A stretch of DNA of 62,291 nucleotides, counting the filler, from Myxococcota bacterium (GTDB lineage: Bacteria; Myxococcota_C; UBA6777), in assembly GCA_023150835.1 (NCBI GenBank). It is 2 parts of 2 records of this genome, joined end to end, with 100 filler letters (N's around TTAATTAATTAA, not from the genome) between each part and the next. Parts side by side here need not be neighbours in the genome. Positions count along the whole stretch, not along the records: positions 31,679 to 62,291 come from JAKLKB010000078.1; 1 more part is not named here. One strand, written 5' to 3'. The translations under genes and the position numbers were made by a program. Shown here piece after piece: positions 1 through 62,291 of the stretch. The notes beneath the pieces are model-generated. The model did no database searches, was not told the origin of the DNA, and saw only the letters and a list, made by a program, of their open reading frames with translations. How positions within the stretch are numbered: the first letter of the stretch is position 1; each line of letters opens with the position of its first letter.

Positions 1-160
1 GTTGATCTGTTGATCTCTTTGGCGAATTGTCCGATGGTATATCTTTTCTCTGTCATCTGCTCTCTCGATCACATAAAAATCCTCAACTGTGATCAACTCT
101 CATCACTTGTGATCAAAAAAGCAAGACCTAGAGTAAGCTCTTCTCTTGCACAGATGAACC

Positions 161-290
161 GTCGACAAAAAAACCCCGTGTCGTGCCCCTCCAAGCGATG
201 CAGTCGTTGATTTGAAAAACGGCGCTGTCTTCGCCAACATGGGGGTCAAGGGGCGTAAGTCCCTTGCGGGGCGTGGGGCAGAGCCCCACA
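161..290 (+). repeat. Intergenic element family B, copy 1 (~130 bp, ends in TGGGG-N6-CCCCAC hairpin)
   Basis: Shares blocks AAAAAACCCCGTG, CAAGCG, TTGAAAA, CGCCAACATGGGG, GTCAAGGGG and the terminal hairpin with 27951-28082, 31187-31320 (minus) and 61957-62092. Confidence 0.8.
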
Positions 291-313
291 AACACTATCC
301 GACTGCACAACCC

Positions 314-994
314 CTATTTCAAAAAGACCGTGTAGATATGACGGAAGTTATCCATCTCGGCCCCTTTGCGCGTGTAATCCAGCTTCTTGTCATCTTTGAT
401 CTTGACTTGGCCTCCGTCGATCTGGCCGGGATAGATCTTGAGGTTGAGATCGCCAGCTTCGCGTGCGTTCATCTTCGAGGCTTCAAGGACGATCTCGTTG
501 GAGCCTTTTTTCAAAAAGGGCGTGATATCCGCGACATCTTGTTCGACATTCAGCGGGATATTGCGTGCAAGACGCCCGTTGATCCGAAGTTTCACGGCAT
601 ATCCGCTTGCGCGTGCGCTGGTGCGCTGGATCAACAGCACATATTTCTCGGCGGGGGCTTCTCCGACCGCATACCGAGAAGGGATCGTCACTTTGCCGCT
701 TGAAGACGGCGTGGGTTCGGTCGTGGTCGGCGTTGGATCAGGCGTATTCATCGCCGGGTCGGGCGTCCGTAGGCTTGGCGGAGTCGGGCTGGCGGGGCCT
801 TGGATCTTGACTTGGTATTGTTTCCCGTAGATGTACACGTTGCCCATCGCATCGATCTTAACGGAAACATTCGCAAAATTCTGATTGCGCACAGAGTTGA
901 TCGGTACATCGTTCAAATACACGCGGCGTGCTTCCGCTTGTTTGGGCAACACAAGCCCCAACAATCCGAACAAGACAAAGATTCTGATAGACAT
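314..994 (-). CDS. Secreted hypothetical protein with Pro/Thr-rich linker
   Basis: ATG at 994 preceded by AAAAGGAG; hydrophobic signal peptide ending AEA; two non-repetitive regions joined by a PSLRTPDPAMNTPDPTPTTTEP linker. Confidence 0.75.
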   Translation of the reverse strand: MSIRIFVLFGLLGLVLPKQAEARRVYLNDVPINSVRNQNFANVSVKIDAMGNVYIYGKQYQVKIQGPASPTPPSLRTPDPAMNTPDPTPTTTEPTPSSSGKVTIPSRYAVGEAPAEKYVLLIQRTSARASGYAVKLRINGRLARNIPLNVEQDVADITPFLKKGSNEIVLEASKMNAREAGDLNLKIYPGQIDGGQVKIKDDKKLDYTRKGAEMDNFRHIYTVFLK

Positions 995-1074
995 CCCGCT
1001 CTCCTTTTTTGTTGTGTTGGCAGCATCTTCACGAAGCGGAGTGTAGCCAACAAAACAAACAGGCGTCAAGCTTC

Positions 1075-2799
1075 TCACATCACACGGATCTGTTTGATCA
1101 TCACTTCGATCGAGCGTCGGCCTTGAAAATCGTTGATCTGTGGTCTGTAGGCGATCGCGATACGCTTGGCAGGGGGGAGCGGACTTTGATTGAAGGCGAT
1201 CCCATCGCGGGGTTGTTTTCGCCCGCGCACCGACAGTTTGAGATGCTGTTGTTTGACGATGCGCTGGCTTACGATCGCCAGATCACGCGCCACAAAGACG
1301 GGAGCGGGGTTCCCCATCCCAAAAGGCTCCAAGCGTTCGAGTGCATCAAGCAGCCCTTGGTTTAGATCGCCCGGGTCCATCTCGATATCGTACTCAAGGC
1401 GTGGCTGGAGATCTTCGGGGGTCAGGGCGGCGCGGGCTTGAGCGGTAAAGGCTTCTCGAAACGCCCCAAGCTGCTCGGTTTTGATCGAAAGGCCGGCTGC
1501 CGCAGCGTGTCCACCGCATTTGATCAACAGCGGCTCACAAGCTTTCAAGGCATTGTACAGATGGAAGCCGGAGATGCTGCGTGCCGAGCCTTTGCCTTCG
1601 CTGCCATTCAAGGCGATCACCACAACAGGCCGATGATAGGCGTCAACCAACCGTGACGCCACGATCCCGATCACCCCGGGATGCCATTGTTCGTGGCCCA
1701 ACACGATCGCGTACTCCGAAAGCAGATCGGGTGATTTTTCCAGAAGATCTCGTGCTTGGTTTTGGATCTCTCGTTCGGTCTGTTGGCGTTCTTGGTTTTC
1801 GCGGTTGAGGACTTCCGCCAAAGACCGCGCTCGATGAAAGTCTTGGGTCGTCAACAACTCCACCCCTGCGCTCGCATCGCTCATCCGCCCTGCTGCGTTC
1901 ACTCGCGGCCCGATCTTAAACCCCAGATCGTACGCTTCGACCTTTTCTTTCGCCCCGGCCACTTCCATCAAAGCCCGCAGACCCAGCCACTCGGTGCGCT
2001 GCATCTGATGAAGTCCCTTGTTCACCAACAAGCGATTCACGCCGCGCAAAGGGACGATATCGGCCACCGTACCCAAAGCCACCAGATCGAGATAGCGATT
2101 GAGCTTCGGTTCTGCCCGACGCTTCGCCGTAAAGAAGCCGCGTTCGCGCAGAAAAGAGCGCAGTCCGATCATCAACTGAAACGTCACACCCACCGCAGCA
2201 AGGATCTTTTCAGGATACGGGCATCGCGGTTGATGGGGGTTCAAGATTGTGTTCGCTTCGGGAAGATCGGGCGGCGCTTGATGGTGATCGATGATGATCA
2301 CGTCCATCCCCATCTGCCGCAACTCGCCGACCTCTTCACGGCTCGATATCCCGCAGTCCACCGTCACCAGCAGATCACACCCCAACGCCACGATCTCAGG
2401 AAAACAGGCTTTTTGCAGGCCGTAGCCATGCGTCACGCGATGCGGAATAAAGAAGTGCAGTCGATCGCTTTGAACACCCAACTCCAACAAAAACAGATAC
2501 AACGTCGACGTCGACGTCACCCCATCCACATCATAATCCCCGTAGATCACGATGCGTTCGTTACGTTCCAACGCCAACGTGATCCGCTCACAAGCCTCCT
2601 TCATCCCCAGCATCTGCTCGGGCTTGGGCATGTGATCCCACGCGGGCGATAAAAAACGCTCGGCTTCTTCGGTCGTATGGATATCACGCAACACCAATAG
2701 CCGCGCAACCGTCGGATCGATCCTCAGTTCTTCTTCCAGTCGCCGACAGATCGCAGGATCCACCGCTCGACGCTCTCGCCATATCGTCGCATTCATCAC
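1075..2799 (-). CDS. recJ: Single-stranded-DNA-specific exonuclease RecJ
   Basis: DHH-family motifs GDYDVDG, TVDCG, IDHH, LGTVAD, PRVNAAGR, GSARS, GGHAAAAG, LEPFGMGN; lies downstream of secDF. Confidence 0.97.
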   Translation of the reverse strand: MMNATIWRERRAVDPAICRRLEEELRIDPTVARLLVLRDIHTTEEAERFLSPAWDHMPKPEQMLGMKEACERITLALERNERIVIYGDYDVDGVTSTSTLYLFLLELGVQSDRLHFFIPHRVTHGYGLQKACFPEIVALGCDLLVTVDCGISSREEVGELRQMGMDVIIIDHHQAPPDLPEANTILNPHQPRCPYPEKILAAVGVTFQLMIGLRSFLRERGFFTAKRRAEPKLNRYLDLVALGTVADIVPLRGVNRLLVNKGLHQMQRTEWLGLRALMEVAGAKEKVEAYDLGFKIGPRVNAAGRMSDASAGVELLTTQDFHRARSLAEVLNRENQERQQTEREIQNQARDLLEKSPDLLSEYAIVLGHEQWHPGVIGIVASRLVDAYHRPVVVIALNGSEGKGSARSISGFHLYNALKACEPLLIKCGGHAAAAGLSIKTEQLGAFREAFTAQARAALTPEDLQPRLEYDIEMDPGDLNQGLLDALERLEPFGMGNPAPVFVARDLAIVSQRIVKQQHLKLSVRGRKQPRDGIAFNQSPLPPAKRIAIAYRPQINDFQGRRSIEVMIKQIRVM

Positions 2800-2873
2800 A
2801 AAACTTCTTTCTGGCCCAACGCAAACCGCCCAACCTAGGCCATCTCCGCGTATGTTGCCTGCACAAAGATCGT

Positions 2874-2966
2874 GTCATACGAAATCTGCCCACAGTGTGA
2901 TCGACCTCTGTAGGGGCAGCCCCCTGTGGCTGCCCGACAATAGGGCGTGCGAATCGCACCTATCGT
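2874..2966 (+). repeat. Intergenic element family A, copy 1 (right end degenerate)
   Basis: GTCATACGAAATC left end plus REP-like hairpin GTAGGGGCAGCC-CCCTGT-GGCTGCCC at 2910-2935. Confidence 0.75.
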
Positions 2967-3109
2967 CTCGCTTCAAGGACTAGGCAAACAAGACGTCACA
3001 TCAAGTCGATCAATGACTTCGGCCTCGCAAAAGAAAACACAGACGGGGGAGGATGAAACAACACAGGGGGGAGGGAAAGCTCGGAAGGATCGAGGGATTC
3101 CAGCAAGGA

Positions 3110-4525
3110 TCAGGTGGTCACACCTTTTCGACGCAAGCGGCGGGTTTCGCGCTTTTCGATCGCGTCTTGTTCCGCTGCGCGCTCGCCTTGCGTGAAATAA
3201 TTGTCGAAGAAGTACACCAACGGACTGGCGATCGCGATCGACGAATATGTACCGATCAAGATCCCAAACATCATCGCAAACGAGAACCAACGGATGTTCG
3301 AGCCACCGTACAGATAGATCGGCGTCACCGCAATAAACGTCGTCAACGACGTCAACAGCGTGCGGCTCAGCGTCTCGTTAATCGAGCGGTTCATCACTTC
3401 GCCAAAGTCCACACGCGACTTTTGCCAGTTTTCACGGATACGGTCGTACACAACGATGGTGTCGTTTAGTGAGTATCCGACGATCGTCAACAACGCCGCG
3501 ATGATGCTGAGATCAAAGGGCAGAGACAACACGCTGAACAATCCGACGGTGATCACAACGTCGTGAACCAACGCAAGCACCGCACCCGGCGCATAACGGA
3601 AGTCAAAACGGATCGCGATGTAGATCAAAATGAAAAACATGGACAACACGATCGCCAAAATACCTTGGTCTCGCAGTTGGCGGCCGACACGCGGCCCAAC
3701 CGATTCGACGCGCTCGATCTTGTAAGTGTTCTTCCCATACAACGAGATCAACACTTTTTCCAATTCCCCACTCAACCCCGAAAACGACATCGTATACTCG
3801 AACCCTTCGACTTTTCCGCCCGAAGGCTCGCCGATCTCGACTTGACCAAGACCCAGAGAACGAAACACTTCGCGGATGCGCTCGCCTTCATCCGCGATCT
3901 TCGTGACGTCCAATTTCGGGGGAGTTTTCTTCGCGTGAGCTGCCGTCGTGGTTTGGGTTGCTGCAACAGTCGCAGGCTTCGAGGTTGGGGACTTCTCGCC
4001 CTTCTTTGCTGCCAGCTTCAACGGGCGATTGAAACGCACTTCCACGCGATCGCCGCCTTCTTCGCGGAAACGAAACGAGCGGATCGTGAGTTGTTCATCG
4101 CCTTTCAGTTTGGCCTTGTCTGCAAACGCCGCATAAAAGGCGTCTTTCAGCTTGTCTACGTCGTCCTTCTCGCCCGCTTTTTTGTCGGCTTTTTGCTTCA
4201 GTACGGAGACGCTTCCGAACTTAAACAAAAACTCCCGACCATCCGCACCAAAGCTTTGGATCTCTTTACCAACGTCGGGCATCGCCTTGTCAAAGTCCGC
4301 CAAGATCTGGCCCTGTTGGAGCTTTGCCGCTGGCACTTTGTTGTCAAAACGCACTTGGATCTCGGTACCACCTGAAAAGTCGATACCAAAGTTGAGGCCC
4401 CGCGTAAACACCAGCACAAGGCTCGCAACAAACAAAATGCCGGAAAACACCAGAAACTTTCGGCGCATGCCGATAAAGTCATAATTGACGTCCGGCGAAA
4501 CGACTTGAAAAAATTTTCTTTCCAT
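3110..4525 (-). CDS. secF: Protein translocase subunit SecF (enlarged periplasmic region)
   Basis: GLNFGIDFSGG, VGPRVG, LVHDV, IVGYSLNDTIVVYDRIRE, TLSRT, GTYSS motifs; directly downstream of secD. Confidence 0.97.
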   Translation of the reverse strand: MERKFFQVVSPDVNYDFIGMRRKFLVFSGILFVASLVLVFTRGLNFGIDFSGGTEIQVRFDNKVPAAKLQQGQILADFDKAMPDVGKEIQSFGADGREFLFKFGSVSVLKQKADKKAGEKDDVDKLKDAFYAAFADKAKLKGDEQLTIRSFRFREEGGDRVEVRFNRPLKLAAKKGEKSPTSKPATVAATQTTTAAHAKKTPPKLDVTKIADEGERIREVFRSLGLGQVEIGEPSGGKVEGFEYTMSFSGLSGELEKVLISLYGKNTYKIERVESVGPRVGRQLRDQGILAIVLSMFFILIYIAIRFDFRYAPGAVLALVHDVVITVGLFSVLSLPFDLSIIAALLTIVGYSLNDTIVVYDRIRENWQKSRVDFGEVMNRSINETLSRTLLTSLTTFIAVTPIYLYGGSNIRWFSFAMMFGILIGTYSSIAIASPLVYFFDNYFTQGERAAEQDAIEKRETRRLRRKGVTT

Positions 4526-4543
4526 AATTCAGGCTCCGGTCCG

Positions 4544-6670
4544 TCAGATGCTCAAGGTTTGGGTGGTTTTGTAATGGAGGATGATATCGTACATGAGACG
4601 AGTCACCACAATCGCCGTAAAGACCGAACACAAGATACCGATCAACATCGTCACCGCGAATCCACGAATCGGTCCTGAACCGTATTGGTACAACACAATC
4701 CCTGCAATCGCCGTTGTAATGTTCGCGTCCAGAATCGTCGCAAACGCTTTCTCATAGCCGGTTTGCAACGCTACACGCACCGTCTTTCCAGACGTCAGTT
4801 CTTCTCGCACGCGCTCAAAGATCAAGATGTTTGCGTCCACCGCCATACCGATCGTCAACAAGATCCCCGCAAGCCCGGGCAGTGTCAACGTCGCTCCAAA
4901 ACTCGCCATCAGCGACATCACGAAGAAGATGTTTAACACCAACGCAAGGTTGGCGTTCATTCCCGAACCTCGGTAATACACCAACATAAACAGCACCACC
5001 AACAACAAGCCGATCCCCAACGACACCACTCCGCGATAAATCGAGTCCGCTCCAAGTGCCGGTCCCACAGTCTTTTCATACAAAACCTCGACGGGCGCTG
5101 GCAACGAACCCGACTTCAATACAAATGACAGGTCTTTGGCATCTTGCAGCGCTTCTTCGTAGCCTTTGAGACCGCCAAGCGTGATCCGCGCACGGCCCCC
5201 ACCGATCTTCGTTTGAATCACAGGCGCTGAGTCGACTTTTTCTTCCAACACGATCGCAAAACGGCGGCCCACATACTGCCCTGTCATCCGCTCGAACAGA
5301 TCCGCGCCTCGGCGGTTAAAGGTCAAGCCGACTTCCGGACGGTTCATCTCTGGATCGATCTGGGGACGGGCTTCTTCGAGATCGTTCCCTGTCAACGATG
5401 ATTTCCGATACAACAGATACGTCCGTGTGGGGCGCTCGCCCTTGTCGCGATTTTCGATCTCGTACTCACCCACAAACACCTGATACTTCGGGTATTGGCG
5501 CAGCAGCTTCAAGTTCCATTGCTTCACCCAATCCCGCAACTGGGTTTTGTTGTCGCTCCAAAAGTATCGATCCGTTCCCGGCATCTGGCCTTGAGGACGC
5601 GAATACGACGACACTTCCGACTTGATCTCGCTTGGAAGCCCACCGCGCATCAGGTCATAAATCTTCTGGCTATCGCCTTCGTCTTCGACCACATGAAAAG
5701 CCAACAGCGCGGTCTTTCCGATCAGCTCTTTCGCTCGACGGGGATCTTTCAAACCGGGAAGCTGGATCGTAATCCCCACTTCACCGCGCTTCGAGATCGA
5801 CGGCTCCGAAACACCGAGCGCGTCTACGCGACCACGAATCGTCTCGATCGCTTGCGAAACCGCCGACTCACGCGCCTTTTGGATGTAGTCGTCCGAGTAC
5901 GCCACCCGCAGTACCTCAGGTTTTGCCGTCGTCGTCGTCCGCAGATAATCCCACATCTTCTCCACTTCGTTTCGGAAAGTCGTCACATCTTTGGCGTTGT
6001 TCAACGTCACTTCGATGTATGTGGTCGACGGATCATGGAACACTTGGCGTGCGTCCTTGATCAGTTTTTTGCCTTTGAGGAATTCGGTCAAGTCATCCGC
6101 AAGACGAATCGCTTTGTTGATGATCGCCTTCTTCACATCCACACCCAACTCCAAGTGCGTTCCGCCTTGAAGGTCCAACCCAAGCCGAAGCTGGCGCTTG
6201 TATGGGAACAATGTCTTGTACAATCCGGGAAGATAGCATCGCTCCCACACCGCGTCCGTCAACCCTGCGTGAGTCGTCTGCACCTTGCCTTTGTCGTCCA
6301 ACACAGGCTTGTTTTCTGCGTCCAACACAGGCACTTCCACATACAACAGCTTTCCGCCCTTGTCCCGCTCTGGAACACACAGGCCTTCTTTGTCTCGCGC
6401 AAAGACAGGGATTGGCTGTCCGTTTTCATCGCGGATCTGCTCGCCTTTCTTCTTCCCTCCTTTGTGCATCTCGTACAGGATGACAGCCTTCCCGTCTTTG
6501 TCTTTCTCGATTTTTCCGTCGTCGTCTTTTTTGAACTCGACTTGAAAACGAAGTAGTTTGCCCCCCGCAAAGCTCTCTTTGCGAAAGACAAACGTTGGAA
6601 CAAGCGCTCGGATCGCCAACAATACCAAAAAGGTGACGAAACCGAATCGAAACCACCAGTTGCTACCCAC
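4544..6670 (-). CDS. secD: Protein translocase subunit SecD (with N-terminal periplasmic insertion)
   Basis: LRLGLDLQGG, RVDALGVSEP, TLTLPGLAG, IGMAVDANILIFERVREE, ILDANITT, GPIRGFAVT. GTG at 6670 with GAGG just upstream is preferred over the ORF start at 6733. Confidence 0.97.
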   Translation of the reverse strand: MGSNWWFRFGFVTFLVLLAIRALVPTFVFRKESFAGGKLLRFQVEFKKDDDGKIEKDKDGKAVILYEMHKGGKKKGEQIRDENGQPIPVFARDKEGLCVPERDKGGKLLYVEVPVLDAENKPVLDDKGKVQTTHAGLTDAVWERCYLPGLYKTLFPYKRQLRLGLDLQGGTHLELGVDVKKAIINKAIRLADDLTEFLKGKKLIKDARQVFHDPSTTYIEVTLNNAKDVTTFRNEVEKMWDYLRTTTTAKPEVLRVAYSDDYIQKARESAVSQAIETIRGRVDALGVSEPSISKRGEVGITIQLPGLKDPRRAKELIGKTALLAFHVVEDEGDSQKIYDLMRGGLPSEIKSEVSSYSRPQGQMPGTDRYFWSDNKTQLRDWVKQWNLKLLRQYPKYQVFVGEYEIENRDKGERPTRTYLLYRKSSLTGNDLEEARPQIDPEMNRPEVGLTFNRRGADLFERMTGQYVGRRFAIVLEEKVDSAPVIQTKIGGGRARITLGGLKGYEEALQDAKDLSFVLKSGSLPAPVEVLYEKTVGPALGADSIYRGVVSLGIGLLLVVLFMLVYYRGSGMNANLALVLNIFFVMSLMASFGATLTLPGLAGILLTIGMAVDANILIFERVREELTSGKTVRVALQTGYEKAFATILDANITTAIAGIVLYQYGSGPIRGFAVTMLIGILCSVFTAIVVTRLMYDIILHYKTTQTLSI

Positions 6671-6773
6671 GACAGACCTCAAACAGTTTGGCTGAACCCG
6701 AAAGCCGACAACGCAACACGCGCAAACATCCACAGCACAACGCGCTCATCTTTCGGGTCGCAAGGTTAGTCTT

Positions 6774-7175
6774 TTATTTTTTCTTCTTTTTGAATGACTT
6801 GGAGGGAGAAGAATTCGCTTCTTCTGTGCTTTCTTCCTCGGCTGATTCGGTCTCTCCGACGGTACTCCGCTCGTTGCCGCGTGCGGTCAACACCACCACC
6901 GCGTTTCGCTGCATCGTCACTTTCACCTTCGGTGCGATCTCTACGATGATCGTATCCGGGGTCAAGGCGCTGATCTCCCCATGCACCCCGCTCGATGTGA
7001 TCACCTTGTCGCCCCGGCGAAGGTTGTTCAGCATATTCTTATGCTCGCTATCTCGTTTCCGCTGCGGGCGAATGATCATAAAATAGAACAACACAAAGAT
7101 CAGAACCAACGGAATAAATTGTACCAGCGGTGAGGCACCTGCTTGTTGCGCGATCCACCAAGAAAATCCGGTCAC
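6774..7175 (-). CDS. yajC: Preprotein translocase subunit YajC
   Basis: FYFMIIRPQRKR, GDKVITSSGVHG; upstream of secD; GTG at 7175 is well spaced from GAGGAG. Confidence 0.95.
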   Translation of the reverse strand: MTGFSWWIAQQAGASPLVQFIPLVLIFVLFYFMIIRPQRKRDSEHKNMLNNLRRGDKVITSSGVHGEISALTPDTIIVEIAPKVKVTMQRNAVVVLTARGNERSTVGETESAEEESTEEANSSPSKSFKKKKK

Positions 7176-7318
7176 TTCCAACTCCTCTCGTCTAGGGACT
7201 GCAATTCAAAGGACGGTACTACTACCAAAGTCTTTTCCAAAATGCAAGCCTACTCTTCTACCCCCAAAGCTTCGCTTCGGCGCACCTCTTTGAGACTGGT
7301 CTGGGGGGATACAAACGG

Positions 7319-7558
7319 ATACGAAATCCGCCCGTGTTATGGCCGTAACGGCGTCGGGGCAGCCCCCTGTCATACGAAATCCGCAGGGTGTGTGATCGTC
7401 AAAGCGTAGGGGCAGGCAGGTGTGGCTGCCCAAGAATCGGGCCTCTACGCACTCTCCTATGATCACACTTCATTCGGATATCGTATAACTACCCAACGAC
7501 AGGGCGTCCACAGCGGATCGCACTTCTCTTTCGATCACACTTCTCTCGGATATCGTTT
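7319..7558 (+). repeat. Family A element with a second family A copy (7369-7489) nested in its hairpin
   Basis: Two left ends ATACGAAATCCG (7319, 7372) followed by two right ends CGGATATCGT (7475, 7547); the inner copy interrupts the outer GGGGCAGCCCCCT hairpin. Confidence 0.8.
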
Positions 7559-7610
7559 TCAAGACAGGCGGAGAATCGGGCGGGAGAGAACACAGGAGCT
7601 AGGACTTGTT

Positions 7611-8222
7611 CTACTTTTCGCGGTTCATCGAAAACTCCACCAACTCCATCGTGTTGTAAACGAGACGGCTCTCTCCATCATCGCGGATCGCCACGTTTTT
7701 GATCAACCCAACACGCGGGGCGAAGATAAGTAGTGCCTCGATCGCTCCTTGTCCAGCACGTTGTTCTCGCGCCTTCACCACAAGGCAGTTTTTGTATTCC
7801 CCTGCCGGCACCTTCTCCGTCCGATCGATCTCGATGATCGTGTACCGCTCCACCGACGTAATGTTTGTCACACTCAACCACTGCGTACCCACCCGCAACG
7901 GATACTTCAACAAGTACCGCACGTTGTTGTTGCGCAGACCGTACGAGTCCACCACAAAGCTCTGCTGCAAGTTATCCACAAAGCTATCGCCCTCCCGCTT
8001 GACGATCCGTATCGAATGCTCGATCGGCTTCGAATTCAACGACGATATCCGATACGTCCAACGATTCCCCACCTGCAACGGATAATAATCTTCTAACTTC
8101 AACGTCAGCCCCTTCGCCTCCCCCGTGTTCTCGCTTGATTTGGTCGTCGCACACGAACTCATCCCCACCCACAACCACAACAACCCACCTAGCCACCCAC
8201 ACTTCTTGATCCTTGCCATCAT
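7611..8222 (-). CDS. Lipoprotein of unknown function (beta-rich)
   Basis: Basic N-terminus, hydrophobic stretch, lipobox-like MSSC; YYPLQVGNRWTY and VPAGEY...C motifs; AGGA upstream. Confidence 0.8.
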   Translation of the reverse strand: MMARIKKCGWLGGLLWLWVGMSSCATTKSSENTGEAKGLTLKLEDYYPLQVGNRWTYRISSLNSKPIEHSIRIVKREGDSFVDNLQQSFVVDSYGLRNNNVRYLLKYPLRVGTQWLSVTNITSVERYTIIEIDRTEKVPAGEYKNCLVVKAREQRAGQGAIEALLIFAPRVGLIKNVAIRDDGESRLVYNTMELVEFSMNREK

Positions 8223-8238
8223 GCTTTACTTCCTGCTT

Positions 8239-8310
8239 TGTGCTGTCTCGATGCACTTCTCAAGGCCCGCTTCTTGTGCTGTATCGAGGCACTTCTTAAG
8301 GCCCGCTTCT
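8239..8310. repeat. 36-bp tandem duplication (2 copies, 3 mismatches)
   Basis: TGTGCTGT(C/A)TCGA(T/G)GCACTTCT(C/T)AAGGCCCGCTTCT at 8239 and 8275. Confidence 0.85.
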
Positions 8311-8407
8311 CTGCCCACGATCACACCCTTCTCTTGGCCCACTTCTCTCTCGCTGCTCTGTTGTGCGTGACCCACTTCTCTCCCACCGCTCTACCACGCC
8401 CCTCACC

Positions 8408-9379
8408 TCACCGCAACGGCTCTCCCTTGCGAGAGATCGGTGACACCGCGATCTGCGGCCCTTCGGGCGATGTTCGCTTCATGCGCAACGCTTCGAATGC
8501 CTCTCGGGCGCTTTCCCGAATATGTCGATCTTGATGCGCGCTCGACAACATCGCAAGAAATCCCTCGGCATGCCTACCACCCAACACCGCCACCGCCGAC
8601 ACAAGGTGCTGCAAAAACACCGACGATGCTCGCGGGGCCAACCGTATCAACGGAACCACCGCTTCTTCCGCCTTCAATCTCACCAATCCACCCATCATCG
8701 CCAACAACTTCGTCTCCTCCGACCCCTCCAATTGCCCCACCAACAACGGGATCGCTCGCCGCTCCCCTCGCATCCCTAACAACATCGCCGCTTGCCGCTG
8801 CTCCAACGCGCTCCCTCGCACCAACAACTCCAACAGATGCGCATTACTCGCCCCATCCAACCGCGTAAAACTATCCAACGAACGCGCCCCCATCACCACC
8901 AACTCACGACTCCATCGACGGATCTTCCCCAGCGGCGGTGAAATCGAACTATCGTACAACGCGCTGCGTTCCTCCCGAAACAACAACTCCCGCTCCCTCT
9001 TGTCCAACGGTAACAGCTTCAACTTCATTACCAGATACATCCGTGACTTCGGCTCTTCCGCGATCCCGTTCTCGATATCGTGCGCAAACCGCAGATGCAG
9101 CGAAAAAATCCCCGCATAACGCCCTCTGCGCACCTTTTTCTCTTGCGTCCAACGGATCTTGTTGTTCCCCTTCAACCCGCCCCGAAATATCTTTTCCATT
9201 ACTGTCTGAGAGAGCCTCAACCGATCCAAAAACCGCCCTCCCGCATCATTCCACACCAACGGCGACACCACCTCCAACCCTTCTCTCTGCGCGCTTGGCG
9301 AGCGACACCCCCACAACAACAACACTCCCCACCCACACACCAACCACCCCTTCACCTTCCGCGCTCTCGTTTCCATCAC
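8408..9379 (-). CDS. Lipoprotein with C-terminal HEAT-like repeats
   Basis: Lipobox-like LLWGC; repeats AAMLLGMRGERRAIPLL, GLVRLKAEEAVVPLI, AVAVLGGRHA, IRESAREAF. Confidence 0.8.
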   Translation of the reverse strand: MMETRARKVKGWLVCGWGVLLLWGCRSPSAQREGLEVVSPLVWNDAGGRFLDRLRLSQTVMEKIFRGGLKGNNKIRWTQEKKVRRGRYAGIFSLHLRFAHDIENGIAEEPKSRMYLVMKLKLLPLDKRERELLFREERSALYDSSISPPLGKIRRWSRELVVMGARSLDSFTRLDGASNAHLLELLVRGSALEQRQAAMLLGMRGERRAIPLLVGQLEGSEETKLLAMMGGLVRLKAEEAVVPLIRLAPRASSVFLQHLVSAVAVLGGRHAEGFLAMLSSAHQDRHIRESAREAFEALRMKRTSPEGPQIAVSPISRKGEPLR

Positions 9380-9571
9380 ACACCCTCCAACGCGACAAGC
9401 CTATCTGCTTGGTATCCCTCACCATAGCGCGCCCATCCCTCCGAAACAAGCGCCCCTTTCTTTTGATGATGTGGGGGTCCACCCCATAGGCACCTTGTGA
9501 AGCCACATCTGGCCCCTCTTACATGGGTACAAAACGCGGGCATCACGCAGAGGATATCGAAAAGAAGAGTC

Positions 9572-9801
9572 CACGGAAAGCACGGAAAGCACCGAAAGCA
9601 CCGAAAGTACCGAAAGTACCGAAAGTACCGAAAGTACCGAAAGTACCGAAAGCACGGAAAGCACGGAAAGTACCGAAAGCACGGAAAGTACCGAAAGCAC
9701 GGAAAGCACGGAAAGCACGGAAAGCACGGAAAGCACGGAAAGCACGGAAAGCACGGAAAGCACGGAAAGCACGGAAAGCACGGAAAGTACCGAAAGCACG
9801 G
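9572..9801. repeat. 9-bp tandem array, 25 full copies of (C/T)AC(G/C)GAAAG
   Basis: Three variants CACGGAAAG, CACCGAAAG, TACCGAAAG read directly; no spacers. Confidence 0.97.
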
Positions 9802-9926
9802 CGACGGGGTTTCTCTGTGCGCTCAGACTTTCTGCTTTCTTTCCCCTCGCGGCAGTAGCGAGGCTTTGCGAGCGTCGCAGGGAGAGGGGTGTCGCGAAGC
9901 GACGGGGTGAGGGCGACGCAATCATA

Positions 9927-10745
9927 TCACAACAATCGGGCGTATTTTGCGTGGCCTTGTGCGTCCATTTGTTGCAGTGCTTCTGCGCGTTTTTGCTGGT
10001 ATTGCTCACGCAGGGCGGCAAAGTGCTGTGGGGAAGGGGAGCTTGGGTCGGAAGGTTCAGGAGCGGCAGAGAAAAACAGGCCCGAAAAAAAAGCAGGAGA
10101 GAGGCCGTGTTGTTGGAGGGCGTCTTGATACCATCGCGCAGCATCGGAGAATGGAAGGCGAAAACCCACATCACGCAAGCGAGCTTCGATCTCGGCGTAT
10201 TGTTGGGGAGAAGCGTTGTGGATCTCGGCGATGAATCGGCCTCCTTCACGCAGCGCATCAAAGAAAACAGCGATGGCTTGGGATTGTTGGGGGGGAGATA
10301 GGCACTGCAAGGCTCGAAAATTCAAGATCAGATCAAGATCTTCTTGGGGGGCTTGTTGGCAAAAGTCCTGACATCGGGGGTAAAGCAGCAAGGGCGGATG
10401 GGGTGGAAAAGGCAGATGGTGTTGTTTGAGGCATTCTTTGAGCGATGGGATATGCTCGGTCCAACGGGGGTTTTGGAAAGTGCTGAGCATCTTGATCGCA
10501 CTTGGAGCGATATCGGTCACCCATGTCTCACAACCGAACGACGCAAACAGCAGCGGGGCAAGAGATAACCCATTGCCTGCGAACCACACCCGCCGTTCTT
10601 GTTGCGCAAGCAGCCAAGGCAAAAAAGCTGCGGCGCGTTCGATGTGGTAAGACAGAGCGCCTTTTTCCAGATGGTGGCCCTGCGCGATCAGTACGGCGAT
10701 ATGGTCTTCCCATCCTTGCGGATCCTCGGGACTCTTGTGTCGCAC
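9927..10745 (-). CDS. Putative class I SAM-dependent methyltransferase
   Basis: VWFAGNGLS (motif I-like), WVTDIAPSAI (acidic residue at strand 2), QDF, DLIL, LREGGRF; GTG at 10745 with AAGAGG upstream. Confidence 0.65.
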   Translation of the reverse strand: MRHKSPEDPQGWEDHIAVLIAQGHHLEKGALSYHIERAAAFLPWLLAQQERRVWFAGNGLSLAPLLFASFGCETWVTDIAPSAIKMLSTFQNPRWTEHIPSLKECLKQHHLPFPPHPPLLLYPRCQDFCQQAPQEDLDLILNFRALQCLSPPQQSQAIAVFFDALREGGRFIAEIHNASPQQYAEIEARLRDVGFRLPFSDAARWYQDALQQHGLSPAFFSGLFFSAAPEPSDPSSPSPQHFAALREQYQQKRAEALQQMDAQGHAKYARLL

Positions 10746-10820
10746 CGCGTGCCTCTTTTGGAAGGGACTTGTTGTGTTGCGCAAGATCGAAGCAGAAATC
10801 GCCAACGATGCAAGCGAAGA

Positions 10821-11612
10821 TCAAGATATCGAAAAGATCTCCCAAGGCCATTTGCCCATGCCAAGGCGCAAAAGGCTCAATAGTGCGAGATGGGCGGGGT
10901 AGTACACATAAAACGTCAGACGGGGGAGGTAGCGTCGAGTTCGGATCGCACAAGAGGATCCATACGCAACGATCGGGAGCACCAACGTCCCCGCTGTCGT
11001 CCAACAAAAGTCCGCCACAGGAAAAGCCATCGACCAAACACCCTCTTCGTAAGACAGCAGATGCCCAAGATCGATGTTGAGAAACACCGCCAACAAGGCA
11101 CACCAAAACCACCCGATGCGTCGGCCTTGTAAGATCATCACAAGCGCTACAGGAAAGACCAGCCCTACCAGATCGTAATCAAACGGATCTTTGAGCACAA
11201 AACTCACCAAAGAAAGCCCCAAAAGCAAATGCTGCCACACCGGCGATTGTTCGAGCAACCACCGCGAGATCAATGCCGTAAAACACAGGATAAACAGGAT
11301 GTTGATCTGCGGCTCGTCGAAGGCAAGCAAATAAAAAGGTTGGCTGAGCAGCGCGTACGCTATGATCCGTTGAAGATACCGATCCATCGGGTCTTTGCGG
11401 ATAAGATGACACGCCATCGCAAAACAAAACAGCGGATAGGCTCCTCGACCAAGATAAGTCAGCGAGGCGTATTCACCCCCAAACAACGCTTGGTTGGTGT
11501 GATCGAGTGTCATCAAGAACAACGCCCACAGCTTGAGCGTATCCAAGGCCCCTTCGGTTAAGAGCCACGGTGAAGGCGATGGGATGGGGAATTCGGAGGA
11601 AGGGATGTGCAT
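10821..11612 (-). CDS. traX: TraX-family membrane protein (pilin acetyltransferase-like)
   Basis: LKLWALFLMTLDH, GRGAYPLF, ALLSQP, NILF, FYVYYPAHL are characteristic TraX-family motifs; multiple TM segments. Confidence 0.85.
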   Translation of the reverse strand: MHIPSSEFPIPSPSPWLLTEGALDTLKLWALFLMTLDHTNQALFGGEYASLTYLGRGAYPLFCFAMACHLIRKDPMDRYLQRIIAYALLSQPFYLLAFDEPQINILFILCFTALISRWLLEQSPVWQHLLLGLSLVSFVLKDPFDYDLVGLVFPVALVMILQGRRIGWFWCALLAVFLNIDLGHLLSYEEGVWSMAFPVADFCWTTAGTLVLPIVAYGSSCAIRTRRYLPRLTFYVYYPAHLALLSLLRLGMGKWPWEIFSIS

Positions 11613-11722
11613 GATCGGGAGTGCGATCCTTTTTTGGGGGGGAGTCGAAGTGAAGGGATGTGAAGACTTGATCGTATCAACCGCTTGATCAAAGCGGTCG
11701 GGGGAAGTCGAAGTGAAGAGCG

Positions 11723-14700
11723 TCAGAACTTTCCGACAGCGCGGATGAAGAAGCCGCTGTAATCGCGGGTATCGTCGAGGAAGAGGTTGTCGGTAAAGCG
11801 TGTGAAGTTGTAGCCGACGCCGACGTAGGCGAAGCGATGGATATTGTACGAGGCTTCGACCAAGAAACCGTGATCAAAGGTCGAGTGGCGTAGGGCTTCG
11901 CCGCCTGAGCCTTGCCATTGCCAGAAGAGACGGTACTCGACGCCGATATCCAGTTTGTCAATCAGATGGAAATTCAGGCGGTTGATCCATAGGATCGTGG
12001 CAGTCGAAGCGGGCTGTAGTCCGGCGATCTCTTCTTTGCGGAACTTGACGTTGAATTGCTCGACGATCTGGAGACGGAAAGGCAACTCGAAGATCGGAAC
12101 CAGCGAGAAAACCTCCGTTACAGAGCGCTGTTGTTCGTTGGTGCCCGTCAATCCGAGGGGACGTTGTTCTTGGCGCAAGGTGTACTTGAGCAGGACACTC
12201 ACCCAATCAAATCGGACGGGGCGATACGCAAGACCCGCCGTGAATTCGAGCAGCTCGCCTTCGGTGCCGCCTGCGCCGCTGTTAAAGGAGAAGTTGTGTG
12301 TGAGCGCGTAGTTGAGTCGGATCAAGAAGGCGACATCTTCGGTGAATTGCCATGTCACGTTGTTGAGGGTGACAAACTGGAGCTTGTCGCCTGTGTTGAG
12401 GAGGGGGTTGTTTTCGTCGTAGCGAAGCTCGTAGCGACCCGAGGCTTTGATGTTTTTCCAACGGGTGAGTTGGAAGGTTAAACGCCCGACAGTTCGGCCA
12501 CTTGCGCCTGCGCGAGGATCAAGGAACATCGCTCGCTCAAAGCCTGCACCAAGAAATACCCCTTGGAAGAACTCGAAGACGTGGTTGAGACCGACGACTG
12601 CGCGGGAGTTTTCGTTGGAGATGCCGCTGTCGAGCTGATATTCGCCATACACACGGCTGCCACGGCTGAGCTTTTGCTCTGCGCCGATCACGACGGTATT
12701 GACGAGACCTGTGCTGAATTGTTGGTAGGTGATCTCTTCGCGGATGTAAGCTGAAGACGTTTCGTTGAGCTTGGTTTTGAGGCCGACTTGGGCGGAATGA
12801 TTCCCGCTCCATCGGAGGGTTCCCGCGACCGTTGCGTAAGTATCCGTGTCGAAAAGTTTGAGGTTCAGTCCCAACGTCGTGGCAAAGTGATCCATGACCG
12901 TGAGCGGTGCGACGGTTTGGGTTTCAAAGGCAAGCTGTTGGCGGAGCATGACTTGGACGTATTTGTTGATCTTCCACGAGCCACCAAGTGTGACGAAGTT
13001 GCCCCAGAGGTTGAGTCGTCGGAGGCCATCAAAGTCTTGGGTGTGGCTGTATTCGATGGTGACGTCCCAACTTGGGTTGATAAAGAAGGCATACTGCAAG
13101 TTGAAGAGGTGCTTGATGTAGTCGTAGGATTGGTTGGTGGTGGGATCGAATTGAAGGCCGATGCCGCCGTCGTATTTGAGTTGGATCTGATGCTTTTTGA
13201 ACAGTTTGAGGCGTGCGACCGCACCGCCTTTGGTGGTGCCTTGTTCGGGAGCTTGGCCTGACGCGAAGAAGTCGCGGTCTCGATGGGAAAAATACGCCGA
13301 GGTGATCAACTCGATATCTTTCCATTTGGTGAGTTCGGAGATGTCGGAGTTGAGGCGGACAGCGACGGCGTTTCCTTCGAGGGGGACGGCGCTGGTGGTG
13401 CCTTGTTGACCGAGTAGGCCAGAGAAGCGTTGGTTGTTGTGGAAGCCTTGGAGCGGTCGGAAGGTGAGTCCACCGTCGTCGCTAAAGAAGCTTTGCGAAT
13501 CAAAAGAAAGACTGCGTGCGTATTCGGCTTGAAGGTAGGTGTTTTTGTTCCATCGTGCGGTCAGGTCAAAGCCCCACAGTTGATAAGCTGGAGTGCCGCC
13601 CGTTGCGCGATTTTCTTGAACGAAGCTAAAGCCCACTTTGATCTTGTCGAAGAAAGATTGGCTGACTTGGACGCCGACAGTCAGTCCATTTTGGCCGTCG
13701 AGGTTTTCGTATTCGTAATCGGCTTCGATGTAGAGGGGGTTTCCGTCGAGGGTGGAGAAGAGGTTGTGTTGTGTGAGCAAGAAGCTATCGGCGACAGCAG
13801 AGACGGGGTGTTTAAAGAAGATACGGCCTTCAAAGTATTGGACGTTGTAATCGTCGTAACGTCGGAGGGGGATCTGGTGAAGGATGATGCCCGAGTCTTT
13901 GTCGCGGATGGTGAGTCGGATCTGCTCGGAGCCTTCGAGGATATTTTGATGGGGTAGATAGTAGAGCGAGCCGCCTGTTCCACGCATCTGGATGTGGGCT
14001 TTGAGTTGTTGTTGCTGTCCGTCAGAGACGAAGACGCGGGCGCGAGTGTCGTAGTGTTTGGCGAAACGCTTTTGGAAGTCGATATCGACGCCGTGTACGG
14101 TGCGATCGTAGCGGATGATCTCGACGCCGCGCAGTTTGGTATTGAAGTTTCCTGCGACAAGACGGGAGCGATCCGCTTGGACCATGACGTAAAGCGGCAT
14201 ACGGTAGGATTGATCACCGACTTTGAAGCCCCAGCCACGGGTTTGAACGTCTTGGACTTGTTTTCCTGAGTCGCCATACACGGGGTAATAGCGGTCTGGA
14301 TCGATTAGCTGTTGGTAAAAATCCGTGATCTCGCGGCGTTTGGGGGTTTCGATATAAGCGGTGTATTGGATATTTTTGAAGATCGCGCTGAGAAGGTGTT
14401 TTCCTTGGACTTGGCCTTTGGCGTAAAAGACGGCTCGACCGTGGATCATCACACCGCTGCCTTGGAAAGAGCCGATCGATTCGAGTCCTTCGATCTGGGT
14501 GCTTTGTGTGCCAAAGGTCATGTCTGCGAGCGCAAGCATAAACAAGCGGTTAAGGTTGACGTTGATCGGCCAGTTGATCTCGCCGCGATTGCCTTCTTTG
14601 TCTTCGGCGTAGAGTTGAAGTTTTTGCTGGCCGTGTTTGAGCTTGACCTTGACGGAAAAGACCCCTTTGTCAGAGACGGTCGCGGTCTGTCCGTTGGCAA

Positions 14701-17700
14701 AGACCTTGTTTCCGGGTTCGGTGTACCCTGTGAGGGTGAGTTCTTCGCTGTGAATGACCGAACCTTGGGGAGGAAGCGTGACGCGCAGTTTTGCAGCGGC
14801 GACTTCTTTGGCTTCGGACAGCGGGATCTCGACCAGTTTGGTTTTGGGTTCAGAAGGCGCGGGCTTTGCGGGCTTTGCGGGCTTTGCGGGCTTTGCGTCT
14901 TTGGTGGACGATGGGGGGAGGGCGGTTGATTTGGCCGAATGTACGGTGGCTTGCGCGACGGTAAGCGTTTTCTTTGCGGAAGCGGGGTCTTGTGCGAGGT
15001 TGGTTGTTTTGGTCGAAGGGGTGGTCGTTTGCGCAACGTTCGGGGTGTTGTTCGAGGATTTTGCCGAAGGGGTGGTTGTTTGCGGCGAGGTCGCGTCGAA
15101 AGTGAGCGGAGCCGGTGTGGGGGCTTGGGCGACACGAAGGTGTTTGCCGCGCCGTCCGTTGGTTTCGGAGGGGGTGTTTTGGGTGAGGTGATCGACTTTG
15201 TTTGCGGAGAGATAGAGTCGGAAGGTGGGTTGATCGTTGGCGGAGAGCAGGGGGTGGTTGTTTGGATCTTGGAACTCAAGCAAGAAACGCTTTTTGTTGA
15301 AGATCTGAGAAGGGTGCAAGATCAAGGACTTGCGAGGAGTAAAGGTGCGGCGTTTGAACCAAGCGAGGGGATCTTTTTTGGGCGCGGTGGAGGGCGATTT
15401 GGGGATCTGTGGTTTGGGCGCGGGTGCGGTGGTGGGAGCTTTTTTGAGGATAACGACGGGGAGATCGACACGTCCACCGCGTGGGGTGGTGATCTGGAGT
15501 CGGATCTCTCGGACATAAGGGGGTTGGAGAGTATGTTCAAACTGGCCGCGAGCGGTAAGCGGGAGGTTGAGTTGTTCGATCTGGGCCATCGGATCGTAGG
15601 ACATCCCGGGGATGGCGTTTCCTGCGGCGCTTTGTTCTTCGGTGACGCGGATCTCGATGCGCAGGTTTTTGCGTTTGTTGCGTGTACTGATGTTGGGCAA
15701 GAGCGGGCGACCTGCGCCAAAGCCGCGAGAGACGATCTGTGTGGAGGGTATCTGGAGCGAAGTTTGGAGGAAGTTGGCGATCGAGACAGCGCGGCGAACG
15801 GTGAGGAAAAGTGCGCGTTGACGGGGGAGATCGGTGTTGTGGTGGACGTGGACTTCGAGGCGGGTGTTGGATTCTTTGAGCAGAGCGAGGACTTTCTTAC
15901 GGAAGGCAGCGCTGCGCAGACGCGAGCGCAGGCGCCCGTAAACTTTGATGCCGCTGCGGCCCATCCATTGAGCGGGGAAAGTTTGGTTGAAGAGGACTTT
16001 GCGCGGCTTTTTGGTGACATTTGCCCCGAAGATGCGGGGAGGGCTTTGGCTGATCGTGTCGTCGAGGGTGGTCAAGGTGAATTGGGCGATGTAAAGGCTG
16101 CGTTCGCGCAAGACAAAGACGCCTGCGTTGGAATCGCCCATCCATTCGATGAGAGGAGGCGGGGTGCCAACGCCTTTCATGGTGCGGATCATCAGGCCCA
16201 TTTTTTTGCCTTGGGCTTTTTCGTAGAGGTCGATGCGCCAGTTGGCAGGGCGCGTCCCTTCGGCGACGCGCAGATGGAAGGCGGCGGGTTTGGGGAGGCT
16301 TTTGTCGCGTAGTTCTAGATCGATGCCTTGTTCGCTTTCAAAGTTGGGCAGGTGATCTTTTTCAGCGGTGATGGCGAGATCCACGACGGGGAGAGGACGG
16401 GGTTGTCCGTTGATGGCGAGGCGGGGTCCGTAGACGCTGCCTGTGATGCGGATGGGTTGGGGCTTGGGTTTGGGGATAACCTTTTTGCGCAAGAAGACTT
16501 TTTGAACGGTGGAGGTGACCGAATTGCATTTGACGGCGAAGTTGATTTTTCGGAAGAGACCGCGAGAGATGTAGAAGATACGGTCGGGGGTATCGATCAT
16601 GGTCGAGCCGGGGGGGAGGGTTTGGGCATCGATCTTGAGCATATGGTTTCCGGGATCGATGGCTTGGATATGGTATTTGCCGGTCTCGTCGGTTTCGGCG
16701 TAGTGTCCGTTGTCGAGATAGATGCGGACGCCACCGATGCCCGTGTCATCGGGGTCTTGCCAGCGGTTGCCGTTTTTGTCGCAGAAGACTTTTCCAAGCA
16801 CAGTACCTTGGTCAAAGATCGGATCGTAGGTGACTTGGACGACGGCGCGGGCTTGTTCGCTGATGGCTCCGCCCGCTTCGTTTTGGACGGTGGCGATGTT
16901 GACGTAAGAGCCGACAGGAAGGCCGCGACTGACAGCGACTTGGTAACGCAGCGTGATGTCGGTGAGTCCGGGCAGATCGAAGGGTCCAAAGCGCATCAGG
17001 CGGGTGGGCGTGATGGATTGGCCGTTTTTGCGGTTGGTGTTGGCTTCTGCGAGGACTTCGCGGCCATCGGAGCGTTTGACGCGAGGGCTGAGGGAAAGCA
17101 GGTTAAAGCCCGCAGGGAGGATATCGTTGATGTAGATCCCGCCGGTTTTTTTGTTGGAGTCAAAGAGCAAGTCGACGGGGCTGCGGTTTTCGACTTTGAG
17201 GGTGTAGGTGATGATATCGCCGACGGTGGCGACTTTGAGGGAGGCGGTTTTGCTGAGGATGATCAGGCTATCGAAGGAGTCGAGGGGGAGGTGGTTGTTT
17301 TGGATGACTTGTGGGCGGTTGGTGACGGAGAATCGGACATAATAGGTCTTGGGTTGGTTGGTATTTCCGGGGTTGGGTCGATCTTGGGGGATGATCTTTC
17401 CAAGATCGGTGAAGGTGGCGAATTGTGCGATGCCTGCTTCGGGAGCGATGCGTGTGGAAGGGAAGACCAAGGTGGGGATGGGGGAACGGACGGCGATGCG
17501 GTAGCTTCGTTCGTTTGAGGTGGGCGGATCGAACTTGTACATACCTCGGCGGTTGGTGGGTTGGCCTTGTTGGTTTTCGGGGAGATCGGTTTGGGAGACT
17601 TGTTGTCCGCAGCGGCCTTCGCGGTCGCCCGCTTTTTCTCGGATGCAAAGGCCGGTGTTTCCGCAATCACTGTCACGTCGGCAGGCCGTGTTTCCAAGAT

Positions 17701-20700
17701 CATCGAAGACAAGGAAAACACGGGCATCTTCGATAAAGTTGCCGTTATCGCTTTGGTAGATGCGGCCTGTGGGAGCGACTTCGAGGTTGCGGTTGAGGGT
17801 GCCGCCGTTGCTGAGATCGATATCGTACTCAGCGAATTGGACATTTTTCTCGGAGTACACGCGGATCTTGTAGGTGGCGTTGGGGAGGTTGGCGAGTCGA
17901 TAGTTGGCTTGTTCGTCTGCGGTGGCGGTGCGGACGGGGTTTTGGAGGTTGTCGCTGCGATAGGCGCGTACTTGGAAGGCCGAGAGGCGTTCGTCGGTGT
18001 CGGCATCAAAGGAAGTGTTGGTGCCGATCTCTTGGTAGATGATCCCTTGGAGGGAGGCGGTACCACCGCCGCTTTGGACGGTGGTTTGGACTTCGTTGGT
18101 TTCTTCGCTGAGGTTGGGTGGAGCGGTGAGGGTGGCCTTGTTGCGGATGACGGTTCCAGCGGGGGCGTTGGTGGCGATCAAGACTTGGAAGATCAGCAGG
18201 GCGCTTTGGTTGGGGGCAAGGGTGATACCGCTGAAGATCACAGTGCGGGAGTTGGCGTCGAAGGTGTTGGTGCCGGGTCCTTGGGCGCTGTTGTTGCGGT
18301 AGGTGGTGTTTGGGGAGATGGGGTCGCGAACCTCGATGTTGGTTAGTTCGGTCTGTCCGCCGTTTCGGACGGTGATTCGGTATTCGAGGATATCGCCCGG
18401 GTTAGCGTCGCCGCCGTTGAGGTCGACGACTTCTTTGACGCCGACAAGTAGGCTTTGTGTGCCGACGGGGATGACGGTGGGTTGGTTGCCGTTGGCTTCG
18501 TTGTCATCGGCATCGGTGGCTTCGCGGCGGAAGTTGTTGGCTTGGACGAAGCCTTGGTTGGAGATCAGTTTGCCGCCCGTGATGCGGACGCGGAAAGTGA
18601 CGCGGGCTTGTTGTCCAGCGGGAAGGTTTCCGAGGTTGACAAAGACAGTTCCGCGCCCAGCACCTGCGCGAAACTCGGCAGCATCGGCGTCAGCGGTGTC
18701 TGTAAGAGAACGCCCATCAAGGGTAATGGAGGAGCCGATGTAAAGGGTGTTTTCGGGGATCTCGTCTTCGATACGGGCGGCGTTGGCGGGGGCGTTGCCG
18801 GAGTTTCGGACAAGGAGGGTGTATTCGAGGACGTCGTTGATATCGGCGACGTTGGGAGTGCCGGCGTCTTCGGCGATACGGACGGTTTTGGCGGTGGCGG
18901 TGAGGTTGGGTCCACCGCCGACGACGACATCGGTGGGGTCGTTGGGAGCGGGTGTTTCGGGATTGTCGGTGCGTAGCGGAGGAACATTGCTGCCCGAGAT
19001 GCGGCCTTGGTTGGAGAGAATCGTGCCGTTGGCGACGCCTTGGTTGACACGGACTTGGAAAGTAATGGTGGCGGATTCGTCCTCGGGTGGGGTGCCATCG
19101 TCGGGGAGAAGGGTTCCGGGTTGGGTTCCTGATCGAGCGCTTTGGACGAGGATTCCTACTGCAAGGGGGTTGTTGGTGCCGTCGTCAGGGACTTGTTGGC
19201 TGTTGAGGCGTGTGGAGCCCGGGATATAGGTGGTGTTGGCAGGGGTGGCGTCGATCAATTGGAGTTGTTGCGCATTGAGAGAGCCACGGTTGCGGAGGAT
19301 CAGGGTGTAGGTGAGGATATCGTTGGCCTCGACTTGACCGCCGTTTTCATCACGGACGGTTTTGGTGGCGACGACGAGCGCGCTGGCTTGGACAGTGACG
19401 CGGGTGGGATCTTTGGGGGTGGGGGTGGTGGGATCATCGGAGAGTTGGGGGGTGGTGATCTCGCGGCTGGTGACGCGGGCTTGGTTGTCGAGGTTGGTGC
19501 CGTTGGGTGTGTTGGGATCGACGGTTGCGTTGAAGGTGAGTAGGCGCGTTTGCCCGGGGCCGATGCTTGGGAGATTCCAGACGATCTCGTTGTTGACGAC
19601 GATGCCGCCTTGTCCGGGGAGTATGTTGATCAAACCGGTGGGGACGGGGTCACGGACCTCGACGCTGTTGGCGGCTTGTGAGCCTGTGTTTTGGACGGTG
19701 ATGGTGTAGGTGAGTTGTGTGCCGGGACTGGCGATGCCGTTGGTTGTGCCGCTGACGGTTTTGGTGATGTTGGAGAGGTTGGGTGCGCTTTGGACGGTGA
19801 TGCGGGTGGGATCGTCGGAGGCGGGAGTATTGGGATCATCGGTGAGGGTGTCGGAGGTGGTTTCGGTGCTGCGGATGGTAGCTTGGTTGGATATCACGGT
19901 GCCATCGGTAGTTCCAGCGCGGATCCTAGCGCGGATCGTGAGCAAGACTTCGGATTGGGCATCGATGCGTGCGAGTGCAGGGGTGGTGGTGGGATTCCAA
20001 GTGAGGGTGTTTCCGCTGAGTGTTCCGCCGTTTCCGGGTCGGATGTTGTCGAGGTTTGGATCGATGGGGTCGGTGACGATGACGTTGGTGACAGGGGTGT
20101 TGCTGGTGTTGCGGATGCGGAGGGTGTACTCGATCTCGTCGTTGGGTTCGGCAGAGCCACCGTTGATATCGCGAACTTCTTTGGTGGAGGCAGAGATATC
20201 GGGGAATGCAACAAGGAGGAAGGTGGGGTCGTTGGGTGTGGGAGTGGCGGGATCATCGGAGAGCAGTTGAAGGGTGCCGTCGTTGTTGGTGGCGCGGGCT
20301 TGGTTGGGGATGCGTGTTCCGTCAGGAACACCCGCACGGATGCGTGCTTCAAAGGTGACTTGGGTTTGTTCGCCCGGCTTGAGTTGGGTGAGTGCAGGGA
20401 CTTGGGCTGCGGTCCAAGTGATGGTGTTTCCAGAGACTTGGCCGTTGTTGAGGGCGCGGACGATCTCAAGGTTGGCGTCGACAACGTCTGTGAGTGTGAT
20501 CTGATCGACGTTGCTGGTGCCTGTGTTGTTGATCGTGACGGTGTATCGGACGATATCGCTCGGTCGATAAGAGCCACCGTTGAGATCAGCGGCTGTTTTG
20601 GTGAAGGTGAGGCGTGTGGTGGAGCGGACGATGACGACGGTGGGATCGTTGGGAGTGGGAGTGTTGGGATCGTCGGTGGGGAGAGGGGTTGCGACCTGAT

Positions 20701-23700
20701 CGGCGGAGACTTGGGCTTGGTTGGCGATGCGGGTGTTGTCAGCGAGTCCCGTTTTGATGCGTGCGGTGAAGGTGACTTGTTGGCTTGCGTTGGCGGGGAT
20801 CGCAGAGATGGTCCAGAGGATGCGGCCTGTGTTGGGGTCAAAGATGCCGCCATTTGCGGGGTTGATGGCCTCAAGGGTGTTGGTATCAATGGGATCGTTG
20901 ATCACGACGTTGGTGGCGGGCTGTGTTCCCGAGTTTCGGACGGTGAGGGTGTAGGTGAGCGTGTCGCCCGGGGCAGGATCGCCGCCGTTGTTGTCGGTGA
21001 CGGTTTTGGTAGAGGCCAAGAGGGCTTGTCCGCCGACGACGATGGCGGTGGGATCATCAAGGGCAGGGGTGGTGGGATCATCGGTGGGTACGGGTGTATT
21101 GAGTCCTTGGGCGGTCAAAGTGCCTTGGTTGAGGATGCGTGTTCCAGCGGGGACACCTTGGGCGATCTGTGCGGTGAAGGTGAGTGTCACGCTGGTGTTG
21201 GGGGCGATGTTGCGCAGCGCAGGGGTTGTATTGCCGTCCCAGTTGATCGTGCCACCGCTGAGCGTCCCACCTTGCCCGGGGGCGATGTTGATCAAGTTGT
21301 TGGTGTCGATGGGATCGCGGACCACGACGTTGATGGCTGCGCCTTTGCCGGTGTTTCGGACGGTAAGGGTGTAGGTGAGGATATCGCCCGGCTGAGGTGT
21401 ACCGCCGTTGTTGTCGCGGACTTCTTTGGTGGAGTCAGCGAGGGTGGGGCCTGCGACGACGGTGACTTTGGTGGAGTCGTTGTCTTCGGTGGTACGGGGA
21501 TCATCGGAAGGTTCAGGGGAGGTGATCTCGGTGCTGGTGACTTGGGCTTGGTTTTCGATGACGGTGCCGTTTTGGGCGGTGGTGAGGACCACAGCGGTAA
21601 AGGTCAATGTGACGGAAGCGCCGACGGGGAGATTGGCGAGGGCAGGGGTGGTGGTGGCATTCCAAGTGATGGTGTTTCCTGCGAAGGTTCCGCCTTGTCC
21701 CGGGGTGATCTGGTTGATCTTGGTCGTGTCGATGGGATCGCGTACAACGACATTGGTTGCGGCAGAAGTTCCGGTATTTCGGAGGGTAATGGTGTAAGTG
21801 AGGGTATCGCCGGGTTCGACTTGTCCGCCGTTGTTGTCGGTGACTTCTTTGGTGGTGTTGGCGAGCGATGGGCCCGAAGTGACGGTGATGATCGTGGGAT
21901 CGCTGGGGGCGGGAGTGGTGGGGTCGTCGGTGACGGTAGCGTTGGCGTTGGCGGCGGTGATGCGGCCTTGGTTGGAGATCTTGGTTTGGTTGGGGAGAGC
22001 AGGTTTGACGCGGGCCGTAAAGGTCAAGCGAACTTCGCTGTTGCTGGCGATGCTTGGGATGTTCCAAGAGATGACGTTTCCAGCGAGTACACCGCCGTTT
22101 GCGGGGACGATGGCTTCGAGGTTGGTGTCGACGGCATCGGTGACGAGGACGCTGGTTGCGGCGACGTTGCCGGAGTTTCGGATGGTGAGGGTATAAGAGA
22201 CGGTTTCACCGGGCAAAAGCTGGCCGCCGTTGATATCGCGGACTTCTTTGGTGGAGGTGGTGAGATCGGGGCGTGAACGAACGGTGACGCGGGTGGGATC
22301 GTTGGGGGCGGGAGTGGCGGGATCGTCGGAGTTTTGTGCGGGGATGCCTGTGGCGTTGAGGATGGCTTGGTTGTCGATGAAGGTGCCGTCGGGGAGATTG
22401 GCTTGGACACGTGCGGAAAAGGTGAGGCGGATCTCATCGCCGGGGTTGAGGTTGGCGAGGGCGGGAGTGGTGGTGGGATTCCAAGTCAGGGTGTTTCCGC
22501 TAAGTGTTCCGCCATTTCCGGGTTGGATCTGGGTCAGTTGTGCAGGGACAACGTCGGTGACGACGACGTTTCGGTAGGGGGCATTGCCTGAGATGCGCAG
22601 GGTGAGGGTGTAGGTGAGGATATCGCCCGGGACGACATCGCCCCCGTTGGCATCGCGAACTTCTTTGGTGAAGGTGGCGGTGGCTTGGGATTGGACGGTG
22701 ACGCGGGTGGGATCGTTGGGTGTGGGGGTGTTGGGATCGTCGGAGAGGATCTCTGTAAAGTTTGCGCCGTTGATGCGGGCTTGGTTGGAGAGGACGGTGC
22801 TGTTGGGGAGTGGGGCGCGGATCTGTGCGGTGAAGGTGACGGTGGTGGTGGCGTTGGGGGCGAGGCTTGCGAGGGCAGGCGTGGTGTTGCGGTTCCAGAC
22901 GATGGCTCCGCCCGTGAGGGTGCCGCCATTTGCGGGGACGATGTTGATCAAGTTGGCGTCGATCGGGTCGGAGATCACGATGTCGGTTGCGGCGGTACTG
23001 CCGGTGTTTCGGAGGGTGATGGTGTAAGTGAGGGTATCGCCGGGTTGAGGGGAACCGCCGTTGTTGTCGGTGACGGTTTTGGTGGAGGCAAGGTTGGGAC
23101 GTGCGACGACGCGGATGACGGTGGGATCGCCGAGGACGGGGGTGTTTGGATCATCGGTGCGTTGGGCGCCGCCGATGTTGGGGCCTTGGATCACGCCTTG
23201 GTTGGGGATGACGGTCCCGTCGGTGGTTCCGGCCTTGATGCGTGCTGTAAAAGTTAACACAACGGTGGCGTTGGGAGCGATGCTTGCGAGGGCGGGAGTG
23301 GTGGCCGTGTTCCAAGTGATGGTGTTTGCTGCGAAGGTTCCGCCATTTGCGGGGACGACGTTTTCGAGGTTGGGATCGATGACATCGATCACGACAAGGT
23401 CGGTGGCTGCGCGGTTTCCAGAGTTTCGGAGCGTGAGTGTGTAGGTGAGGGTGTCGTTGGGTTCGATTTGACCGCCGTTGTTGTCGGTGACGGTTTTGGT
23501 GGAGCGAGAGAGTTCGGGTCCAGCGATCACGGTGAGCGTTTGCGAAGATATCGAGAGTCGGCTGTTGTCTTTTTCGTCGATGATATCGCCGAGATTGGTG
23601 ATGGCTGTGCCGTTGGGGACGTTGGGATCGATGGTGACGCGAAAGACGATCTGTGCGGATTGTCCGACGTTTAGTGCGATATTGCGTACGGTCAGCAGCC

Positions 23701-25918
23701 CTGTTTGGTTGGCTCCTGCGGGGGCGGGTTGGAATTGAGGTAGGCTTCCAACAGGGATCGTGACTTGTTGGTAATTGGTGACACCAAGGGGGAGATTGTC
23801 TTCCCAACGGACGGTGGTGTTTCGGGATCCGTTGTTGCGGAGGGTGACGGTGTAGGTGAGGATGTCGCCGGGTTCGGGGCGTCCGCCGTTATCGTCGGTG
23901 ACGGTTTTGGTGGAGGCGGAGAAGTCAGGCTTGTAGTTGACGATGACGACGGTGGGATCGTTGCGTGGAGGCGTGTTGGGGTCGTCGGTCAGGAGCGTCA
24001 CACCCGCGAGAGTTTGTCGGGCCTCGCCTTGGTTGGACAAGCGTGTGTTGTGGATCTTGTCGATGGTGACGCCTGCTGCGATGAATTCGGCTTCGGTAAA
24101 GACGGTGAGGGTGTAGCGGATCTCGGCGGTGAAATTTGCGGGGATGGTGATATTGCGGATATCGATGAGTCCTGTGCCGTTGGTTCCGCCTGTTGCGCTG
24201 GAGCGGTTGTCAGCGGGGCTGGTTCCAGCGGGGGGGATCACGCTGTTGGGATCGAGTTTGACGTAGGGCGGAAGGTTGTCGACGTATTGGACGCCGCTTG
24301 CGGAGGCGCTACCGCTGTTTTGGCCGACGATGGTGTAGCGCAGTTGTTCGCCCGGTCGGACATCGGTGGCTCCGGGGCGGGTGAGGTTTTCGAAGCGTTT
24401 GGTGAGCGAGCCAAGTTGCGGGGCTTGGATCGTTGTGATCGCGGTGTTGCTTTGGGTGGGTCCGACTTCATCGGACTGGACGGTGAAAAAGTTGGCGATC
24501 TGCCGATTGGGCGGGGTGCTTGTGATGCGGACTTGGAAGGTGATCTCGCGATCGTTGTCTCCGCGAAAGTCGATGGTTCCGAGGTTGAGTCCATTGACGA
24601 GAGGGCTTGTGCCTCCGACATCGGCGCGAGGTTGTCCATCGACGCGGGTGGAGTTGGGGATGTAGCTGGTGAAGGCGGGGATGCTGTCGCGGATGATGGT
24701 GTTTCGAGCCGCAAGCGAGCCTGTGTTCACCACTTCGAGCGTGTAGGTCAGGATATCGCCGACGCCTGCATTGCTGCGGTCGACGCGCTTTCGGGTGCGG
24801 GTGTTGCGAAAGTTGGGAGTGAGGGTGTCGATGGCAAGGATAATAAAGCCAAGAAAGACCAGTTCACCGTCGCCGCATTGACCGCCCGCACAAGCGATGC
24901 CATCGCCTGTTCCGAGTGTGAGGTCGGCGAATGTATCGCCCGGTTTGAGCAAACCGAGGCCGCGTTGTCCGATCTCGAACGTGTCCAGATCGACGCCCAA
25001 AGCCAATGTCGAGTTCCAGATGTTGCCTGAGGGGTTGTAGGGGGTGGCGGAAAATAAGCGGGTGCTTTGTGTGGCGGATTGTGCTCGAAAAGAGATGAAG
25101 TCGCTGTTTGTGGCGGGTTCTGGGGGAGATCCGAGGAATTGGTCACCTTCGAGACCAAAGAAGGTGAACGTTCCTTCGGGTGGATCGCCGACTTGGAAGC
25201 CGCTGATGCGGAAGTTGGTGATCCCCGAACTGGGAGGGTTTTGTTCTTCGTCCATCATCAAAAAGCCGTCATAGAGGACGATATCGCGGCGTACAGTCGT
25301 GGTGGGGCTTTTCCAAACGACAGCCATCGACCAAGCAGCGTAGTTGGCTTGGCAGAAAGGGTTGTTGTTGCAATCGCCCGGCAGAGCGTTGAGATTGGCA
25401 ACGGTGTAGGTGCCGTTGAGGTTGTTGCCTGTGCCGAGTTGCTTGACGAGGGCGGTGATATCGGCGCGACAATAGAAAAAGTCGAGGTTACCGAGGACAC
25501 GGCGAACGGTTTGACAGGAAGTCGAAGTGACCGCGATACGTGTTCCGTTGGGGAGAGTGAAGTCCACCGAATTATCGGGCGTTCCGTTGACGGTGCCTGT
25601 CCACCAAAGATAGGCGGCTTCGACTTCGCCATCAAAGGGGATGCCGCTGATCTGCGCCGAGTTTTGCGGAAGAAGGATATCGTTGACGTTTCCGGGGGGG
25701 CTTGCTGACATCATGGTGTTGCCGGAGATAGCGGCAGAACCAAATAACTTGTAGGTTGCAAGGACCGCAGGGGGCTGTCCTTGAACGCCCGCATACACGG
25801 GAGCGCTCGCAAAGATCAAGAAACAAGTAAGCAGCCACCACGTCAAACGCATCATCAAGTGTGGACGCCAAAGTGCCGTTGCCATGGAAGACATGGCGCT
25901 TTTTGTCGAACTATCCAT
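11723..25918 (-). CDS. Giant secreted DUF11-repeat protein with SdrD-B-like and OmpA-like domains and a probable C-terminal beta-barrel (putative adhesin)
   Basis: Uninterrupted ORF (open to 26068; start uncertain, signal peptide ends ...APVYA); 17 TK...PGD.LTYT...N.G units; GKVFCDKNGN...GVRI; RRA...SRGFG..RP..N; C-terminal alternating beta-strands ending in Phe. Confidence 0.9.
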   Translation of the reverse strand: MDSSTKSAMSSMATALWRPHLMMRLTWWLLTCFLIFASAPVYAGVQGQPPAVLATYKLFGSAAISGNTMMSASPPGNVNDILLPQNSAQISGIPFDGEVEAAYLWWTGTVNGTPDNSVDFTLPNGTRIAVTSTSCQTVRRVLGNLDFFYCRADITALVKQLGTGNNLNGTYTVANLNALPGDCNNNPFCQANYAAWSMAVVWKSPTTTVRRDIVLYDGFLMMDEEQNPPSSGITNFRISGFQVGDPPEGTFTFFGLEGDQFLGSPPEPATNSDFISFRAQSATQSTRLFSATPYNPSGNIWNSTLALGVDLDTFEIGQRGLGLLKPGDTFADLTLGTGDGIACAGGQCGDGELVFLGFIILAIDTLTPNFRNTRTRKRVDRSNAGVGDILTYTLEVVNTGSLAARNTIIRDSIPAFTSYIPNSTRVDGQPRADVGGTSPLVNGLNLGTIDFRGDNDREITFQVRITSTPPNRQIANFFTVQSDEVGPTQSNTAITTIQAPQLGSLTKRFENLTRPGATDVRPGEQLRYTIVGQNSGSASASGVQYVDNLPPYVKLDPNSVIPPAGTSPADNRSSATGGTNGTGLIDIRNITIPANFTAEIRYTLTVFTEAEFIAAGVTIDKIHNTRLSNQGEARQTLAGVTLLTDDPNTPPRNDPTVVIVNYKPDFSASTKTVTDDNGGRPEPGDILTYTVTLRNNGSRNTTVRWEDNLPLGVTNYQQVTIPVGSLPQFQPAPAGANQTGLLTVRNIALNVGQSAQIVFRVTIDPNVPNGTAITNLGDIIDEKDNSRLSISSQTLTVIAGPELSRSTKTVTDNNGGQIEPNDTLTYTLTLRNSGNRAATDLVVIDVIDPNLENVVPANGGTFAANTITWNTATTPALASIAPNATVVLTFTARIKAGTTDGTVIPNQGVIQGPNIGGAQRTDDPNTPVLGDPTVIRVVARPNLASTKTVTDNNGGSPQPGDTLTYTITLRNTGSTAATDIVISDPIDANLINIVPANGGTLTGGAIVWNRNTTPALASLAPNATTTVTFTAQIRAPLPNSTVLSNQARINGANFTEILSDDPNTPTPNDPTRVTVQSQATATFTKEVRDANGGDVVPGDILTYTLTLRISGNAPYRNVVVTDVVPAQLTQIQPGNGGTLSGNTLTWNPTTTPALANLNPGDEIRLTFSARVQANLPDGTFIDNQAILNATGIPAQNSDDPATPAPNDPTRVTVRSRPDLTTSTKEVRDINGGQLLPGETVSYTLTIRNSGNVAATSVLVTDAVDTNLEAIVPANGGVLAGNVISWNIPSIASNSEVRLTFTARVKPALPNQTKISNQGRITAANANATVTDDPTTPAPSDPTIITVTSGPSLANTTKEVTDNNGGQVEPGDTLTYTITLRNTGTSAATNVVVRDPIDTTKINQITPGQGGTFAGNTITWNATTTPALANLPVGASVTLTFTAVVLTTAQNGTVIENQAQVTSTEITSPEPSDDPRTTEDNDSTKVTVVAGPTLADSTKEVRDNNGGTPQPGDILTYTLTVRNTGKGAAINVVVRDPIDTNNLINIAPGQGGTLSGGTINWDGNTTPALRNIAPNTSVTLTFTAQIAQGVPAGTRILNQGTLTAQGLNTPVPTDDPTTPALDDPTAIVVGGQALLASTKTVTDNNGGDPAPGDTLTYTLTVRNSGTQPATNVVINDPIDTNTLEAINPANGGIFDPNTGRILWTISAIPANASQQVTFTARIKTGLADNTRIANQAQVSADQVATPLPTDDPNTPTPNDPTVVIVRSTTRLTFTKTAADLNGGSYRPSDIVRYTVTINNTGTSNVDQITLTDVVDANLEIVRALNNGQVSGNTITWTAAQVPALTQLKPGEQTQVTFEARIRAGVPDGTRIPNQARATNNDGTLQLLSDDPATPTPNDPTFLLVAFPDISASTKEVRDINGGSAEPNDEIEYTLRIRNTSNTPVTNVIVTDPIDPNLDNIRPGNGGTLSGNTLTWNPTTTPALARIDAQSEVLLTIRARIRAGTTDGTVISNQATIRSTETTSDTLTDDPNTPASDDPTRITVQSAPNLSNITKTVSGTTNGIASPGTQLTYTITVQNTGSQAANSVEVRDPVPTGLINILPGQGGIVVNNEIVWNLPSIGPGQTRLLTFNATVDPNTPNGTNLDNQARVTSREITTPQLSDDPTTPTPKDPTRVTVQASALVVATKTVRDENGGQVEANDILTYTLILRNRGSLNAQQLQLIDATPANTTYIPGSTRLNSQQVPDDGTNNPLAVGILVQSARSGTQPGTLLPDDGTPPEDESATITFQVRVNQGVANGTILSNQGRISGSNVPPLRTDNPETPAPNDPTDVVVGGGPNLTATAKTVRIAEDAGTPNVADINDVLEYTLLVRNSGNAPANAARIEDEIPENTLYIGSSITLDGRSLTDTADADAAEFRAGAGRGTVFVNLGNLPAGQQARVTFRVRITGGKLISNQGFVQANNFRREATDADDNEANGNQPTVIPVGTQSLLVGVKEVVDLNGGDANPGDILEYRITVRNGGQTELTNIEVRDPISPNTTYRNNSAQGPGTNTFDANSRTVIFSGITLAPNQSALLIFQVLIATNAPAGTVIRNKATLTAPPNLSEETNEVQTTVQSGGGTASLQGIIYQEIGTNTSFDADTDERLSAFQVRAYRSDNLQNPVRTATADEQANYRLANLPNATYKIRVYSEKNVQFAEYDIDLSNGGTLNRNLEVAPTGRIYQSDNGNFIEDARVFLVFDDLGNTACRRDSDCGNTGLCIREKAGDREGRCGQQVSQTDLPENQQGQPTNRRGMYKFDPPTSNERSYRIAVRSPIPTLVFPSTRIAPEAGIAQFATFTDLGKIIPQDRPNPGNTNQPKTYYVRFSVTNRPQVIQNNHLPLDSFDSLIILSKTASLKVATVGDIITYTLKVENRSPVDLLFDSNKKTGGIYINDILPAGFNLLSLSPRVKRSDGREVLAEANTNRKNGQSITPTRLMRFGPFDLPGLTDITLRYQVAVSRGLPVGSYVNIATVQNEAGGAISEQARAVVQVTYDPIFDQGTVLGKVFCDKNGNRWQDPDDTGIGGVRIYLDNGHYAETDETGKYHIQAIDPGNHMLKIDAQTLPPGSTMIDTPDRIFYISRGLFRKINFAVKCNSVTSTVQKVFLRKKVIPKPKPQPIRITGSVYGPRLAINGQPRPLPVVDLAITAEKDHLPNFESEQGIDLELRDKSLPKPAAFHLRVAEGTRPANWRIDLYEKAQGKKMGLMIRTMKGVGTPPPLIEWMGDSNAGVFVLRERSLYIAQFTLTTLDDTISQSPPRIFGANVTKKPRKVLFNQTFPAQWMGRSGIKVYGRLRSRLRSAAFRKKVLALLKESNTRLEVHVHHNTDLPRQRALFLTVRRAVSIANFLQTSLQIPSTQIVSRGFGAGRPLLPNISTRNKRKNLRIEIRVTEEQSAAGNAIPGMSYDPMAQIEQLNLPLTARGQFEHTLQPPYVREIRLQITTPRGGRVDLPVVILKKAPTTAPAPKPQIPKSPSTAPKKDPLAWFKRRTFTPRKSLILHPSQIFNKKRFLLEFQDPNNHPLLSANDQPTFRLYLSANKVDHLTQNTPSETNGRRGKHLRVAQAPTPAPLTFDATSPQTTTPSAKSSNNTPNVAQTTTPSTKTTNLAQDPASAKKTLTVAQATVHSAKSTALPPSSTKDAKPAKPAKPAKPAPSEPKTKLVEIPLSEAKEVAAAKLRVTLPPQGSVIHSEELTLTGYTEPGNKVFANGQTATVSDKGVFSVKVKLKHGQQKLQLYAEDKEGNRGEINWPINVNLNRLFMLALADMTFGTQSTQIEGLESIGSFQGSGVMIHGRAVFYAKGQVQGKHLLSAIFKNIQYTAYIETPKRREITDFYQQLIDPDRYYPVYGDSGKQVQDVQTRGWGFKVGDQSYRMPLYVMVQADRSRLVAGNFNTKLRGVEIIRYDRTVHGVDIDFQKRFAKHYDTRARVFVSDGQQQQLKAHIQMRGTGGSLYYLPHQNILEGSEQIRLTIRDKDSGIILHQIPLRRYDDYNVQYFEGRIFFKHPVSAVADSFLLTQHNLFSTLDGNPLYIEADYEYENLDGQNGLTVGVQVSQSFFDKIKVGFSFVQENRATGGTPAYQLWGFDLTARWNKNTYLQAEYARSLSFDSQSFFSDDGGLTFRPLQGFHNNQRFSGLLGQQGTTSAVPLEGNAVAVRLNSDISELTKWKDIELITSAYFSHRDRDFFASGQAPEQGTTKGGAVARLKLFKKHQIQLKYDGGIGLQFDPTTNQSYDYIKHLFNLQYAFFINPSWDVTIEYSHTQDFDGLRRLNLWGNFVTLGGSWKINKYVQVMLRQQLAFETQTVAPLTVMDHFATTLGLNLKLFDTDTYATVAGTLRWSGNHSAQVGLKTKLNETSSAYIREEITYQQFSTGLVNTVVIGAEQKLSRGSRVYGEYQLDSGISNENSRAVVGLNHVFEFFQGVFLGAGFERAMFLDPRAGASGRTVGRLTFQLTRWKNIKASGRYELRYDENNPLLNTGDKLQFVTLNNVTWQFTEDVAFLIRLNYALTHNFSFNSGAGGTEGELLEFTAGLAYRPVRFDWVSVLLKYTLRQEQRPLGLTGTNEQQRSVTEVFSLVPIFELPFRLQIVEQFNVKFRKEEIAGLQPASTATILWINRLNFHLIDKLDIGVEYRLFWQWQGSGGEALRHSTFDHGFLVEASYNIHRFAYVGVGYNFTRFTDNLFLDDTRDYSGFFIRAVGKF

Positions 25919-26091
25919 GTTTCTACCCACCAAGCGAAAAAACAATGCAACACCTATCTCTTTTTTGAGACACCGACGAGCTTTGGGCGAATTTGCGTCG
26001 CACAAGCGCCTGTTCTTCGATGCGATGATTTTTTGAGACACAAAAGACCTTCTCCAAAGTCCACGCATTATAGAGGATAGCTTTGCGCTGG

Positions 26092-26187
26092 CAAGGCCAC
26101 GCGGATCTTACGGAGTATGCGCATTTTGGGATGGAACCAAGGCCACGCGGATCTTACGGAGTATACGCATTTTGGGATGGAACCAAG
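26092..26187. repeat. 46-bp tandem duplication upstream of the giant gene
   Basis: CAAGGCCACGCGGATCTTACGGAGTAT(G/A)CGCATTTTGGGATGGAAC at 26092 and 26138, one mismatch. Confidence 0.9.
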
Positions 26188-26466
26188 CTTTTTTGACCCG
26201 CCCAAGAGCCACGTCCCTCGCTCTTCAAAGCGTACGAGGATGCGAAGAGGTCTGCGGAACAAAATATGAACGCTTCGCCATCGCCCATGCTGTACGGTTC
26301 GAGCGTACAAAAGCGCACAGTCTCTTGTCTGGTTTTGTGGTCGGATGGAGCGGTGGGTTGGTTTGGGTGGGCAGGATCGTTCGGTGTTTGGCGGGGGTCT
26401 CGAAGAGGTCGAGGCTTTCGATGCTCTCTCTCGCGGATTCAGGTGATGGGTGGATATCGTAGACGC

Positions 26467-26504
26467 AAAAAAGCCGACTCTTTATGAAAAAGAAGTCGGC
26501 TTTT
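26467..26504 (-). terminator. Rho-independent terminator after tRNA-Ala
   Basis: Minus strand AAAAGCCGACT-loop-AGTCGGCTTTTTT. Confidence 0.8.
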
Positions 26505-26511
26505 GAAGATG

Positions 26512-26584
26512 TGGAGCTAGGCGGGATCGAACCGCCGGCCTCATGAATGCCATTCATGCGCTCTCCCAGCTGAGCTATAGCCCC
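26512..26584 (-). tRNA. tRNA-Ala (GGC)
   Basis: GGGGCTATAGCTCAGCTGGGAGAGCG, anticodon arm CATGA-ATGGCAT-TCATG, GGTTCGATCC T-arm, G3:U70 pair; CCA not encoded. Confidence 0.97.
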
Positions 26585-26604
26585 AACACGGTCGGGTGAG
26601 GCAT

Positions 26605-26633
26605 GAAATAGCGGAGGTTGAGGCAAGTGTCAA
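26605..26633 (-). promoter_or_regulatory. Sigma70-type promoter of tRNA-Ala
   Basis: TTGACA-17 nt-TATTTC about 20 nt upstream of the tRNA, with an A-tract upstream of the -35 box. Confidence 0.6.
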
Positions 26634-26642
26634 GAGTTTTTT

Positions 26643-26873
26643 TCAGTCTTGTTGCATCGGGCGGCATTCGCCTTCGATGCAGATCTGCTCTTGGTGACAA
26701 TCGTCTTTGGTTTTGCATTGGTCGACGCAGTAGCCTTGCTTTCCGCAGATCTTTTTGTCGGGGCAATCGCTTGCAAAGCGGCAACGGATAAGCTGTTTGC
26801 AGCTACTGGCCGCGAGATAAGGCGTCATGGCAAAAAGCAATGTGAAAGCGATCCAGCGAAGCGTTCGTGTCAT
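26643..26873 (-). CDS. Small Cys-rich lipoprotein (76 aa)
   Basis: ATG at 26873 with GGAG upstream; signal peptide ending AASSC; two C-x4-DC-x5-C-x2/3-G-x-C modules. Confidence 0.8.
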   Translation of the reverse strand: MTRTLRWIAFTLLFAMTPYLAASSCKQLIRCRFASDCPDKKICGKQGYCVDQCKTKDDCHQEQICIEGECRPMQQD

Positions 26874-27063
26874 CTGTGAGGGTCTCCGAAACAGATAGGG
26901 GGGCGGAGCCGAGCGGCGACGCCATGATGTGGAAACGAAAGCGATGGGGATGATAGCGAAGGGATGGGCTGATGCGCAAGCACAAAAATGATCGCCCTCG
27001 GAATGAACAGGGGATTGTACGGGGGTGGGGTGGGGGGTTGTGTGGGATGGAAGGGATACAAAC

Positions 27064-27094
27064 AAAAAAAGCAACCTGTGAGGGTTGCTTTTTT
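27064..27094 (-). terminator. Rho-independent terminator after tRNA-Val
   Basis: Minus strand AAAAAAGCAACC-CTCACA-GGTTGCTTTTTTT. Confidence 0.85.
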
Positions 27095-27109
27095 GTTTGT
27101 TTTTTGGTG

Positions 27110-27183
27110 TGGGCGATACTGGAATCGAACCAGTGACCCCTTGCATGTCAAGCAAGTACTCTAACCAGCTGAGCTAATCGCCC
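27110..27183 (-). tRNA. tRNA-Val (GAC)
   Basis: GGGCGATTAGCTCAGCTGGTTAGAGT, anticodon arm CTTGC-TTGACAT-GCAAG, GGTTCGATTCC; CCA not encoded directly after the discriminator. Confidence 0.97.
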
Positions 27184-27196
27184 GAGACGAGGAAGG

Positions 27197-27225
27197 GGTA
27201 TAGCACAGGGGTTGTGGGATGTCAA
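27197..27225 (-). promoter_or_regulatory. Sigma70-type promoter of tRNA-Val
   Basis: TTGACA-17 nt-TATACC with extended TG and an upstream A-tract. Confidence 0.7.
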
Positions 27226-27396
27226 CTGTTTTTTTGCGGGAGGTGGGATCTTGCAGTTTGGCGTGGGTTCGTGTATTGCAACGCGGGAGAGATCGCAGCG
27301 GTTTGACGGATAGCGTGCGAAGAAGTCGGAGCCATCGAGAAGATGGTGGGTATGTGGTTCGTGCGCGAGCGTCATTGTTTTGGAGAGAGCGAGCGG

Positions 27397-27927
27397 ATGG
27401 GAGCATTGAGGAAGGAAGGTCACGCGGCAGAGAGACAAAGGGGATGGGGGGCGAGATTTGCGAGCCGTCATGGTTTGTGGATCGTGGGGCTGTGTTGGGT
27501 GGTGGTTTCGGTCGCGCTGGTCTGGGGATCGAGGACTGCCTTGTGTCAACGTGCGGATTCGACGAACGTAGGCGCGTACAAGTGCAGAGGCTGCCATGAG
27601 TCGGCGCACAACGTTTGGGAGAAATCGGCCCATGCGCGGGCTTTTTCGGTGCTGCCAGAGAAGGATCGCAACAATGCGCAGTGCTTGCGTTGCCATAGCG
27701 TCGGCAAGCAGCCGCATCTGCAAGGCGTTCAATGCGAAAGCTGTCATGGGGGCGGGAAATACTATTCGATTCCTGAGGTGATGGTGGATAAAACGCTTGC
27801 GCGGGCTGCGGGACTCGTGGTGATCAAGGGAGAGAAGGGCTGCGTGGATTGCCATGCAGGCCACTCGCCCAAGCTGCGCAAGTTTGATTACGCCACGATG
27901 TGGAAAAAGATCGCGCATACCAAATAG
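27397..27927 (+). CDS. Tetraheme cytochrome c (c554-like)
   Basis: Four CxxCH motifs (CRGCH, CLRCH, CESCH, CVDCH), W.KSAHA and GVQCESCHG signatures, N-terminal hydrophobic segment. Start uncertain (ORF open from 27343). Confidence 0.9.
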   Translation: MGALRKEGHAAERQRGWGARFASRHGLWIVGLCWVVVSVALVWGSRTALCQRADSTNVGAYKCRGCHESAHNVWEKSAHARAFSVLPEKDRNNAQCLRCHSVGKQPHLQGVQCESCHGGGKYYSIPEVMVDKTLARAAGLVVIKGEKGCVDCHAGHSPKLRKFDYATMWKKIAHTK

Positions 27928-27950
27928 ATCCGTTCTTTGAGGTCGAAGTG

Positions 27951-28082
27951 GCCGACAAAACCCCCCGCGTTCGCGCCACATCAAGCGGCAGTGTTGTTGT
28001 TTTGAAAAGCGTCTGAACGCCCCGCCAAAACAGGGTCAAGGGAGCCTCGCTAAGGGCGCGGGGTGTGGGGTAGAACCCCACA
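27951..28082 (+). repeat. Family B element, copy 2
   Basis: GCCGACAAAACCCCCCGCGTTCGCG...CAAGCG...TTGAAAA...GGGTCAAGGG...GTGGGGTAGAACCCCAC. Confidence 0.75.
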
Positions 28083-28097
28083 AAAACCATCCAACAA

Positions 28098-28218
28098 GTG
28101 ATACGAAATCCGCCCATTGTGTGACCGTAACGGCGTAGGGGCAGCCCCCTGTGGCTGCCCAAGGATAGGGCGTCTACGCACTATCTTACGATCACACACC
28201 ACTCGGATATCGTATGAC
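28098..28218 (+). repeat. Family A element, complete copy (MITE/REP-like)
   Basis: Terminal inverted repeats ATACGAAATCCG / CGGATATCGTAT around GTAGGGGCAGCCCCCTGTGGCTGCCC (28135-28160). Confidence 0.85.
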
Positions 28219-28246
28219 TCCTTTGAGAGACAAAAAAGGTGATGTG

Positions 28247-29746
28247 ATGTTGATAGAGCAGAAAGAAGCTGCGGTGTCGCGTGGCTTGCTGGAGGTGGAG
28301 TCTTGGGTGTTTCAGTCTCGCGGCACGAGAGCGTCGCGGGTGTGGGCGTGGTTTTTGGGCGGTGCGATGGGGCTTTGGGCGATCGGCCTTGCGCTGACGG
28401 AGGGGTGGCAAGGTTGGGGTATCTCGTGGGCGTGGTGGGATGCTTTGGAAGAAGGCTTGCAAGCGTGGGTGATGGGGGTGTTTTGGTGGTTGTGGTCGAT
28501 GAGTGTGGGTGGAGCGTTGTTGCATCGGTTGTTTGCGGTGCGAGCGGAGCGTTCGTTGGCGGGGTTGCTCGAAGCCCCGGGTTCATGGGTGCGGATGCAA
28601 AGCAAGGGAAAAGATTTCCCGACGCAAGCCGTGATCTGTGAGCGGATGGATCGAGTTTTTTCGATCCCGACGCAGCAAGCGGGTGGTTGGTTGTGGGCGG
28701 AGCGAGGGCGATTGGCGTCGATCGGTGAGTTGTGGCTGTTGGGTGGTGTGGCGACGGCGATCTTGGGGGCATGGGTACAGCCCTTTGCACCGACGATGCC
28801 GTTGTGGGGGCGTGCGATCTTGTTGGCGGCTCCGTGGGTTGCGATGGGAGCATTTTTGATGTTCGAGCAACCCGCCCGTCAGATGGCGGTTTGGAGAGAG
28901 GGAGACACGTTGTTGATCAAGGTAGCGTGCGAGCGCGATGCGTGGTGTGCTTCTTTGGATGCGATGGCGTTGGTGCGTGAATTAGAGGGCCTAACGGAAC
29001 AAGAGGGAGCCTTGGTGTGGGTGGAAGCGTCGACGAGTAAGCAACCATCGCCGCGATCGTTCGGTTGGAGTGCGTTGGGTCCGTTGCTTGCGCTTGGTCT
29101 GACGGGGGCGTTTTTGTGGAGGGCGGGGGCGTTTTCATCGTTGGATGGGCTGTTGCGTTCGTTGTCAACACCGATCAGCGTGGGCTGGTGGGGGATGGGG
29201 ATGGGCTTGATGGTCGGAGTGTTGTGGGCGGCAAGACGAGCATCCTCCGATGTTTTGGGAGGCGTGTCTTGGTTGGGCGGGGTTCTTGGCCTTGGGATGG
29301 CGTGGTTGACGTATCTTCCCGTAAAGTCCGTTCAAAAAGTGTTGGTCGGCCATGAGATCTTTGCGTTGGTGTTGTGGGGATTGGGGTTGGGGTTGTTGTT
29401 GGCGTCGGCGTTGTTGGCGGTGCGCGCTGGGCTGTTTGTGGAAAAGAGCGAACAGGCCGATCTGTATGCTACACAACAGAGCGGCATGATCGCGCTGGTG
29501 TTGTTGGGAGGGGCTTTTTTGGCGGCTGTGTTTTGGGGATGGCAGGCCGATCTTTTGCAACGTATGGGGCGGGTGTTTGTGGTGTTTGCGTTGACGAGCG
29601 TGGTGTGGATGCCGTTGCGATCGAGTGGATCGCGCACGCAACGACTGCCCTCTGCTGTGGTCTCGATGGGATGGGTCTTGTGGTCGTTTTTTGTTGCGGT
29701 GTCTGTGTTGTCTTGGATGCTTTTGTGGATGATCGCGGTGGTCTAA
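28247..29746 (+). CDS. Polytopic membrane protein, possibly a degenerate ResB-CcsA (cytochrome c biogenesis) fusion
   Basis: Many TM segments; ATG at 28247 after AAGGTGA; segments AERGRLASIG...ILGA, MFEQPARQMAVW, VGHEIF, GAFLAAVFWGW follow ResB then CcsA order. The CDS is likely; the family is inference. Confidence 0.6.
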   Translation: MLIEQKEAAVSRGLLEVESWVFQSRGTRASRVWAWFLGGAMGLWAIGLALTEGWQGWGISWAWWDALEEGLQAWVMGVFWWLWSMSVGGALLHRLFAVRAERSLAGLLEAPGSWVRMQSKGKDFPTQAVICERMDRVFSIPTQQAGGWLWAERGRLASIGELWLLGGVATAILGAWVQPFAPTMPLWGRAILLAAPWVAMGAFLMFEQPARQMAVWREGDTLLIKVACERDAWCASLDAMALVRELEGLTEQEGALVWVEASTSKQPSPRSFGWSALGPLLALGLTGAFLWRAGAFSSLDGLLRSLSTPISVGWWGMGMGLMVGVLWAARRASSDVLGGVSWLGGVLGLGMAWLTYLPVKSVQKVLVGHEIFALVLWGLGLGLLLASALLAVRAGLFVEKSEQADLYATQQSGMIALVLLGGAFLAAVFWGWQADLLQRMGRVFVVFALTSVVWMPLRSSGSRTQRLPSAVVSMGWVLWSFFVAVSVLSWMLLWMIAVV

Positions 29747-29819
29747 AGAGTTTGTTTGGGGTTGTTTGGGGAATGGTTTCCGTCTGCTCGGTGGGTAGGC
29801 GGTTTGAAAGGATCGAAAC

Positions 29820-30866
29820 ATGACGGACACAAAGAAGCGCCCTACCCGTATCGCAAAGCCTTCTTCTGCAAAAGGACGAGGCGAAAAGAGGAAAGGCCAA
29901 ACAGCGGCACGCGCACCGAGCAAGAGCGAGGTCGCAGCAACAAGGGCGTTAAAAAGCCGAGCGGAGGCCGCTGCGGTAAGTGTAGGGAGAAGCAACGGCC
30001 CGATTGCATCGACGCGAGAGGCCGAGCAACAGGGCGAGATCGAGAAAAGCGTGGCGTCAGAATACAGCGAGCAGAGCGAGGAAAGCGAAGCATTGAAAGA
30101 CGACGGTGAGGCCGATGCGGTTGTGGACGCGGAAGCGGAGGGCGCGCCTGTGGTGTGGGATGCCGCAGCAAGGATGGCTTTTGCGCAAGAGGTGTTGGCG
30201 TCTTCGACGATGGAGACTTTTTTGCCCTTTCATCATGTGCAATTTGTCAAAAGCGCCGTACAGCCGAAGAGTTATCCGCCTCCGATATTTCCCGAAGTGG
30301 CGGTGGCGGGGCGTTCCAATGTGGGAAAATCTTCGTTGCTGAATTCGTTGTTTCAGCGCAAGTCTTTGGTGAAGGTCAGCAAGACGCCGGGTCGGACGCA
30401 GTTGCTTAACTTTTTTGAAGTGGATCGGCAATTGATGCTGGTCGACCTGCCCGGGTATGGGTTTGCCCAAGTCCCCGACGCTGTAAGGCGTCAATGGCAG
30501 CCGATGATCGATCGTTATCTCAACAAGCGCGAAGTCTTGATGGCTTGTTTGTTTCTTTTGGATATCCGTCGTTTGCCGAGCGAAGAAGATCTCGAACTGT
30601 GGGAGTGGCTGCAACATTTCGAGATGGATGTGATCCCCGTCTTGACGAAAGCGGACAAACTATCAAGTCAGCAGCAACAAAAACAATTGCACCAGATCGC
30701 AGAAGCGTTGGACGCACCGCATCAAGGCTTGGTGGTGACGTCCGCCAAAGATCACAAAGGGCGTGATCGTTTGCGCACGATGTTGCGTGCTTATGGCTGG
30801 CAAGCGTGGCAAGCCTATGCGACGGGGGTTTGGGGATCGCTCGAAGAGAAGATGTTGGGAGAATAA
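29820..30866 (+). CDS. engB: Ribosome biogenesis GTPase YihA/YsxC (EngB) with long N-terminal extension
   Basis: PEVAVAGRSNVGKSS, SKTPGRT, VDLPGYG, TKADK, TSA. Confidence 0.95.
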   Translation: MTDTKKRPTRIAKPSSAKGRGEKRKGQTAARAPSKSEVAATRALKSRAEAAAVSVGRSNGPIASTREAEQQGEIEKSVASEYSEQSEESEALKDDGEADAVVDAEAEGAPVVWDAAARMAFAQEVLASSTMETFLPFHHVQFVKSAVQPKSYPPPIFPEVAVAGRSNVGKSSLLNSLFQRKSLVKVSKTPGRTQLLNFFEVDRQLMLVDLPGYGFAQVPDAVRRQWQPMIDRYLNKREVLMACLFLLDIRRLPSEEDLELWEWLQHFEMDVIPVLTKADKLSSQQQQKQLHQIAEALDAPHQGLVVTSAKDHKGRDRLRTMLRAYGWQAWQAYATGVWGSLEEKMLGE

Positions 30867-30950
30867 TTTCGCAGACCATTCACTGCGAAAAGCATCCAAA
30901 CCAGTTAGGCGTTACGCAGGGGTGAGGGTGTTTGTGGGGTTTCACCCCAC

Positions 30951-31187
30951 AGGCGTTAGGTGAAGCGGAGGAAAGCCCCCCACCCCGCCCTTCCCCGTGA
31001 ACAGGGGAGGGAGCGAAAGTCGGAAGCATCGGGGATGTTGTTTTTTCATGACGCACGCTGTATGCACGAAATGCAGACGCTGCCCGTTCCAACTTCCCCC
31101 CGTTCACGGGGGGATTGAGGGGGGGGGGAGAAAAAAAAAGGCGATCAAGACCGACTCTACGAGGTTTCCACCTTAACAAGGCGCGTA
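30951..31187 (+). repeat. Family C element, copy 1 (237 bp), flanked by exact 16-bp direct repeats
   Basis: CCGTGAACAGGGGAGGGAGCGAAAGTCGGA...TCCAACTTCCCCCCGTT...CCTTAACAAGGCGCGTA shared with 57984-58215 and 62092-62291 (minus); TGGGGTTTCACCCCAC at 30935 and 31188. Confidence 0.85.
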
Positions 31188-31320
31188 TGGGGTTTCACCC
31201 CACGCCCCACAAGGGAGCTTTGCCCCCTTGACCCCGTATTGGCGAAGAGATCGCAGGTTTTTCAAGATAACGACCCTGGCGCTTGGGCGTTCGCGAACAC
31301 GGCTTTTTTTGGCAACCGCG
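31187..31320 (-). repeat. Family B element, copy 3
   Basis: Reverse complement matches 61957-62092 (CGCGGTTGCCAAAAAA, GTGTTCGCG, TTCGCCAA, GGGGTCAAGGGGGC). Confidence 0.8.
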
Positions 31321-31542
31321 TAAGTTCTATCGGAGTGATCTATGATCGAAGGATAGCGCCCATGCGCCCTATCCTTGGGCCATAGGGGGCACTTGGACCA
31401 ACTCAATCGATTCGTTTCGCTGACAACACGACTCTTTGTTTCCCTGCGTAACGAGGTTTCTGCTCCGGACTGTTCGCTTTGACGGCTGCTTTTTTCAAAG
31501 CAAACAGTTTCTACGAGTTCCGTCCGTGAAGTACGTGAAAAA

Positions 31543-31578
31543 GTAGGGGCAGACAGGTGTGGCTGCCCAATCACAGGG
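31543..31578 (+). repeat. Family A core (REP-like) at the contig end
   Basis: GTAGGGGCAGACAGGTGTGGCTGCCCAA, nearly identical to 7406-7433; the assembly breaks 10 bp after the hairpin. Confidence 0.75.
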
Positions 31579-31678
31579 NNNNNNNNNNNNNNNNNNNNNN
31601 NNNNNNNNNNNNNNNNNNNNNNTTAATTAATTAANNNNNNNNNNNNNNNNNNNNNNNNNNNNNNNNNNNNNNNNNNNN
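31579..31678. other. Artificial contig spacer
   Basis: 44 N + TTAATTAATTAA (stops in all six frames) + 44 N. Confidence 0.98.
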
Positions 31679-31853
31679 AGCTCCCCTGGTATCTCGGGTT
31701 CTTTGAGTTCGTTCATAACGTACGAAGACGAGGGAAATCCCTTCTTTCTTCGCTGGTTGGGTGCCTTGTTGCATAAGACCTCAAAACACAACATGAGCCT
31801 GGCGTGTTATCGGGCAAGAGAGTGTTCTTGGCCAAGGATGGAGAGGTGATTCG

Positions 31854-33848
31854 ATGCATGGAATGGCGGAGATTGTGTGGATTGCTTTGGCTTCGACGGC
31901 TGTGGTTGCTTTTTGTCATTGGCTCAAATTGCCGTCGTTGCTTGGATTTTTGGTGGTAGGGGTTTTGTTGGGGCCTGTGGGCTTGGGGGTGGTTCATGAT
32001 TCCCATGCCATCGAGTTTGCAGCGGAGATTGGGGTGGTCTTTCTGTTGTTTACGATTGGGTTGGAGATCTCGATAAGCGACTTGGTGCGTATGGCGAGGC
32101 AAGTGCTTGTGGGGGGGGCGTTGCAGATGGGGATCACAGCGCTTGGGGTGGCGCTGTTGTTTGGGGTGATGTTTGGGAGTAGCAAGGTCGGTTGGATTCT
32201 CGGTTTGTTGGTTGTCCCGAGTTCGACGGCGTTGGTGTTGCGTTTGATGGGCGATAGCGGCGAGTTGATGACGCCGTATGGTCGGCTTTCGTTGGCGATC
32301 TTGTTGATGCAGGACTTTGCGGTGGTGGGATTTATGCTGTTGCTTCCGATGTTTGCAAAGAGTGATGCCACGCAGATGCAATTGGTTTGGAGTTTGGGGA
32401 AGGCGGGGTTGGTGACGGCAGGGATCTTTGTGTTGGGGCGTTTTGCCTTTCCTTGGGTGTTGCGGAAGATCGTCGCGCTTCGCAGTCGAGAAGTGTTTTT
32501 GTTGGTGACGCTGAGCATGGTGTTTGGGACAGCGTTTTTGGCGGGAAAACTTGGACTTTCGCTGGCGTTGGGTGCGTTTGTGGCGGGTATTGTGGTTTCC
32601 GAGTCCGAGTTTTCGCATCAGATGTTCGCCGAAGTCTTGCCATTTCGCGATATCCTCAACGGGTTGTTTTTTGTGTCGGTAGGGTTGTTGTTGCAGGCCG
32701 ATGTGGTGCGTGCAAAGCCGTGGATGTTGTTGGGTTGGGTGGTGGGACTGTTGTTGTGGAAGTTTGTGGTGGTGGTGGGGATCGCGAAATTATTTCGTTT
32801 GTCGTGGCAAGCTGCTGTGTTTACGGGTGTTGCTCTTTCACAAGTGGGAGAGTTCGGTTTGGTGATGGTGAAAGAAGCGACCGCGTTAAAGCTGATTACG
32901 CAGGAACAGCGGGGCATGTTGATCGCAGCGTCTTTGGTCACGATGATCTTGACGCCGTTGTTCTTGATGTGGCTGCGTGCAAGTTGGCCGAAGCATCGGG
33001 CTGAAGTACAGGCCGATGTGGATACTGAGATGGCGCAAGAATTGGACAAACACGTGATCCTTGTGGGGTATGGGATCAACGGTCGCAACGTTGCGCGGGC
33101 GTTGCAGTATTTGGGGGTCAAGTTTGTGGTGGTCGAGATGAACCAGCAGACCGTGCAACGGGAACGCGAGAACGGGATACCGATCTGCTACGGCGATGCG
33201 ACAAGTCATATCTTGTTGGAGTTGCTGCATGTCGAGCGCGCGCGGGTGTTTATTACGGCGATTGCGGATGCTGCGGTGACGCGAACCATCGTTGCACAGG
33301 CACGGCATGCCAACCCCAAGATGCAGGTGATCGCACGAACACGCTATATCGCAGAGATTGGGCCGTTGCGTGAACTGGGTGCAGATATCGTGGTTCCTGA
33401 AGAGTTTGAAACATCCATCGAGTTGTTTGGTCGGATCTTGCTGGCGTATGATATCCCTGAATTTCAAGTGGATATGGAAAAGCGGAAGTTGCGTAACGAA
33501 GAATACAAGGTGCTTTTGGATGAAACTGTAAAGCCCGTCGTTTCGTGGGCAGATTTTTTTTCGGGGCTTCAGATCGAACGGGTGCTTTTGGAAGACGGTT
33601 GGAAGGGCGCAGAGAAGACACTTGGGGAACTGCATTTGCGGGTCAATACAGGAGCGACGGTCTTGGCGATCTTGCGCGATGAGCAGGTGCATAGCGCGCC
33701 CGAAGGCGGATTTCGCTTGTCTGTGTGCGATACCCTGATCCTTGCAGGCGACGCCCAAGCCATGCAAAAGGCAAAGGAATTGTTGCGCGACGGTGTCTTG
33801 GGGCAATCCTCAAAAAGTCTTCTGGTAGAGAAGACCAAAGAAGCTTGA
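31854..33848 (+). CDS. CPA2-family cation:proton antiporter with TrkA-N and TrkA-C domains (Kef/YbaL-like)
   Basis: AEIGVVFLLFTIGLE, SSTA, LLMQD, LGAFVAG, FFVSVG, SQVGEF, VGYGING, YGDAT, C-terminal RCK-C-like GATVLAILR; GGAGAGG upstream. Confidence 0.93.
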   Translation: MHGMAEIVWIALASTAVVAFCHWLKLPSLLGFLVVGVLLGPVGLGVVHDSHAIEFAAEIGVVFLLFTIGLEISISDLVRMARQVLVGGALQMGITALGVALLFGVMFGSSKVGWILGLLVVPSSTALVLRLMGDSGELMTPYGRLSLAILLMQDFAVVGFMLLLPMFAKSDATQMQLVWSLGKAGLVTAGIFVLGRFAFPWVLRKIVALRSREVFLLVTLSMVFGTAFLAGKLGLSLALGAFVAGIVVSESEFSHQMFAEVLPFRDILNGLFFVSVGLLLQADVVRAKPWMLLGWVVGLLLWKFVVVVGIAKLFRLSWQAAVFTGVALSQVGEFGLVMVKEATALKLITQEQRGMLIAASLVTMILTPLFLMWLRASWPKHRAEVQADVDTEMAQELDKHVILVGYGINGRNVARALQYLGVKFVVVEMNQQTVQRERENGIPICYGDATSHILLELLHVERARVFITAIADAAVTRTIVAQARHANPKMQVIARTRYIAEIGPLRELGADIVVPEEFETSIELFGRILLAYDIPEFQVDMEKRKLRNEEYKVLLDETVKPVVSWADFFSGLQIERVLLEDGWKGAEKTLGELHLRVNTGATVLAILRDEQVHSAPEGGFRLSVCDTLILAGDAQAMQKAKELLRDGVLGQSSKSLLVEKTKEA

Positions 33849-33850
33849 TC

Positions 33851-33962
33851 CACGGAAAGCACGGAAAACACGGAAAGGGAAGAAGAGGAAGAAGAGGAAG
33901 AAGAGAGGGGAGAGGAAGAAGAGAGGGGAGAGGAAGAAGAGAGGGGAGAGGAAGAAGAGAGG
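33851..33962. repeat. Three copies of the CACGGAAA(G/A) 9-mer followed by a pure-purine 9/18-bp repeat tract
   Basis: CACGGAAAG CACGGAAAA CACGGAAAG, then GAAGAAGAG and GAAGAAGAGAGGGGAGAG units. Confidence 0.9.
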
Positions 33963-34066
33963 CTTTCCATGTTAGAGGGGGGATGATTGTTTTTGTGCGT
34001 TGTTTGGAGGAGTTGGGTAGGAGTGGTCTTGTGTCGTGGTGGGATGGGTTGTGTGGGTGTCGTTGG

Positions 34067-34158
34067 TGGATGGATGTCGTTGGTGGGGTTTGGATGGATG
34101 TCGTTGGTGGGGTTTGGATGGATGTCGTTGGTGGGGGTTGGATGGATGTCGTTGGTGG
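34067..34158. repeat. 24-bp tandem repeat, ~3.8 copies
   Basis: Unit TGGATGGATGTCGTTGGTGGGGTT. Confidence 0.9.
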
Positions 34159-34329
34159 CTTCGATGGGATGGGCGTTGGGGGAAGGGTAGGTGCGAAGGC
34201 GCATTCGCCAGTCGACGCCGACCATTTGACCGGGAAGGATGGGGAGCCAGACATTTTCACCTTGGAGAGGTTCACTGGAAAAGATCAGGTGGTTGACAAA
34301 TCCTGTTTGGCTTTTGTGTTCACATTCCT

Positions 34330-34710
34330 GTGAGAAGCTGGGGCAGAGGTCGCGTTGTGAGCAGAGTGTTTTGTAGGTGCTGTAGTAGAGGTCTTTTCCG
34401 CCTTGGTGGGCAAGCATGGTCGAGCTCTCTCGCCCTGATCTTGATCGGCGCACTTGGGGCGATTAGTTTCTTCTTTTCTCGCCCCACCACTTACCCCACG
34501 CCCTCAGGCCCTCGCTCCTACCGCAACTTCCCCCCTTACGCCCCTCCCCCAAACAACCCTCCCGCCTACCCCAACCAAGCCAGCTATCCCCAAATGCCCG
34601 CCCATCCGAACCCACCACACGGCACAGCACGCCCAAAGCAAAGCTTCCGACAACGCCTCAAAAACCTCCGACGTCGACGCGCCAAATCTTCACAAGAGCG
34701 TCGATGGTAG
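34330..34710 (+). CDS. Possible small membrane-anchored Pro-rich protein
   Basis: Single hydrophobic segment (LALILIGALGAISFFF), Pro/Tyr/Asn-rich middle, basic tail; fills an intergenic gap; start unclear. Confidence 0.35.
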   Translation: MRSWGRGRVVSRVFCRCCSRGLFRLGGQAWSSSLALILIGALGAISFFFSRPTTYPTPSGPRSYRNFPPYAPPPNNPPAYPNQASYPQMPAHPNPPHGTARPKQSFRQRLKNLRRRRAKSSQERRW

Positions 34711-34910
34711 CAAACATCGGCCGCTCGTTTTGAACGGGACTCGATGCAAGAGAAGAGGATCGGAACCAAGCGGTTGCAACTCGACGCGCACGGATTATAC
34801 TGTGCAACCGCTCGCTCAAACGCGCTGCGTTTGCGCAGCGATCCAACACGACCCCATATTCGCCATCTGCCGAAGGCTTGGAGCTTTCGGGTACCTCAAA
34901 GGAGATCCTC

Positions 34911-36746
34911 ATGCGCTCTCGCAAGTCCCTCCTGCTCTTTGGCTGCTTGCTCTCGGCGTCTTTGCTGTTGGCTTGCAAAAAAGATCTTCCCCCCGGAAGC
35001 CCCGCTGCGATCCAAAACAGCACCTCCGCCCACACACCCACCCAACCGATCTCTGCGGTCCAACAAAAACAGATCGACAGTCTGCTTCGCTACCTTCCCA
35101 AAAGCAGCGAATGGGTCTCGATCGTCCCGCGACTCGACGAATTCCCCCAACAGATCGATGCTTTCTTAAAGCGCGTTGAAGCCATCCGCAAAAATGACGA
35201 ACTTCGCCGCCTTTTGATGGCCATGCAAAACCAGATCGGCGTCAATCCGCTCGATCCCAAAAGCCTCTCCCAAAGCGGTTTCGATCTCACCAGTCCGCTC
35301 GTGCTCGCCACCCTGCGGCAAAAAGCCGAAAACAAAACCTTTCTCTTGCTCGCCTTTCGCGCCCAAGATGCCAACACTCTTACACAAAAGCTCAAACACG
35401 CACTCACCGAGCGCCAGATGGCCAAAGAGACCCGCACCAAAAAGTGGAAAGAGCACACGCTTACAACCTTCTACAGCATCGGCCTCTTCAACAAACCCAA
35501 CGAAGATCTGAGTTATACCGTCCTCGACAAAAACACCCTCCTGATCGCCATCGAGACCACCGCCAAAGCCATGCCCGATCCCGAAGAAACCAAAAAGCAC
35601 ACCGAGTCGGGTGCTGCGGCGCTTGAAACGCTTCTACAACTCGCCCCCCAAGACAGCCTTCAACACGATGCAAACCTCCAAGAAGCCCTAAAACAAAGTC
35701 CCTCTAGCCTGTTTTTGGTCTACACCGATCTCAAAGATATCGCCCAAAACATCGCCCGTTCAGCCGCCCAAAACGCTCCCATGCGCCTTCGAGGCACTCG
35801 ACGCCTCCCGCTAGACTTGGACGCGATTAGTCGAAAAATGCCCTTGCGATGGGCATCTTCGCGCTTCACCCTCAACGAAAAGGGCGGTCAGATGGAGGCT
35901 TATCTGGCGATCGATCCCAAAGCCAGCGCGCAACTCAAGCTGCTCAAAGCCCCCAAAGGCGACGCCGCCCAACTCGCACAGGCCGTCCACAAAAACGCGA
36001 TCCTCACCCTCAAAGGCTCGCTCGATGCCAACGGCCTGCTCACACAAGCCGAAACACTCGCCAAGATCGCGGGCCTTGATCTGGAACGGATCTACGCCAT
36101 GATCGCCCAAATGACGGGCATCGACACCAAAAAAGAGATCGTCTCTCAAGCCGCTGGGCATGGATTCTTCTCGCTCTACGAAGTCGATCCCGGCGTCCTC
36201 ACCGAATGGCCCCAACAATACCGCCGAAACCCCTACTTTCTCCCACGCTACATCCACCTCGCCATCGTCGCCCAAGTCAACGACCCCAAAGCCCTCCAAA
36301 CTACCCTCGAAAAAGCCGCCAAGACCTTCCGCCTCGGAAAGAGCAGTATCCAAACGGAAAAAGGCCAACACGGCTCCCCGATCTATAGCCTCGAAGCATG
36401 GCCGGGCGCACGCGCTTATTGGACGATCGACGGCGATGTCTTTGTCTACAGCATCGGTAACAAAGCCCTTCAATACAGCCTGCTCGCACGAAAACATCCC
36501 AAAGAGCGCCTGCTTTCGGATGGAAAAAGCCCGATACTCCTCGATCAAGGCAGCCAAGCCGCACTGCTCGACCTCAAAAACCTCCAAAAAGCACTCCAAG
36601 GACTCCAGCTACCCTTTACGGTGCGCTTGCTCCTTGGAAACGTCCTCCAACAAATCCAAGGCATCGACCGCCTCAGCGTCGGCTTGTCGCCCGCCCAAAA
36701 CGCACTAGTGTTGCGCGGTCAACTGCTACTCGGAGAAGCCCGATGA
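34911..36746 (+). CDS. Large lipoprotein of unknown function
   Basis: AAAGGAG then ATG at 34911; lipobox LLLAC; stop overlaps the start of the ABC ATPase (ATGA). Confidence 0.85.
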   Translation: MRSRKSLLLFGCLLSASLLLACKKDLPPGSPAAIQNSTSAHTPTQPISAVQQKQIDSLLRYLPKSSEWVSIVPRLDEFPQQIDAFLKRVEAIRKNDELRRLLMAMQNQIGVNPLDPKSLSQSGFDLTSPLVLATLRQKAENKTFLLLAFRAQDANTLTQKLKHALTERQMAKETRTKKWKEHTLTTFYSIGLFNKPNEDLSYTVLDKNTLLIAIETTAKAMPDPEETKKHTESGAAALETLLQLAPQDSLQHDANLQEALKQSPSSLFLVYTDLKDIAQNIARSAAQNAPMRLRGTRRLPLDLDAISRKMPLRWASSRFTLNEKGGQMEAYLAIDPKASAQLKLLKAPKGDAAQLAQAVHKNAILTLKGSLDANGLLTQAETLAKIAGLDLERIYAMIAQMTGIDTKKEIVSQAAGHGFFSLYEVDPGVLTEWPQQYRRNPYFLPRYIHLAIVAQVNDPKALQTTLEKAAKTFRLGKSSIQTEKGQHGSPIYSLEAWPGARAYWTIDGDVFVYSIGNKALQYSLLARKHPKERLLSDGKSPILLDQGSQAALLDLKNLQKALQGLQLPFTVRLLLGNVLQQIQGIDRLSVGLSPAQNALVLRGQLLLGEAR

Positions 36747-37444
36747 TCCGACTGGAACACGTCAGCCGCGTCTTTCAAGACGGAACCAAGCGGCTCGAGA
36801 TCTTGAACGAACTTGACTGGTCCCTCGAAACCGGCCAATCCATCGCTGTGATGGGCCGTTCAGGAAGCGGAAAGTCGACTTTGCTCAATATCCTCGGCGG
36901 TCTTGACCGAGAGTACGAAGGCAAAGTCTTCTTTGACGGACAAGAACTCAAGCAACTCAACGACCGACAGATCGCACAACTTCGCAACCAAAAGATCGGC
37001 TACATCTTCCAAAGTTTCCATCTGCTCGATCAATTGACCTGCGAAGAAAATGTCATGCTCCCTAGCTGGTTTGCAGAGATGTCCCATGATGCGGCCCTCC
37101 AACGCGCCAAAGATCTGCTCACCCGCGTCGGACTTGCCCACAAGATCGGCACTCGCCCGCAACGCTTGTCGGGTGGGGAAAAACAACGCGTCGCCATCGC
37201 ACGCGCCCTGATGATGAAGCCTGCCTTGCTCCTTTGTGACGAACCCACCGGCAACCTTGACGAGGCCACAGGAGAAGAGATCCTCCAACTCTTCCTTCGC
37301 CTTCAAAAAGAAGAACACTTGACCTTGATCCTTGTGACGCACGAGATCCGCACCGCCGAGATCGCCGATCAAGTCTTTGTCCTTCAACAAGGCAAACTCG
37401 TTCAAGGCAAGCTCGAAGACGGTCACGCCGTCGCACACAGCTAA
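36743..37444 (+). CDS. ABC transporter ATP-binding protein (LolD/MacB-like)
   Basis: GRSGSGKST, IFQSFHL, LSGGEKQRVAIARA, LLCDEPTGNLD, VTH. Confidence 0.95.
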   Translation: MIRLEHVSRVFQDGTKRLEILNELDWSLETGQSIAVMGRSGSGKSTLLNILGGLDREYEGKVFFDGQELKQLNDRQIAQLRNQKIGYIFQSFHLLDQLTCEENVMLPSWFAEMSHDAALQRAKDLLTRVGLAHKIGTRPQRLSGGEKQRVAIARALMMKPALLLCDEPTGNLDEATGEEILQLFLRLQKEEHLTLILVTHEIRTAEIADQVFVLQQGKLVQGKLEDGHAVAHS

Positions 37445-37485
37445 CCACTCCCTTGCACCCAACGCTCCTTGCTTAGGAGGCTCCT

Positions 37486-38892
37486 TTGCGTATCTCTGCC
37501 TTTTTTCGATTGCTTTCTCTCAATATCCGACGCAACGCCCGCAATCTGCTTTTGAGCAGCACGGGGATCGTGATCGGCATCGCTTCGTTTGTGTTTTTTG
37601 TGGCCCTTGGCTACGGCGTCCGCCAGATCGTTTCGCACGATCTGCTCGGCGCACTGCCTGTCAACCAGATCGCCATCACCCCCAAAAGCTACGCAGCCGG
37701 GATGTTTCGCTTTGAATCGCTGTTGAGTCGTGGCATCACCGAAGACACGCTCGCTCGTTTTCGCGCTCTACCCGGCGTCAAGCGCGTCTACGGCAAAATG
37801 AATCTCAAAGCCCCTGCCCGAGCCGTCGTCCCCATCCCCGCTTTTCTCCAACAACAAGGCATGGCTTCCGCTTTTTACACAGAACTTGTCGCCCAAGGCA
37901 TCGAACCCGAAGCCATCGACAAAAAAGACCTCGGTGGCCTTGACTTCATCTTTCACCCGCCACCCAAAGCCCCCACATCCCAACCCACCACCCGCTCTCC
38001 TAAACCGCCGATCGACCGCGATGTCGTTCAATGCGGGCGCTTTCGCTTTTCCAAAAAGCCCGTCCCTGTGCTGATCTCTCGAAGACTACTCGATCTCTAC
38101 AATTCCACCCTTGCGGGTACACGGGGGTTTCCAAAACTCAACGATCAATTTGTACGCGCCGTGTCTTTTGATATGTACGTCGGTAGCTCCGCGTTTCAAA
38201 GAGATCGCCATCCTGCCGGGGTTTGCCGGATGAAATGCCGTGTGGTCGGCGTCTCCAACCGCGCCATATTGCTCGGGATCAGCCTCCCTCTCGGTTACAT
38301 CCAGCGCCTCAATCTGATCTACAACGACGCCACTTCTGCGCCCACCTACCAAAGCGTGATCCTCGAAGCTCACCAAGCCAGCGAGATCCCACAACTGCTC
38401 GCCACACTCGACAAGATGGGCTTTACTCTCGAAAGTGGGCAGATCTTTGCCCGAAAAGTCGGCGAAATGGTCTTCCTCTTTGCGCTGGTGCTCACGCTCA
38501 TTAGCGTCATTATCATGGTGATCGCAGCGATATCGATCGGTCATACTTTTTTCATGTTCGTGTACGAACGCCGCTACCAGATCGGACTCATGCGTGCGAT
38601 CGGTGCAACCAAGTCTTTGATCCGACGGCTGATCTTGATGGAAGCTGCGGTGGTGGGAATTGTCAGCGGCGCGTTGGGTCTTGGTGTAGCGTGGACAGCC
38701 ACACACGGCTTGCGGTGGGCGCTTGAACGTTCACAACGCCTGCCCTTTGAAGCCGCCAAGCTGTTTTCCTTCCCGTCTTGGTTGCCTTGGGCGGCCCTTG
38801 GCTTTTCTGTACTCTTTTGCTTGATCGGTGCTTTTTTCCCCGCTCGACGCGCTGCGGCGCTCGATCCTGCCCGTGTCCTCACCGAAGGCTAA
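37486..38892 (+). CDS. ABC transporter permease (MacB/FtsX-type, 4 TM)
   Basis: GIVIGIAS TM1, large periplasmic region, ERRYQIGLMRAIGA, PARRAAALDP; TTG start after AGGAGG. Confidence 0.92.
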   Translation: MRISAFFRLLSLNIRRNARNLLLSSTGIVIGIASFVFFVALGYGVRQIVSHDLLGALPVNQIAITPKSYAAGMFRFESLLSRGITEDTLARFRALPGVKRVYGKMNLKAPARAVVPIPAFLQQQGMASAFYTELVAQGIEPEAIDKKDLGGLDFIFHPPPKAPTSQPTTRSPKPPIDRDVVQCGRFRFSKKPVPVLISRRLLDLYNSTLAGTRGFPKLNDQFVRAVSFDMYVGSSAFQRDRHPAGVCRMKCRVVGVSNRAILLGISLPLGYIQRLNLIYNDATSAPTYQSVILEAHQASEIPQLLATLDKMGFTLESGQIFARKVGEMVFLFALVLTLISVIIMVIAAISIGHTFFMFVYERRYQIGLMRAIGATKSLIRRLILMEAAVVGIVSGALGLGVAWTATHGLRWALERSQRLPFEAAKLFSFPSWLPWAALGFSVLFCLIGAFFPARRAAALDPARVLTEG

Positions 38893-38904
38893 AACCAACA
38901 CTCC

Positions 38905-41900
38905 TCAACGGCGACGGCGTTTCACACGGCGTTTGGGTGGTTCGGGGGAGGGTTCCTCGTGGGGAGGGAGTGCTTTGGGCTTGTGTTTTTCGAGCAATTC
39001 TTTGACTTCCCCTGCTTTCCAAAGAGGTTGCTCCATATCGTTGTCTTGGCTGGCGGGTATGGCGACTTTTTTCTCAACTCGCGGGTCACTTTCCAAGACA
39101 ACACGCAGGCGGATCTCTTGGTGGGGGATGGTCAGGACAAAAGGTTTGTCTGTTTTTCCGATCGGTTTCTTAAAGCGAGGATGGTAGATGATCGCAGGTT
39201 GTCCTTGGGACAACAGAGTAACGCGGATCTGCGGAAAACGCTCTTGGATCAGTTGTTCTCGGCGATCATCGCGGATCTTGTAGGGACTGCTGTTGAAGAA
39301 ACTCAGGCGATTCTCTTCGCTCTCGCACAAGAAATAGTACAGGCCGGGTTCAAGGCGGATCTGCGCTGTGTTCGATAGGCCTAATGTCTTTGAAACCATC
39401 TCAGGATCGGCTTTTTTGAGCAGATGAAGCTGACAGGCGGGTGAAAAATCAAAGCGCACCAACGCACGCCCATCTTCGAGCGTCCGAGAACGAACGAACT
39501 GAAAAGCTGCGTAAGACACCGCCAGAACCCCCACGAGCCCAACGAGCAAGATCAAACGCAACAACAAGCTCATGGTCTTGGCATCGTCTTGTTTCGGTGT
39601 CGCTAAGATCTGCGGTGAGGCATGAAGTGGCGTGATCGGTCGGGCGCTTGTGTCGAGACGTTCGGGGATACGTGGGGCGAAACGCCCAGCCGCATCGACG
39701 CCTTTGGCGAGTTCGGATGGGGCATACTCTGGCGGATGCACCGCAAAATCAACGTGTGGTATCTGTCCTGTCGCCACCGCACGAACAGGCTGGCGCAAGG
39801 GATCGTGGCTGCGATTTGTAGGCAAGGGGCTTGGCACAGAAGCCAATCCACCGCCACTTCGCGCAGTTTCCCCCTCGACAGGTGTCGCTTTCAGGCGAAC
39901 TTCGGCAAAAGACACCGATCCATGTTGGATCTCGTTTTGGCCCGCTCCTGCGGGCTTTTCAACACGTGCCACTTCTGGAAAAGAACGAGGTCGAACGGCC
40001 TCTTCCGTTTTTGGCAAAGCTCGCGGAACCTCCATCGAGAGGGGGGTGCCTGCGATCTGCGGGACTTCTTGAAGAGAAGGTCCACGTCCGCCTGCCCGAA
40101 CTTGCGGGATCTCGTGCGCAGACAGAGGGCGTTTGGAGCTTCCGACTTGTGGGATCTCGGGAACAGAAAGTGGGCGCATCGAAGCTCCCGCTCCTGCGGA
40201 GGAAACAGTAGGGATCTCGTGCGCAGAAGGGGGTCGGCCTTCTCGTTTTCCATCCGCAGAAACCATCGGTGGACGCGGTAGATTGGAAGCTCCGACCGCG
40301 TGGTCGGGGCGCTTGGGAACGTCGGCTGGCTCCCCAAGCGTCGCGTCGCCTGTCGTCTGATCGCCGCCTTCGGACAAACGGCTGACTTTGCGCGGTAGGG
40401 GCAAGGGAGCCGCGTGAGGCGAAGGCCCCACCGTAAGATTCGTGTGATCTCCCGTATCTCCCGACACAGCAGGGATAAAGGTCTCTGTCGGGGCCATCAC
40501 ATCAAGCAGATCGTTCGGCTTATGGTAGGCATCCAGCAACGACAGAGCTTCTTGCGGGATCGCAAAATCCACCCCCACCATCCCTGAATCTCCCCCCAAA
40601 GCATCCAAACCCGAGATCTTCGATTTTAAGATCGAAGCGGAAGGCAGAGCCTCCGAAGATCCCAACAGATCCGACAGATCTTGGGGGCCTTGAAAAGCCG
40701 GAAGTTGCCGCGTGTCCAGCTTGCCTGTCGGTGCAGGCGAAGAGGACTTTAAAAGACTTGCGTCGCTCTCCATCGCCACCACATCGACTGCGTCTGGGCG
40801 TGGTGACGATTTTCCGCCGGATTCGAGAAATGTCTCGTCGCCTGTGATCGTCTCATCGCCTGAGGTTTCTTCGTTTTCGGAGAGTTCGGAGATGTCCCAT
40901 ACATCGACGCCTTGAAGTGCAGGTCGGGGAGGCAAATAGCTCGGAGATGCTGGGTGATAGTTGGCCTCAGGATACACGGGTGGGACATAATCTGGATAAG
41001 CTTCTTGGGCGTGCGCATAATCGCCCATCGATTGGGCAAGAGATTGAAAATCTTGCGAAGCACCAACCAACGAGGCTTCGTTTTTGCTCGGGACAAAGTC
41101 GCCCACGGTTTCTTCGTAGAATCGGGCGAGATCTTCTTGATCGATGAACAGATCTCGCTCACGCAAGATCATATCCAACTCACGTTGGAGATCGCGGGCA
41201 TTTTGAAAGCGTTTTTCGGGGTCTTTTTCGAGCAGGCGAAACACCGCATCTTCGAGCTGTGCAGGGATATTTGGGGTCAAAGCAAACAAAGAAGACGGTG
41301 TGTTTTGTGTCACGGCCATCATAATGCTAAAGACTTCGTCGCCCGAAAATGGGCGCTCTCCGCTGCATAGTTCGTACAAGATCGAACCCAACGCAAACAG
41401 ATCGGAACGAGCATCCAACGGACGAGCATAAATCTGTTCGGGTGACATGTACGAGGGAGTGCCTTTGATCTGGCCGTTAAGCGTATTTCCCTCTTTTGCC
41501 GGGTGGTTGGTGGCTTTGGCGATCCCAAAGTCGATCACTTTGACGAAGCCGTTGCGGCTCAACAGGATGTTGCTCGGCTTGAGATCGCGATGAACCAGAT
41601 GCAGCGGACGACCGTCGCGACCCACATGCGTGTGTGCGTAATGAAGACCTTTGCTGACTTCGATCACAACATAGACCGCAAGACTCCAAGGGATCGGCTT
41701 TTTGGTGATCTCTTTGGAGCGGGCAAGGATTACTTCGAGATCGTATCCTTGAATGCGTTCCATCGCGATGTAGACGAGGTCTTGTTCTTCTCCGACATCG
41801 TAGATCTCGACGATATTCGGATGTTGAAGACGTGCAGCAAGACGTGCCTCGTGCAACAACATCCCCCGCTGTTCGGGCCCTGTCTTATCGTCGAGATGAA

Positions 41901-42042
41901 CGCATTTCAACACAACTTCTTTGGAAAAGTCTCCCAAGCCGATCTGAACGGCCCCCCAAACCTCGGCTTGTCCCCCCTCTCCCAAGCGGGCGACCAACTT
42001 GTATTTCCCATTACCTATAAAGACGCCCGGTCTGAGTTTCAT
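38905..42042 (-). CDS. Membrane-anchored Hanks-type Ser/Thr protein kinase
   Basis: GEGGQAEV, VVLK, HRDLKPSN, DFG, GTPSYMSPE, SDLFALG; long low-complexity linker, one TM, C-terminal extracytoplasmic region. ATG at 42042 preferred. Confidence 0.93.
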   Translation of the reverse strand: MKLRPGVFIGNGKYKLVARLGEGGQAEVWGAVQIGLGDFSKEVVLKCVHLDDKTGPEQRGMLLHEARLAARLQHPNIVEIYDVGEEQDLVYIAMERIQGYDLEVILARSKEITKKPIPWSLAVYVVIEVSKGLHYAHTHVGRDGRPLHLVHRDLKPSNILLSRNGFVKVIDFGIAKATNHPAKEGNTLNGQIKGTPSYMSPEQIYARPLDARSDLFALGSILYELCSGERPFSGDEVFSIMMAVTQNTPSSLFALTPNIPAQLEDAVFRLLEKDPEKRFQNARDLQRELDMILRERDLFIDQEDLARFYEETVGDFVPSKNEASLVGASQDFQSLAQSMGDYAHAQEAYPDYVPPVYPEANYHPASPSYLPPRPALQGVDVWDISELSENEETSGDETITGDETFLESGGKSSPRPDAVDVVAMESDASLLKSSSPAPTGKLDTRQLPAFQGPQDLSDLLGSSEALPSASILKSKISGLDALGGDSGMVGVDFAIPQEALSLLDAYHKPNDLLDVMAPTETFIPAVSGDTGDHTNLTVGPSPHAAPLPLPRKVSRLSEGGDQTTGDATLGEPADVPKRPDHAVGASNLPRPPMVSADGKREGRPPSAHEIPTVSSAGAGASMRPLSVPEIPQVGSSKRPLSAHEIPQVRAGGRGPSLQEVPQIAGTPLSMEVPRALPKTEEAVRPRSFPEVARVEKPAGAGQNEIQHGSVSFAEVRLKATPVEGETARSGGGLASVPSPLPTNRSHDPLRQPVRAVATGQIPHVDFAVHPPEYAPSELAKGVDAAGRFAPRIPERLDTSARPITPLHASPQILATPKQDDAKTMSLLLRLILLVGLVGVLAVSYAAFQFVRSRTLEDGRALVRFDFSPACQLHLLKKADPEMVSKTLGLSNTAQIRLEPGLYYFLCESEENRLSFFNSSPYKIRDDRREQLIQERFPQIRVTLLSQGQPAIIYHPRFKKPIGKTDKPFVLTIPHQEIRLRVVLESDPRVEKKVAIPASQDNDMEQPLWKAGEVKELLEKHKPKALPPHEEPSPEPPKRRVKRRRR

Positions 42043-42474
42043 AAAATACGCTTTCCCTTGAAGCGGACTCGCTTCCTTGCGATTCGCAGATAGTCGCGGC
42101 TGGCTCTTTTCAAAACCATGAGACAACACAAGCAAAGCCTACACAAAACGCGCAGGCTCAAAAAGGTTATTTGACACGCACTTTTCACGCAAGACCCAAA
42201 AATGCTTGGCGCTTGCCTCTTGCACCGCAACGCAGCGAACAAGCCTCGCTGCTTAGGCACCAAGAAGGCACACGCAACTGGGACGATCGTGGATGATTGT
42301 ACCCATCCGCGCACAAAAGACAAACAAATCTTTCGCTCTACCGACCATCCTTGCGGCGATCTGAGCGGATGGCGCATCCTTGCCTATGATCCAAACCCAA
42401 ACCATCTCGGTAACGCAGGGGACGAATTTGCGGGTGGCGGATGCCATCGCGCAGCCCAAGAATTTTTGAGTCGA

Positions 42475-43731
42475 TCAAGGACGCCGCAACAAATGAACAA
42501 ACAAACCTGATCGCAGCTTGGGTTCAAACCACGTAGACTTGGGCGGCATCACATGACCGGCCTCTGCGACCTCAAGCAACTCCTCGACGGAGGTCGGATA
42601 ACAGGCCCACGCAACACCCTCTGGATGGCGGCTCGCCATCGCTTCGAGCCCTTGGTATCCGCGAATGCCACCGACAAAAGAGATCCGTTTGTCTCGGCGA
42701 GGATCGACGATCCCCAAAACAGGAGCCAAAAAACGATCCTGCAACAAGCTGACATCCAATCGCCCCACAGGATCGTTCGGGATCTCCACTTCAGGCCGCA
42801 AGCGCAGGCGCCACCATGTTTTTTGAAAAAACAGATCAAAACAACGCGGCATCGGCGGCGAGAGTTTGGGCAGATCTTGCAACGGCTCACGCACAAACAT
42901 CTGATCGACGTGCGACAAAAAGGCGGCGGCTGAGAGATCACCGAGATCATGCACAAGCCGATGGTACGGCAAGATCTGCATTTGATTGTGTGGAAAGACC
43001 ACACTCAAGAAAAATTGCGAAGGATCTTCGGATGAAAGATGCGGCTCGGCTTGTCTTCGGGCTTGCGCCACCCGCGATGCCGCTGCGGATCGATGATGCC
43101 CATCCGCCACATAAATCAACGCAACGTGTTCCCGAAACAGCGCTGCGATCGACTGATTCGTTGCGTCGTCTGTGATCTCCCAACAACGATGCTCGATCCC
43201 GTCCGTCGCCTCAAACGCAAGCGTCGGTGGTTGGGCGCTGATCTGCTCTAGCAACGCATCCAGATCGGGTTGAGAACGGTATGCCAACAGCACAGGGCCT
43301 GTTTGCGCTCCTACCGTCGTGATGTGATTCACCCGATCGAGTTCTTTGTCTGGGCGCGTAAACTCGTGCTTGCGAACGATCCCCTTGTCGTACTCCGCAC
43401 ACGAAGCCAAACCAACAAATCCTGTTTGACGATGCTCTCCCATCACCAACTGGTACACATAAAAACGTTCCGCACTGTCTTGTACCAAAACCCCCTTCTC
43501 AACGAACGATCGCAACTTGGCTTGGGCGTACTCGTACACCTCTAGCGCGTGAGGCTCCACCTCTTCTCCCAACTCGACTTCTGCCCTCGTCACGCGCAAA
43601 AAACTGTAGGGATTTCCTTCCACCAAAGCACGCGCTTCTTCCGTATCCATCACATCATACGGCAAAGACGCCACACGAGAAGCCAACGCAGGATCAGGGC
43701 GCAATGCCCGAAAAGGCCGATATATCGCCAT
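42475..43731 (-). CDS. DUF1015 family protein
   Basis: PFRALRP, SLPYDV, KHEFT, YVADGHHRSAAA, MPPKSTWFEPKLRSGL. Confidence 0.92.
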   Translation of the reverse strand: MAIYRPFRALRPDPALASRVASLPYDVMDTEEARALVEGNPYSFLRVTRAEVELGEEVEPHALEVYEYAQAKLRSFVEKGVLVQDSAERFYVYQLVMGEHRQTGFVGLASCAEYDKGIVRKHEFTRPDKELDRVNHITTVGAQTGPVLLAYRSQPDLDALLEQISAQPPTLAFEATDGIEHRCWEITDDATNQSIAALFREHVALIYVADGHHRSAAASRVAQARRQAEPHLSSEDPSQFFLSVVFPHNQMQILPYHRLVHDLGDLSAAAFLSHVDQMFVREPLQDLPKLSPPMPRCFDLFFQKTWWRLRLRPEVEIPNDPVGRLDVSLLQDRFLAPVLGIVDPRRDKRISFVGGIRGYQGLEAMASRHPEGVAWACYPTSVEELLEVAEAGHVMPPKSTWFEPKLRSGLFVHLLRRP

Positions 43732-43803
43732 CTCTTCCACTCCATCAACACCATCTCTATTTGCGCTCAAACCAACGCTGCTTGCACCACCACTCGATCC
43801 ATC

Positions 43804-43870
43804 CCCATCGATGCGATTTTTCCGTCTCCCATCAATACGATTTTTCTATCTCCGATCGAGTTGATTTTTC
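43804..43870. repeat. Degenerate 24-bp tandem repeat, ~3 copies
   Basis: CC(C/G)ATC....GATTTTTC at 43804, 43828, 43852. Confidence 0.7.
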
Positions 43871-44037
43871 GCAAACAACCACCGACACTCCGCGCTTTGG
43901 CCTATACACCAACTTCGCCACTCGCGCAACTCCCCGCCTCTTTGTTTGCCCTGCTCTTCATGCCCAAAGAAACGGCACACCCCACGCGCCTCTCGCTGTT
44001 TCCGCTCTCAACGCCAAAACATCGGCACAGAGCCCTC

Positions 44038-44132
44038 ACACGATATCCGAGAGACGTGTGATCGCGTAAAGGCCCTGCTCTTGGGCAGCCACAGGGGCTG
44101 CCTCTACATCACACAACGGGCGAATTTCGTAT
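44038..44132 (-). repeat. Family A element, reverse orientation
   Basis: Reverse complement reads ATACGAAATTCGCCC...GTAGAGGCAGCCCCTGTGGCTGCCCAAG...GATCACAC...CGGATATCGT. Confidence 0.8.
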
Positions 44133-44325
44133 CGCAACCCTCCGGCTGCCCGCGCCTCAAATCTCGGTAAATTGCCGAGCGTTTCAATCTCACGCCACAC
44201 AAAAAGCCGTCCAATCGCCAAACGATGGGGTCTTGTATCCGTCTTTTTCTGAGCGTATACACGCCCCCATACGACAAGTGCGTATCTTGTCCGATTCTTC
44301 GACCTGTTTGGGAGAATGAAGCATC

Positions 44326-47300
44326 ATGGAACGACGACTCCTTTGGCTGTTTCTTGCAACCGCCTTGACCTTTGTGTTTCTCGGTGGATGCGGGCCGATC
44401 ACGCTAAACCCCAACCAAACGATCTGCACCGCCACCCAAGACTGCCCCGGGCGCTTGCGCTGCCAACAAGGCCGATGTGTCGCTCTCTCCACCGAAACGA
44501 CACCCACCGAGCCTCTCCCTTCCGAAATCAGCGCAGAATCCACCGTCGAGTCCCTGCCTTCCGAACCTCCCTCCGAACCCACTGTCGAATCCCTCACAGA
44601 GCCTTCTCTCGAATCCGTCCCCGAAGATGCTGGCTCTGAGCCTTCTCCAGAACGCCCGCCCGACGCCGTCTGCGAAGACGAAGACAAAGACGGGTACTGC
44701 GCCAATCTACCCAACGACAAAGGCCAATACGACTGCAACGACAAAAACAAACAGATCCATCCCAACGCCCCCGAACAATGCAACGGAGAAGACGACAACT
44801 GCAACGGGCAGATCGACGAAGATCTCACTCCCCCTCCTTGCAGCAAAACCCAAGGCGTCTGCTCAGGGGCAAAAAAAACCTGCAAAGGCAAACAAGGATG
44901 GGCCGATTGCACCGATAGCGATTACCTCGTACACAGCGGAGATTACGAATCAAAAGAAACCACTTGTGATGGCAAAGACAACGACTGCAACGGCCTAATC
45001 GACGATAACGTGTTCTTGCCCACCGCTCCCTGCCAAACTCCCCAAAAGCTCGGCGAATGCGCTCGCGGCCAATATACGGGCTGCAAAGACGGCAAACTGG
45101 TGTGTACATCCAACATCCAACCCCAACCCATCGAGATCTGCGACAACGGCAAAGACGACGATTGCAACGGCAGCGTCGATGAAAATCCCCCTTGCGCCTG
45201 CATAAACGGCAAAAAAGAATCCTGCTACGACGGTCTCATCGGATGCACCCGAAAAAGCGACGGTTCCTACACCTGCATCAGCCCCTGCCAAGCCGGTTCT
45301 CGAGCTTGTCTCAACAGCAGATGGGGAGCCTGCCTTACACAGATCACCCCATCATCCGAGATCTGCAACGGTAAAGACGACGATTGCGACGGCACCATCG
45401 ACAACAACACCACAGACAGCAACAAAGACTGCAACACCTCAAAACCCGGCATCTGCCAAGATGGCCGTACCCAATGCGCCAACGGTACGCTCTCCTGCAC
45501 CTCCATCTTTCAAGCCACCCCCGAAACCTGCAACGGCAAAGACGACGACTGCAACGGAAACATCGACGACAATCCCCAAGAACAAGGCAAAGCCTGCCCT
45601 GCACAAGCCACAGGAGAATGCAAAAACGGCTCCTATCGCTGCGAAGCTGCCCGACTGACCTGTGTCCCCGCCTCGCCAACACCCGAGATCTGCAACGGCA
45701 AAGACGACGATTGCGACGGTAGCATCGACAATACCGAAGGAACAAGCTTGCCGATCGCTCGTTCTTGCTACGGCGGCCCCGCCCAGTCCCTCGGCGTGGG
45801 CCTCTGCATCGACGGCACACAACGTTGCATCAACGGCACATGGGACGCTTGCAATAACGCACAAACTCCCCGCAGCAGCGAGACCTGCGACAATGCCGCT
45901 GACGACAACTGCGATCACTCCCTCACCTACGGATGCAACACCTGTAACCCAAGTCGCGTCAATTTCCCCCTCACCCCTTACGGCGAACACAGCGACGCCA
46001 TCCGCGCCACCGCCCTCAGCCCCAACAATCTGCTTTTTGTCTCCGCTTCCAAAACGGGAGAGATCCGCATCTGGTCGCGCACGGATGGCCTTCTGCTTTC
46101 TTCCCTGCGCGCTCACACCAACGCCATCCAAGACCTCGCCATCAGCAACGACAACACCCTCCTCGCCTCCGCAAGCAGCGATAAATCCGCTGCGATCTGG
46201 ACGCTCTCGACCGCACAACGCCTGCGCACCCTCTCCGGCCACTCAGGAGAAGTCGTGGGGATTCGCTTTATCGACAACGATCAAGCCCTGATCACCGTCT
46301 CCGATGACGGCTACCTCCACCGCTACAACACCGCCGACGGAACACTCCAAAAACGCCTCAAGATCGGCTTTAACGCACGCAGCCTCGCGATATCTCCACA
46401 AACAAACCTGCTCGCTGTCGGTGGAAGCCTCGGAGATATCGCCCTTTTTGACCTCTCCCAACACAAGTTCACCAAACAATGGAAAGCCCACAGCGCTGCC
46501 GTCCTCTCCCTCGCCTTCTCTCCCGACGGCAAAGAACTCGCAAGCGGAAGCAGCGATCGCACCATCTTGATCTGGAACACAGACAACAACCTCGGACAAA
46601 AACTCTACACCCTCAGCGGCCTGCAAGCCGAAGTCTACAGCGTGTTCTACGATCCGCAAAAACGTTTCTTTTTCGCAGGTACCGCAGAAAAACTGGTTCG
46701 TGCGTGGCGTCTCCCTCTCTACACTTACGCTCACGCTTACACCTCGCCCAACGGCGCTGTCACCAGCATCCAAGCCGAAACCACCGGCACAACCCTCTAC
46801 GCTGCCACCGATACGCCTCGCACTTACTCATGGCCGATCGCCTCCCCAACAGCCTCCGCCCGCCCTTTCCCCGCACACAACAGCCACATCACCGCCCTCG
46901 CTCAAAACAACAACATCGGTCTGCTCGCCTCTGGCGATGATCGCGGCACCATCGTTCTTTGGAAACAAGGAACCCTTCTCCGCTCCTCCGCGCTCCTCAG
47001 CAAACACAACGCGACGATCTCACGGCTCGCTTTCACCGCAGACGGAAAAACCCTCGTCTCCACCAGTCGCAACGGCGATATCGTCGTTTGGGAGACCAGC
47101 AACGCCACTCTCAAAACCACCTTTTCGAGCGCTCACCTCGGAAAAGCCGTCTCTGCCCTTTCCATCCAACCCAACAGCCCTTCCCTGTTCGTCTCCGGCG
47201 GCGATGATGGCCGCATCATCGCTTGGGATATCAGCAAAAACAAAGATATCTCGACGCTCGCCCTCCCCAACAGCGATCTCCCCCTTGACCTTCAATTCCA

Positions 47301-47760
47301 AGACGACAACAAAACCATCGCCGTCGGCGCAAGCAGCGGACGCCTCTACATCCTCAGCTTCGATGGCATCAACCTCAAGCTCGAAAGAACCCTCACAGAA
47401 CACCAAAACAGCGTCCTTGCCGTCGCCTTTGGATCTCGCCCTACCATGGGCGCTCCTGTCCTCGCCTCTTCTGATGTCGCAGGACGGATCGTCTTTTGGA
47501 CAACAACCTTATGGAACAAAGTCGGCGACTTTACCAAAGCCAACGCACGCTACAGCCGACTCCAATTCGGAAGCACACCCCAATACCTTTTCGCTCAAAG
47601 CGACGCTTTTCTTACGGTCGATATCTTGGACGTCTCCAACCGCAAGATCACCCAAAGCCTCCGTGTTCCACAAAGCCTACACAGCTTTTTGTGGCACCCT
47701 GAAAGCTTCACCTTGTTCGCAGGCAGCGACGCCATCCTCCACCGATGGACTTGCCCATAA
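44326..47760 (+). CDS. Lipoprotein with Cys/Asp-rich (MopE-related) repeats and a C-terminal WD40 region
   Basis: Lipobox LGGC; 7 E-x-C-(N/D)-..-DD(D/N)C-(N/D)G-x-ID-type motifs; WD40 repeats such as AHSAAVLSLAFSPDGKELASGSSDRTILIW; GGAG upstream. Confidence 0.9.
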   Translation: MERRLLWLFLATALTFVFLGGCGPITLNPNQTICTATQDCPGRLRCQQGRCVALSTETTPTEPLPSEISAESTVESLPSEPPSEPTVESLTEPSLESVPEDAGSEPSPERPPDAVCEDEDKDGYCANLPNDKGQYDCNDKNKQIHPNAPEQCNGEDDNCNGQIDEDLTPPPCSKTQGVCSGAKKTCKGKQGWADCTDSDYLVHSGDYESKETTCDGKDNDCNGLIDDNVFLPTAPCQTPQKLGECARGQYTGCKDGKLVCTSNIQPQPIEICDNGKDDDCNGSVDENPPCACINGKKESCYDGLIGCTRKSDGSYTCISPCQAGSRACLNSRWGACLTQITPSSEICNGKDDDCDGTIDNNTTDSNKDCNTSKPGICQDGRTQCANGTLSCTSIFQATPETCNGKDDDCNGNIDDNPQEQGKACPAQATGECKNGSYRCEAARLTCVPASPTPEICNGKDDDCDGSIDNTEGTSLPIARSCYGGPAQSLGVGLCIDGTQRCINGTWDACNNAQTPRSSETCDNAADDNCDHSLTYGCNTCNPSRVNFPLTPYGEHSDAIRATALSPNNLLFVSASKTGEIRIWSRTDGLLLSSLRAHTNAIQDLAISNDNTLLASASSDKSAAIWTLSTAQRLRTLSGHSGEVVGIRFIDNDQALITVSDDGYLHRYNTADGTLQKRLKIGFNARSLAISPQTNLLAVGGSLGDIALFDLSQHKFTKQWKAHSAAVLSLAFSPDGKELASGSSDRTILIWNTDNNLGQKLYTLSGLQAEVYSVFYDPQKRFFFAGTAEKLVRAWRLPLYTYAHAYTSPNGAVTSIQAETTGTTLYAATDTPRTYSWPIASPTASARPFPAHNSHITALAQNNNIGLLASGDDRGTIVLWKQGTLLRSSALLSKHNATISRLAFTADGKTLVSTSRNGDIVVWETSNATLKTTFSSAHLGKAVSALSIQPNSPSLFVSGGDDGRIIAWDISKNKDISTLALPNSDLPLDLQFQDDNKTIAVGASSGRLYILSFDGINLKLERTLTEHQNSVLAVAFGSRPTMGAPVLASSDVAGRIVFWTTTLWNKVGDFTKANARYSRLQFGSTPQYLFAQSDAFLTVDILDVSNRKITQSLRVPQSLHSFLWHPESFTLFAGSDAILHRWTCP

Positions 47761-47906
47761 ATCCACAAAAACGTAATCGCCCCAAATTTGCAAACAAACC
47801 ACCGCACCCTTCACCAACAACCTTGTGTATCCTCTCTTTTTCTTGATGGGCTTGTCCATCACACCGATGATACCGACGCAATCTCCAACCGATAGGATCC
47901 AAAACC

Positions 47907-50210
47907 ATGCACCGTTCCTCACAACAAAACACCCTCTATCGGCTTTTTGGATGGCCTCTACTCGCTCTCTTCCTTGCGATCACCCCCTCCCTCGCTTGTG
48001 ATGGCCTCCCACCCACCGAGACCCTCCATGAACCCTCCGCCGAATCTTCCCAAGAACCCGCTCCCAACGAGCCTTCCACAGAATCCAAGACCGAATCTTC
48101 CCAAGATTCCGCTCCCATCGAACCCTCACAAGAATCCACAACCGAAATCTCACAAGAACCCGCACCATCCGAGCCTTCCACCGCAGAAACCACCACCGAA
48201 CCCGCCCCACCCGACCAAGAACCCGCACCCACCGAGTCGCCTCAAGAATCCACACAAGACGCCACCGCAGAACCCATTGCAGAACCCGACCCCACCGACG
48301 CACAAGAGCCGCTCCCCGAAACCAACACCGAAACCCAACCCGACGGCCTACCCGAAACCCAATCCGACGGCCTACCCGAAACCCAACCCGACGGCCTGCC
48401 TGCACTCCAAGTCAAAGCGATCAGCCTGCGCACTCCGTTGCTCGAAAACTCCGCACAAAGCGGGCTTCTCGAACGATCTGCGGATGGCAAAACGTGGCAT
48501 CGGATCCTCTGGCTCCCCGCTGGCTCGTTCTCTTTTACTTTTCAACTCGACAAGCAAACCGCTCCCGTCGGCATCCTTCAGCAATCCACATGGCCGCTGC
48601 AAGGCTTTCTCCAAACAGCCACCGCCCCGATCCAAACAAACACCCCACAACAAGGCCGTTATCGTATCACCGTCGACACCACAAACGCCTCGTTTCGCAT
48701 CGAAGCCCTCCCCGCCATCACTGCCGCCCGTCTCGTCGGCACATGGAACGCCCAAAGCAACCAGCAGATCGCCCTCGCTCTTGACGCCCAAACGGGCCTA
48801 TTTCAAGCCGATATCTCGATCAAGGCCGGCAATGCCACGTTTTCCCTCGAACTCCAACAACAAGGCGCTTGGCGACGCTATAGCCTTACCCACACACCCT
48901 ACAACGCCTTCCCACAAGGCGGAACCCTCGAAGAAAACACCTCTCCAAGTCTTTCTCTGATCCCACAAGACGACACCTACCGCTTTTCCATCGATCCCAA
49001 AGATCTCCGCTTTGCACTTCACTACACACCCGATGATCCGACTCTTCGCTACCAAGCCCTGCTCCAAGATCTCAGCACCCTCTCCGATCCTGCTCAAAAA
49101 AATGCGCGGATCCTCCCCTTCTTCCGACGCTTAACGGCCCTTCGACAGATCCCCATCGTCAAAGGCCGCGACGTTGTCTTCTTGCTGTGGTGGTCCATGC
49201 AAGCCCCCGCCTCCGTCGCTGGAACCTTCAACCAATGGCAAGCCGGACAACATACTCTCCAACGCATCGCTGGCACCGACTTTTATCACCTCAAACTCAC
49301 CATGACACAAGATTCCCAATACGCCTACAAATTCGTTGACTCCGCAGCCACCCCTCAATGGATCACAGACCCCGTCAATCGGCGATTTGAATACGGCCCT
49401 TTCGGCTCCAACTCCCTCTTCAATACCGACGCCACCACCGACACCAGCACACTCGAACAACACAACGAATTCTCCGCCACCAAGCTCCAAAACAAACGCA
49501 AGCTCATCGTCTACCTCCCCCCCAACTATCGCAGCGCCAAAACCCGCTATCCCGTCTTGTATATGCACGACGGACAAAACCTCTTTGATGATCAAGCGAT
49601 CTGGGGCGGATGGGGCGTCAAAAGCTGGGCCGATCAGATGATCAAAGCTGGACAACTCAAGCCTTTTATCGTCGTCGGGGTCGAAAACACCATCGGCAGA
49701 ATGGACGAATACACCCACACCACCGACAAGATCAGCGGAACCTCTACCGGAGGCAAAGCCAACGACTACGCCGACTTCTTGCTCAAAGATATCAAACCCT
49801 ACATCGACGGGCTTTATCGCACACATCCCGATCACCGCCACACCGCCGTAATGGGCTCTTCGCTTGGTGGCTTGATCTCTCTTTGGCTGGGCGTCCATTA
49901 TCCCCGTACCTTCTTCCGCATCGGTGCCCTCTCTAGCACCTTTGGATGGGGCAAGATCGCAGCAAACAACCCCACCCTCGGCGAGATCTTCCAAAACAAA
50001 GGCTTCCAAAACCTCGTCGTCTACATCGATTCGGGCTCCCCCCAAGACAACTATCAAGTCACCCTCCAGATGCGAGACACCATGCGACAACTCGGCTACC
50101 TCGACGATCTCAACCTACTCCATTACGTCGAACAAAACGCCATCCACAACGAAAAAGCATGGCGTGACCGCCTCCATCGCCCCCTTTCTTTCCTCCTCTC
50201 TTGGCCCTGA
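47907..50210 (+). CDS. Lipoprotein alpha/beta-hydrolase (esterase family) with CBM48-like domain
   Basis: Lipobox SLAC; E/P/S/T linker; VAGTFNQW...YAYKFVD...WITDP.N; YPVLYMHDGQNLF, GSSLGG nucleophile elbow, HNEKAW. Confidence 0.9.
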   Translation: MHRSSQQNTLYRLFGWPLLALFLAITPSLACDGLPPTETLHEPSAESSQEPAPNEPSTESKTESSQDSAPIEPSQESTTEISQEPAPSEPSTAETTTEPAPPDQEPAPTESPQESTQDATAEPIAEPDPTDAQEPLPETNTETQPDGLPETQSDGLPETQPDGLPALQVKAISLRTPLLENSAQSGLLERSADGKTWHRILWLPAGSFSFTFQLDKQTAPVGILQQSTWPLQGFLQTATAPIQTNTPQQGRYRITVDTTNASFRIEALPAITAARLVGTWNAQSNQQIALALDAQTGLFQADISIKAGNATFSLELQQQGAWRRYSLTHTPYNAFPQGGTLEENTSPSLSLIPQDDTYRFSIDPKDLRFALHYTPDDPTLRYQALLQDLSTLSDPAQKNARILPFFRRLTALRQIPIVKGRDVVFLLWWSMQAPASVAGTFNQWQAGQHTLQRIAGTDFYHLKLTMTQDSQYAYKFVDSAATPQWITDPVNRRFEYGPFGSNSLFNTDATTDTSTLEQHNEFSATKLQNKRKLIVYLPPNYRSAKTRYPVLYMHDGQNLFDDQAIWGGWGVKSWADQMIKAGQLKPFIVVGVENTIGRMDEYTHTTDKISGTSTGGKANDYADFLLKDIKPYIDGLYRTHPDHRHTAVMGSSLGGLISLWLGVHYPRTFFRIGALSSTFGWGKIAANNPTLGEIFQNKGFQNLVVYIDSGSPQDNYQVTLQMRDTMRQLGYLDDLNLLHYVEQNAIHNEKAWRDRLHRPLSFLLSWP

Positions 50211-50243
50211 TCGATCCACACGCCCCTCTCTCTCTCTCCCAAC

Positions 50244-52562
50244 CTACTTGCCCACGCTCCTTTTTCGCACACCAAACGACAAGGGCTTTGGCCCGATATC
50301 AAACAGCCTCGTAAACAAAAACAACAAAAACAACAAACCAAACGTCGCCGCCAACCCGATCCCCACAAACGACCGTCTATTCTCCGCGATCCGCTGCTCC
50401 ACGTCCTCCTGCGTTCGCCTCACCACCAACACCGCACGCACCCGATTGCTCTTCGTCAATTGCGACGTACCCGCCCAACCATAACCCACATTCAAAGCCT
50501 TCCCAGTCTCCCCATGACACGCTTGACAGGGCTTTCCATTCGGAACTGGCCAATACACCGTCAACACCTTGTTTTCTCCAAACAACTCCATAAAAGAAAC
50601 CGCCCTCTCCTTTGTCAACGCATCGTTCCAACGATCCTTTTCAACCCGAAAAGCCGTCTTCTTTTGCGCCAACAACCCTTTGTGCGCTTGATCGATATTC
50701 AAAAAACCGATGCGCTTGAGCTCGCTGACTTTGGACAATAGCTTCGGATGCTTCTGCTTGATCCATTCAAGAACCTTCGGATCAGACAAGCGTTTCTCCA
50801 CAAACTGCCGCGTCGAAAGATCCGTGTACGCATACGTCTTGTCCAATCGCACCACTTCGATCGACGCGATGGTCTTGTCTTTTCGGAGCTTTGACACCAA
50901 CTCCCGCACGATATCCGCCCGCCCCTCAACCATATTGGCCCCGATCGCTCGCTGAAGCGTGGCCGCTTGATCCAACGCTGCCTTGCGATCTTGTTCCCGT
51001 AATGCCTGCCCCGTGTTGTGCAGATTGAACACCAACAGCGAACCAAACGCGAACACCATCACCAACAACAAACCCAACACCGACGCAACCCCCGCAAAGA
51101 CCGCACGATTCCGACGCATCAACTTCTGAAATCGCTCTGCACGTGTCAATGGGTGCGCCTTGATCGGCTTTTCCGCAAGATACGCATCGATATCGTCTGC
51201 AAAATCCGCCGCCGACGCATAACGCCGCCCCGCCTCCTTCTCCATCGCTTTCAAACACAAAATGTCCAATTCTTGCGGAATCTTCCGCCCCAAAACACGC
51301 TGCGCCACCTCTGACGGTGCCTCCACCTCGTTCGAGATCACCTGCATCATTAACGAAAACAACGTATCTCCCACAAACGGCACCCGACCCGTCAACAAGT
51401 GAAACATCGTCGCTCCCAACGAATACACATCGCTCAACGGACCCACATACTGCACTTCCCCATTCGCCTGCTCGGGCGACATATAATACGGCGTCCCCAT
51501 CGTCGCTTTGGTCGCCGTCAAATTCAGCCCTTGTTCGCGATCTTTCGCGATCCCAAAATCCATGATGTACGGCTCGCCTTGTTGATCGATCAAGATGTTG
51601 TCTGGTTTGACGTCTCGATGCACAATCCCCCGTCGATGCGCATAATCCAACGCACGACAACACTTGCTCAAGATCTGTAGCCCCCGCCTCATCGCCTCCT
51701 CGCTCTGCTCGTCTATTAGATCTTGAAACGTCTTCCCCTCGATCCAATCCATCACAAAATAAAACGTCCCCGGCTCTTCTCCCGCATCAAACACCGAGAT
51801 GATGTTCGGATGCCGCAGCCTCCCCGCAAGCATCGCCTCATTTTGAAACCGCAAGATCGTTGCTTCGTTGATCTGTTTCCCAACCTTCATCACCTTGATC
51901 GCACAAAAACGACACAGATTCAGCGAATACGCCTTGTAAACCTTCCCCATACCCCCTTCTCCTATCTCCCCAAGCAGATCATAAGCCCCCAAACGACCGA
52001 TCACATCGGTCGAAGAATACGGCAACGCAAATGCTTGCTGCTCATCCCCCTGCAACACACGACGATCTCCCATCGCCGTTGTCAGCACCCCGTCTCGATA
52101 ACGCCGCAACTGCTTTGCGCGTACCGTCTGACTCCCGCCTCTCGCCTTCCCACCTGTCGCACGACCCTCCACAACGCCCACCACCACCGAAACAGCGTTC
52201 TCGCCCGTCGCCTCAAACGCAACGTCTCCACCTTCCAACACCGTCCTTCCCGCCTTCTCCTCATCAAACACCGTCCTTCCCGCCTTCTCCTCATCAAACA
52301 CCGTCCTTCCCGCCTTCTCCTCATCAAACACCGTCCTTCCCGCCTTCTCCTCATCAAACACCGTCCTTCCCCCCGTATCCGCCCCAATGACCGCTTCTTC
52401 GACCTCCCCCACAACAAACACATCCACCGCTGTACGTTCGGGGCGCTCGTCCAACGTATTTGCGAAAAGATCCCATCCACCCACGCTTTTGACACGCCCT
52501 TCCTGATCGCCGATCACCCGTTTCTTGCTCGAACCCTCTTCGCTCTTTTTCTCGCTTGACAT
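50244..52562 (-). CDS. Hanks-type Ser/Thr kinase with a C-terminal 2-TM periplasmic c-type heme (CxxCH) domain
   Basis: GEGGMGKV, CAIK, HRDVKPDN, DFG, GTPYYMSPE; TM1, then PVPNGKPCQACH (CQACH at 50514-50528), then TM2; GGGAGGAG upstream. Confidence 0.9.
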   Translation of the reverse strand: MSSEKKSEEGSSKKRVIGDQEGRVKSVGGWDLFANTLDERPERTAVDVFVVGEVEEAVIGADTGGRTVFDEEKAGRTVFDEEKAGRTVFDEEKAGRTVFDEEKAGRTVLEGGDVAFEATGENAVSVVVGVVEGRATGGKARGGSQTVRAKQLRRYRDGVLTTAMGDRRVLQGDEQQAFALPYSSTDVIGRLGAYDLLGEIGEGGMGKVYKAYSLNLCRFCAIKVMKVGKQINEATILRFQNEAMLAGRLRHPNIISVFDAGEEPGTFYFVMDWIEGKTFQDLIDEQSEEAMRRGLQILSKCCRALDYAHRRGIVHRDVKPDNILIDQQGEPYIMDFGIAKDREQGLNLTATKATMGTPYYMSPEQANGEVQYVGPLSDVYSLGATMFHLLTGRVPFVGDTLFSLMMQVISNEVEAPSEVAQRVLGRKIPQELDILCLKAMEKEAGRRYASAADFADDIDAYLAEKPIKAHPLTRAERFQKLMRRNRAVFAGVASVLGLLLVMVFAFGSLLVFNLHNTGQALREQDRKAALDQAATLQRAIGANMVEGRADIVRELVSKLRKDKTIASIEVVRLDKTYAYTDLSTRQFVEKRLSDPKVLEWIKQKHPKLLSKVSELKRIGFLNIDQAHKGLLAQKKTAFRVEKDRWNDALTKERAVSFMELFGENKVLTVYWPVPNGKPCQACHGETGKALNVGYGWAGTSQLTKSNRVRAVLVVRRTQEDVEQRIAENRRSFVGIGLAATFGLLFLLFLFTRLFDIGPKPLSFGVRKRSVGK
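52237..52371. repeat. Perfect 30-bp in-frame tandem repeat (4.5 copies) in the kinase N-terminus
   Basis: AACACCGTCCTTCCCGCCTTCTCCTCATCA; encodes GRTVFDEEKA on the minus strand. Confidence 0.97.
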
Positions 52563-52767
52563 CACTCGCTCCTCCCAGCACAGGGCTTACGCAGATCGGT
52601 TTGCTTGGCGGGGCTTTCCCTCACACCCCACAAAATCACCTTGACAAATCCCCCCTCTTTTGCCTATCTATTCGCTCGCCTTGCGCCCCTGTTGATGGCG
52701 ATAGTTCTCCATTTTACACAGATTTCAAGGTCTTACACCTTGTTTGCATACCCCAAAGGAGTTTCTC

Positions 52768-53019
52768 ATGAAAGCAGATATCCATCCCAAATACAACCAT
52801 GTGATCTTTACCGACGGCGACTGGGAACTCGTCACCCGCTCCACCATGAAAAGCAACGAAGTCAAAAGCATCAACGGCGTTGATCACTACGTGATCCCCC
52901 TCTCCGTTAGTGCTTATACGCACCCTTTCTGGAACGGTGGTAGCCAACGCTTTGTCGACACCGCAGGTCGCCTTGAGCGCTTCCAACGCAAATACGCCCG
53001 ACCCGCTCGCAAAGCCTAA
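52768..53019 (+). CDS. rpmE: 50S ribosomal protein L31, type B (Cys-free)
   Basis: MKADIHPKY, TRST, THPFW, VDTAGRLERF; no cysteines; AAAGGAG upstream; TTGACA at 52641. Confidence 0.95.
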   Translation: MKADIHPKYNHVIFTDGDWELVTRSTMKSNEVKSINGVDHYVIPLSVSAYTHPFWNGGSQRFVDTAGRLERFQRKYARPARKA

Positions 53020-53024
53020 TCCCT

Positions 53025-53094
53025 CATCGCGTCTCTCCCATCGCGTCTCTCCCATCGCGTCTCTCCCATCGCGTCTCTCCCATCGTGTCTCCCA
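53025..53094. repeat. 14-bp tandem repeat, 5 copies, just after the rpmE stop
   Basis: Unit CATCGCGTCTCTCC; last copy imperfect. Confidence 0.92.
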
Positions 53095-53337
53095 CCCAAA
53101 ACCTCCGTTTCAGCCCCGAAGGGCTTGGGCAACGAGCCGCGTCACCCTCGCCCATCGTTCCTCACCCTTCAACCCCCGTTTTACCGCCGCTCTTCCTCAA
53201 AGCAAAAACTCTATGCTTATTCAATAGATAACAGGCATAATTTTCATCTTTTTTGCGATTGTTTATCGGCTCCTCTATGCTCCAAAACGAAAGGCCCACC
53301 ACAACGGACCCCCGACTCTTGGACAGGAGATCTGCCG

Positions 53338-53652
53338 ATGACACTCGAAGAAATGAAACAAATGGCCTACTGGCACGCCGACGCAGAAACACCCGGCCCT
53401 TTTTGCCCGGGATGCTACTCTCCCTTGCACGGCGATCTTGCTTTCTTTTGGCACAAACAATGTTTCCTTGGCCTTGCTGGACCTGCCCCTCTGCCCACCG
53501 CAACCCCACAAAACCGACGCCGACAACCGCCTGCCCCACCACGCCTCGCCCCACAACATCGCCAACCTCCGCCTTCCTACACCCAACAACCCTCCCAATC
53601 CTTCGAGGCTTTCTCTCGCCCTGTCCTCCGCTGTCATCCCTCTTCTCGTTAA
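53338..53652 (+). CDS. Small hypothetical protein with a C-x2-C-x12-H-x2-C motif and Pro-rich tail
   Basis: AGGAG 8 nt before the ATG at 53338; CPGC...WHKQCF. Confidence 0.5.
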   Translation: MTLEEMKQMAYWHADAETPGPFCPGCYSPLHGDLAFFWHKQCFLGLAGPAPLPTATPQNRRRQPPAPPRLAPQHRQPPPSYTQQPSQSFEAFSRPVLRCHPSSR

Positions 53653-53924
53653 AAACGCCGTCCCTTCTCTCCTCTCAAAAATAACTCCGTTTGTTTGGGC
53701 GCTTGACGAAGCAGCGTCGATCCGTATGCTGACGGGCGTTGGGTGTTGACACAAAGCTTCTCGAAACGGCCCTCCCAACCCCGAAAGACGTACCTCCCAC
53801 AGGTACAAAGACATCCCAAGGAAAGAAACTGGGAGCGGCGTTTCTGTTGTGTCGCCTTCAAAGCGACCGTTCCGAGCATCCCCACCGCGCCCCCAGACCT
53901 CCATCCCAAGCGGAGAGACCCACC

Positions 53925-54680
53925 ATGCACCGCACCAAAGAACAGAAAGACCTTCCATGGCAAGCAGGACGCAACAGCAGCCCCGCTTGTTTGTCTTGCG
54001 ACAAACGCCTTCACAACCAATGGAAAGTCCTTGATGAAGAGCAGCTTCGCGACCTCAACACCGTCAAGTCGTGCAACACCTACCAACCCGGGCAAGTGAT
54101 CTTCTACCAAGGCAACCCATGTATGGGCCTTTATTGCATCGAATCTGGAACGGTTGCTCTGCGCAAGATCGATATACACGGAAACAGCGTCGTGATCAAG
54201 CTTGCCCATGACGGGCAAACCCTCGGCTATCGCGCCTTTTTCTCCAACACAGAGTACTCCGTCTCCGCAGAAGCCGTCACGGCTTGCCGTGTCTGCTTTA
54301 TTCCCCGTGACTTTGTTCGTGATATCTTGCTCAAAAACCTCCAATTCGGCTATGAGTACCTTTCTCGCCTTGCCACCGACCTCGGCGAGTCCGAAGACGA
54401 GAAAATGAAGATGTCCACGCTCCCTGTCCGTACCCGCCTCGCGCATCTTCTGCTTTCCCTCAAAGAACACTACGGACACGTCGATGACGACGGCGTCCTC
54501 ACCATCGAGCTCCCCATCTCCCGCCAAGATATGGCTTCCATGCTCGCCATCCGCCCCGAAACTTTATCTCGAGCGATCCGCGCTCTCGAAAAAGATGAGG
54601 TCGCCCTCTTTGACCGCCAAGCCGCCTCCATCGCTGATCTCGACGCCCTACTCGATGAGATCGAAAATCCCATCCCCTAA
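53925..54680 (+). CDS. Crp/Fnr family transcriptional regulator
   Basis: N-terminal CLSC, cNMP-type barrel (IFYQG, SGTVAL, GQTLGYR), RTRLA, HTH SRQDMASMLAIRPETLSR; immediately upstream of cco. Confidence 0.92.
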   Translation: MHRTKEQKDLPWQAGRNSSPACLSCDKRLHNQWKVLDEEQLRDLNTVKSCNTYQPGQVIFYQGNPCMGLYCIESGTVALRKIDIHGNSVVIKLAHDGQTLGYRAFFSNTEYSVSAEAVTACRVCFIPRDFVRDILLKNLQFGYEYLSRLATDLGESEDEKMKMSTLPVRTRLAHLLLSLKEHYGHVDDDGVLTIELPISRQDMASMLAIRPETLSRAIRALEKDEVALFDRQAASIADLDALLDEIENPIP

Positions 54681-54785
54681 CGCTTGCCACTTCTACCCGA
54701 TGGATTCGCGTCCTCTTTCAAACGCCCACAGTTCGCAACCATACGTGCGGACTTCATCTCGCAAACACAAACACCGAGGAATCCG

Positions 54786-57074
54786 ATGGAACATGTCGCT
54801 GAATCGCAACGGCTCGAAAAGTTTGTTTATGACGACGATATCACACGCAAATTCGTCTTCGCCACAGTCCTTTGGGGAATCGTGGGGATGCTTGTCGGAT
54901 TGATCGTCGCCTTTCAACTCGTCTTGCCGTGGCTCAATCTTGAAATCGAGTGGTTGACCTTTGGCCGCCTGCGTCCCCTTCACACCAACGCCGTGATCTT
55001 TGCTTTTGCCTGCAACGCTGTCTTTGCCGGTATGTACTACTCCAGCCAACGCTTGCTCAAAACCCGTATGTTTAGCGACATGATGAGCCGCATCCACTTC
55101 TGGGGCTGGCAGTTGATCATCGTGATCGCCGCCATCACCCTCCCGCTCGGCATCACCCAATCCAAGGAGTATGCAGAACTTGAGTGGTGGGTCGATCTCC
55201 TGATCACAGCGGTTTGGGTGATCTTTTCCATTAACTTCTTTTTAACCATCCGTATCCGCCGTGAGCGCCATCTCTACGTCGCGATCTGGTTTTACATCGC
55301 TTCGCTGATCGCCGTCGCGATGCTTCATCTCTTCAACAACCTTGTCATCCCCGTCAGTTTGACCAAAAGTTATCCCATCTATTCGGGGGTTCAAGACGCT
55401 TTCATGCAGTGGTGGTACGGACACAACGCCGTCGCTTTTGTCCTCACCACGCCCTTCTTGGGCATGATGTACTACTTTATGCCCAAAGCCGCCGAACGGC
55501 CCGTCTACTCTTACCGCCTTTCGATCCTCCACTTTTGGACGCTGATCTTCCTCTATATCTGGGCGGGCCCCCACCACCTCCATTACACCGCACTCCCGGG
55601 GTGGGCGAGCACCCTTGGGATGGTCTTCTCCATCATGTTGTGGATGCCCTCATGGGGGGGCATGATCAACGGCTTGCTCACCTTGCGCGGCGCATGGCAC
55701 AAAGTCGCCCGTGATCCCGTCCTCAAATTCATGGTCGTCGCCATCACCTTCTACGGCATGTCCACCTTTGAAGGCCCCTTGCTCTCCATCAAGTCCGTCA
55801 ACGCACTCGGCCACTATACCGACTGGATCATCGGTCACGTACACAACGGAACCCTCGGATGGAACGGCTTTTTAGCCTTTGGCATGGTGTACTGGTTGAT
55901 GCCTCGCTTGTTCCAAAACACGATCTGGAAACCCCAATGGGTCGAGCTACACTTCTGGATCGGCACCATCGGCATCTTGCTTTATATCGTTTCGATGTAC
56001 GTCGCAGGCATCACCCAAGGCTTGATGTGGCGCGCTTTTGATCCCAAAACCGGCCTGCTCGCCTACCCCGACTTCGTCGATACTGTCATGAACATCCGTT
56101 ACTTCTACTGGGGCCGCGCTCTCGGCGGAACTCTCTATCTCACAGGCGCTATCCTCTGCGGGATCAACCTCTATATGACGTGGGCCACGCGCACCAAAAA
56201 AGAATATGACGAAGAGATCCAAGAAGCCCCTGCCCTCCAAAACATCCACTTCGGCGAGATGAAAACCCCTTCGCGTCTGCGCGAGCGCGGCGCACACGTC
56301 GCCGATATCGCCTACAAGATCGAAGCCCTGATCCAACTTTATTGGCACCGCAAATGGGAGCGCTTGCCCCTCACCTTGACTGTCATGGTCGTCATCGCCG
56401 TAGGTTCCGCCTCCCTCTTCGAGATCATCCCCACCTTTGCCATCAAGTCCAACGTCCCCAAGATCGCCTCCGTTAAGCCCTATACTCCGCTCGAATTGGC
56501 TGGACGCGATATCTATGTCAGCGAAGGCTGCTACAACTGCCACTCCCAAATGGTTCGCCCCATGCGTGCTGAAACCGAACGCTACAACTTCCCAACCGTC
56601 GACCCCAACGCCTCTTTCGCAAGCCAAAGCTACAGCAAGCCCGGGGAGTTTATCTACGATCATCCCTTCCAATGGGGTTCTCGACGCATCGGACCTGACC
56701 TCCACCGCGAAGGAGGCCGCCGTACCGACGATTGGCACTACAAACACATGATGAACCCTCGCGGTACCCAAGGCGAAGTCCTTGTCGAAAACTCCATCAT
56801 GCCCCCCTATCCGTGGCTTGCGCACAAACCCACCGACTTCTCGATCCTCCCCAAAAAGATCTGGGCCATGCGCTTACTTGGCGTACCTTACACGCTCGAA
56901 CAAGAAAAAACCTCCATCCAACACGCCAAAGCCCAAGCCAAAGAGATCGCCGATCGCATCCGCATGAAGGGCATCCCCGGCAAGCACGAAGACAAACAGA
57001 TCATCGCCCTGATCGCTTATCTCCAACGCCTCGGAACCGACATCCTCAAAGAATATCAAAACAATAGAATGTGA
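54786..57074 (+). CDS. ccoN: cbb3-type cytochrome c oxidase, fused subunits I/II (CcoNO)
   Basis: FGRLRPLHTN, QWWYGHNA, WAGPHHL, GHVH, then CcoO-type GRDIYVSEGCYNCHSQMVRP, WGSRRIGPDL, SIMPPY in a single frame. Confidence 0.97.
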   Translation: MEHVAESQRLEKFVYDDDITRKFVFATVLWGIVGMLVGLIVAFQLVLPWLNLEIEWLTFGRLRPLHTNAVIFAFACNAVFAGMYYSSQRLLKTRMFSDMMSRIHFWGWQLIIVIAAITLPLGITQSKEYAELEWWVDLLITAVWVIFSINFFLTIRIRRERHLYVAIWFYIASLIAVAMLHLFNNLVIPVSLTKSYPIYSGVQDAFMQWWYGHNAVAFVLTTPFLGMMYYFMPKAAERPVYSYRLSILHFWTLIFLYIWAGPHHLHYTALPGWASTLGMVFSIMLWMPSWGGMINGLLTLRGAWHKVARDPVLKFMVVAITFYGMSTFEGPLLSIKSVNALGHYTDWIIGHVHNGTLGWNGFLAFGMVYWLMPRLFQNTIWKPQWVELHFWIGTIGILLYIVSMYVAGITQGLMWRAFDPKTGLLAYPDFVDTVMNIRYFYWGRALGGTLYLTGAILCGINLYMTWATRTKKEYDEEIQEAPALQNIHFGEMKTPSRLRERGAHVADIAYKIEALIQLYWHRKWERLPLTLTVMVVIAVGSASLFEIIPTFAIKSNVPKIASVKPYTPLELAGRDIYVSEGCYNCHSQMVRPMRAETERYNFPTVDPNASFASQSYSKPGEFIYDHPFQWGSRRIGPDLHREGGRRTDDWHYKHMMNPRGTQGEVLVENSIMPPYPWLAHKPTDFSILPKKIWAMRLLGVPYTLEQEKTSIQHAKAQAKEIADRIRMKGIPGKHEDKQIIALIAYLQRLGTDILKEYQNNRM

Positions 57075-57083
57075 GTTTTCTCG

Positions 57084-57317
57084 ATGCGAATCAGCGAGAT
57101 CGTCTCCAATGCCAGCCGCAGCACCTTGTGGGTCGAGATGGCACTTGTCCTGTTTTTTACAGTCTTTGTCGGCGTCATCTTCTATCTTTGGTTCTTGATC
57201 AAGCCCGAAGCGCTCGAACGCGCCGCACAAATGCCCCTTGATGACCTCCACCCCCAAGAGCCGCTCACCCTTCCAAAAGACCCACACGCCGACCACGCAC
57301 ACAAAGGAGAACGTTAA
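57084..57317 (+). CDS. ccoQ: cbb3 oxidase subunit CcoQ
   Basis: Short single-TM protein (FFTVFVGV...AQMPL) between ccoNO and ccoP. Confidence 0.85.
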   Translation: MRISEIVSNASRSTLWVEMALVLFFTVFVGVIFYLWFLIKPEALERAAQMPLDDLHPQEPLTLPKDPHADHAHKGER

Positions 57318-57934
57318 TGCACCACCATTCCACCACGGAGATCGTCGAAGAGTTCACCGAGCCTTCTTACGACAAACTCCTCGATCACGAATACGATGGC
57401 ATCCGCGAATACGATAACCCCTTGCCCGGATGGTGGAAGAATCTCTTCTACCTCTCTATCCTCTTCGCTTTCGGCTACTGGGGGTACTATCACTTCGGTG
57501 GCTCCGCACTCTCCGTCCAACAGATCCACGCCCTCGAAGTCGCCCAAGCCAACGCTGAAATGAAACAGCGACGCGGCAAAGACTTTGAAAAAAATCTCGC
57601 CAACGATTTCCAAAAGATCGTCGGAAACCCCCAATCCATCGCCAAAGGCAAAGAGGCTTATACCAAAAACGGTTGCCTTGCCTGCCATCGCCCCGACGGC
57701 GGCGGACTCATCGGACCCAACCTAACGGATCGCTTCTGGATCTTTGGGCCTCAACCCGTCCAGATCTACAAAGCCATCTCCAACGGTGGTCGCCCCAACA
57801 AAGGCATGGAAGCGTGGGGTAAAAAGATCGCGCCTGACGATATCAAAGCCCTTGTCGCCTACGTCATCAGTTTGCGCGGCACCAACCCACCCAACCCCAA
57901 AAAACCCGAACCCGACGAAACCCCATTCCCCTGA
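57317..57934 (+). CDS. ccoP: cbb3 oxidase subunit CcoP (monoheme form)
   Basis: HEYDGIREYDNPLPGWW, one CLACH, IGPNLTD, GMEAWG. Confidence 0.92.
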   Translation: MHHHSTTEIVEEFTEPSYDKLLDHEYDGIREYDNPLPGWWKNLFYLSILFAFGYWGYYHFGGSALSVQQIHALEVAQANAEMKQRRGKDFEKNLANDFQKIVGNPQSIAKGKEAYTKNGCLACHRPDGGGLIGPNLTDRFWIFGPQPVQIYKAISNGGRPNKGMEAWGKKIAPDDIKALVAYVISLRGTNPPNPKKPEPDETPFP

Positions 57935-57983
57935 TCCCATCGGAGCCACGCATCCCAATAAGTTTTGTGGGGCTTTGCCCCAT

Positions 57984-58215
57984 AGGCGCTAGGTTACATG
58001 GTTGGCCCCCCACCAAGGCCAAAGACCGTGAACAGGGGAGGGAGCGAAAGTCGGAGGCAGCGAGGTTTTGGTTTTGTATGCCACACGCTGTTTGCACAAG
58101 AGCTTGTCTTTGCCTGATCCAACTTCCCCCCGTTGGCCGGGGGGAATGAGGGGGGCGACAAAATAAAGAACGATCATCCTCGACTATCCGGTGTTTCCGC
58201 CTTAACAAGGCGCGT
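57984..58215 (+). repeat. Family C element, copy 2
   Basis: Colinear with 30951-31187; flanked by hairpins GTGGGGCTTTGCCCCAT and ATGGGGGCTGCCCCTAC. Confidence 0.85.
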
Positions 58216-58268
58216 ATGGGGGCTGCCCCTACATTTTGCGATCATTGGGTCGGTGATTCGATTTGATC

Positions 58269-60128
58269 TCAATAATACCGACAGATGCTGTTCCCTATCG
58301 ACATTATCGCACATTTGGCTGGGGTACTGCCGCGTGTCGGGCAATCCGAGCAGTCCGCATCAGATTTGCATGACACAAGCTGGACAAAGGCGCTTTCACA
58401 AGAAGTGCTCCCCCCTTTACAAGCCGTGTTCCCCTGCGCGCAAACGGTGGCGGATCCTTGCGTCGTGATCGTATAGCAAACGGTGGAAGGTACGTTGTCG
58501 TCGATGGTTCCGTTGCAATCATCGTCTAGGTTGTTGCACTGCTCGACTTGAGGGGGGACTTCGCCCAGACAATCCCCCCAACCTTTGCCGTTTGCATGGC
58601 AGGTTTGTGTTCCTGCTTTGCATATCCCCGTGCATTTGTAGCTGTTTGTGGTGGTCGATGGGAAGCAGCCTGTGCTGTAGTTGTAGCAGGCTTGCGTGGT
58701 GTTGGGGATACAGACGCATCCCGAGGCGTCATCCACGCTTCCGTTGCAATCGTTGTCTTTGCCGTCACACTTGGTTTCTTTGGTTTCGTAGTCGGGGTTG
58801 GCCGCGTAGTCGCAGACCCACCCGCCGTTTTGACAGGTTTGTCGTGTACCGCTGCATACGCCGCTTTGTTTGCTGCACAAAACAGGCGTGAGGTTGTTGT
58901 CGATCTGCCCGTCGCAATCGTCATCGATCCCGTTGCACTCTTCGGCCTTGTTCGTGACGGCTCCGATACAAGCGGTCCATTGGCCGTTTTGGCAGGTCTG
59001 CGTTCCCGTTTTGCAGGGAAGCGTGCAGTTGTAGCTGCTTCCGCTTTGGGGGCAGCCTTGTGTTCCGGGATAACAGGTTTGGGTCGCTCCGTGTGTGCAA
59101 ATGCAAGCGCTGTGTTCGTCCGTCTTGTCGTTGCAATCGTTGTCTTTGCCGTCGCATTTGGTTTCGACAGCTTCGTAGTCGGGGTTGGCTGCGTAGTCTG
59201 CGGCTGTGCAATCGACCCATGCTCCTTTCACGCAGGTTTGCTTGGAGCCGTTGCAGACGCCTTTTTGGTTGCTACAGGGTTTGGAGGGGAGGTTGTTGTC
59301 GACGGCACCGTCGCAGTCGTCGTCTTTTCCGTTGCAGTCTTCAGGGGTAGGAACTTGTGCATCGCAGTTCCCCCATGTACCGTTGCTACACGTTTCTTTT
59401 CCGACGCCGCATTTGGATGAACAGGGGCGAGTGACGCCATCGTCGGTGGTACCGTCACAATCGTCGTCTTTGTTGTTGCATTCTTCGATCTTCTCGACGA
59501 CTTGCCCTTGGCATGGGCCCCAAACCCCATTGTCGCAAGTTTGTGTTCCTTCTTTGCATTCCCCCTTGCCTTGTGTTCCTGATGTTCCCGAATAACAAGG
59601 CCGCGTTTCTTTGTTTTGGCACTGGAGATCGGGCTTTGGCTCAGGTGCGGGTTCGGGTATCGGCTCCGAAGTGGTTTCGGGCGAGTCCTCACTTGCATCC
59701 GCCTTTTCGTCGGTGGGTTCGGTGTTGACCGATTCTTGGGGATTTTCGACGGAGGGTTCGGTGTTGACCGATTCTTGGGGATTTTCGACGGAGGGTTCGG
59801 TGTTGACGGACTCTTGGGGGTTTTCGTTAGAGGATTCGGTGTTGACGGACTCTTGGGGGGGTTCGTTAGAGGGTTCGGTATTGGCGGACTCTTGGGACTT
59901 TTCGTTAGAGGGTTCGGTATTGGCGGACTCTTGGGACTTTTCGTCAGAGGGTTCGGTGGAAGAAGTGGTGGAGCCGCAGAGTCCTTGATTGCAATCGAGT
60001 CCTCCGCAGTCCACGCTCGTTTGGCAAGGTTTCAGATGTGGCGAAAGCGAGGGGACTTGGCAGGCCAAGCCAAAGCACATGAGCGCAGAGAGCCATATCC
60101 ATCCAAGGTATCGAGATATCCGCGTCAT
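58269..60128 (-). CDS. Cys/Asp-rich (MopE-related repeat) lipoprotein
   Basis: AAGGAG then ATG at 60128; lipobox GLAC; six C-(N/D)-x2-D-(D/N)-D-C motifs. Confidence 0.88.
   Translation of the reverse strand: MTRISRYLGWIWLSALMCFGLACQVPSLSPHLKPCQTSVDCGGLDCNQGLCGSTTSSTEPSDEKSQESANTEPSNEKSQESANTEPSNEPPQESVNTESSNENPQESVNTEPSVENPQESVNTEPSVENPQESVNTEPTDEKADASEDSPETTSEPIPEPAPEPKPDLQCQNKETRPCYSGTSGTQGKGECKEGTQTCDNGVWGPCQGQVVEKIEECNNKDDDCDGTTDDGVTRPCSSKCGVGKETCSNGTWGNCDAQVPTPEDCNGKDDDCDGAVDNNLPSKPCSNQKGVCNGSKQTCVKGAWVDCTAADYAANPDYEAVETKCDGKDNDCNDKTDEHSACICTHGATQTCYPGTQGCPQSGSSYNCTLPCKTGTQTCQNGQWTACIGAVTNKAEECNGIDDDCDGQIDNNLTPVLCSKQSGVCSGTRQTCQNGGWVCDYAANPDYETKETKCDGKDNDCNGSVDDASGCVCIPNTTQACYNYSTGCFPSTTTNSYKCTGICKAGTQTCHANGKGWGDCLGEVPPQVEQCNNLDDDCNGTIDDNVPSTVCYTITTQGSATVCAQGNTACKGGSTSCESAFVQLVSCKSDADCSDCPTRGSTPAKCAIMSIGNSICRYY
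59705..59957. repeat. 39-bp in-frame tandem repeat (~6.5 copies) encoding a TEPSxExxQESxN linker
   Basis: Read directly from the translation and DNA. Confidence 0.9.
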
Positions 60129-60217
60129 TGAACACTCCTTGCGTAAAGAAAGAAGCCTCAAGGGGGGGTGAGGCGAAAGTATGGGGAAGATGTCTTTTCT
60201 CGCTCGTAAGCCCAGCG

Positions 60218-61915
60218 CTACGGGTAGATGCAGAATTTCCCGTTTTCAGTTCCGTTGATGCAATTGGGACCTTTTCCGTTGTGCAGAGGGCATCCGTTAC
60301 AACTCGCAGCGTTGGTACAACTGAGCATAAACGTCGATTTGCATTGTTCTTGGCCGCTCACGCATTGTACGGTACCTTTGTAGCAGATATGGAAGCTGCC
60401 GACCTTGATACGAGCGCGGCATTCGCGAGGAGCGATATCGTCGATGGTGCCGTTGCAATCGTTGTCGATGGTGTCGCAGAGTTCAGGGGCAGGAATGATC
60501 GCGTCAACACATATCCCCCATGCTTTTCCATCGGGGTTGCAAGTTTGTTTTCCGGCGCGACAAGCCCCCGTGCAGGAGTACCGACCTCCGATAAGTACAC
60601 ACCCGGGTTTGGCGGGGTAGCAGGCTCTTTGTTGGCCGGGGGTGCAGAGGCATGTTTCGTCGATTTGGCCGTCGCAGTCGTTGTCTTTGCCGTCGCACTT
60701 GGATTCCACTCCTTCGTAGTCTGTTCCGTAATCGCAGTTCAACTGGCTCTCTTTGCAGGTGTATCTTACGCCTTGGCAGACGCCGATTTGTTTGGGGCAT
60801 AGTTGTGGGAGCGGCAAGTTGTTATCGATTTGGCCGTCGCAATCGTTGTCTTTGCCGTCGCAGATCTCGGGCGTGTTGGTGATCTGGCCGTCGCATGGGC
60901 CCCACTGTCCGTTTCTGCATGTTTGAGAGCCTGCTTTACACGGAGCTTTGCAGGTGTAGAAACCGTTTTGAAATAGGCAGCCTTTTGTTCCTGTGTAGCA
61001 AGGTCGAGAAGAGCCATCTTGACAAGAGCATCCGTCATCGATTTGGCCGTTGCAATCGTTGTCAAGGCCATCGCATTTGTTTATTTCTGGATCGAGATAT
61101 TCGGGGATACTGTTGTAGTTACAGCGGCTCCATTGGCCGTTGTTGCAGGTCTCGAACGAGCCTTTGCAGACGCCTCTTTGCTCGCAATCTCTTGTAATGC
61201 CGTCGATCTTTCCGTCACAATCGTCGTCTTTGTTGTTGCATATTTCGGTTTGGGGAGCGGGGGCGTCACAAGCTCCCCATTTTCCTGCGTTGCAGGTTTG
61301 CTTACCGCTTCCACATTCGCTGTTGCAGGCTTTTTGGAGGTTATCGTCGATTTGGCCGTTGCAGTCGTTGTCTACGTTGTCGCATTCTTCGGGGGTTGGG
61401 GGGATTTCGCCCACACAAGCATCGGCCCATTTTCCATTTTCGCAGGTTTGTGTTCCACTTTTACACGGGGCTTTGGGGGGAAGTGAGCCACCTGAGAAGC
61501 ATACTCTGGTTTGCCCGTCGGTACATTCGGCTTCGAGGGGGTCTTCTGCGACGATGAATTCGAAAGGCTCGGGTGGGGTTTCGGGGGTAGGTTCCGAAGC
61601 GTCTGTGATCTCATCGGTGTTTTCGGGGATTGGTTGTTCTGTGGGAGGCTCGGAAGCGTCGGTTGGCGCGATCTCGATGGTGGTTTCTTGCGTATCGGTC
61701 GGGGGTTCGGAGGGGGTTTGTTCTACGGAAGGCTCGTGTGGGGAGGATTCGGTTTGGGAGGAGCCACAAAGTCCTTGGTTGCAATCCGCTCCGTCGCATT
61801 CTGCGCTGGTTTGGCAAGGACGGAGATGGGGGTTGAGTGTGGGGGTTTGGCAGGCCACAAACGCGGCGAGAGCAAACAGAACGATGCAACAGAACAAACC
61901 GAAACGAACGGACAT
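60218..61915 (-). CDS. Cys/Asp-rich (MopE-related repeat) lipoprotein, tandem paralog of 58269-60128
   Basis: GAGG then ATG at 61915; lipobox FVAC; CQTPTLNPHLRPCQTS..C.G.DCNQGLCGS nearly the same as in the neighbour; six repeat motifs. Confidence 0.88.
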   Translation of the reverse strand: MSVRFGLFCCIVLFALAAFVACQTPTLNPHLRPCQTSAECDGADCNQGLCGSSQTESSPHEPSVEQTPSEPPTDTQETTIEIAPTDASEPPTEQPIPENTDEITDASEPTPETPPEPFEFIVAEDPLEAECTDGQTRVCFSGGSLPPKAPCKSGTQTCENGKWADACVGEIPPTPEECDNVDNDCNGQIDDNLQKACNSECGSGKQTCNAGKWGACDAPAPQTEICNNKDDDCDGKIDGITRDCEQRGVCKGSFETCNNGQWSRCNYNSIPEYLDPEINKCDGLDNDCNGQIDDGCSCQDGSSRPCYTGTKGCLFQNGFYTCKAPCKAGSQTCRNGQWGPCDGQITNTPEICDGKDNDCDGQIDNNLPLPQLCPKQIGVCQGVRYTCKESQLNCDYGTDYEGVESKCDGKDNDCDGQIDETCLCTPGQQRACYPAKPGCVLIGGRYSCTGACRAGKQTCNPDGKAWGICVDAIIPAPELCDTIDNDCNGTIDDIAPRECRARIKVGSFHICYKGTVQCVSGQEQCKSTFMLSCTNAASCNGCPLHNGKGPNCINGTENGKFCIYP

Positions 61916-61956
61916 GACGAGAACCTCGAAAAGTGAATGGATATGTACAGGCGTCA

Positions 61957-62092
61957 CGCGGTTGCCAAAAAACCCCGTGTTCGCGGTATTTCAAGCGACA
62001 GAGTCGTTTGTGTGAAAGATCTGTGCTCTTTTCGCCAACATGGGGTCAAGGGGGCTGTGCTAAGGGTGCGGGGTATGGGGCAGCGCCCCATA
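61957..62092 (+). repeat. Family B element, copy 4
   Basis: Matches 161-290 and the reverse complement of 31187-31320. Confidence 0.8.
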
Positions 62093-62291
62093 CGCGCCTT
62101 GTTAAGGTGGAAACACCGGATAGTCTAGCCTGATCGCCGTTTCTTTTTCTACCCCCCCCCTCAATCCCCCCGTGAACGGGGGGAAGTTGGAACGGGCAGC
62201 GTCTGCGTCTCGTGCAAACAGCGTGCGTCATGAAAAAACAAAATCCCCGCTGCTTCCGACTTTCGCTCCCTCCCCTGTTCACGGGGGAGGG
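62092..62291 (-). repeat. Family C element, copy 3 (runs off the window end)
   Basis: Reverse complement closely matches 30988-31187; abuts the terminal hairpin of B copy 4. Confidence 0.85.

Follow-up and report, generated by a model that had tools for sequence, protein, structure and literature searches.

The window, a stretch of 62,291 nucleotides joined from two records of the Myxococcota bacterium assembly GCA_023150835.1, carries a gene for a receptor-type Ser/Thr kinase (P0001) with a putative heme-c sensor, the features of which are collected in Table 1 together with neighbouring genes. A longer call of the same open reading frame (50244..52565, 773 aa) begins at an in-frame GTG one codon 5′ of the ATG at 52562; P0002, a relative with 91% identity, starts at the same place as the ATG choice. 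The protein comprises, in order, a disordered N-terminus, a Hanks kinase, a first transmembrane helix (TM1), a 216-aa periplasmic domain, a second transmembrane helix (TM2), and a 21-aa tail. The original prediction had described the same kinase, membrane helices and tail, together with a single CQACH motif and a methionine in AIGANMVEG; of that layout only the length of the extracytoplasmic domain, given as about 230 aa, has to be corrected, to 216 aa. The gene is monocistronic, converging with an esterase gene (47907-50210) and diverging from rpmE, and between it and the Crp/Fnr gene lie rpmE and a 104-aa open reading frame of no family. The Crp/Fnr-family protein scores far under the cut-offs of the NCBIfam FnrL, FixK and Fnr models. 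An open reading frame for a tetraheme cytochrome also lies in the window and, with ccoNO and ccoP, indicates that the organism makes c-type cytochromes. A genome scan for recurrence in relatives returned 79 loci, all of unrelated kinases, and the sensor was found at 0 of the 79 by tblastn or by hmmsearch.

Table 1 Features of the kinase-sensor gene and of neighbouring genes; positions count along the window.
Feature	Position	Strand	Remarks
Kinase-sensor gene	50244..52562	-	772-aa receptor Ser/Thr kinase P0001; stop codon 50244-50246
N-terminal region, residues 1-149	52116..52562	-	predicted disordered; pLDDT <50 for residues 2-149 (full-length AF2 model)
30-bp tandem repeat	52237..52371	-	perfect, 4.5 copies, in frame; TRF: 100% matches, score 270
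N-terminal kinase extension, residues 150-193	51984..52115	-	structured; conserved YxDGV and LPYxS motifs
Hanks-type Ser/Thr kinase, residues 194-447	51222..51983	-	all catalytic motifs; Pfam Pkinase E 1.1e-48
Juxtamembrane segment, residues 448-486 (39 residues)	51105..51221	-	helix 474-484 (AF2); basic RRNR end abuts TM1
TM1, residues 487-514	51021..51104	-	hydropathy; AF2: single helix 486-545, runs on into periplasmic stalk
Single-Cache heme-c sensor domain (predicted), residues 515-730	50373..51020	-	sCache_heme / Mcp40H-20_sensor / Tll0287-like
Met544 codon	50931..50933	-	candidate distal heme ligand; stalk helix, NM[LV]xGRAD motif, within AIGANMVEG
C679-Q-A-C682-H683 codons	50514..50528	-	putative c-type heme attachment and proximal His; on short helix between strands (AF2)
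TM2, residues 731-751	50310..50372	-	hydropathy, AF2
Tail, residues 752-772	50247..50309	-	short, basic, predicted cytoplasmic; conserved motif [FL][GD][IL]..-x-[FY]G
rpmE, ribosomal protein L31	52768-53019	+	Pfam Ribosomal_L31 E 1e-19; divergent from kinase gene; context
Crp/Fnr-family regulator	53925..54680	+	ATG 53925; cNMP_binding and HTH_Crp_2; 4 bp upstream of ccoNO; context
ccoNO, fused cbb3 oxidase subunits I/II	54684..57074	+	NF011053 1169.5 bits vs cut-off 1080; Pfam COX1 and FixO
ccoP	57317-57934		after ccoNO

A Pfam search of residues 1-149 gave no matches, and this region contains four identical GRTVFDEEKA repeats; in the 91%-identical relative the copies of the tandem repeat are fewer and have diverged. 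A hydropathy scan of the whole protein identified exactly two hydrophobic segments, TM1 and TM2. The 15 residues before TM1 hold six Lys/Arg and one Asp/Glu, as do the 21 residues of the tail, and the periplasmic flanks of the two segments have Lys/Arg to Asp/Glu counts of 3/2 and 4/4; this positive-inside bias fits the predicted topology, in which the kinase and tail are cytoplasmic, the sensor is periplasmic, one TM helix separates the sensor from the ATP-dependent kinase, and the second follows it. With merely 21 residues after TM2, no HAMP domain was matched there even at E ≤ 10. The tail motif, as a loose pattern, fits 26 of 34 relatives, some out of register, and F270 and G271, numbered along the 288-aa sensor piece, hardly vary in the alignment of relatives (A3).

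Judged by sequence, the catalytic residues of the kinase domain are intact. The domain scores 166.4 bits against a Pfam Pkinase cut-off of 31.7, in the PDB it matches PknB best (1mru_A, E 1.3e-52), and the residues of the Gly loop, catalytic Lys, HRD..N, DFG and PE motifs (G201, G203, G206, K223, H315, R316, D317, K319, N322, D335, F336, G337, P363 and E364) are invariant across all 25 full-length relatives. The extension that precedes the domain is modelled with pLDDT 67-92 and short strands at 152-154 and 160-162, with L180 and P181 almost invariant among the same 25 sequences; in the juxtamembrane segment, P466, A469, P471, R484 and R486 are conserved in relatives. This part of the protein resembles the PASTA kinases PknB and Stk1, in which a cytoplasmic N-terminal Hanks kinase with a 1mru-like catalytic domain is likewise linked through a juxtamembrane segment and a TM helix to a sensor outside the cytoplasm. 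The protein studied here differs in having a second TM helix, a cytoplasmic tail, and a sensor that is putatively cofactor-based instead of muropeptide-binding. Identity as a PASTA kinase was considered and rejected: the NF033483 score of 300.1 bits is short of the cut-off of 450 and comes only from model positions 9-286 of 563, and Pfam finds no PASTA repeats.

Taken alone, the protein falls below the Pfam gathering cut-offs of both candidate sensor families (PF21563, E 0.0064, 17.2 bits against 27; PF11845, E 0.057, 14.3 bits against 24.1). Among 11 sensor-only relatives, nine match PF21563 and eight match PF11845 at E ≤ 0.1, and relatives that exceed a cut-off are P0031 (27.7 bits against 27) and P0044 (26.6 against 24.1). 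Profile A3 matched GSU0935 (3b42, E 1.2e-5) and GSU0582 (3b47, E 0.0016) in the PDB, in alignments that span only the C-terminal half of the sensor domain (profile positions 142-201), and hhalign of 34 kinase-linked against 23 HAMP-linked PF21563 modules gave a probability of 100% and an E-value of 6.2e-42 over 216 columns, from TM1 through TM2. The module from TM1 through the sensor to TM2 is a homologue of the single-Cache sensors with heme c (sCache_heme; PF21563/PF11845; GSU0935/GSU0582).

The predicted structure agrees with a single Cache fold that has a short, CxxCH-bearing helix as an insertion between β strands. The AF2 model of the 288-aa piece (pLDDT 89.7, pTM 0.83) runs through a long helix, strands, helices, two strands (171-177 and 180-190 in piece numbering), the short CQACH helix (193-199), a strand (224-233), and a long helix; it is heme-free, and the loop after the motif is of low confidence (pLDDT <50 at 688-704). 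In Foldseek its best matches are 3b42_B (E 1.3e-5) and 3b42_A, followed by the Cache domains of WalK, KinD and PctC. The TM-scores to 3b42 are low, at 0.25 query-normalised and 0.51 target-normalised with an rmsd of 13 Å; the crystal forms are domain-swapped dimers, and the query includes the TM helices. The sensor is also longer than the 134-135-aa chains of GSU0935 and GSU0582, with extra helices around residues 582-651. The structural and HMM comparison with DUF3365 and the GSU sensors, proposed in the original prediction as a check, ends at GSU0935 by both profile and fold; together with the hhalign result and the invariant residues described below, it supports the claim that a Hanks kinase is fused to a monoheme c PAS/Cache-like sensor flanked by two TM helices, as in GSU0582, GSU0935 and DUF3365.

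The protein holds one CxxCH, CQACH at residues 679-683 inside WPVPNGKPCQACH, where 0.0007 would be expected by chance from its composition. The motif was found in 42 of 45 family proteins, and the other three are fragments that end before the site or do not cover it. All 34 aligned relatives (34 of 34) keep C679, C682 and H683 without change, and likewise M544, R548, R553, R572, A578, D581 and P672; neither loss of the motif in homologs that cover the site nor a predicted cytoplasmic location, the outcomes once named as counting against a heme sensor, was seen. We consider it very likely that heme c is covalently attached to the periplasmic domain. M544 is the probable distal ligand: its motif aligns in hhalign with the conserved Ml-GraD motif of classical sensors, and the heme ligands of GSU0935 are described as His144 and Met60 (PMC8396549). 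Equivalence of M544 with Met60 rests on that alignment to unsolved classical sensors and on invariance, not on structure, given that the PDB profile alignments reach only the C-terminal half.

A homodimer is predicted. Two copies of the 288-aa piece modelled with heme gave a dimer score of 0.60, and the best of three controls gave 0.01; in the calibration on solved structures, 20 of 30 one-chain pairs and 1 of 23 single-chain proteins reached the mark, counts that hold only roughly here given that our own alignment was used and heme was included. The runs share at least 82% of contacts, with partner pLDDT of at least 74, and the modelled interface consists of piece residues 6-84 (TM1 and the stalk helix) and 236-270 (the C-terminal helix and TM2). 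The model passes its controls, and this pass may reflect likeness to the Cache and GSU0935 dimers that have been solved.

The kinase-sensor family appears to be small, with 39 cluster representatives at E ≤ 1e-10 out of 1.84 billion. A domain-architecture search, another of the checks suggested for the locus, found Pkinase N-terminal to the sensor in 26 of these 39. P0017, P0021 and P0031, which have no Pkinase match, are truncated gene calls, as their sequences start inside the kinase C-lobe; P0032 (510 aa) is a family member with a non-kinase N-terminus. Among the 53 classical relatives found, none has Pkinase and 29 have HAMP after TM2, which agrees with the claim that the output N-terminal to TM1 sets the protein apart from classical sensors. 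In the phylogenetic tree, one long branch with support of 100/100 splits the 34 kinase-linked modules from 23 classical ones. To our knowledge, all described heme-c Cache sensors have their output after TM2, mostly via HAMP.

The fusion is already in databases, but without a characterised example; the earlier supposition that none had been characterised therefore stands, whereas the architecture itself is listed. The InterPro PF11845 set in supplement file 9 of PMC12889525 includes nine planctomycete entries named as protein kinases, of 615-761 aa with the domain near the C-terminus, and the planctomycetes in that supplement include the cultured Gimesia, Gemmata, Singulisphaera and Mariniblastus. 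The words "threonine", "Pkinase" and "Planctomyc" do not occur in the main text of PMC12889525, and in its later version (10.64898/2026.02.01.703092) a Ser/Thr kinase appears merely as a separate partner. Given this listing and a non-covalent pair of Cache_heme receptor and kinase reported in 2026, the fusion is less novel than first thought.

Three known systems frame the comparison of the sensor with its output. GSU0935 and GSU0582 (Geobacter sulfurreducens chemoreceptors; 3b42, 3b47; PF21563), the best sequence-profile and fold matches, likewise have a periplasmic domain between two TM helices, in which the N-terminal helix carries a Met and a P-x-P-N strand leads to the short helix with the one CxxCH, and they are dimeric, as predicted here; their output, however, is HAMP and an MCP signalling domain after TM2, whereas here a Hanks kinase lies before TM1 and 21 residues follow TM2. 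The sCache_heme domains (DUF3365/Tll0287-like, PF11845) described in PMC12889525 share the Cache fold, the helical insertion with CxxCH, the extracytoplasmic location, and fusion to a signalling output, but the outputs named there are histidine kinases, MCPs, cyclases and GGDEF/EAL enzymes, whereas the output here is a Ser/Thr kinase, in a protein that scores under the PF11845 cut-off. The Cache_heme-HAMP (CHH) receptor of Pseudomonas azotoformans acts with an operon-encoded Ser/Thr kinase, and NO at its heme is reported to change phosphorylation (bioRxiv 10.64898/2026.05.25.727664). According to the same report, these are two proteins, a receptor that ends in HAMP and a soluble kinase that docks through two C-terminal helical bundles; the fusion, by contrast, is one polypeptide without HAMP, and its signal would have to exit via TM1. 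No helical-bundle module of the CHH type is present, as the 39-residue juxtamembrane segment and then TM1 follow directly after the kinase.

We consider it probable, on balance, that a heme-based sensor controls the kinase, and the most likely function is that of a dimeric receptor kinase switched by a change of heme ligand (NO, or oxidation) at the periplasmic heme. In this homodimer, an active cytoplasmic Hanks kinase would be joined by the juxtamembrane helix and TM1 to a periplasmic single-Cache domain carrying one covalent heme c, held by thioether bonds at C679 and C682 and ligated by H683 on the proximal side and probably by M544 on the distal side; TM2 would bring the chain back to the cytoplasm, where it would end in the short conserved basic tail. 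A change at the heme iron would displace M544, most likely through NO (possibly CO) on ferrous heme, or else through oxidation of the iron. As M544 is placed on the stalk helix, which is continuous with TM1 and forms the dimer axis in the model, the ligand switch would make TM1 move relative to TM2 within a membrane bundle of four helices; the shift would pass to the juxtamembrane helix and alter kinase dimer geometry and activation-loop autophosphorylation, and phosphorylation of substrates would then follow. Heme attachment, ligation by M544, what the sensor detects, in which direction it regulates the kinase and what the kinase phosphorylates are parts of this proposal that we infer. Two observations count against it: no HAMP-like classical signalling element lies between sensor and kinase, and a scan of window open reading frames gave no phosphatase, no FHA protein and no evident substrate gene.

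A gaseous signal, NO or another, is a tentative assignment that we would place somewhat short of an even chance. The hemes of GSU0582 and GSU0935 undergo a high-/low-spin switch via Met60 and bind NO and CO (PMC8396549, PMC3460858), and sCache_heme domains fused to signalling modules are described as sensors of NO, not O2 (PMC12889525). In the CHH receptor, bound NO is reported to raise phosphorylation by the bound Ser/Thr kinase (bioRxiv 10.64898/2026.05.25.727664). The relatives leave the signal ambiguous: Geobacter work leans towards redox, and Pseudomonas work leans towards NO, with redox change alone less effective.

One may postulate instead that redox potential is the signal, with M544 bound to ferrous heme and freed from ferric heme so that oxidation or reduction, not a diatomic ligand, would switch the kinase. 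GSU0582 and GSU0935, the closest solved relatives, have a high-spin heme in the oxidised state and a low-spin heme with Met60 in the reduced state, with midpoints of -156 and -251 mV, and a redox-sensor role has been proposed for them (PMC8396549); the invariance of M544 and the respiratory oxidase and tetraheme cytochrome encoded in the window point the same way. We nevertheless hold this scenario to be rather unlikely, and two results obtained outside this family speak against it: in the sole Cache_heme receptor tested with a Ser/Thr kinase, as reported in bioRxiv 10.64898/2026.05.25.727664, redox alone changed phosphorylation less than NO, and the spectra and kinetics of signalling-type sCache_heme domains are described as NO-sensor-like (PMC12889525).

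That the periplasmic domain is no heme switch at all, its CxxCH being a thiol/disulfide or metal site or its heme structural or electron-carrying, with the kinase regulated otherwise, seems improbable. Such a role would sit well with the single-sequence Pfam scores under cut-offs, with P0032, which indicates that the module can exist without a kinase, and with the description of about half of sCache_heme domains as stand-alone proteins thought to be redox rather than sensory (PMC12889525). H683, however, is as invariant as both cysteines, and a thiol or disulfide switch would not need the His; the module is homologous to those that drive histidine kinases, chemoreceptors, cyclases and GGDEF/EAL enzymes, and the solved relatives bind heme c. 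The kinase is, moreover, fused to the sensor continuously through the predicted TM1-stalk helix, with the juxtamembrane helix before it.

The kinase might also belong to a circuit for O2 or respiration, sensing periplasmic O2 or NO and acting by phosphorylation on the expression of cbb3 or on the Crp/Fnr regulator, as the distance between the start codons of the kinase and Crp/Fnr genes (1.36 kb, in line with the roughly 1.4 kb first estimated) and the ccoNO and ccoP genes that follow would suggest, but we think this very doubtful given that the kinase gene stands alone on the other strand behind rpmE and the 104-aa frame, an arrangement that excludes co-transcription with Crp/Fnr-ccoNOP, and that sCache_heme domains undergo autoxidation and form no stable O2 complex (PMC12889525; bioRxiv 10.64898/2026.05.25.727664). 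The link of the kinase to the fnr-cbb3 genes is weak and one of proximity only. We regard as similarly improbable the wider proposal of a heme-c-gated Hanks kinase that signals "backwards", from the Met-bearing stalk helix through TM1 to the upstream kinase, and that in planctomycetes would couple periplasmic NO or redox by Ser/Thr phosphorylation to adjacent Crp/Fnr-cbb3 genes; if true, a single protein would here control respiration in place of a two-component or FNR-type system.

Both parts of the protein are well known, and its novelty lies in an unstudied way of joining them. For the Cache_heme receptor and Ser/Thr kinase that were reported in 2026 to cooperate as separate proteins, the fusion provides an independent "Rosetta stone", and its listed presence in cultured planctomycetes makes it experimentally approachable. 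If the kinase does respond to heme, a Cache sensor would be able to signal through its N-terminal helix and TM1, and a bacterial Hanks kinase would be directly gated by a periplasmic cofactor.

We read the protein under study, P0001, from the ATG of the receptor kinase gene, a start from which a 91% identical relative (P0002) has the same initial residues; residue numbers follow P0001. Its gene is on the minus strand, a detail that the original prediction left out. The original prediction of an intact Hanks kinase domain held: residues 194-447 match the Pfam Pkinase model (E 1.1e-48; 166.4 bits, cut-off 31.7) and carry the invariant catalytic motifs. In all 25 full-length relatives of an alignment made without P0009, P0003, P0035 and fragments, the glycine-loop residues G201, G203 and G206 are invariant, as are K223, H315-R316-D317, K319, N322, D335-F336-G337 and P363-E364, and judged by these residues the kinase is intact. 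The closest solved kinase is PknB of M. tuberculosis (1mru_A, E 1.3e-52), and the activation loop has threonines at 349, 351, 354 and 357. A PASTA-type PknB was rejected, as there is no PASTA domain and the NF033483 score, 300.1 bits, is below the cut-off of 450; P0001 thus has a PknB-like Hanks kinase, not a PASTA kinase.

A hydropathy scan identified two hydrophobic segments in P0001, and transmembrane (TM) helices were set at 487-514 and 731-751. The expected order of TM1, domain, TM2 and short tail was recovered, although the domain is somewhat smaller than first estimated (216 residues, 515-730, rather than about 230); the tail has 21 residues. Lysine and arginine outnumber aspartate and glutamate by 6 to 1 both in the kinase-side TM flank and in the tail, against 3 to 2 and 4 to 4 in the inner flanks, and this bias of the outer flanks predicts that the region between the helices is periplasmic. 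In an AF2 model of the whole protein, made from a 25-row alignment (mean pLDDT 72.9), disordered residues 2-149 precede a short structured extension at 150-193 with conserved YxDGV and LPYxS motifs, a high-confidence kinase domain, a juxtamembrane helix at 474-484, and one unbroken helix (486-545) made of TM1 and a periplasmic stalk; the sensor follows, and then a helix (719-753) ending in TM2. Within the disordered N-terminus, GRTVFDEEKA occurs four times (residues about 65-109), encoded by 4.5 copies of a perfect 30-bp tandem repeat with 100% matches; the copies in P0002 are fewer and diverged, so the expansion looks recent. The tail motif [FL][GD][IL]...[FY]G is kept in most relatives, and a loose pattern finds it in 26 of 34, in some cases out of register; it misses the tail of P0001, FDIGPKPLSFG, which fits the motif by eye. 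A HAMP remnant in this tail was rejected, as there is no HAMP match.

P0001 has a single CxxCH, where 0.0007 would be expected by chance from its own composition. Both this motif (CQACH, 679-683, just preceded by WPVPNGKP) and the methionine of the AIGANMVEG segment (M544) are placed as first reported. Searches with P0001 alone were weak: PF21563 (Mcp40H-20_sensor) matched at E 0.0064 (17.2 bits, cut-off 27), PF11845 (Tll0287-like) at E 0.057 (14.3 bits, cut-off 24.1), and the chain of the Geobacter sensor GSU0935 (3b42_A) at E 0.13, in an alignment pairing PVPNGKPCQACH with PFPNEQRCQSCH. It took profiles to settle the homology. An hhalign comparison of 34 modules from P0001's own kinase-linked family with 23 classical heme-c modules, in which the output domain follows TM2, gave a probability of 100% and an E value of 6.2e-42 over 216 columns from TM1 to TM2. 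The 34 came from P0001-P0045 minus the fragments P0011, P0025, P0026, P0037, P0038 and P0040-P0045; the 23, all bearing PF21563, were the first 235 residues of hand-picked matches out of the 53 classical-type proteins described below. A sensor-only profile of 11 sequences (A3) retrieved 3b42 at E 1.2e-5 and 3b47 (GSU0582) at E 0.0016, and at E<=0.1 its members matched PF21563 in 9 of 11 cases and PF11845 in 8 of 11.

Structure prediction gave a similar picture. The AF2 model of a 288-aa C-terminal piece spanning TM1 to TM2 (36-row alignment; pLDDT 89.7, pTM 0.83) runs from a long N-terminal helix through strands, a helical segment, two strands, the short CQACH helix and a strand to a long C-terminal helix. 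Foldseek ranked both 3b42 chains first (E 1.3e-5 and 1.4e-4), ahead of Cache domains from WalK, KinD and PctC and of 3b47; TM-scores to 3b42 were low (0.25 query-normalised, 0.51 target-normalised), the crystals being domain-swapped dimers and the query including the membrane helices. As leads only, the nearest clusters of a protein-atlas search carry PF11845 in 13% and PF21563 in 22% of members. Profile, fold and motif all place the sensor in the sCache_heme/PF21563 family, with P0001 itself below the Pfam cut-offs, which bears out the proposed likeness to GSU0582, GSU0935 and DUF3365.

An exhaustive phmmer search of the 288-aa piece against 1.84 billion cluster representatives gave 92 matches at E<=1e-3, of which 39 reached E<=1e-10 and 26 reached E<=1e-30. 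The 39 closest have the module at the protein C-terminus, and in 26 of them Pkinase lies ahead of it, so the architecture recurs; the remaining 13 measure 104-510 aa, and three of these (P0017, P0021 and P0031) are truncated gene calls, since they start inside the last kinase-domain helices. From P0046 onward (53 proteins) the match lies at the N-terminus, with PF21563 (E<=1e-4) in 30, HAMP in 29, Pkinase in none, and HisKA/HATPase_c, MCPsignal, Guanylate_cyc or GGDEF/EAL as the output. All but three of the 45 family proteins (42) have CxxCH; the exceptions, P0026, P0043 and P0045, are fragments whose matches stop short of the site or do not cover it. In the 34-row alignment C679, C682, H683, M544, R548, R553, R572, A578, D581 and P672 are invariant. 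The motif is conserved in homologs, and it is predicted to be extracytoplasmic. In a maximum-likelihood tree of the 34 and 23 modules, one branch with 100/100 support splits kinase-linked from classical modules; this split would fit a fusion that arose once, although the tree, being unrooted, is no proof. P0032 (510 aa), another of the 13, in which the same TM-sensor-TM module follows about 236 low-complexity residues without a kinase domain, sits on a long branch inside the kinase-linked group. A genome scan with alignment A1 picked up the generic kinase motifs HRD[VI]KPDN and YM[SA]PEQ, yielding 79 loci of other Ser/Thr kinases; the sensor was found in none of these 79 by tblastn of residues 515-735 or by hmmsearch with the 34-sequence sensor profile. 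The best kinase-domain loci of the scan were mostly from Planctomycetota MAGs; on this ground, and because the nine database proteins of like architecture described below are all planctomycete, the source organism is probably a planctomycete.

Features of the window around the receptor kinase gene and elsewhere
Feature	Position	Strand	Remarks
Receptor kinase ORF	50244..52565	minus	773 aa, GTG start (ORF listing)
P0001	ATG at 52562	minus	772 aa
30-bp tandem repeat	52237-52371	minus (coding)	in receptor kinase gene
Esterase/CBM48 gene	47907-50210	plus	Pfam
rpmE (ribosomal protein L31)	52768-53019	plus	Pfam E 1e-19; between kinase gene and Crp/Fnr gene
14-bp tandem repeat CATCGCGTCTCTCC	53025-53091		4.8 copies, 98% matches; starts 6 bp after rpmE stop codon
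104-aa ORF	53338-53652		beyond rpmE; no family
Crp/Fnr-family gene	53925-54680		ATG start; beyond rpmE; FnrL, FixK and Fnr models far below cut-offs
Fused ccoNO			after Crp/Fnr gene; NF011053 1169.5 bits vs 1080
ccoP			beyond fused ccoNO
Probable tetraheme cytochrome c	27343-27927	plus	194 aa; four CxxCH; Cytochrome_C554, c3 and c7 model matches
Longer overlapping ORF	27148-27984	minus	no family
Second Ser/Thr kinase gene	38905-42135	minus	1076 aa; Pkinase 45-311
MopE-type protein	44326-47760	plus	large
MopE-type protein	58269-60161	minus	large
MopE-type protein	60218-61957	minus	large
Giant ORF	11723-26068	minus	4781 aa
tRNA-Ala(GGC)	26511-26584	minus
tRNA-Val(GAC)	27109-27183	minus

The kinase gene stands alone, convergent with the esterase/CBM48 gene and divergent from rpmE. 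The reported distance of about 1.4 kb to the fnr-cbb3 genes is correct, but a shared transcript is ruled out by the opposite strand and by rpmE in between, a gene that the original prediction did not mention. Promoter-like and terminator-like elements in 49900-54000 were at chance (2 against 1.5 expected, and 1 against 3.9); Rfam gave no match at E<=0.1 on 49500-55000, and at gathering scores only the two tRNAs in the whole window. The presence of the cco genes and the tetraheme cytochrome ORF shows that c-type cytochromes are matured in this organism. No second sensor copy was found in the window's six frames by hmmsearch, and none of its Pfam-scanned ORFs encodes a phosphatase, an FHA protein or an evident substrate. 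The second Ser/Thr kinase gene, 8 kb off, is without a copy of the heme sensor. The kinase-cbb3 region is flanked by three large proteins bearing MopE-type motifs for putative copper binding; one also has WD40 propellers.

With heme present, a pair of 288-aa pieces was predicted to form a symmetric dimer with a score of 0.60, the best of three controls reaching 0.01; across runs, contact agreement was at least 82% and partner pLDDT at least 74. The calibration mark was reached by 20 of 30 proteins whose solved structures are one-chain pairs and by 1 of 23 whose solved structures are single chains, counts that serve only as a rough guide given the custom alignment and the small molecule included, and the pass may reflect likeness, since similar Cache dimers are already solved. 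In piece numbering, the predicted interface comprises 6-84 (TM1 and the stalk helix) and 236-270 (the C-terminal helix and TM2). In GSU0935 (PMC8396549), Cys140 and Cys143 attach the heme, and His144 and Met60 ligate its iron axially; Met60 is bound when the iron is reduced and displaced by NO or CO. M544 is a good candidate for the distal heme ligand, given this role of Met60, the invariance of M544 and the hhalign pairing of its NM[LV]xGRAD motif with the conserved Ml-GraD motif of classical sensors, while the PDB alignments span only the C-terminal half of the domain.

We propose that P0001 acts as a dimeric receptor kinase controlled by a ligand switch at the heme. NO, CO or oxidation of the iron would displace M544 and so shift the stalk helix, which in the model runs on into TM1 and the kinase juxtamembrane helix. 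Such a shift in the four-helix membrane bundle would in turn change the geometry of the kinase dimer and the autophosphorylation of its activation loop. We infer all of the following: the attachment of heme, its ligand, the substrates and the direction of regulation. Our preferred signal is NO, since signalling-type sCache_heme domains behave as NO sensors rather than O2 sensors (PMC12889525) and, in the one receptor-kinase pair tested, NO raised phosphorylation more than redox change did (bioRxiv 10.64898/2026.05.25.727664). A serious rival is that redox state, not NO, is the signal, as the Geobacter work favours (PMC8396549).

The closest functional analogue is the CHH system of Pseudomonas azotoformans, described in that bioRxiv preprint, in which a Cache_heme receptor with HAMP acts with a separate Ser/Thr kinase that has HAMP-binding bundles; P0001 is one chain without either feature, and membership in this two-protein system was therefore rejected. 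The fusion itself is not without record. Supplement file 9 of PMC12889525, an InterPro PF11845 set of more than 5,000 sequences by the paper's own description, lists without comment 11 entries named protein kinases, nine of which come from planctomycetes, measure 615-761 aa and have the PF11845 domain near the C-terminus. The other two, Desulfobulbaceae entries named 'Protein kinase domain-containing protein' (rows 2743 and 2825; 557-562 aa, domain at 43-209), have the opposite order, sensor first. All nine database proteins with a P0001-like layout come from Planctomycetota, a phylum confirmed by look-up for Uabimicrobium and Aeoliella and which we take to include Gimesia, Mariniblastus, Frigoriglobus, Singulisphaera and Gemmata; judged solely by length and layout, these nine would be kin to P0001. 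Full-text literature searches turned up no account of a fusion between a Ser/Thr kinase and a heme-c sensor, in keeping with the earlier statement that no characterised example was known, while the supplements of preprint 10.64898/2026.05.25.727664 lay outside the search and may list more; neither version of the sCache_heme preprint has 'threonine', 'Pkinase' or 'Planctomyc' in its main text. The architecture is thus already listed in databases, and so not unseen. Both parts of P0001 are known, and Cache_heme sensors have already been linked to Ser/Thr kinases in the literature; P0001 offers a clean, testable case.
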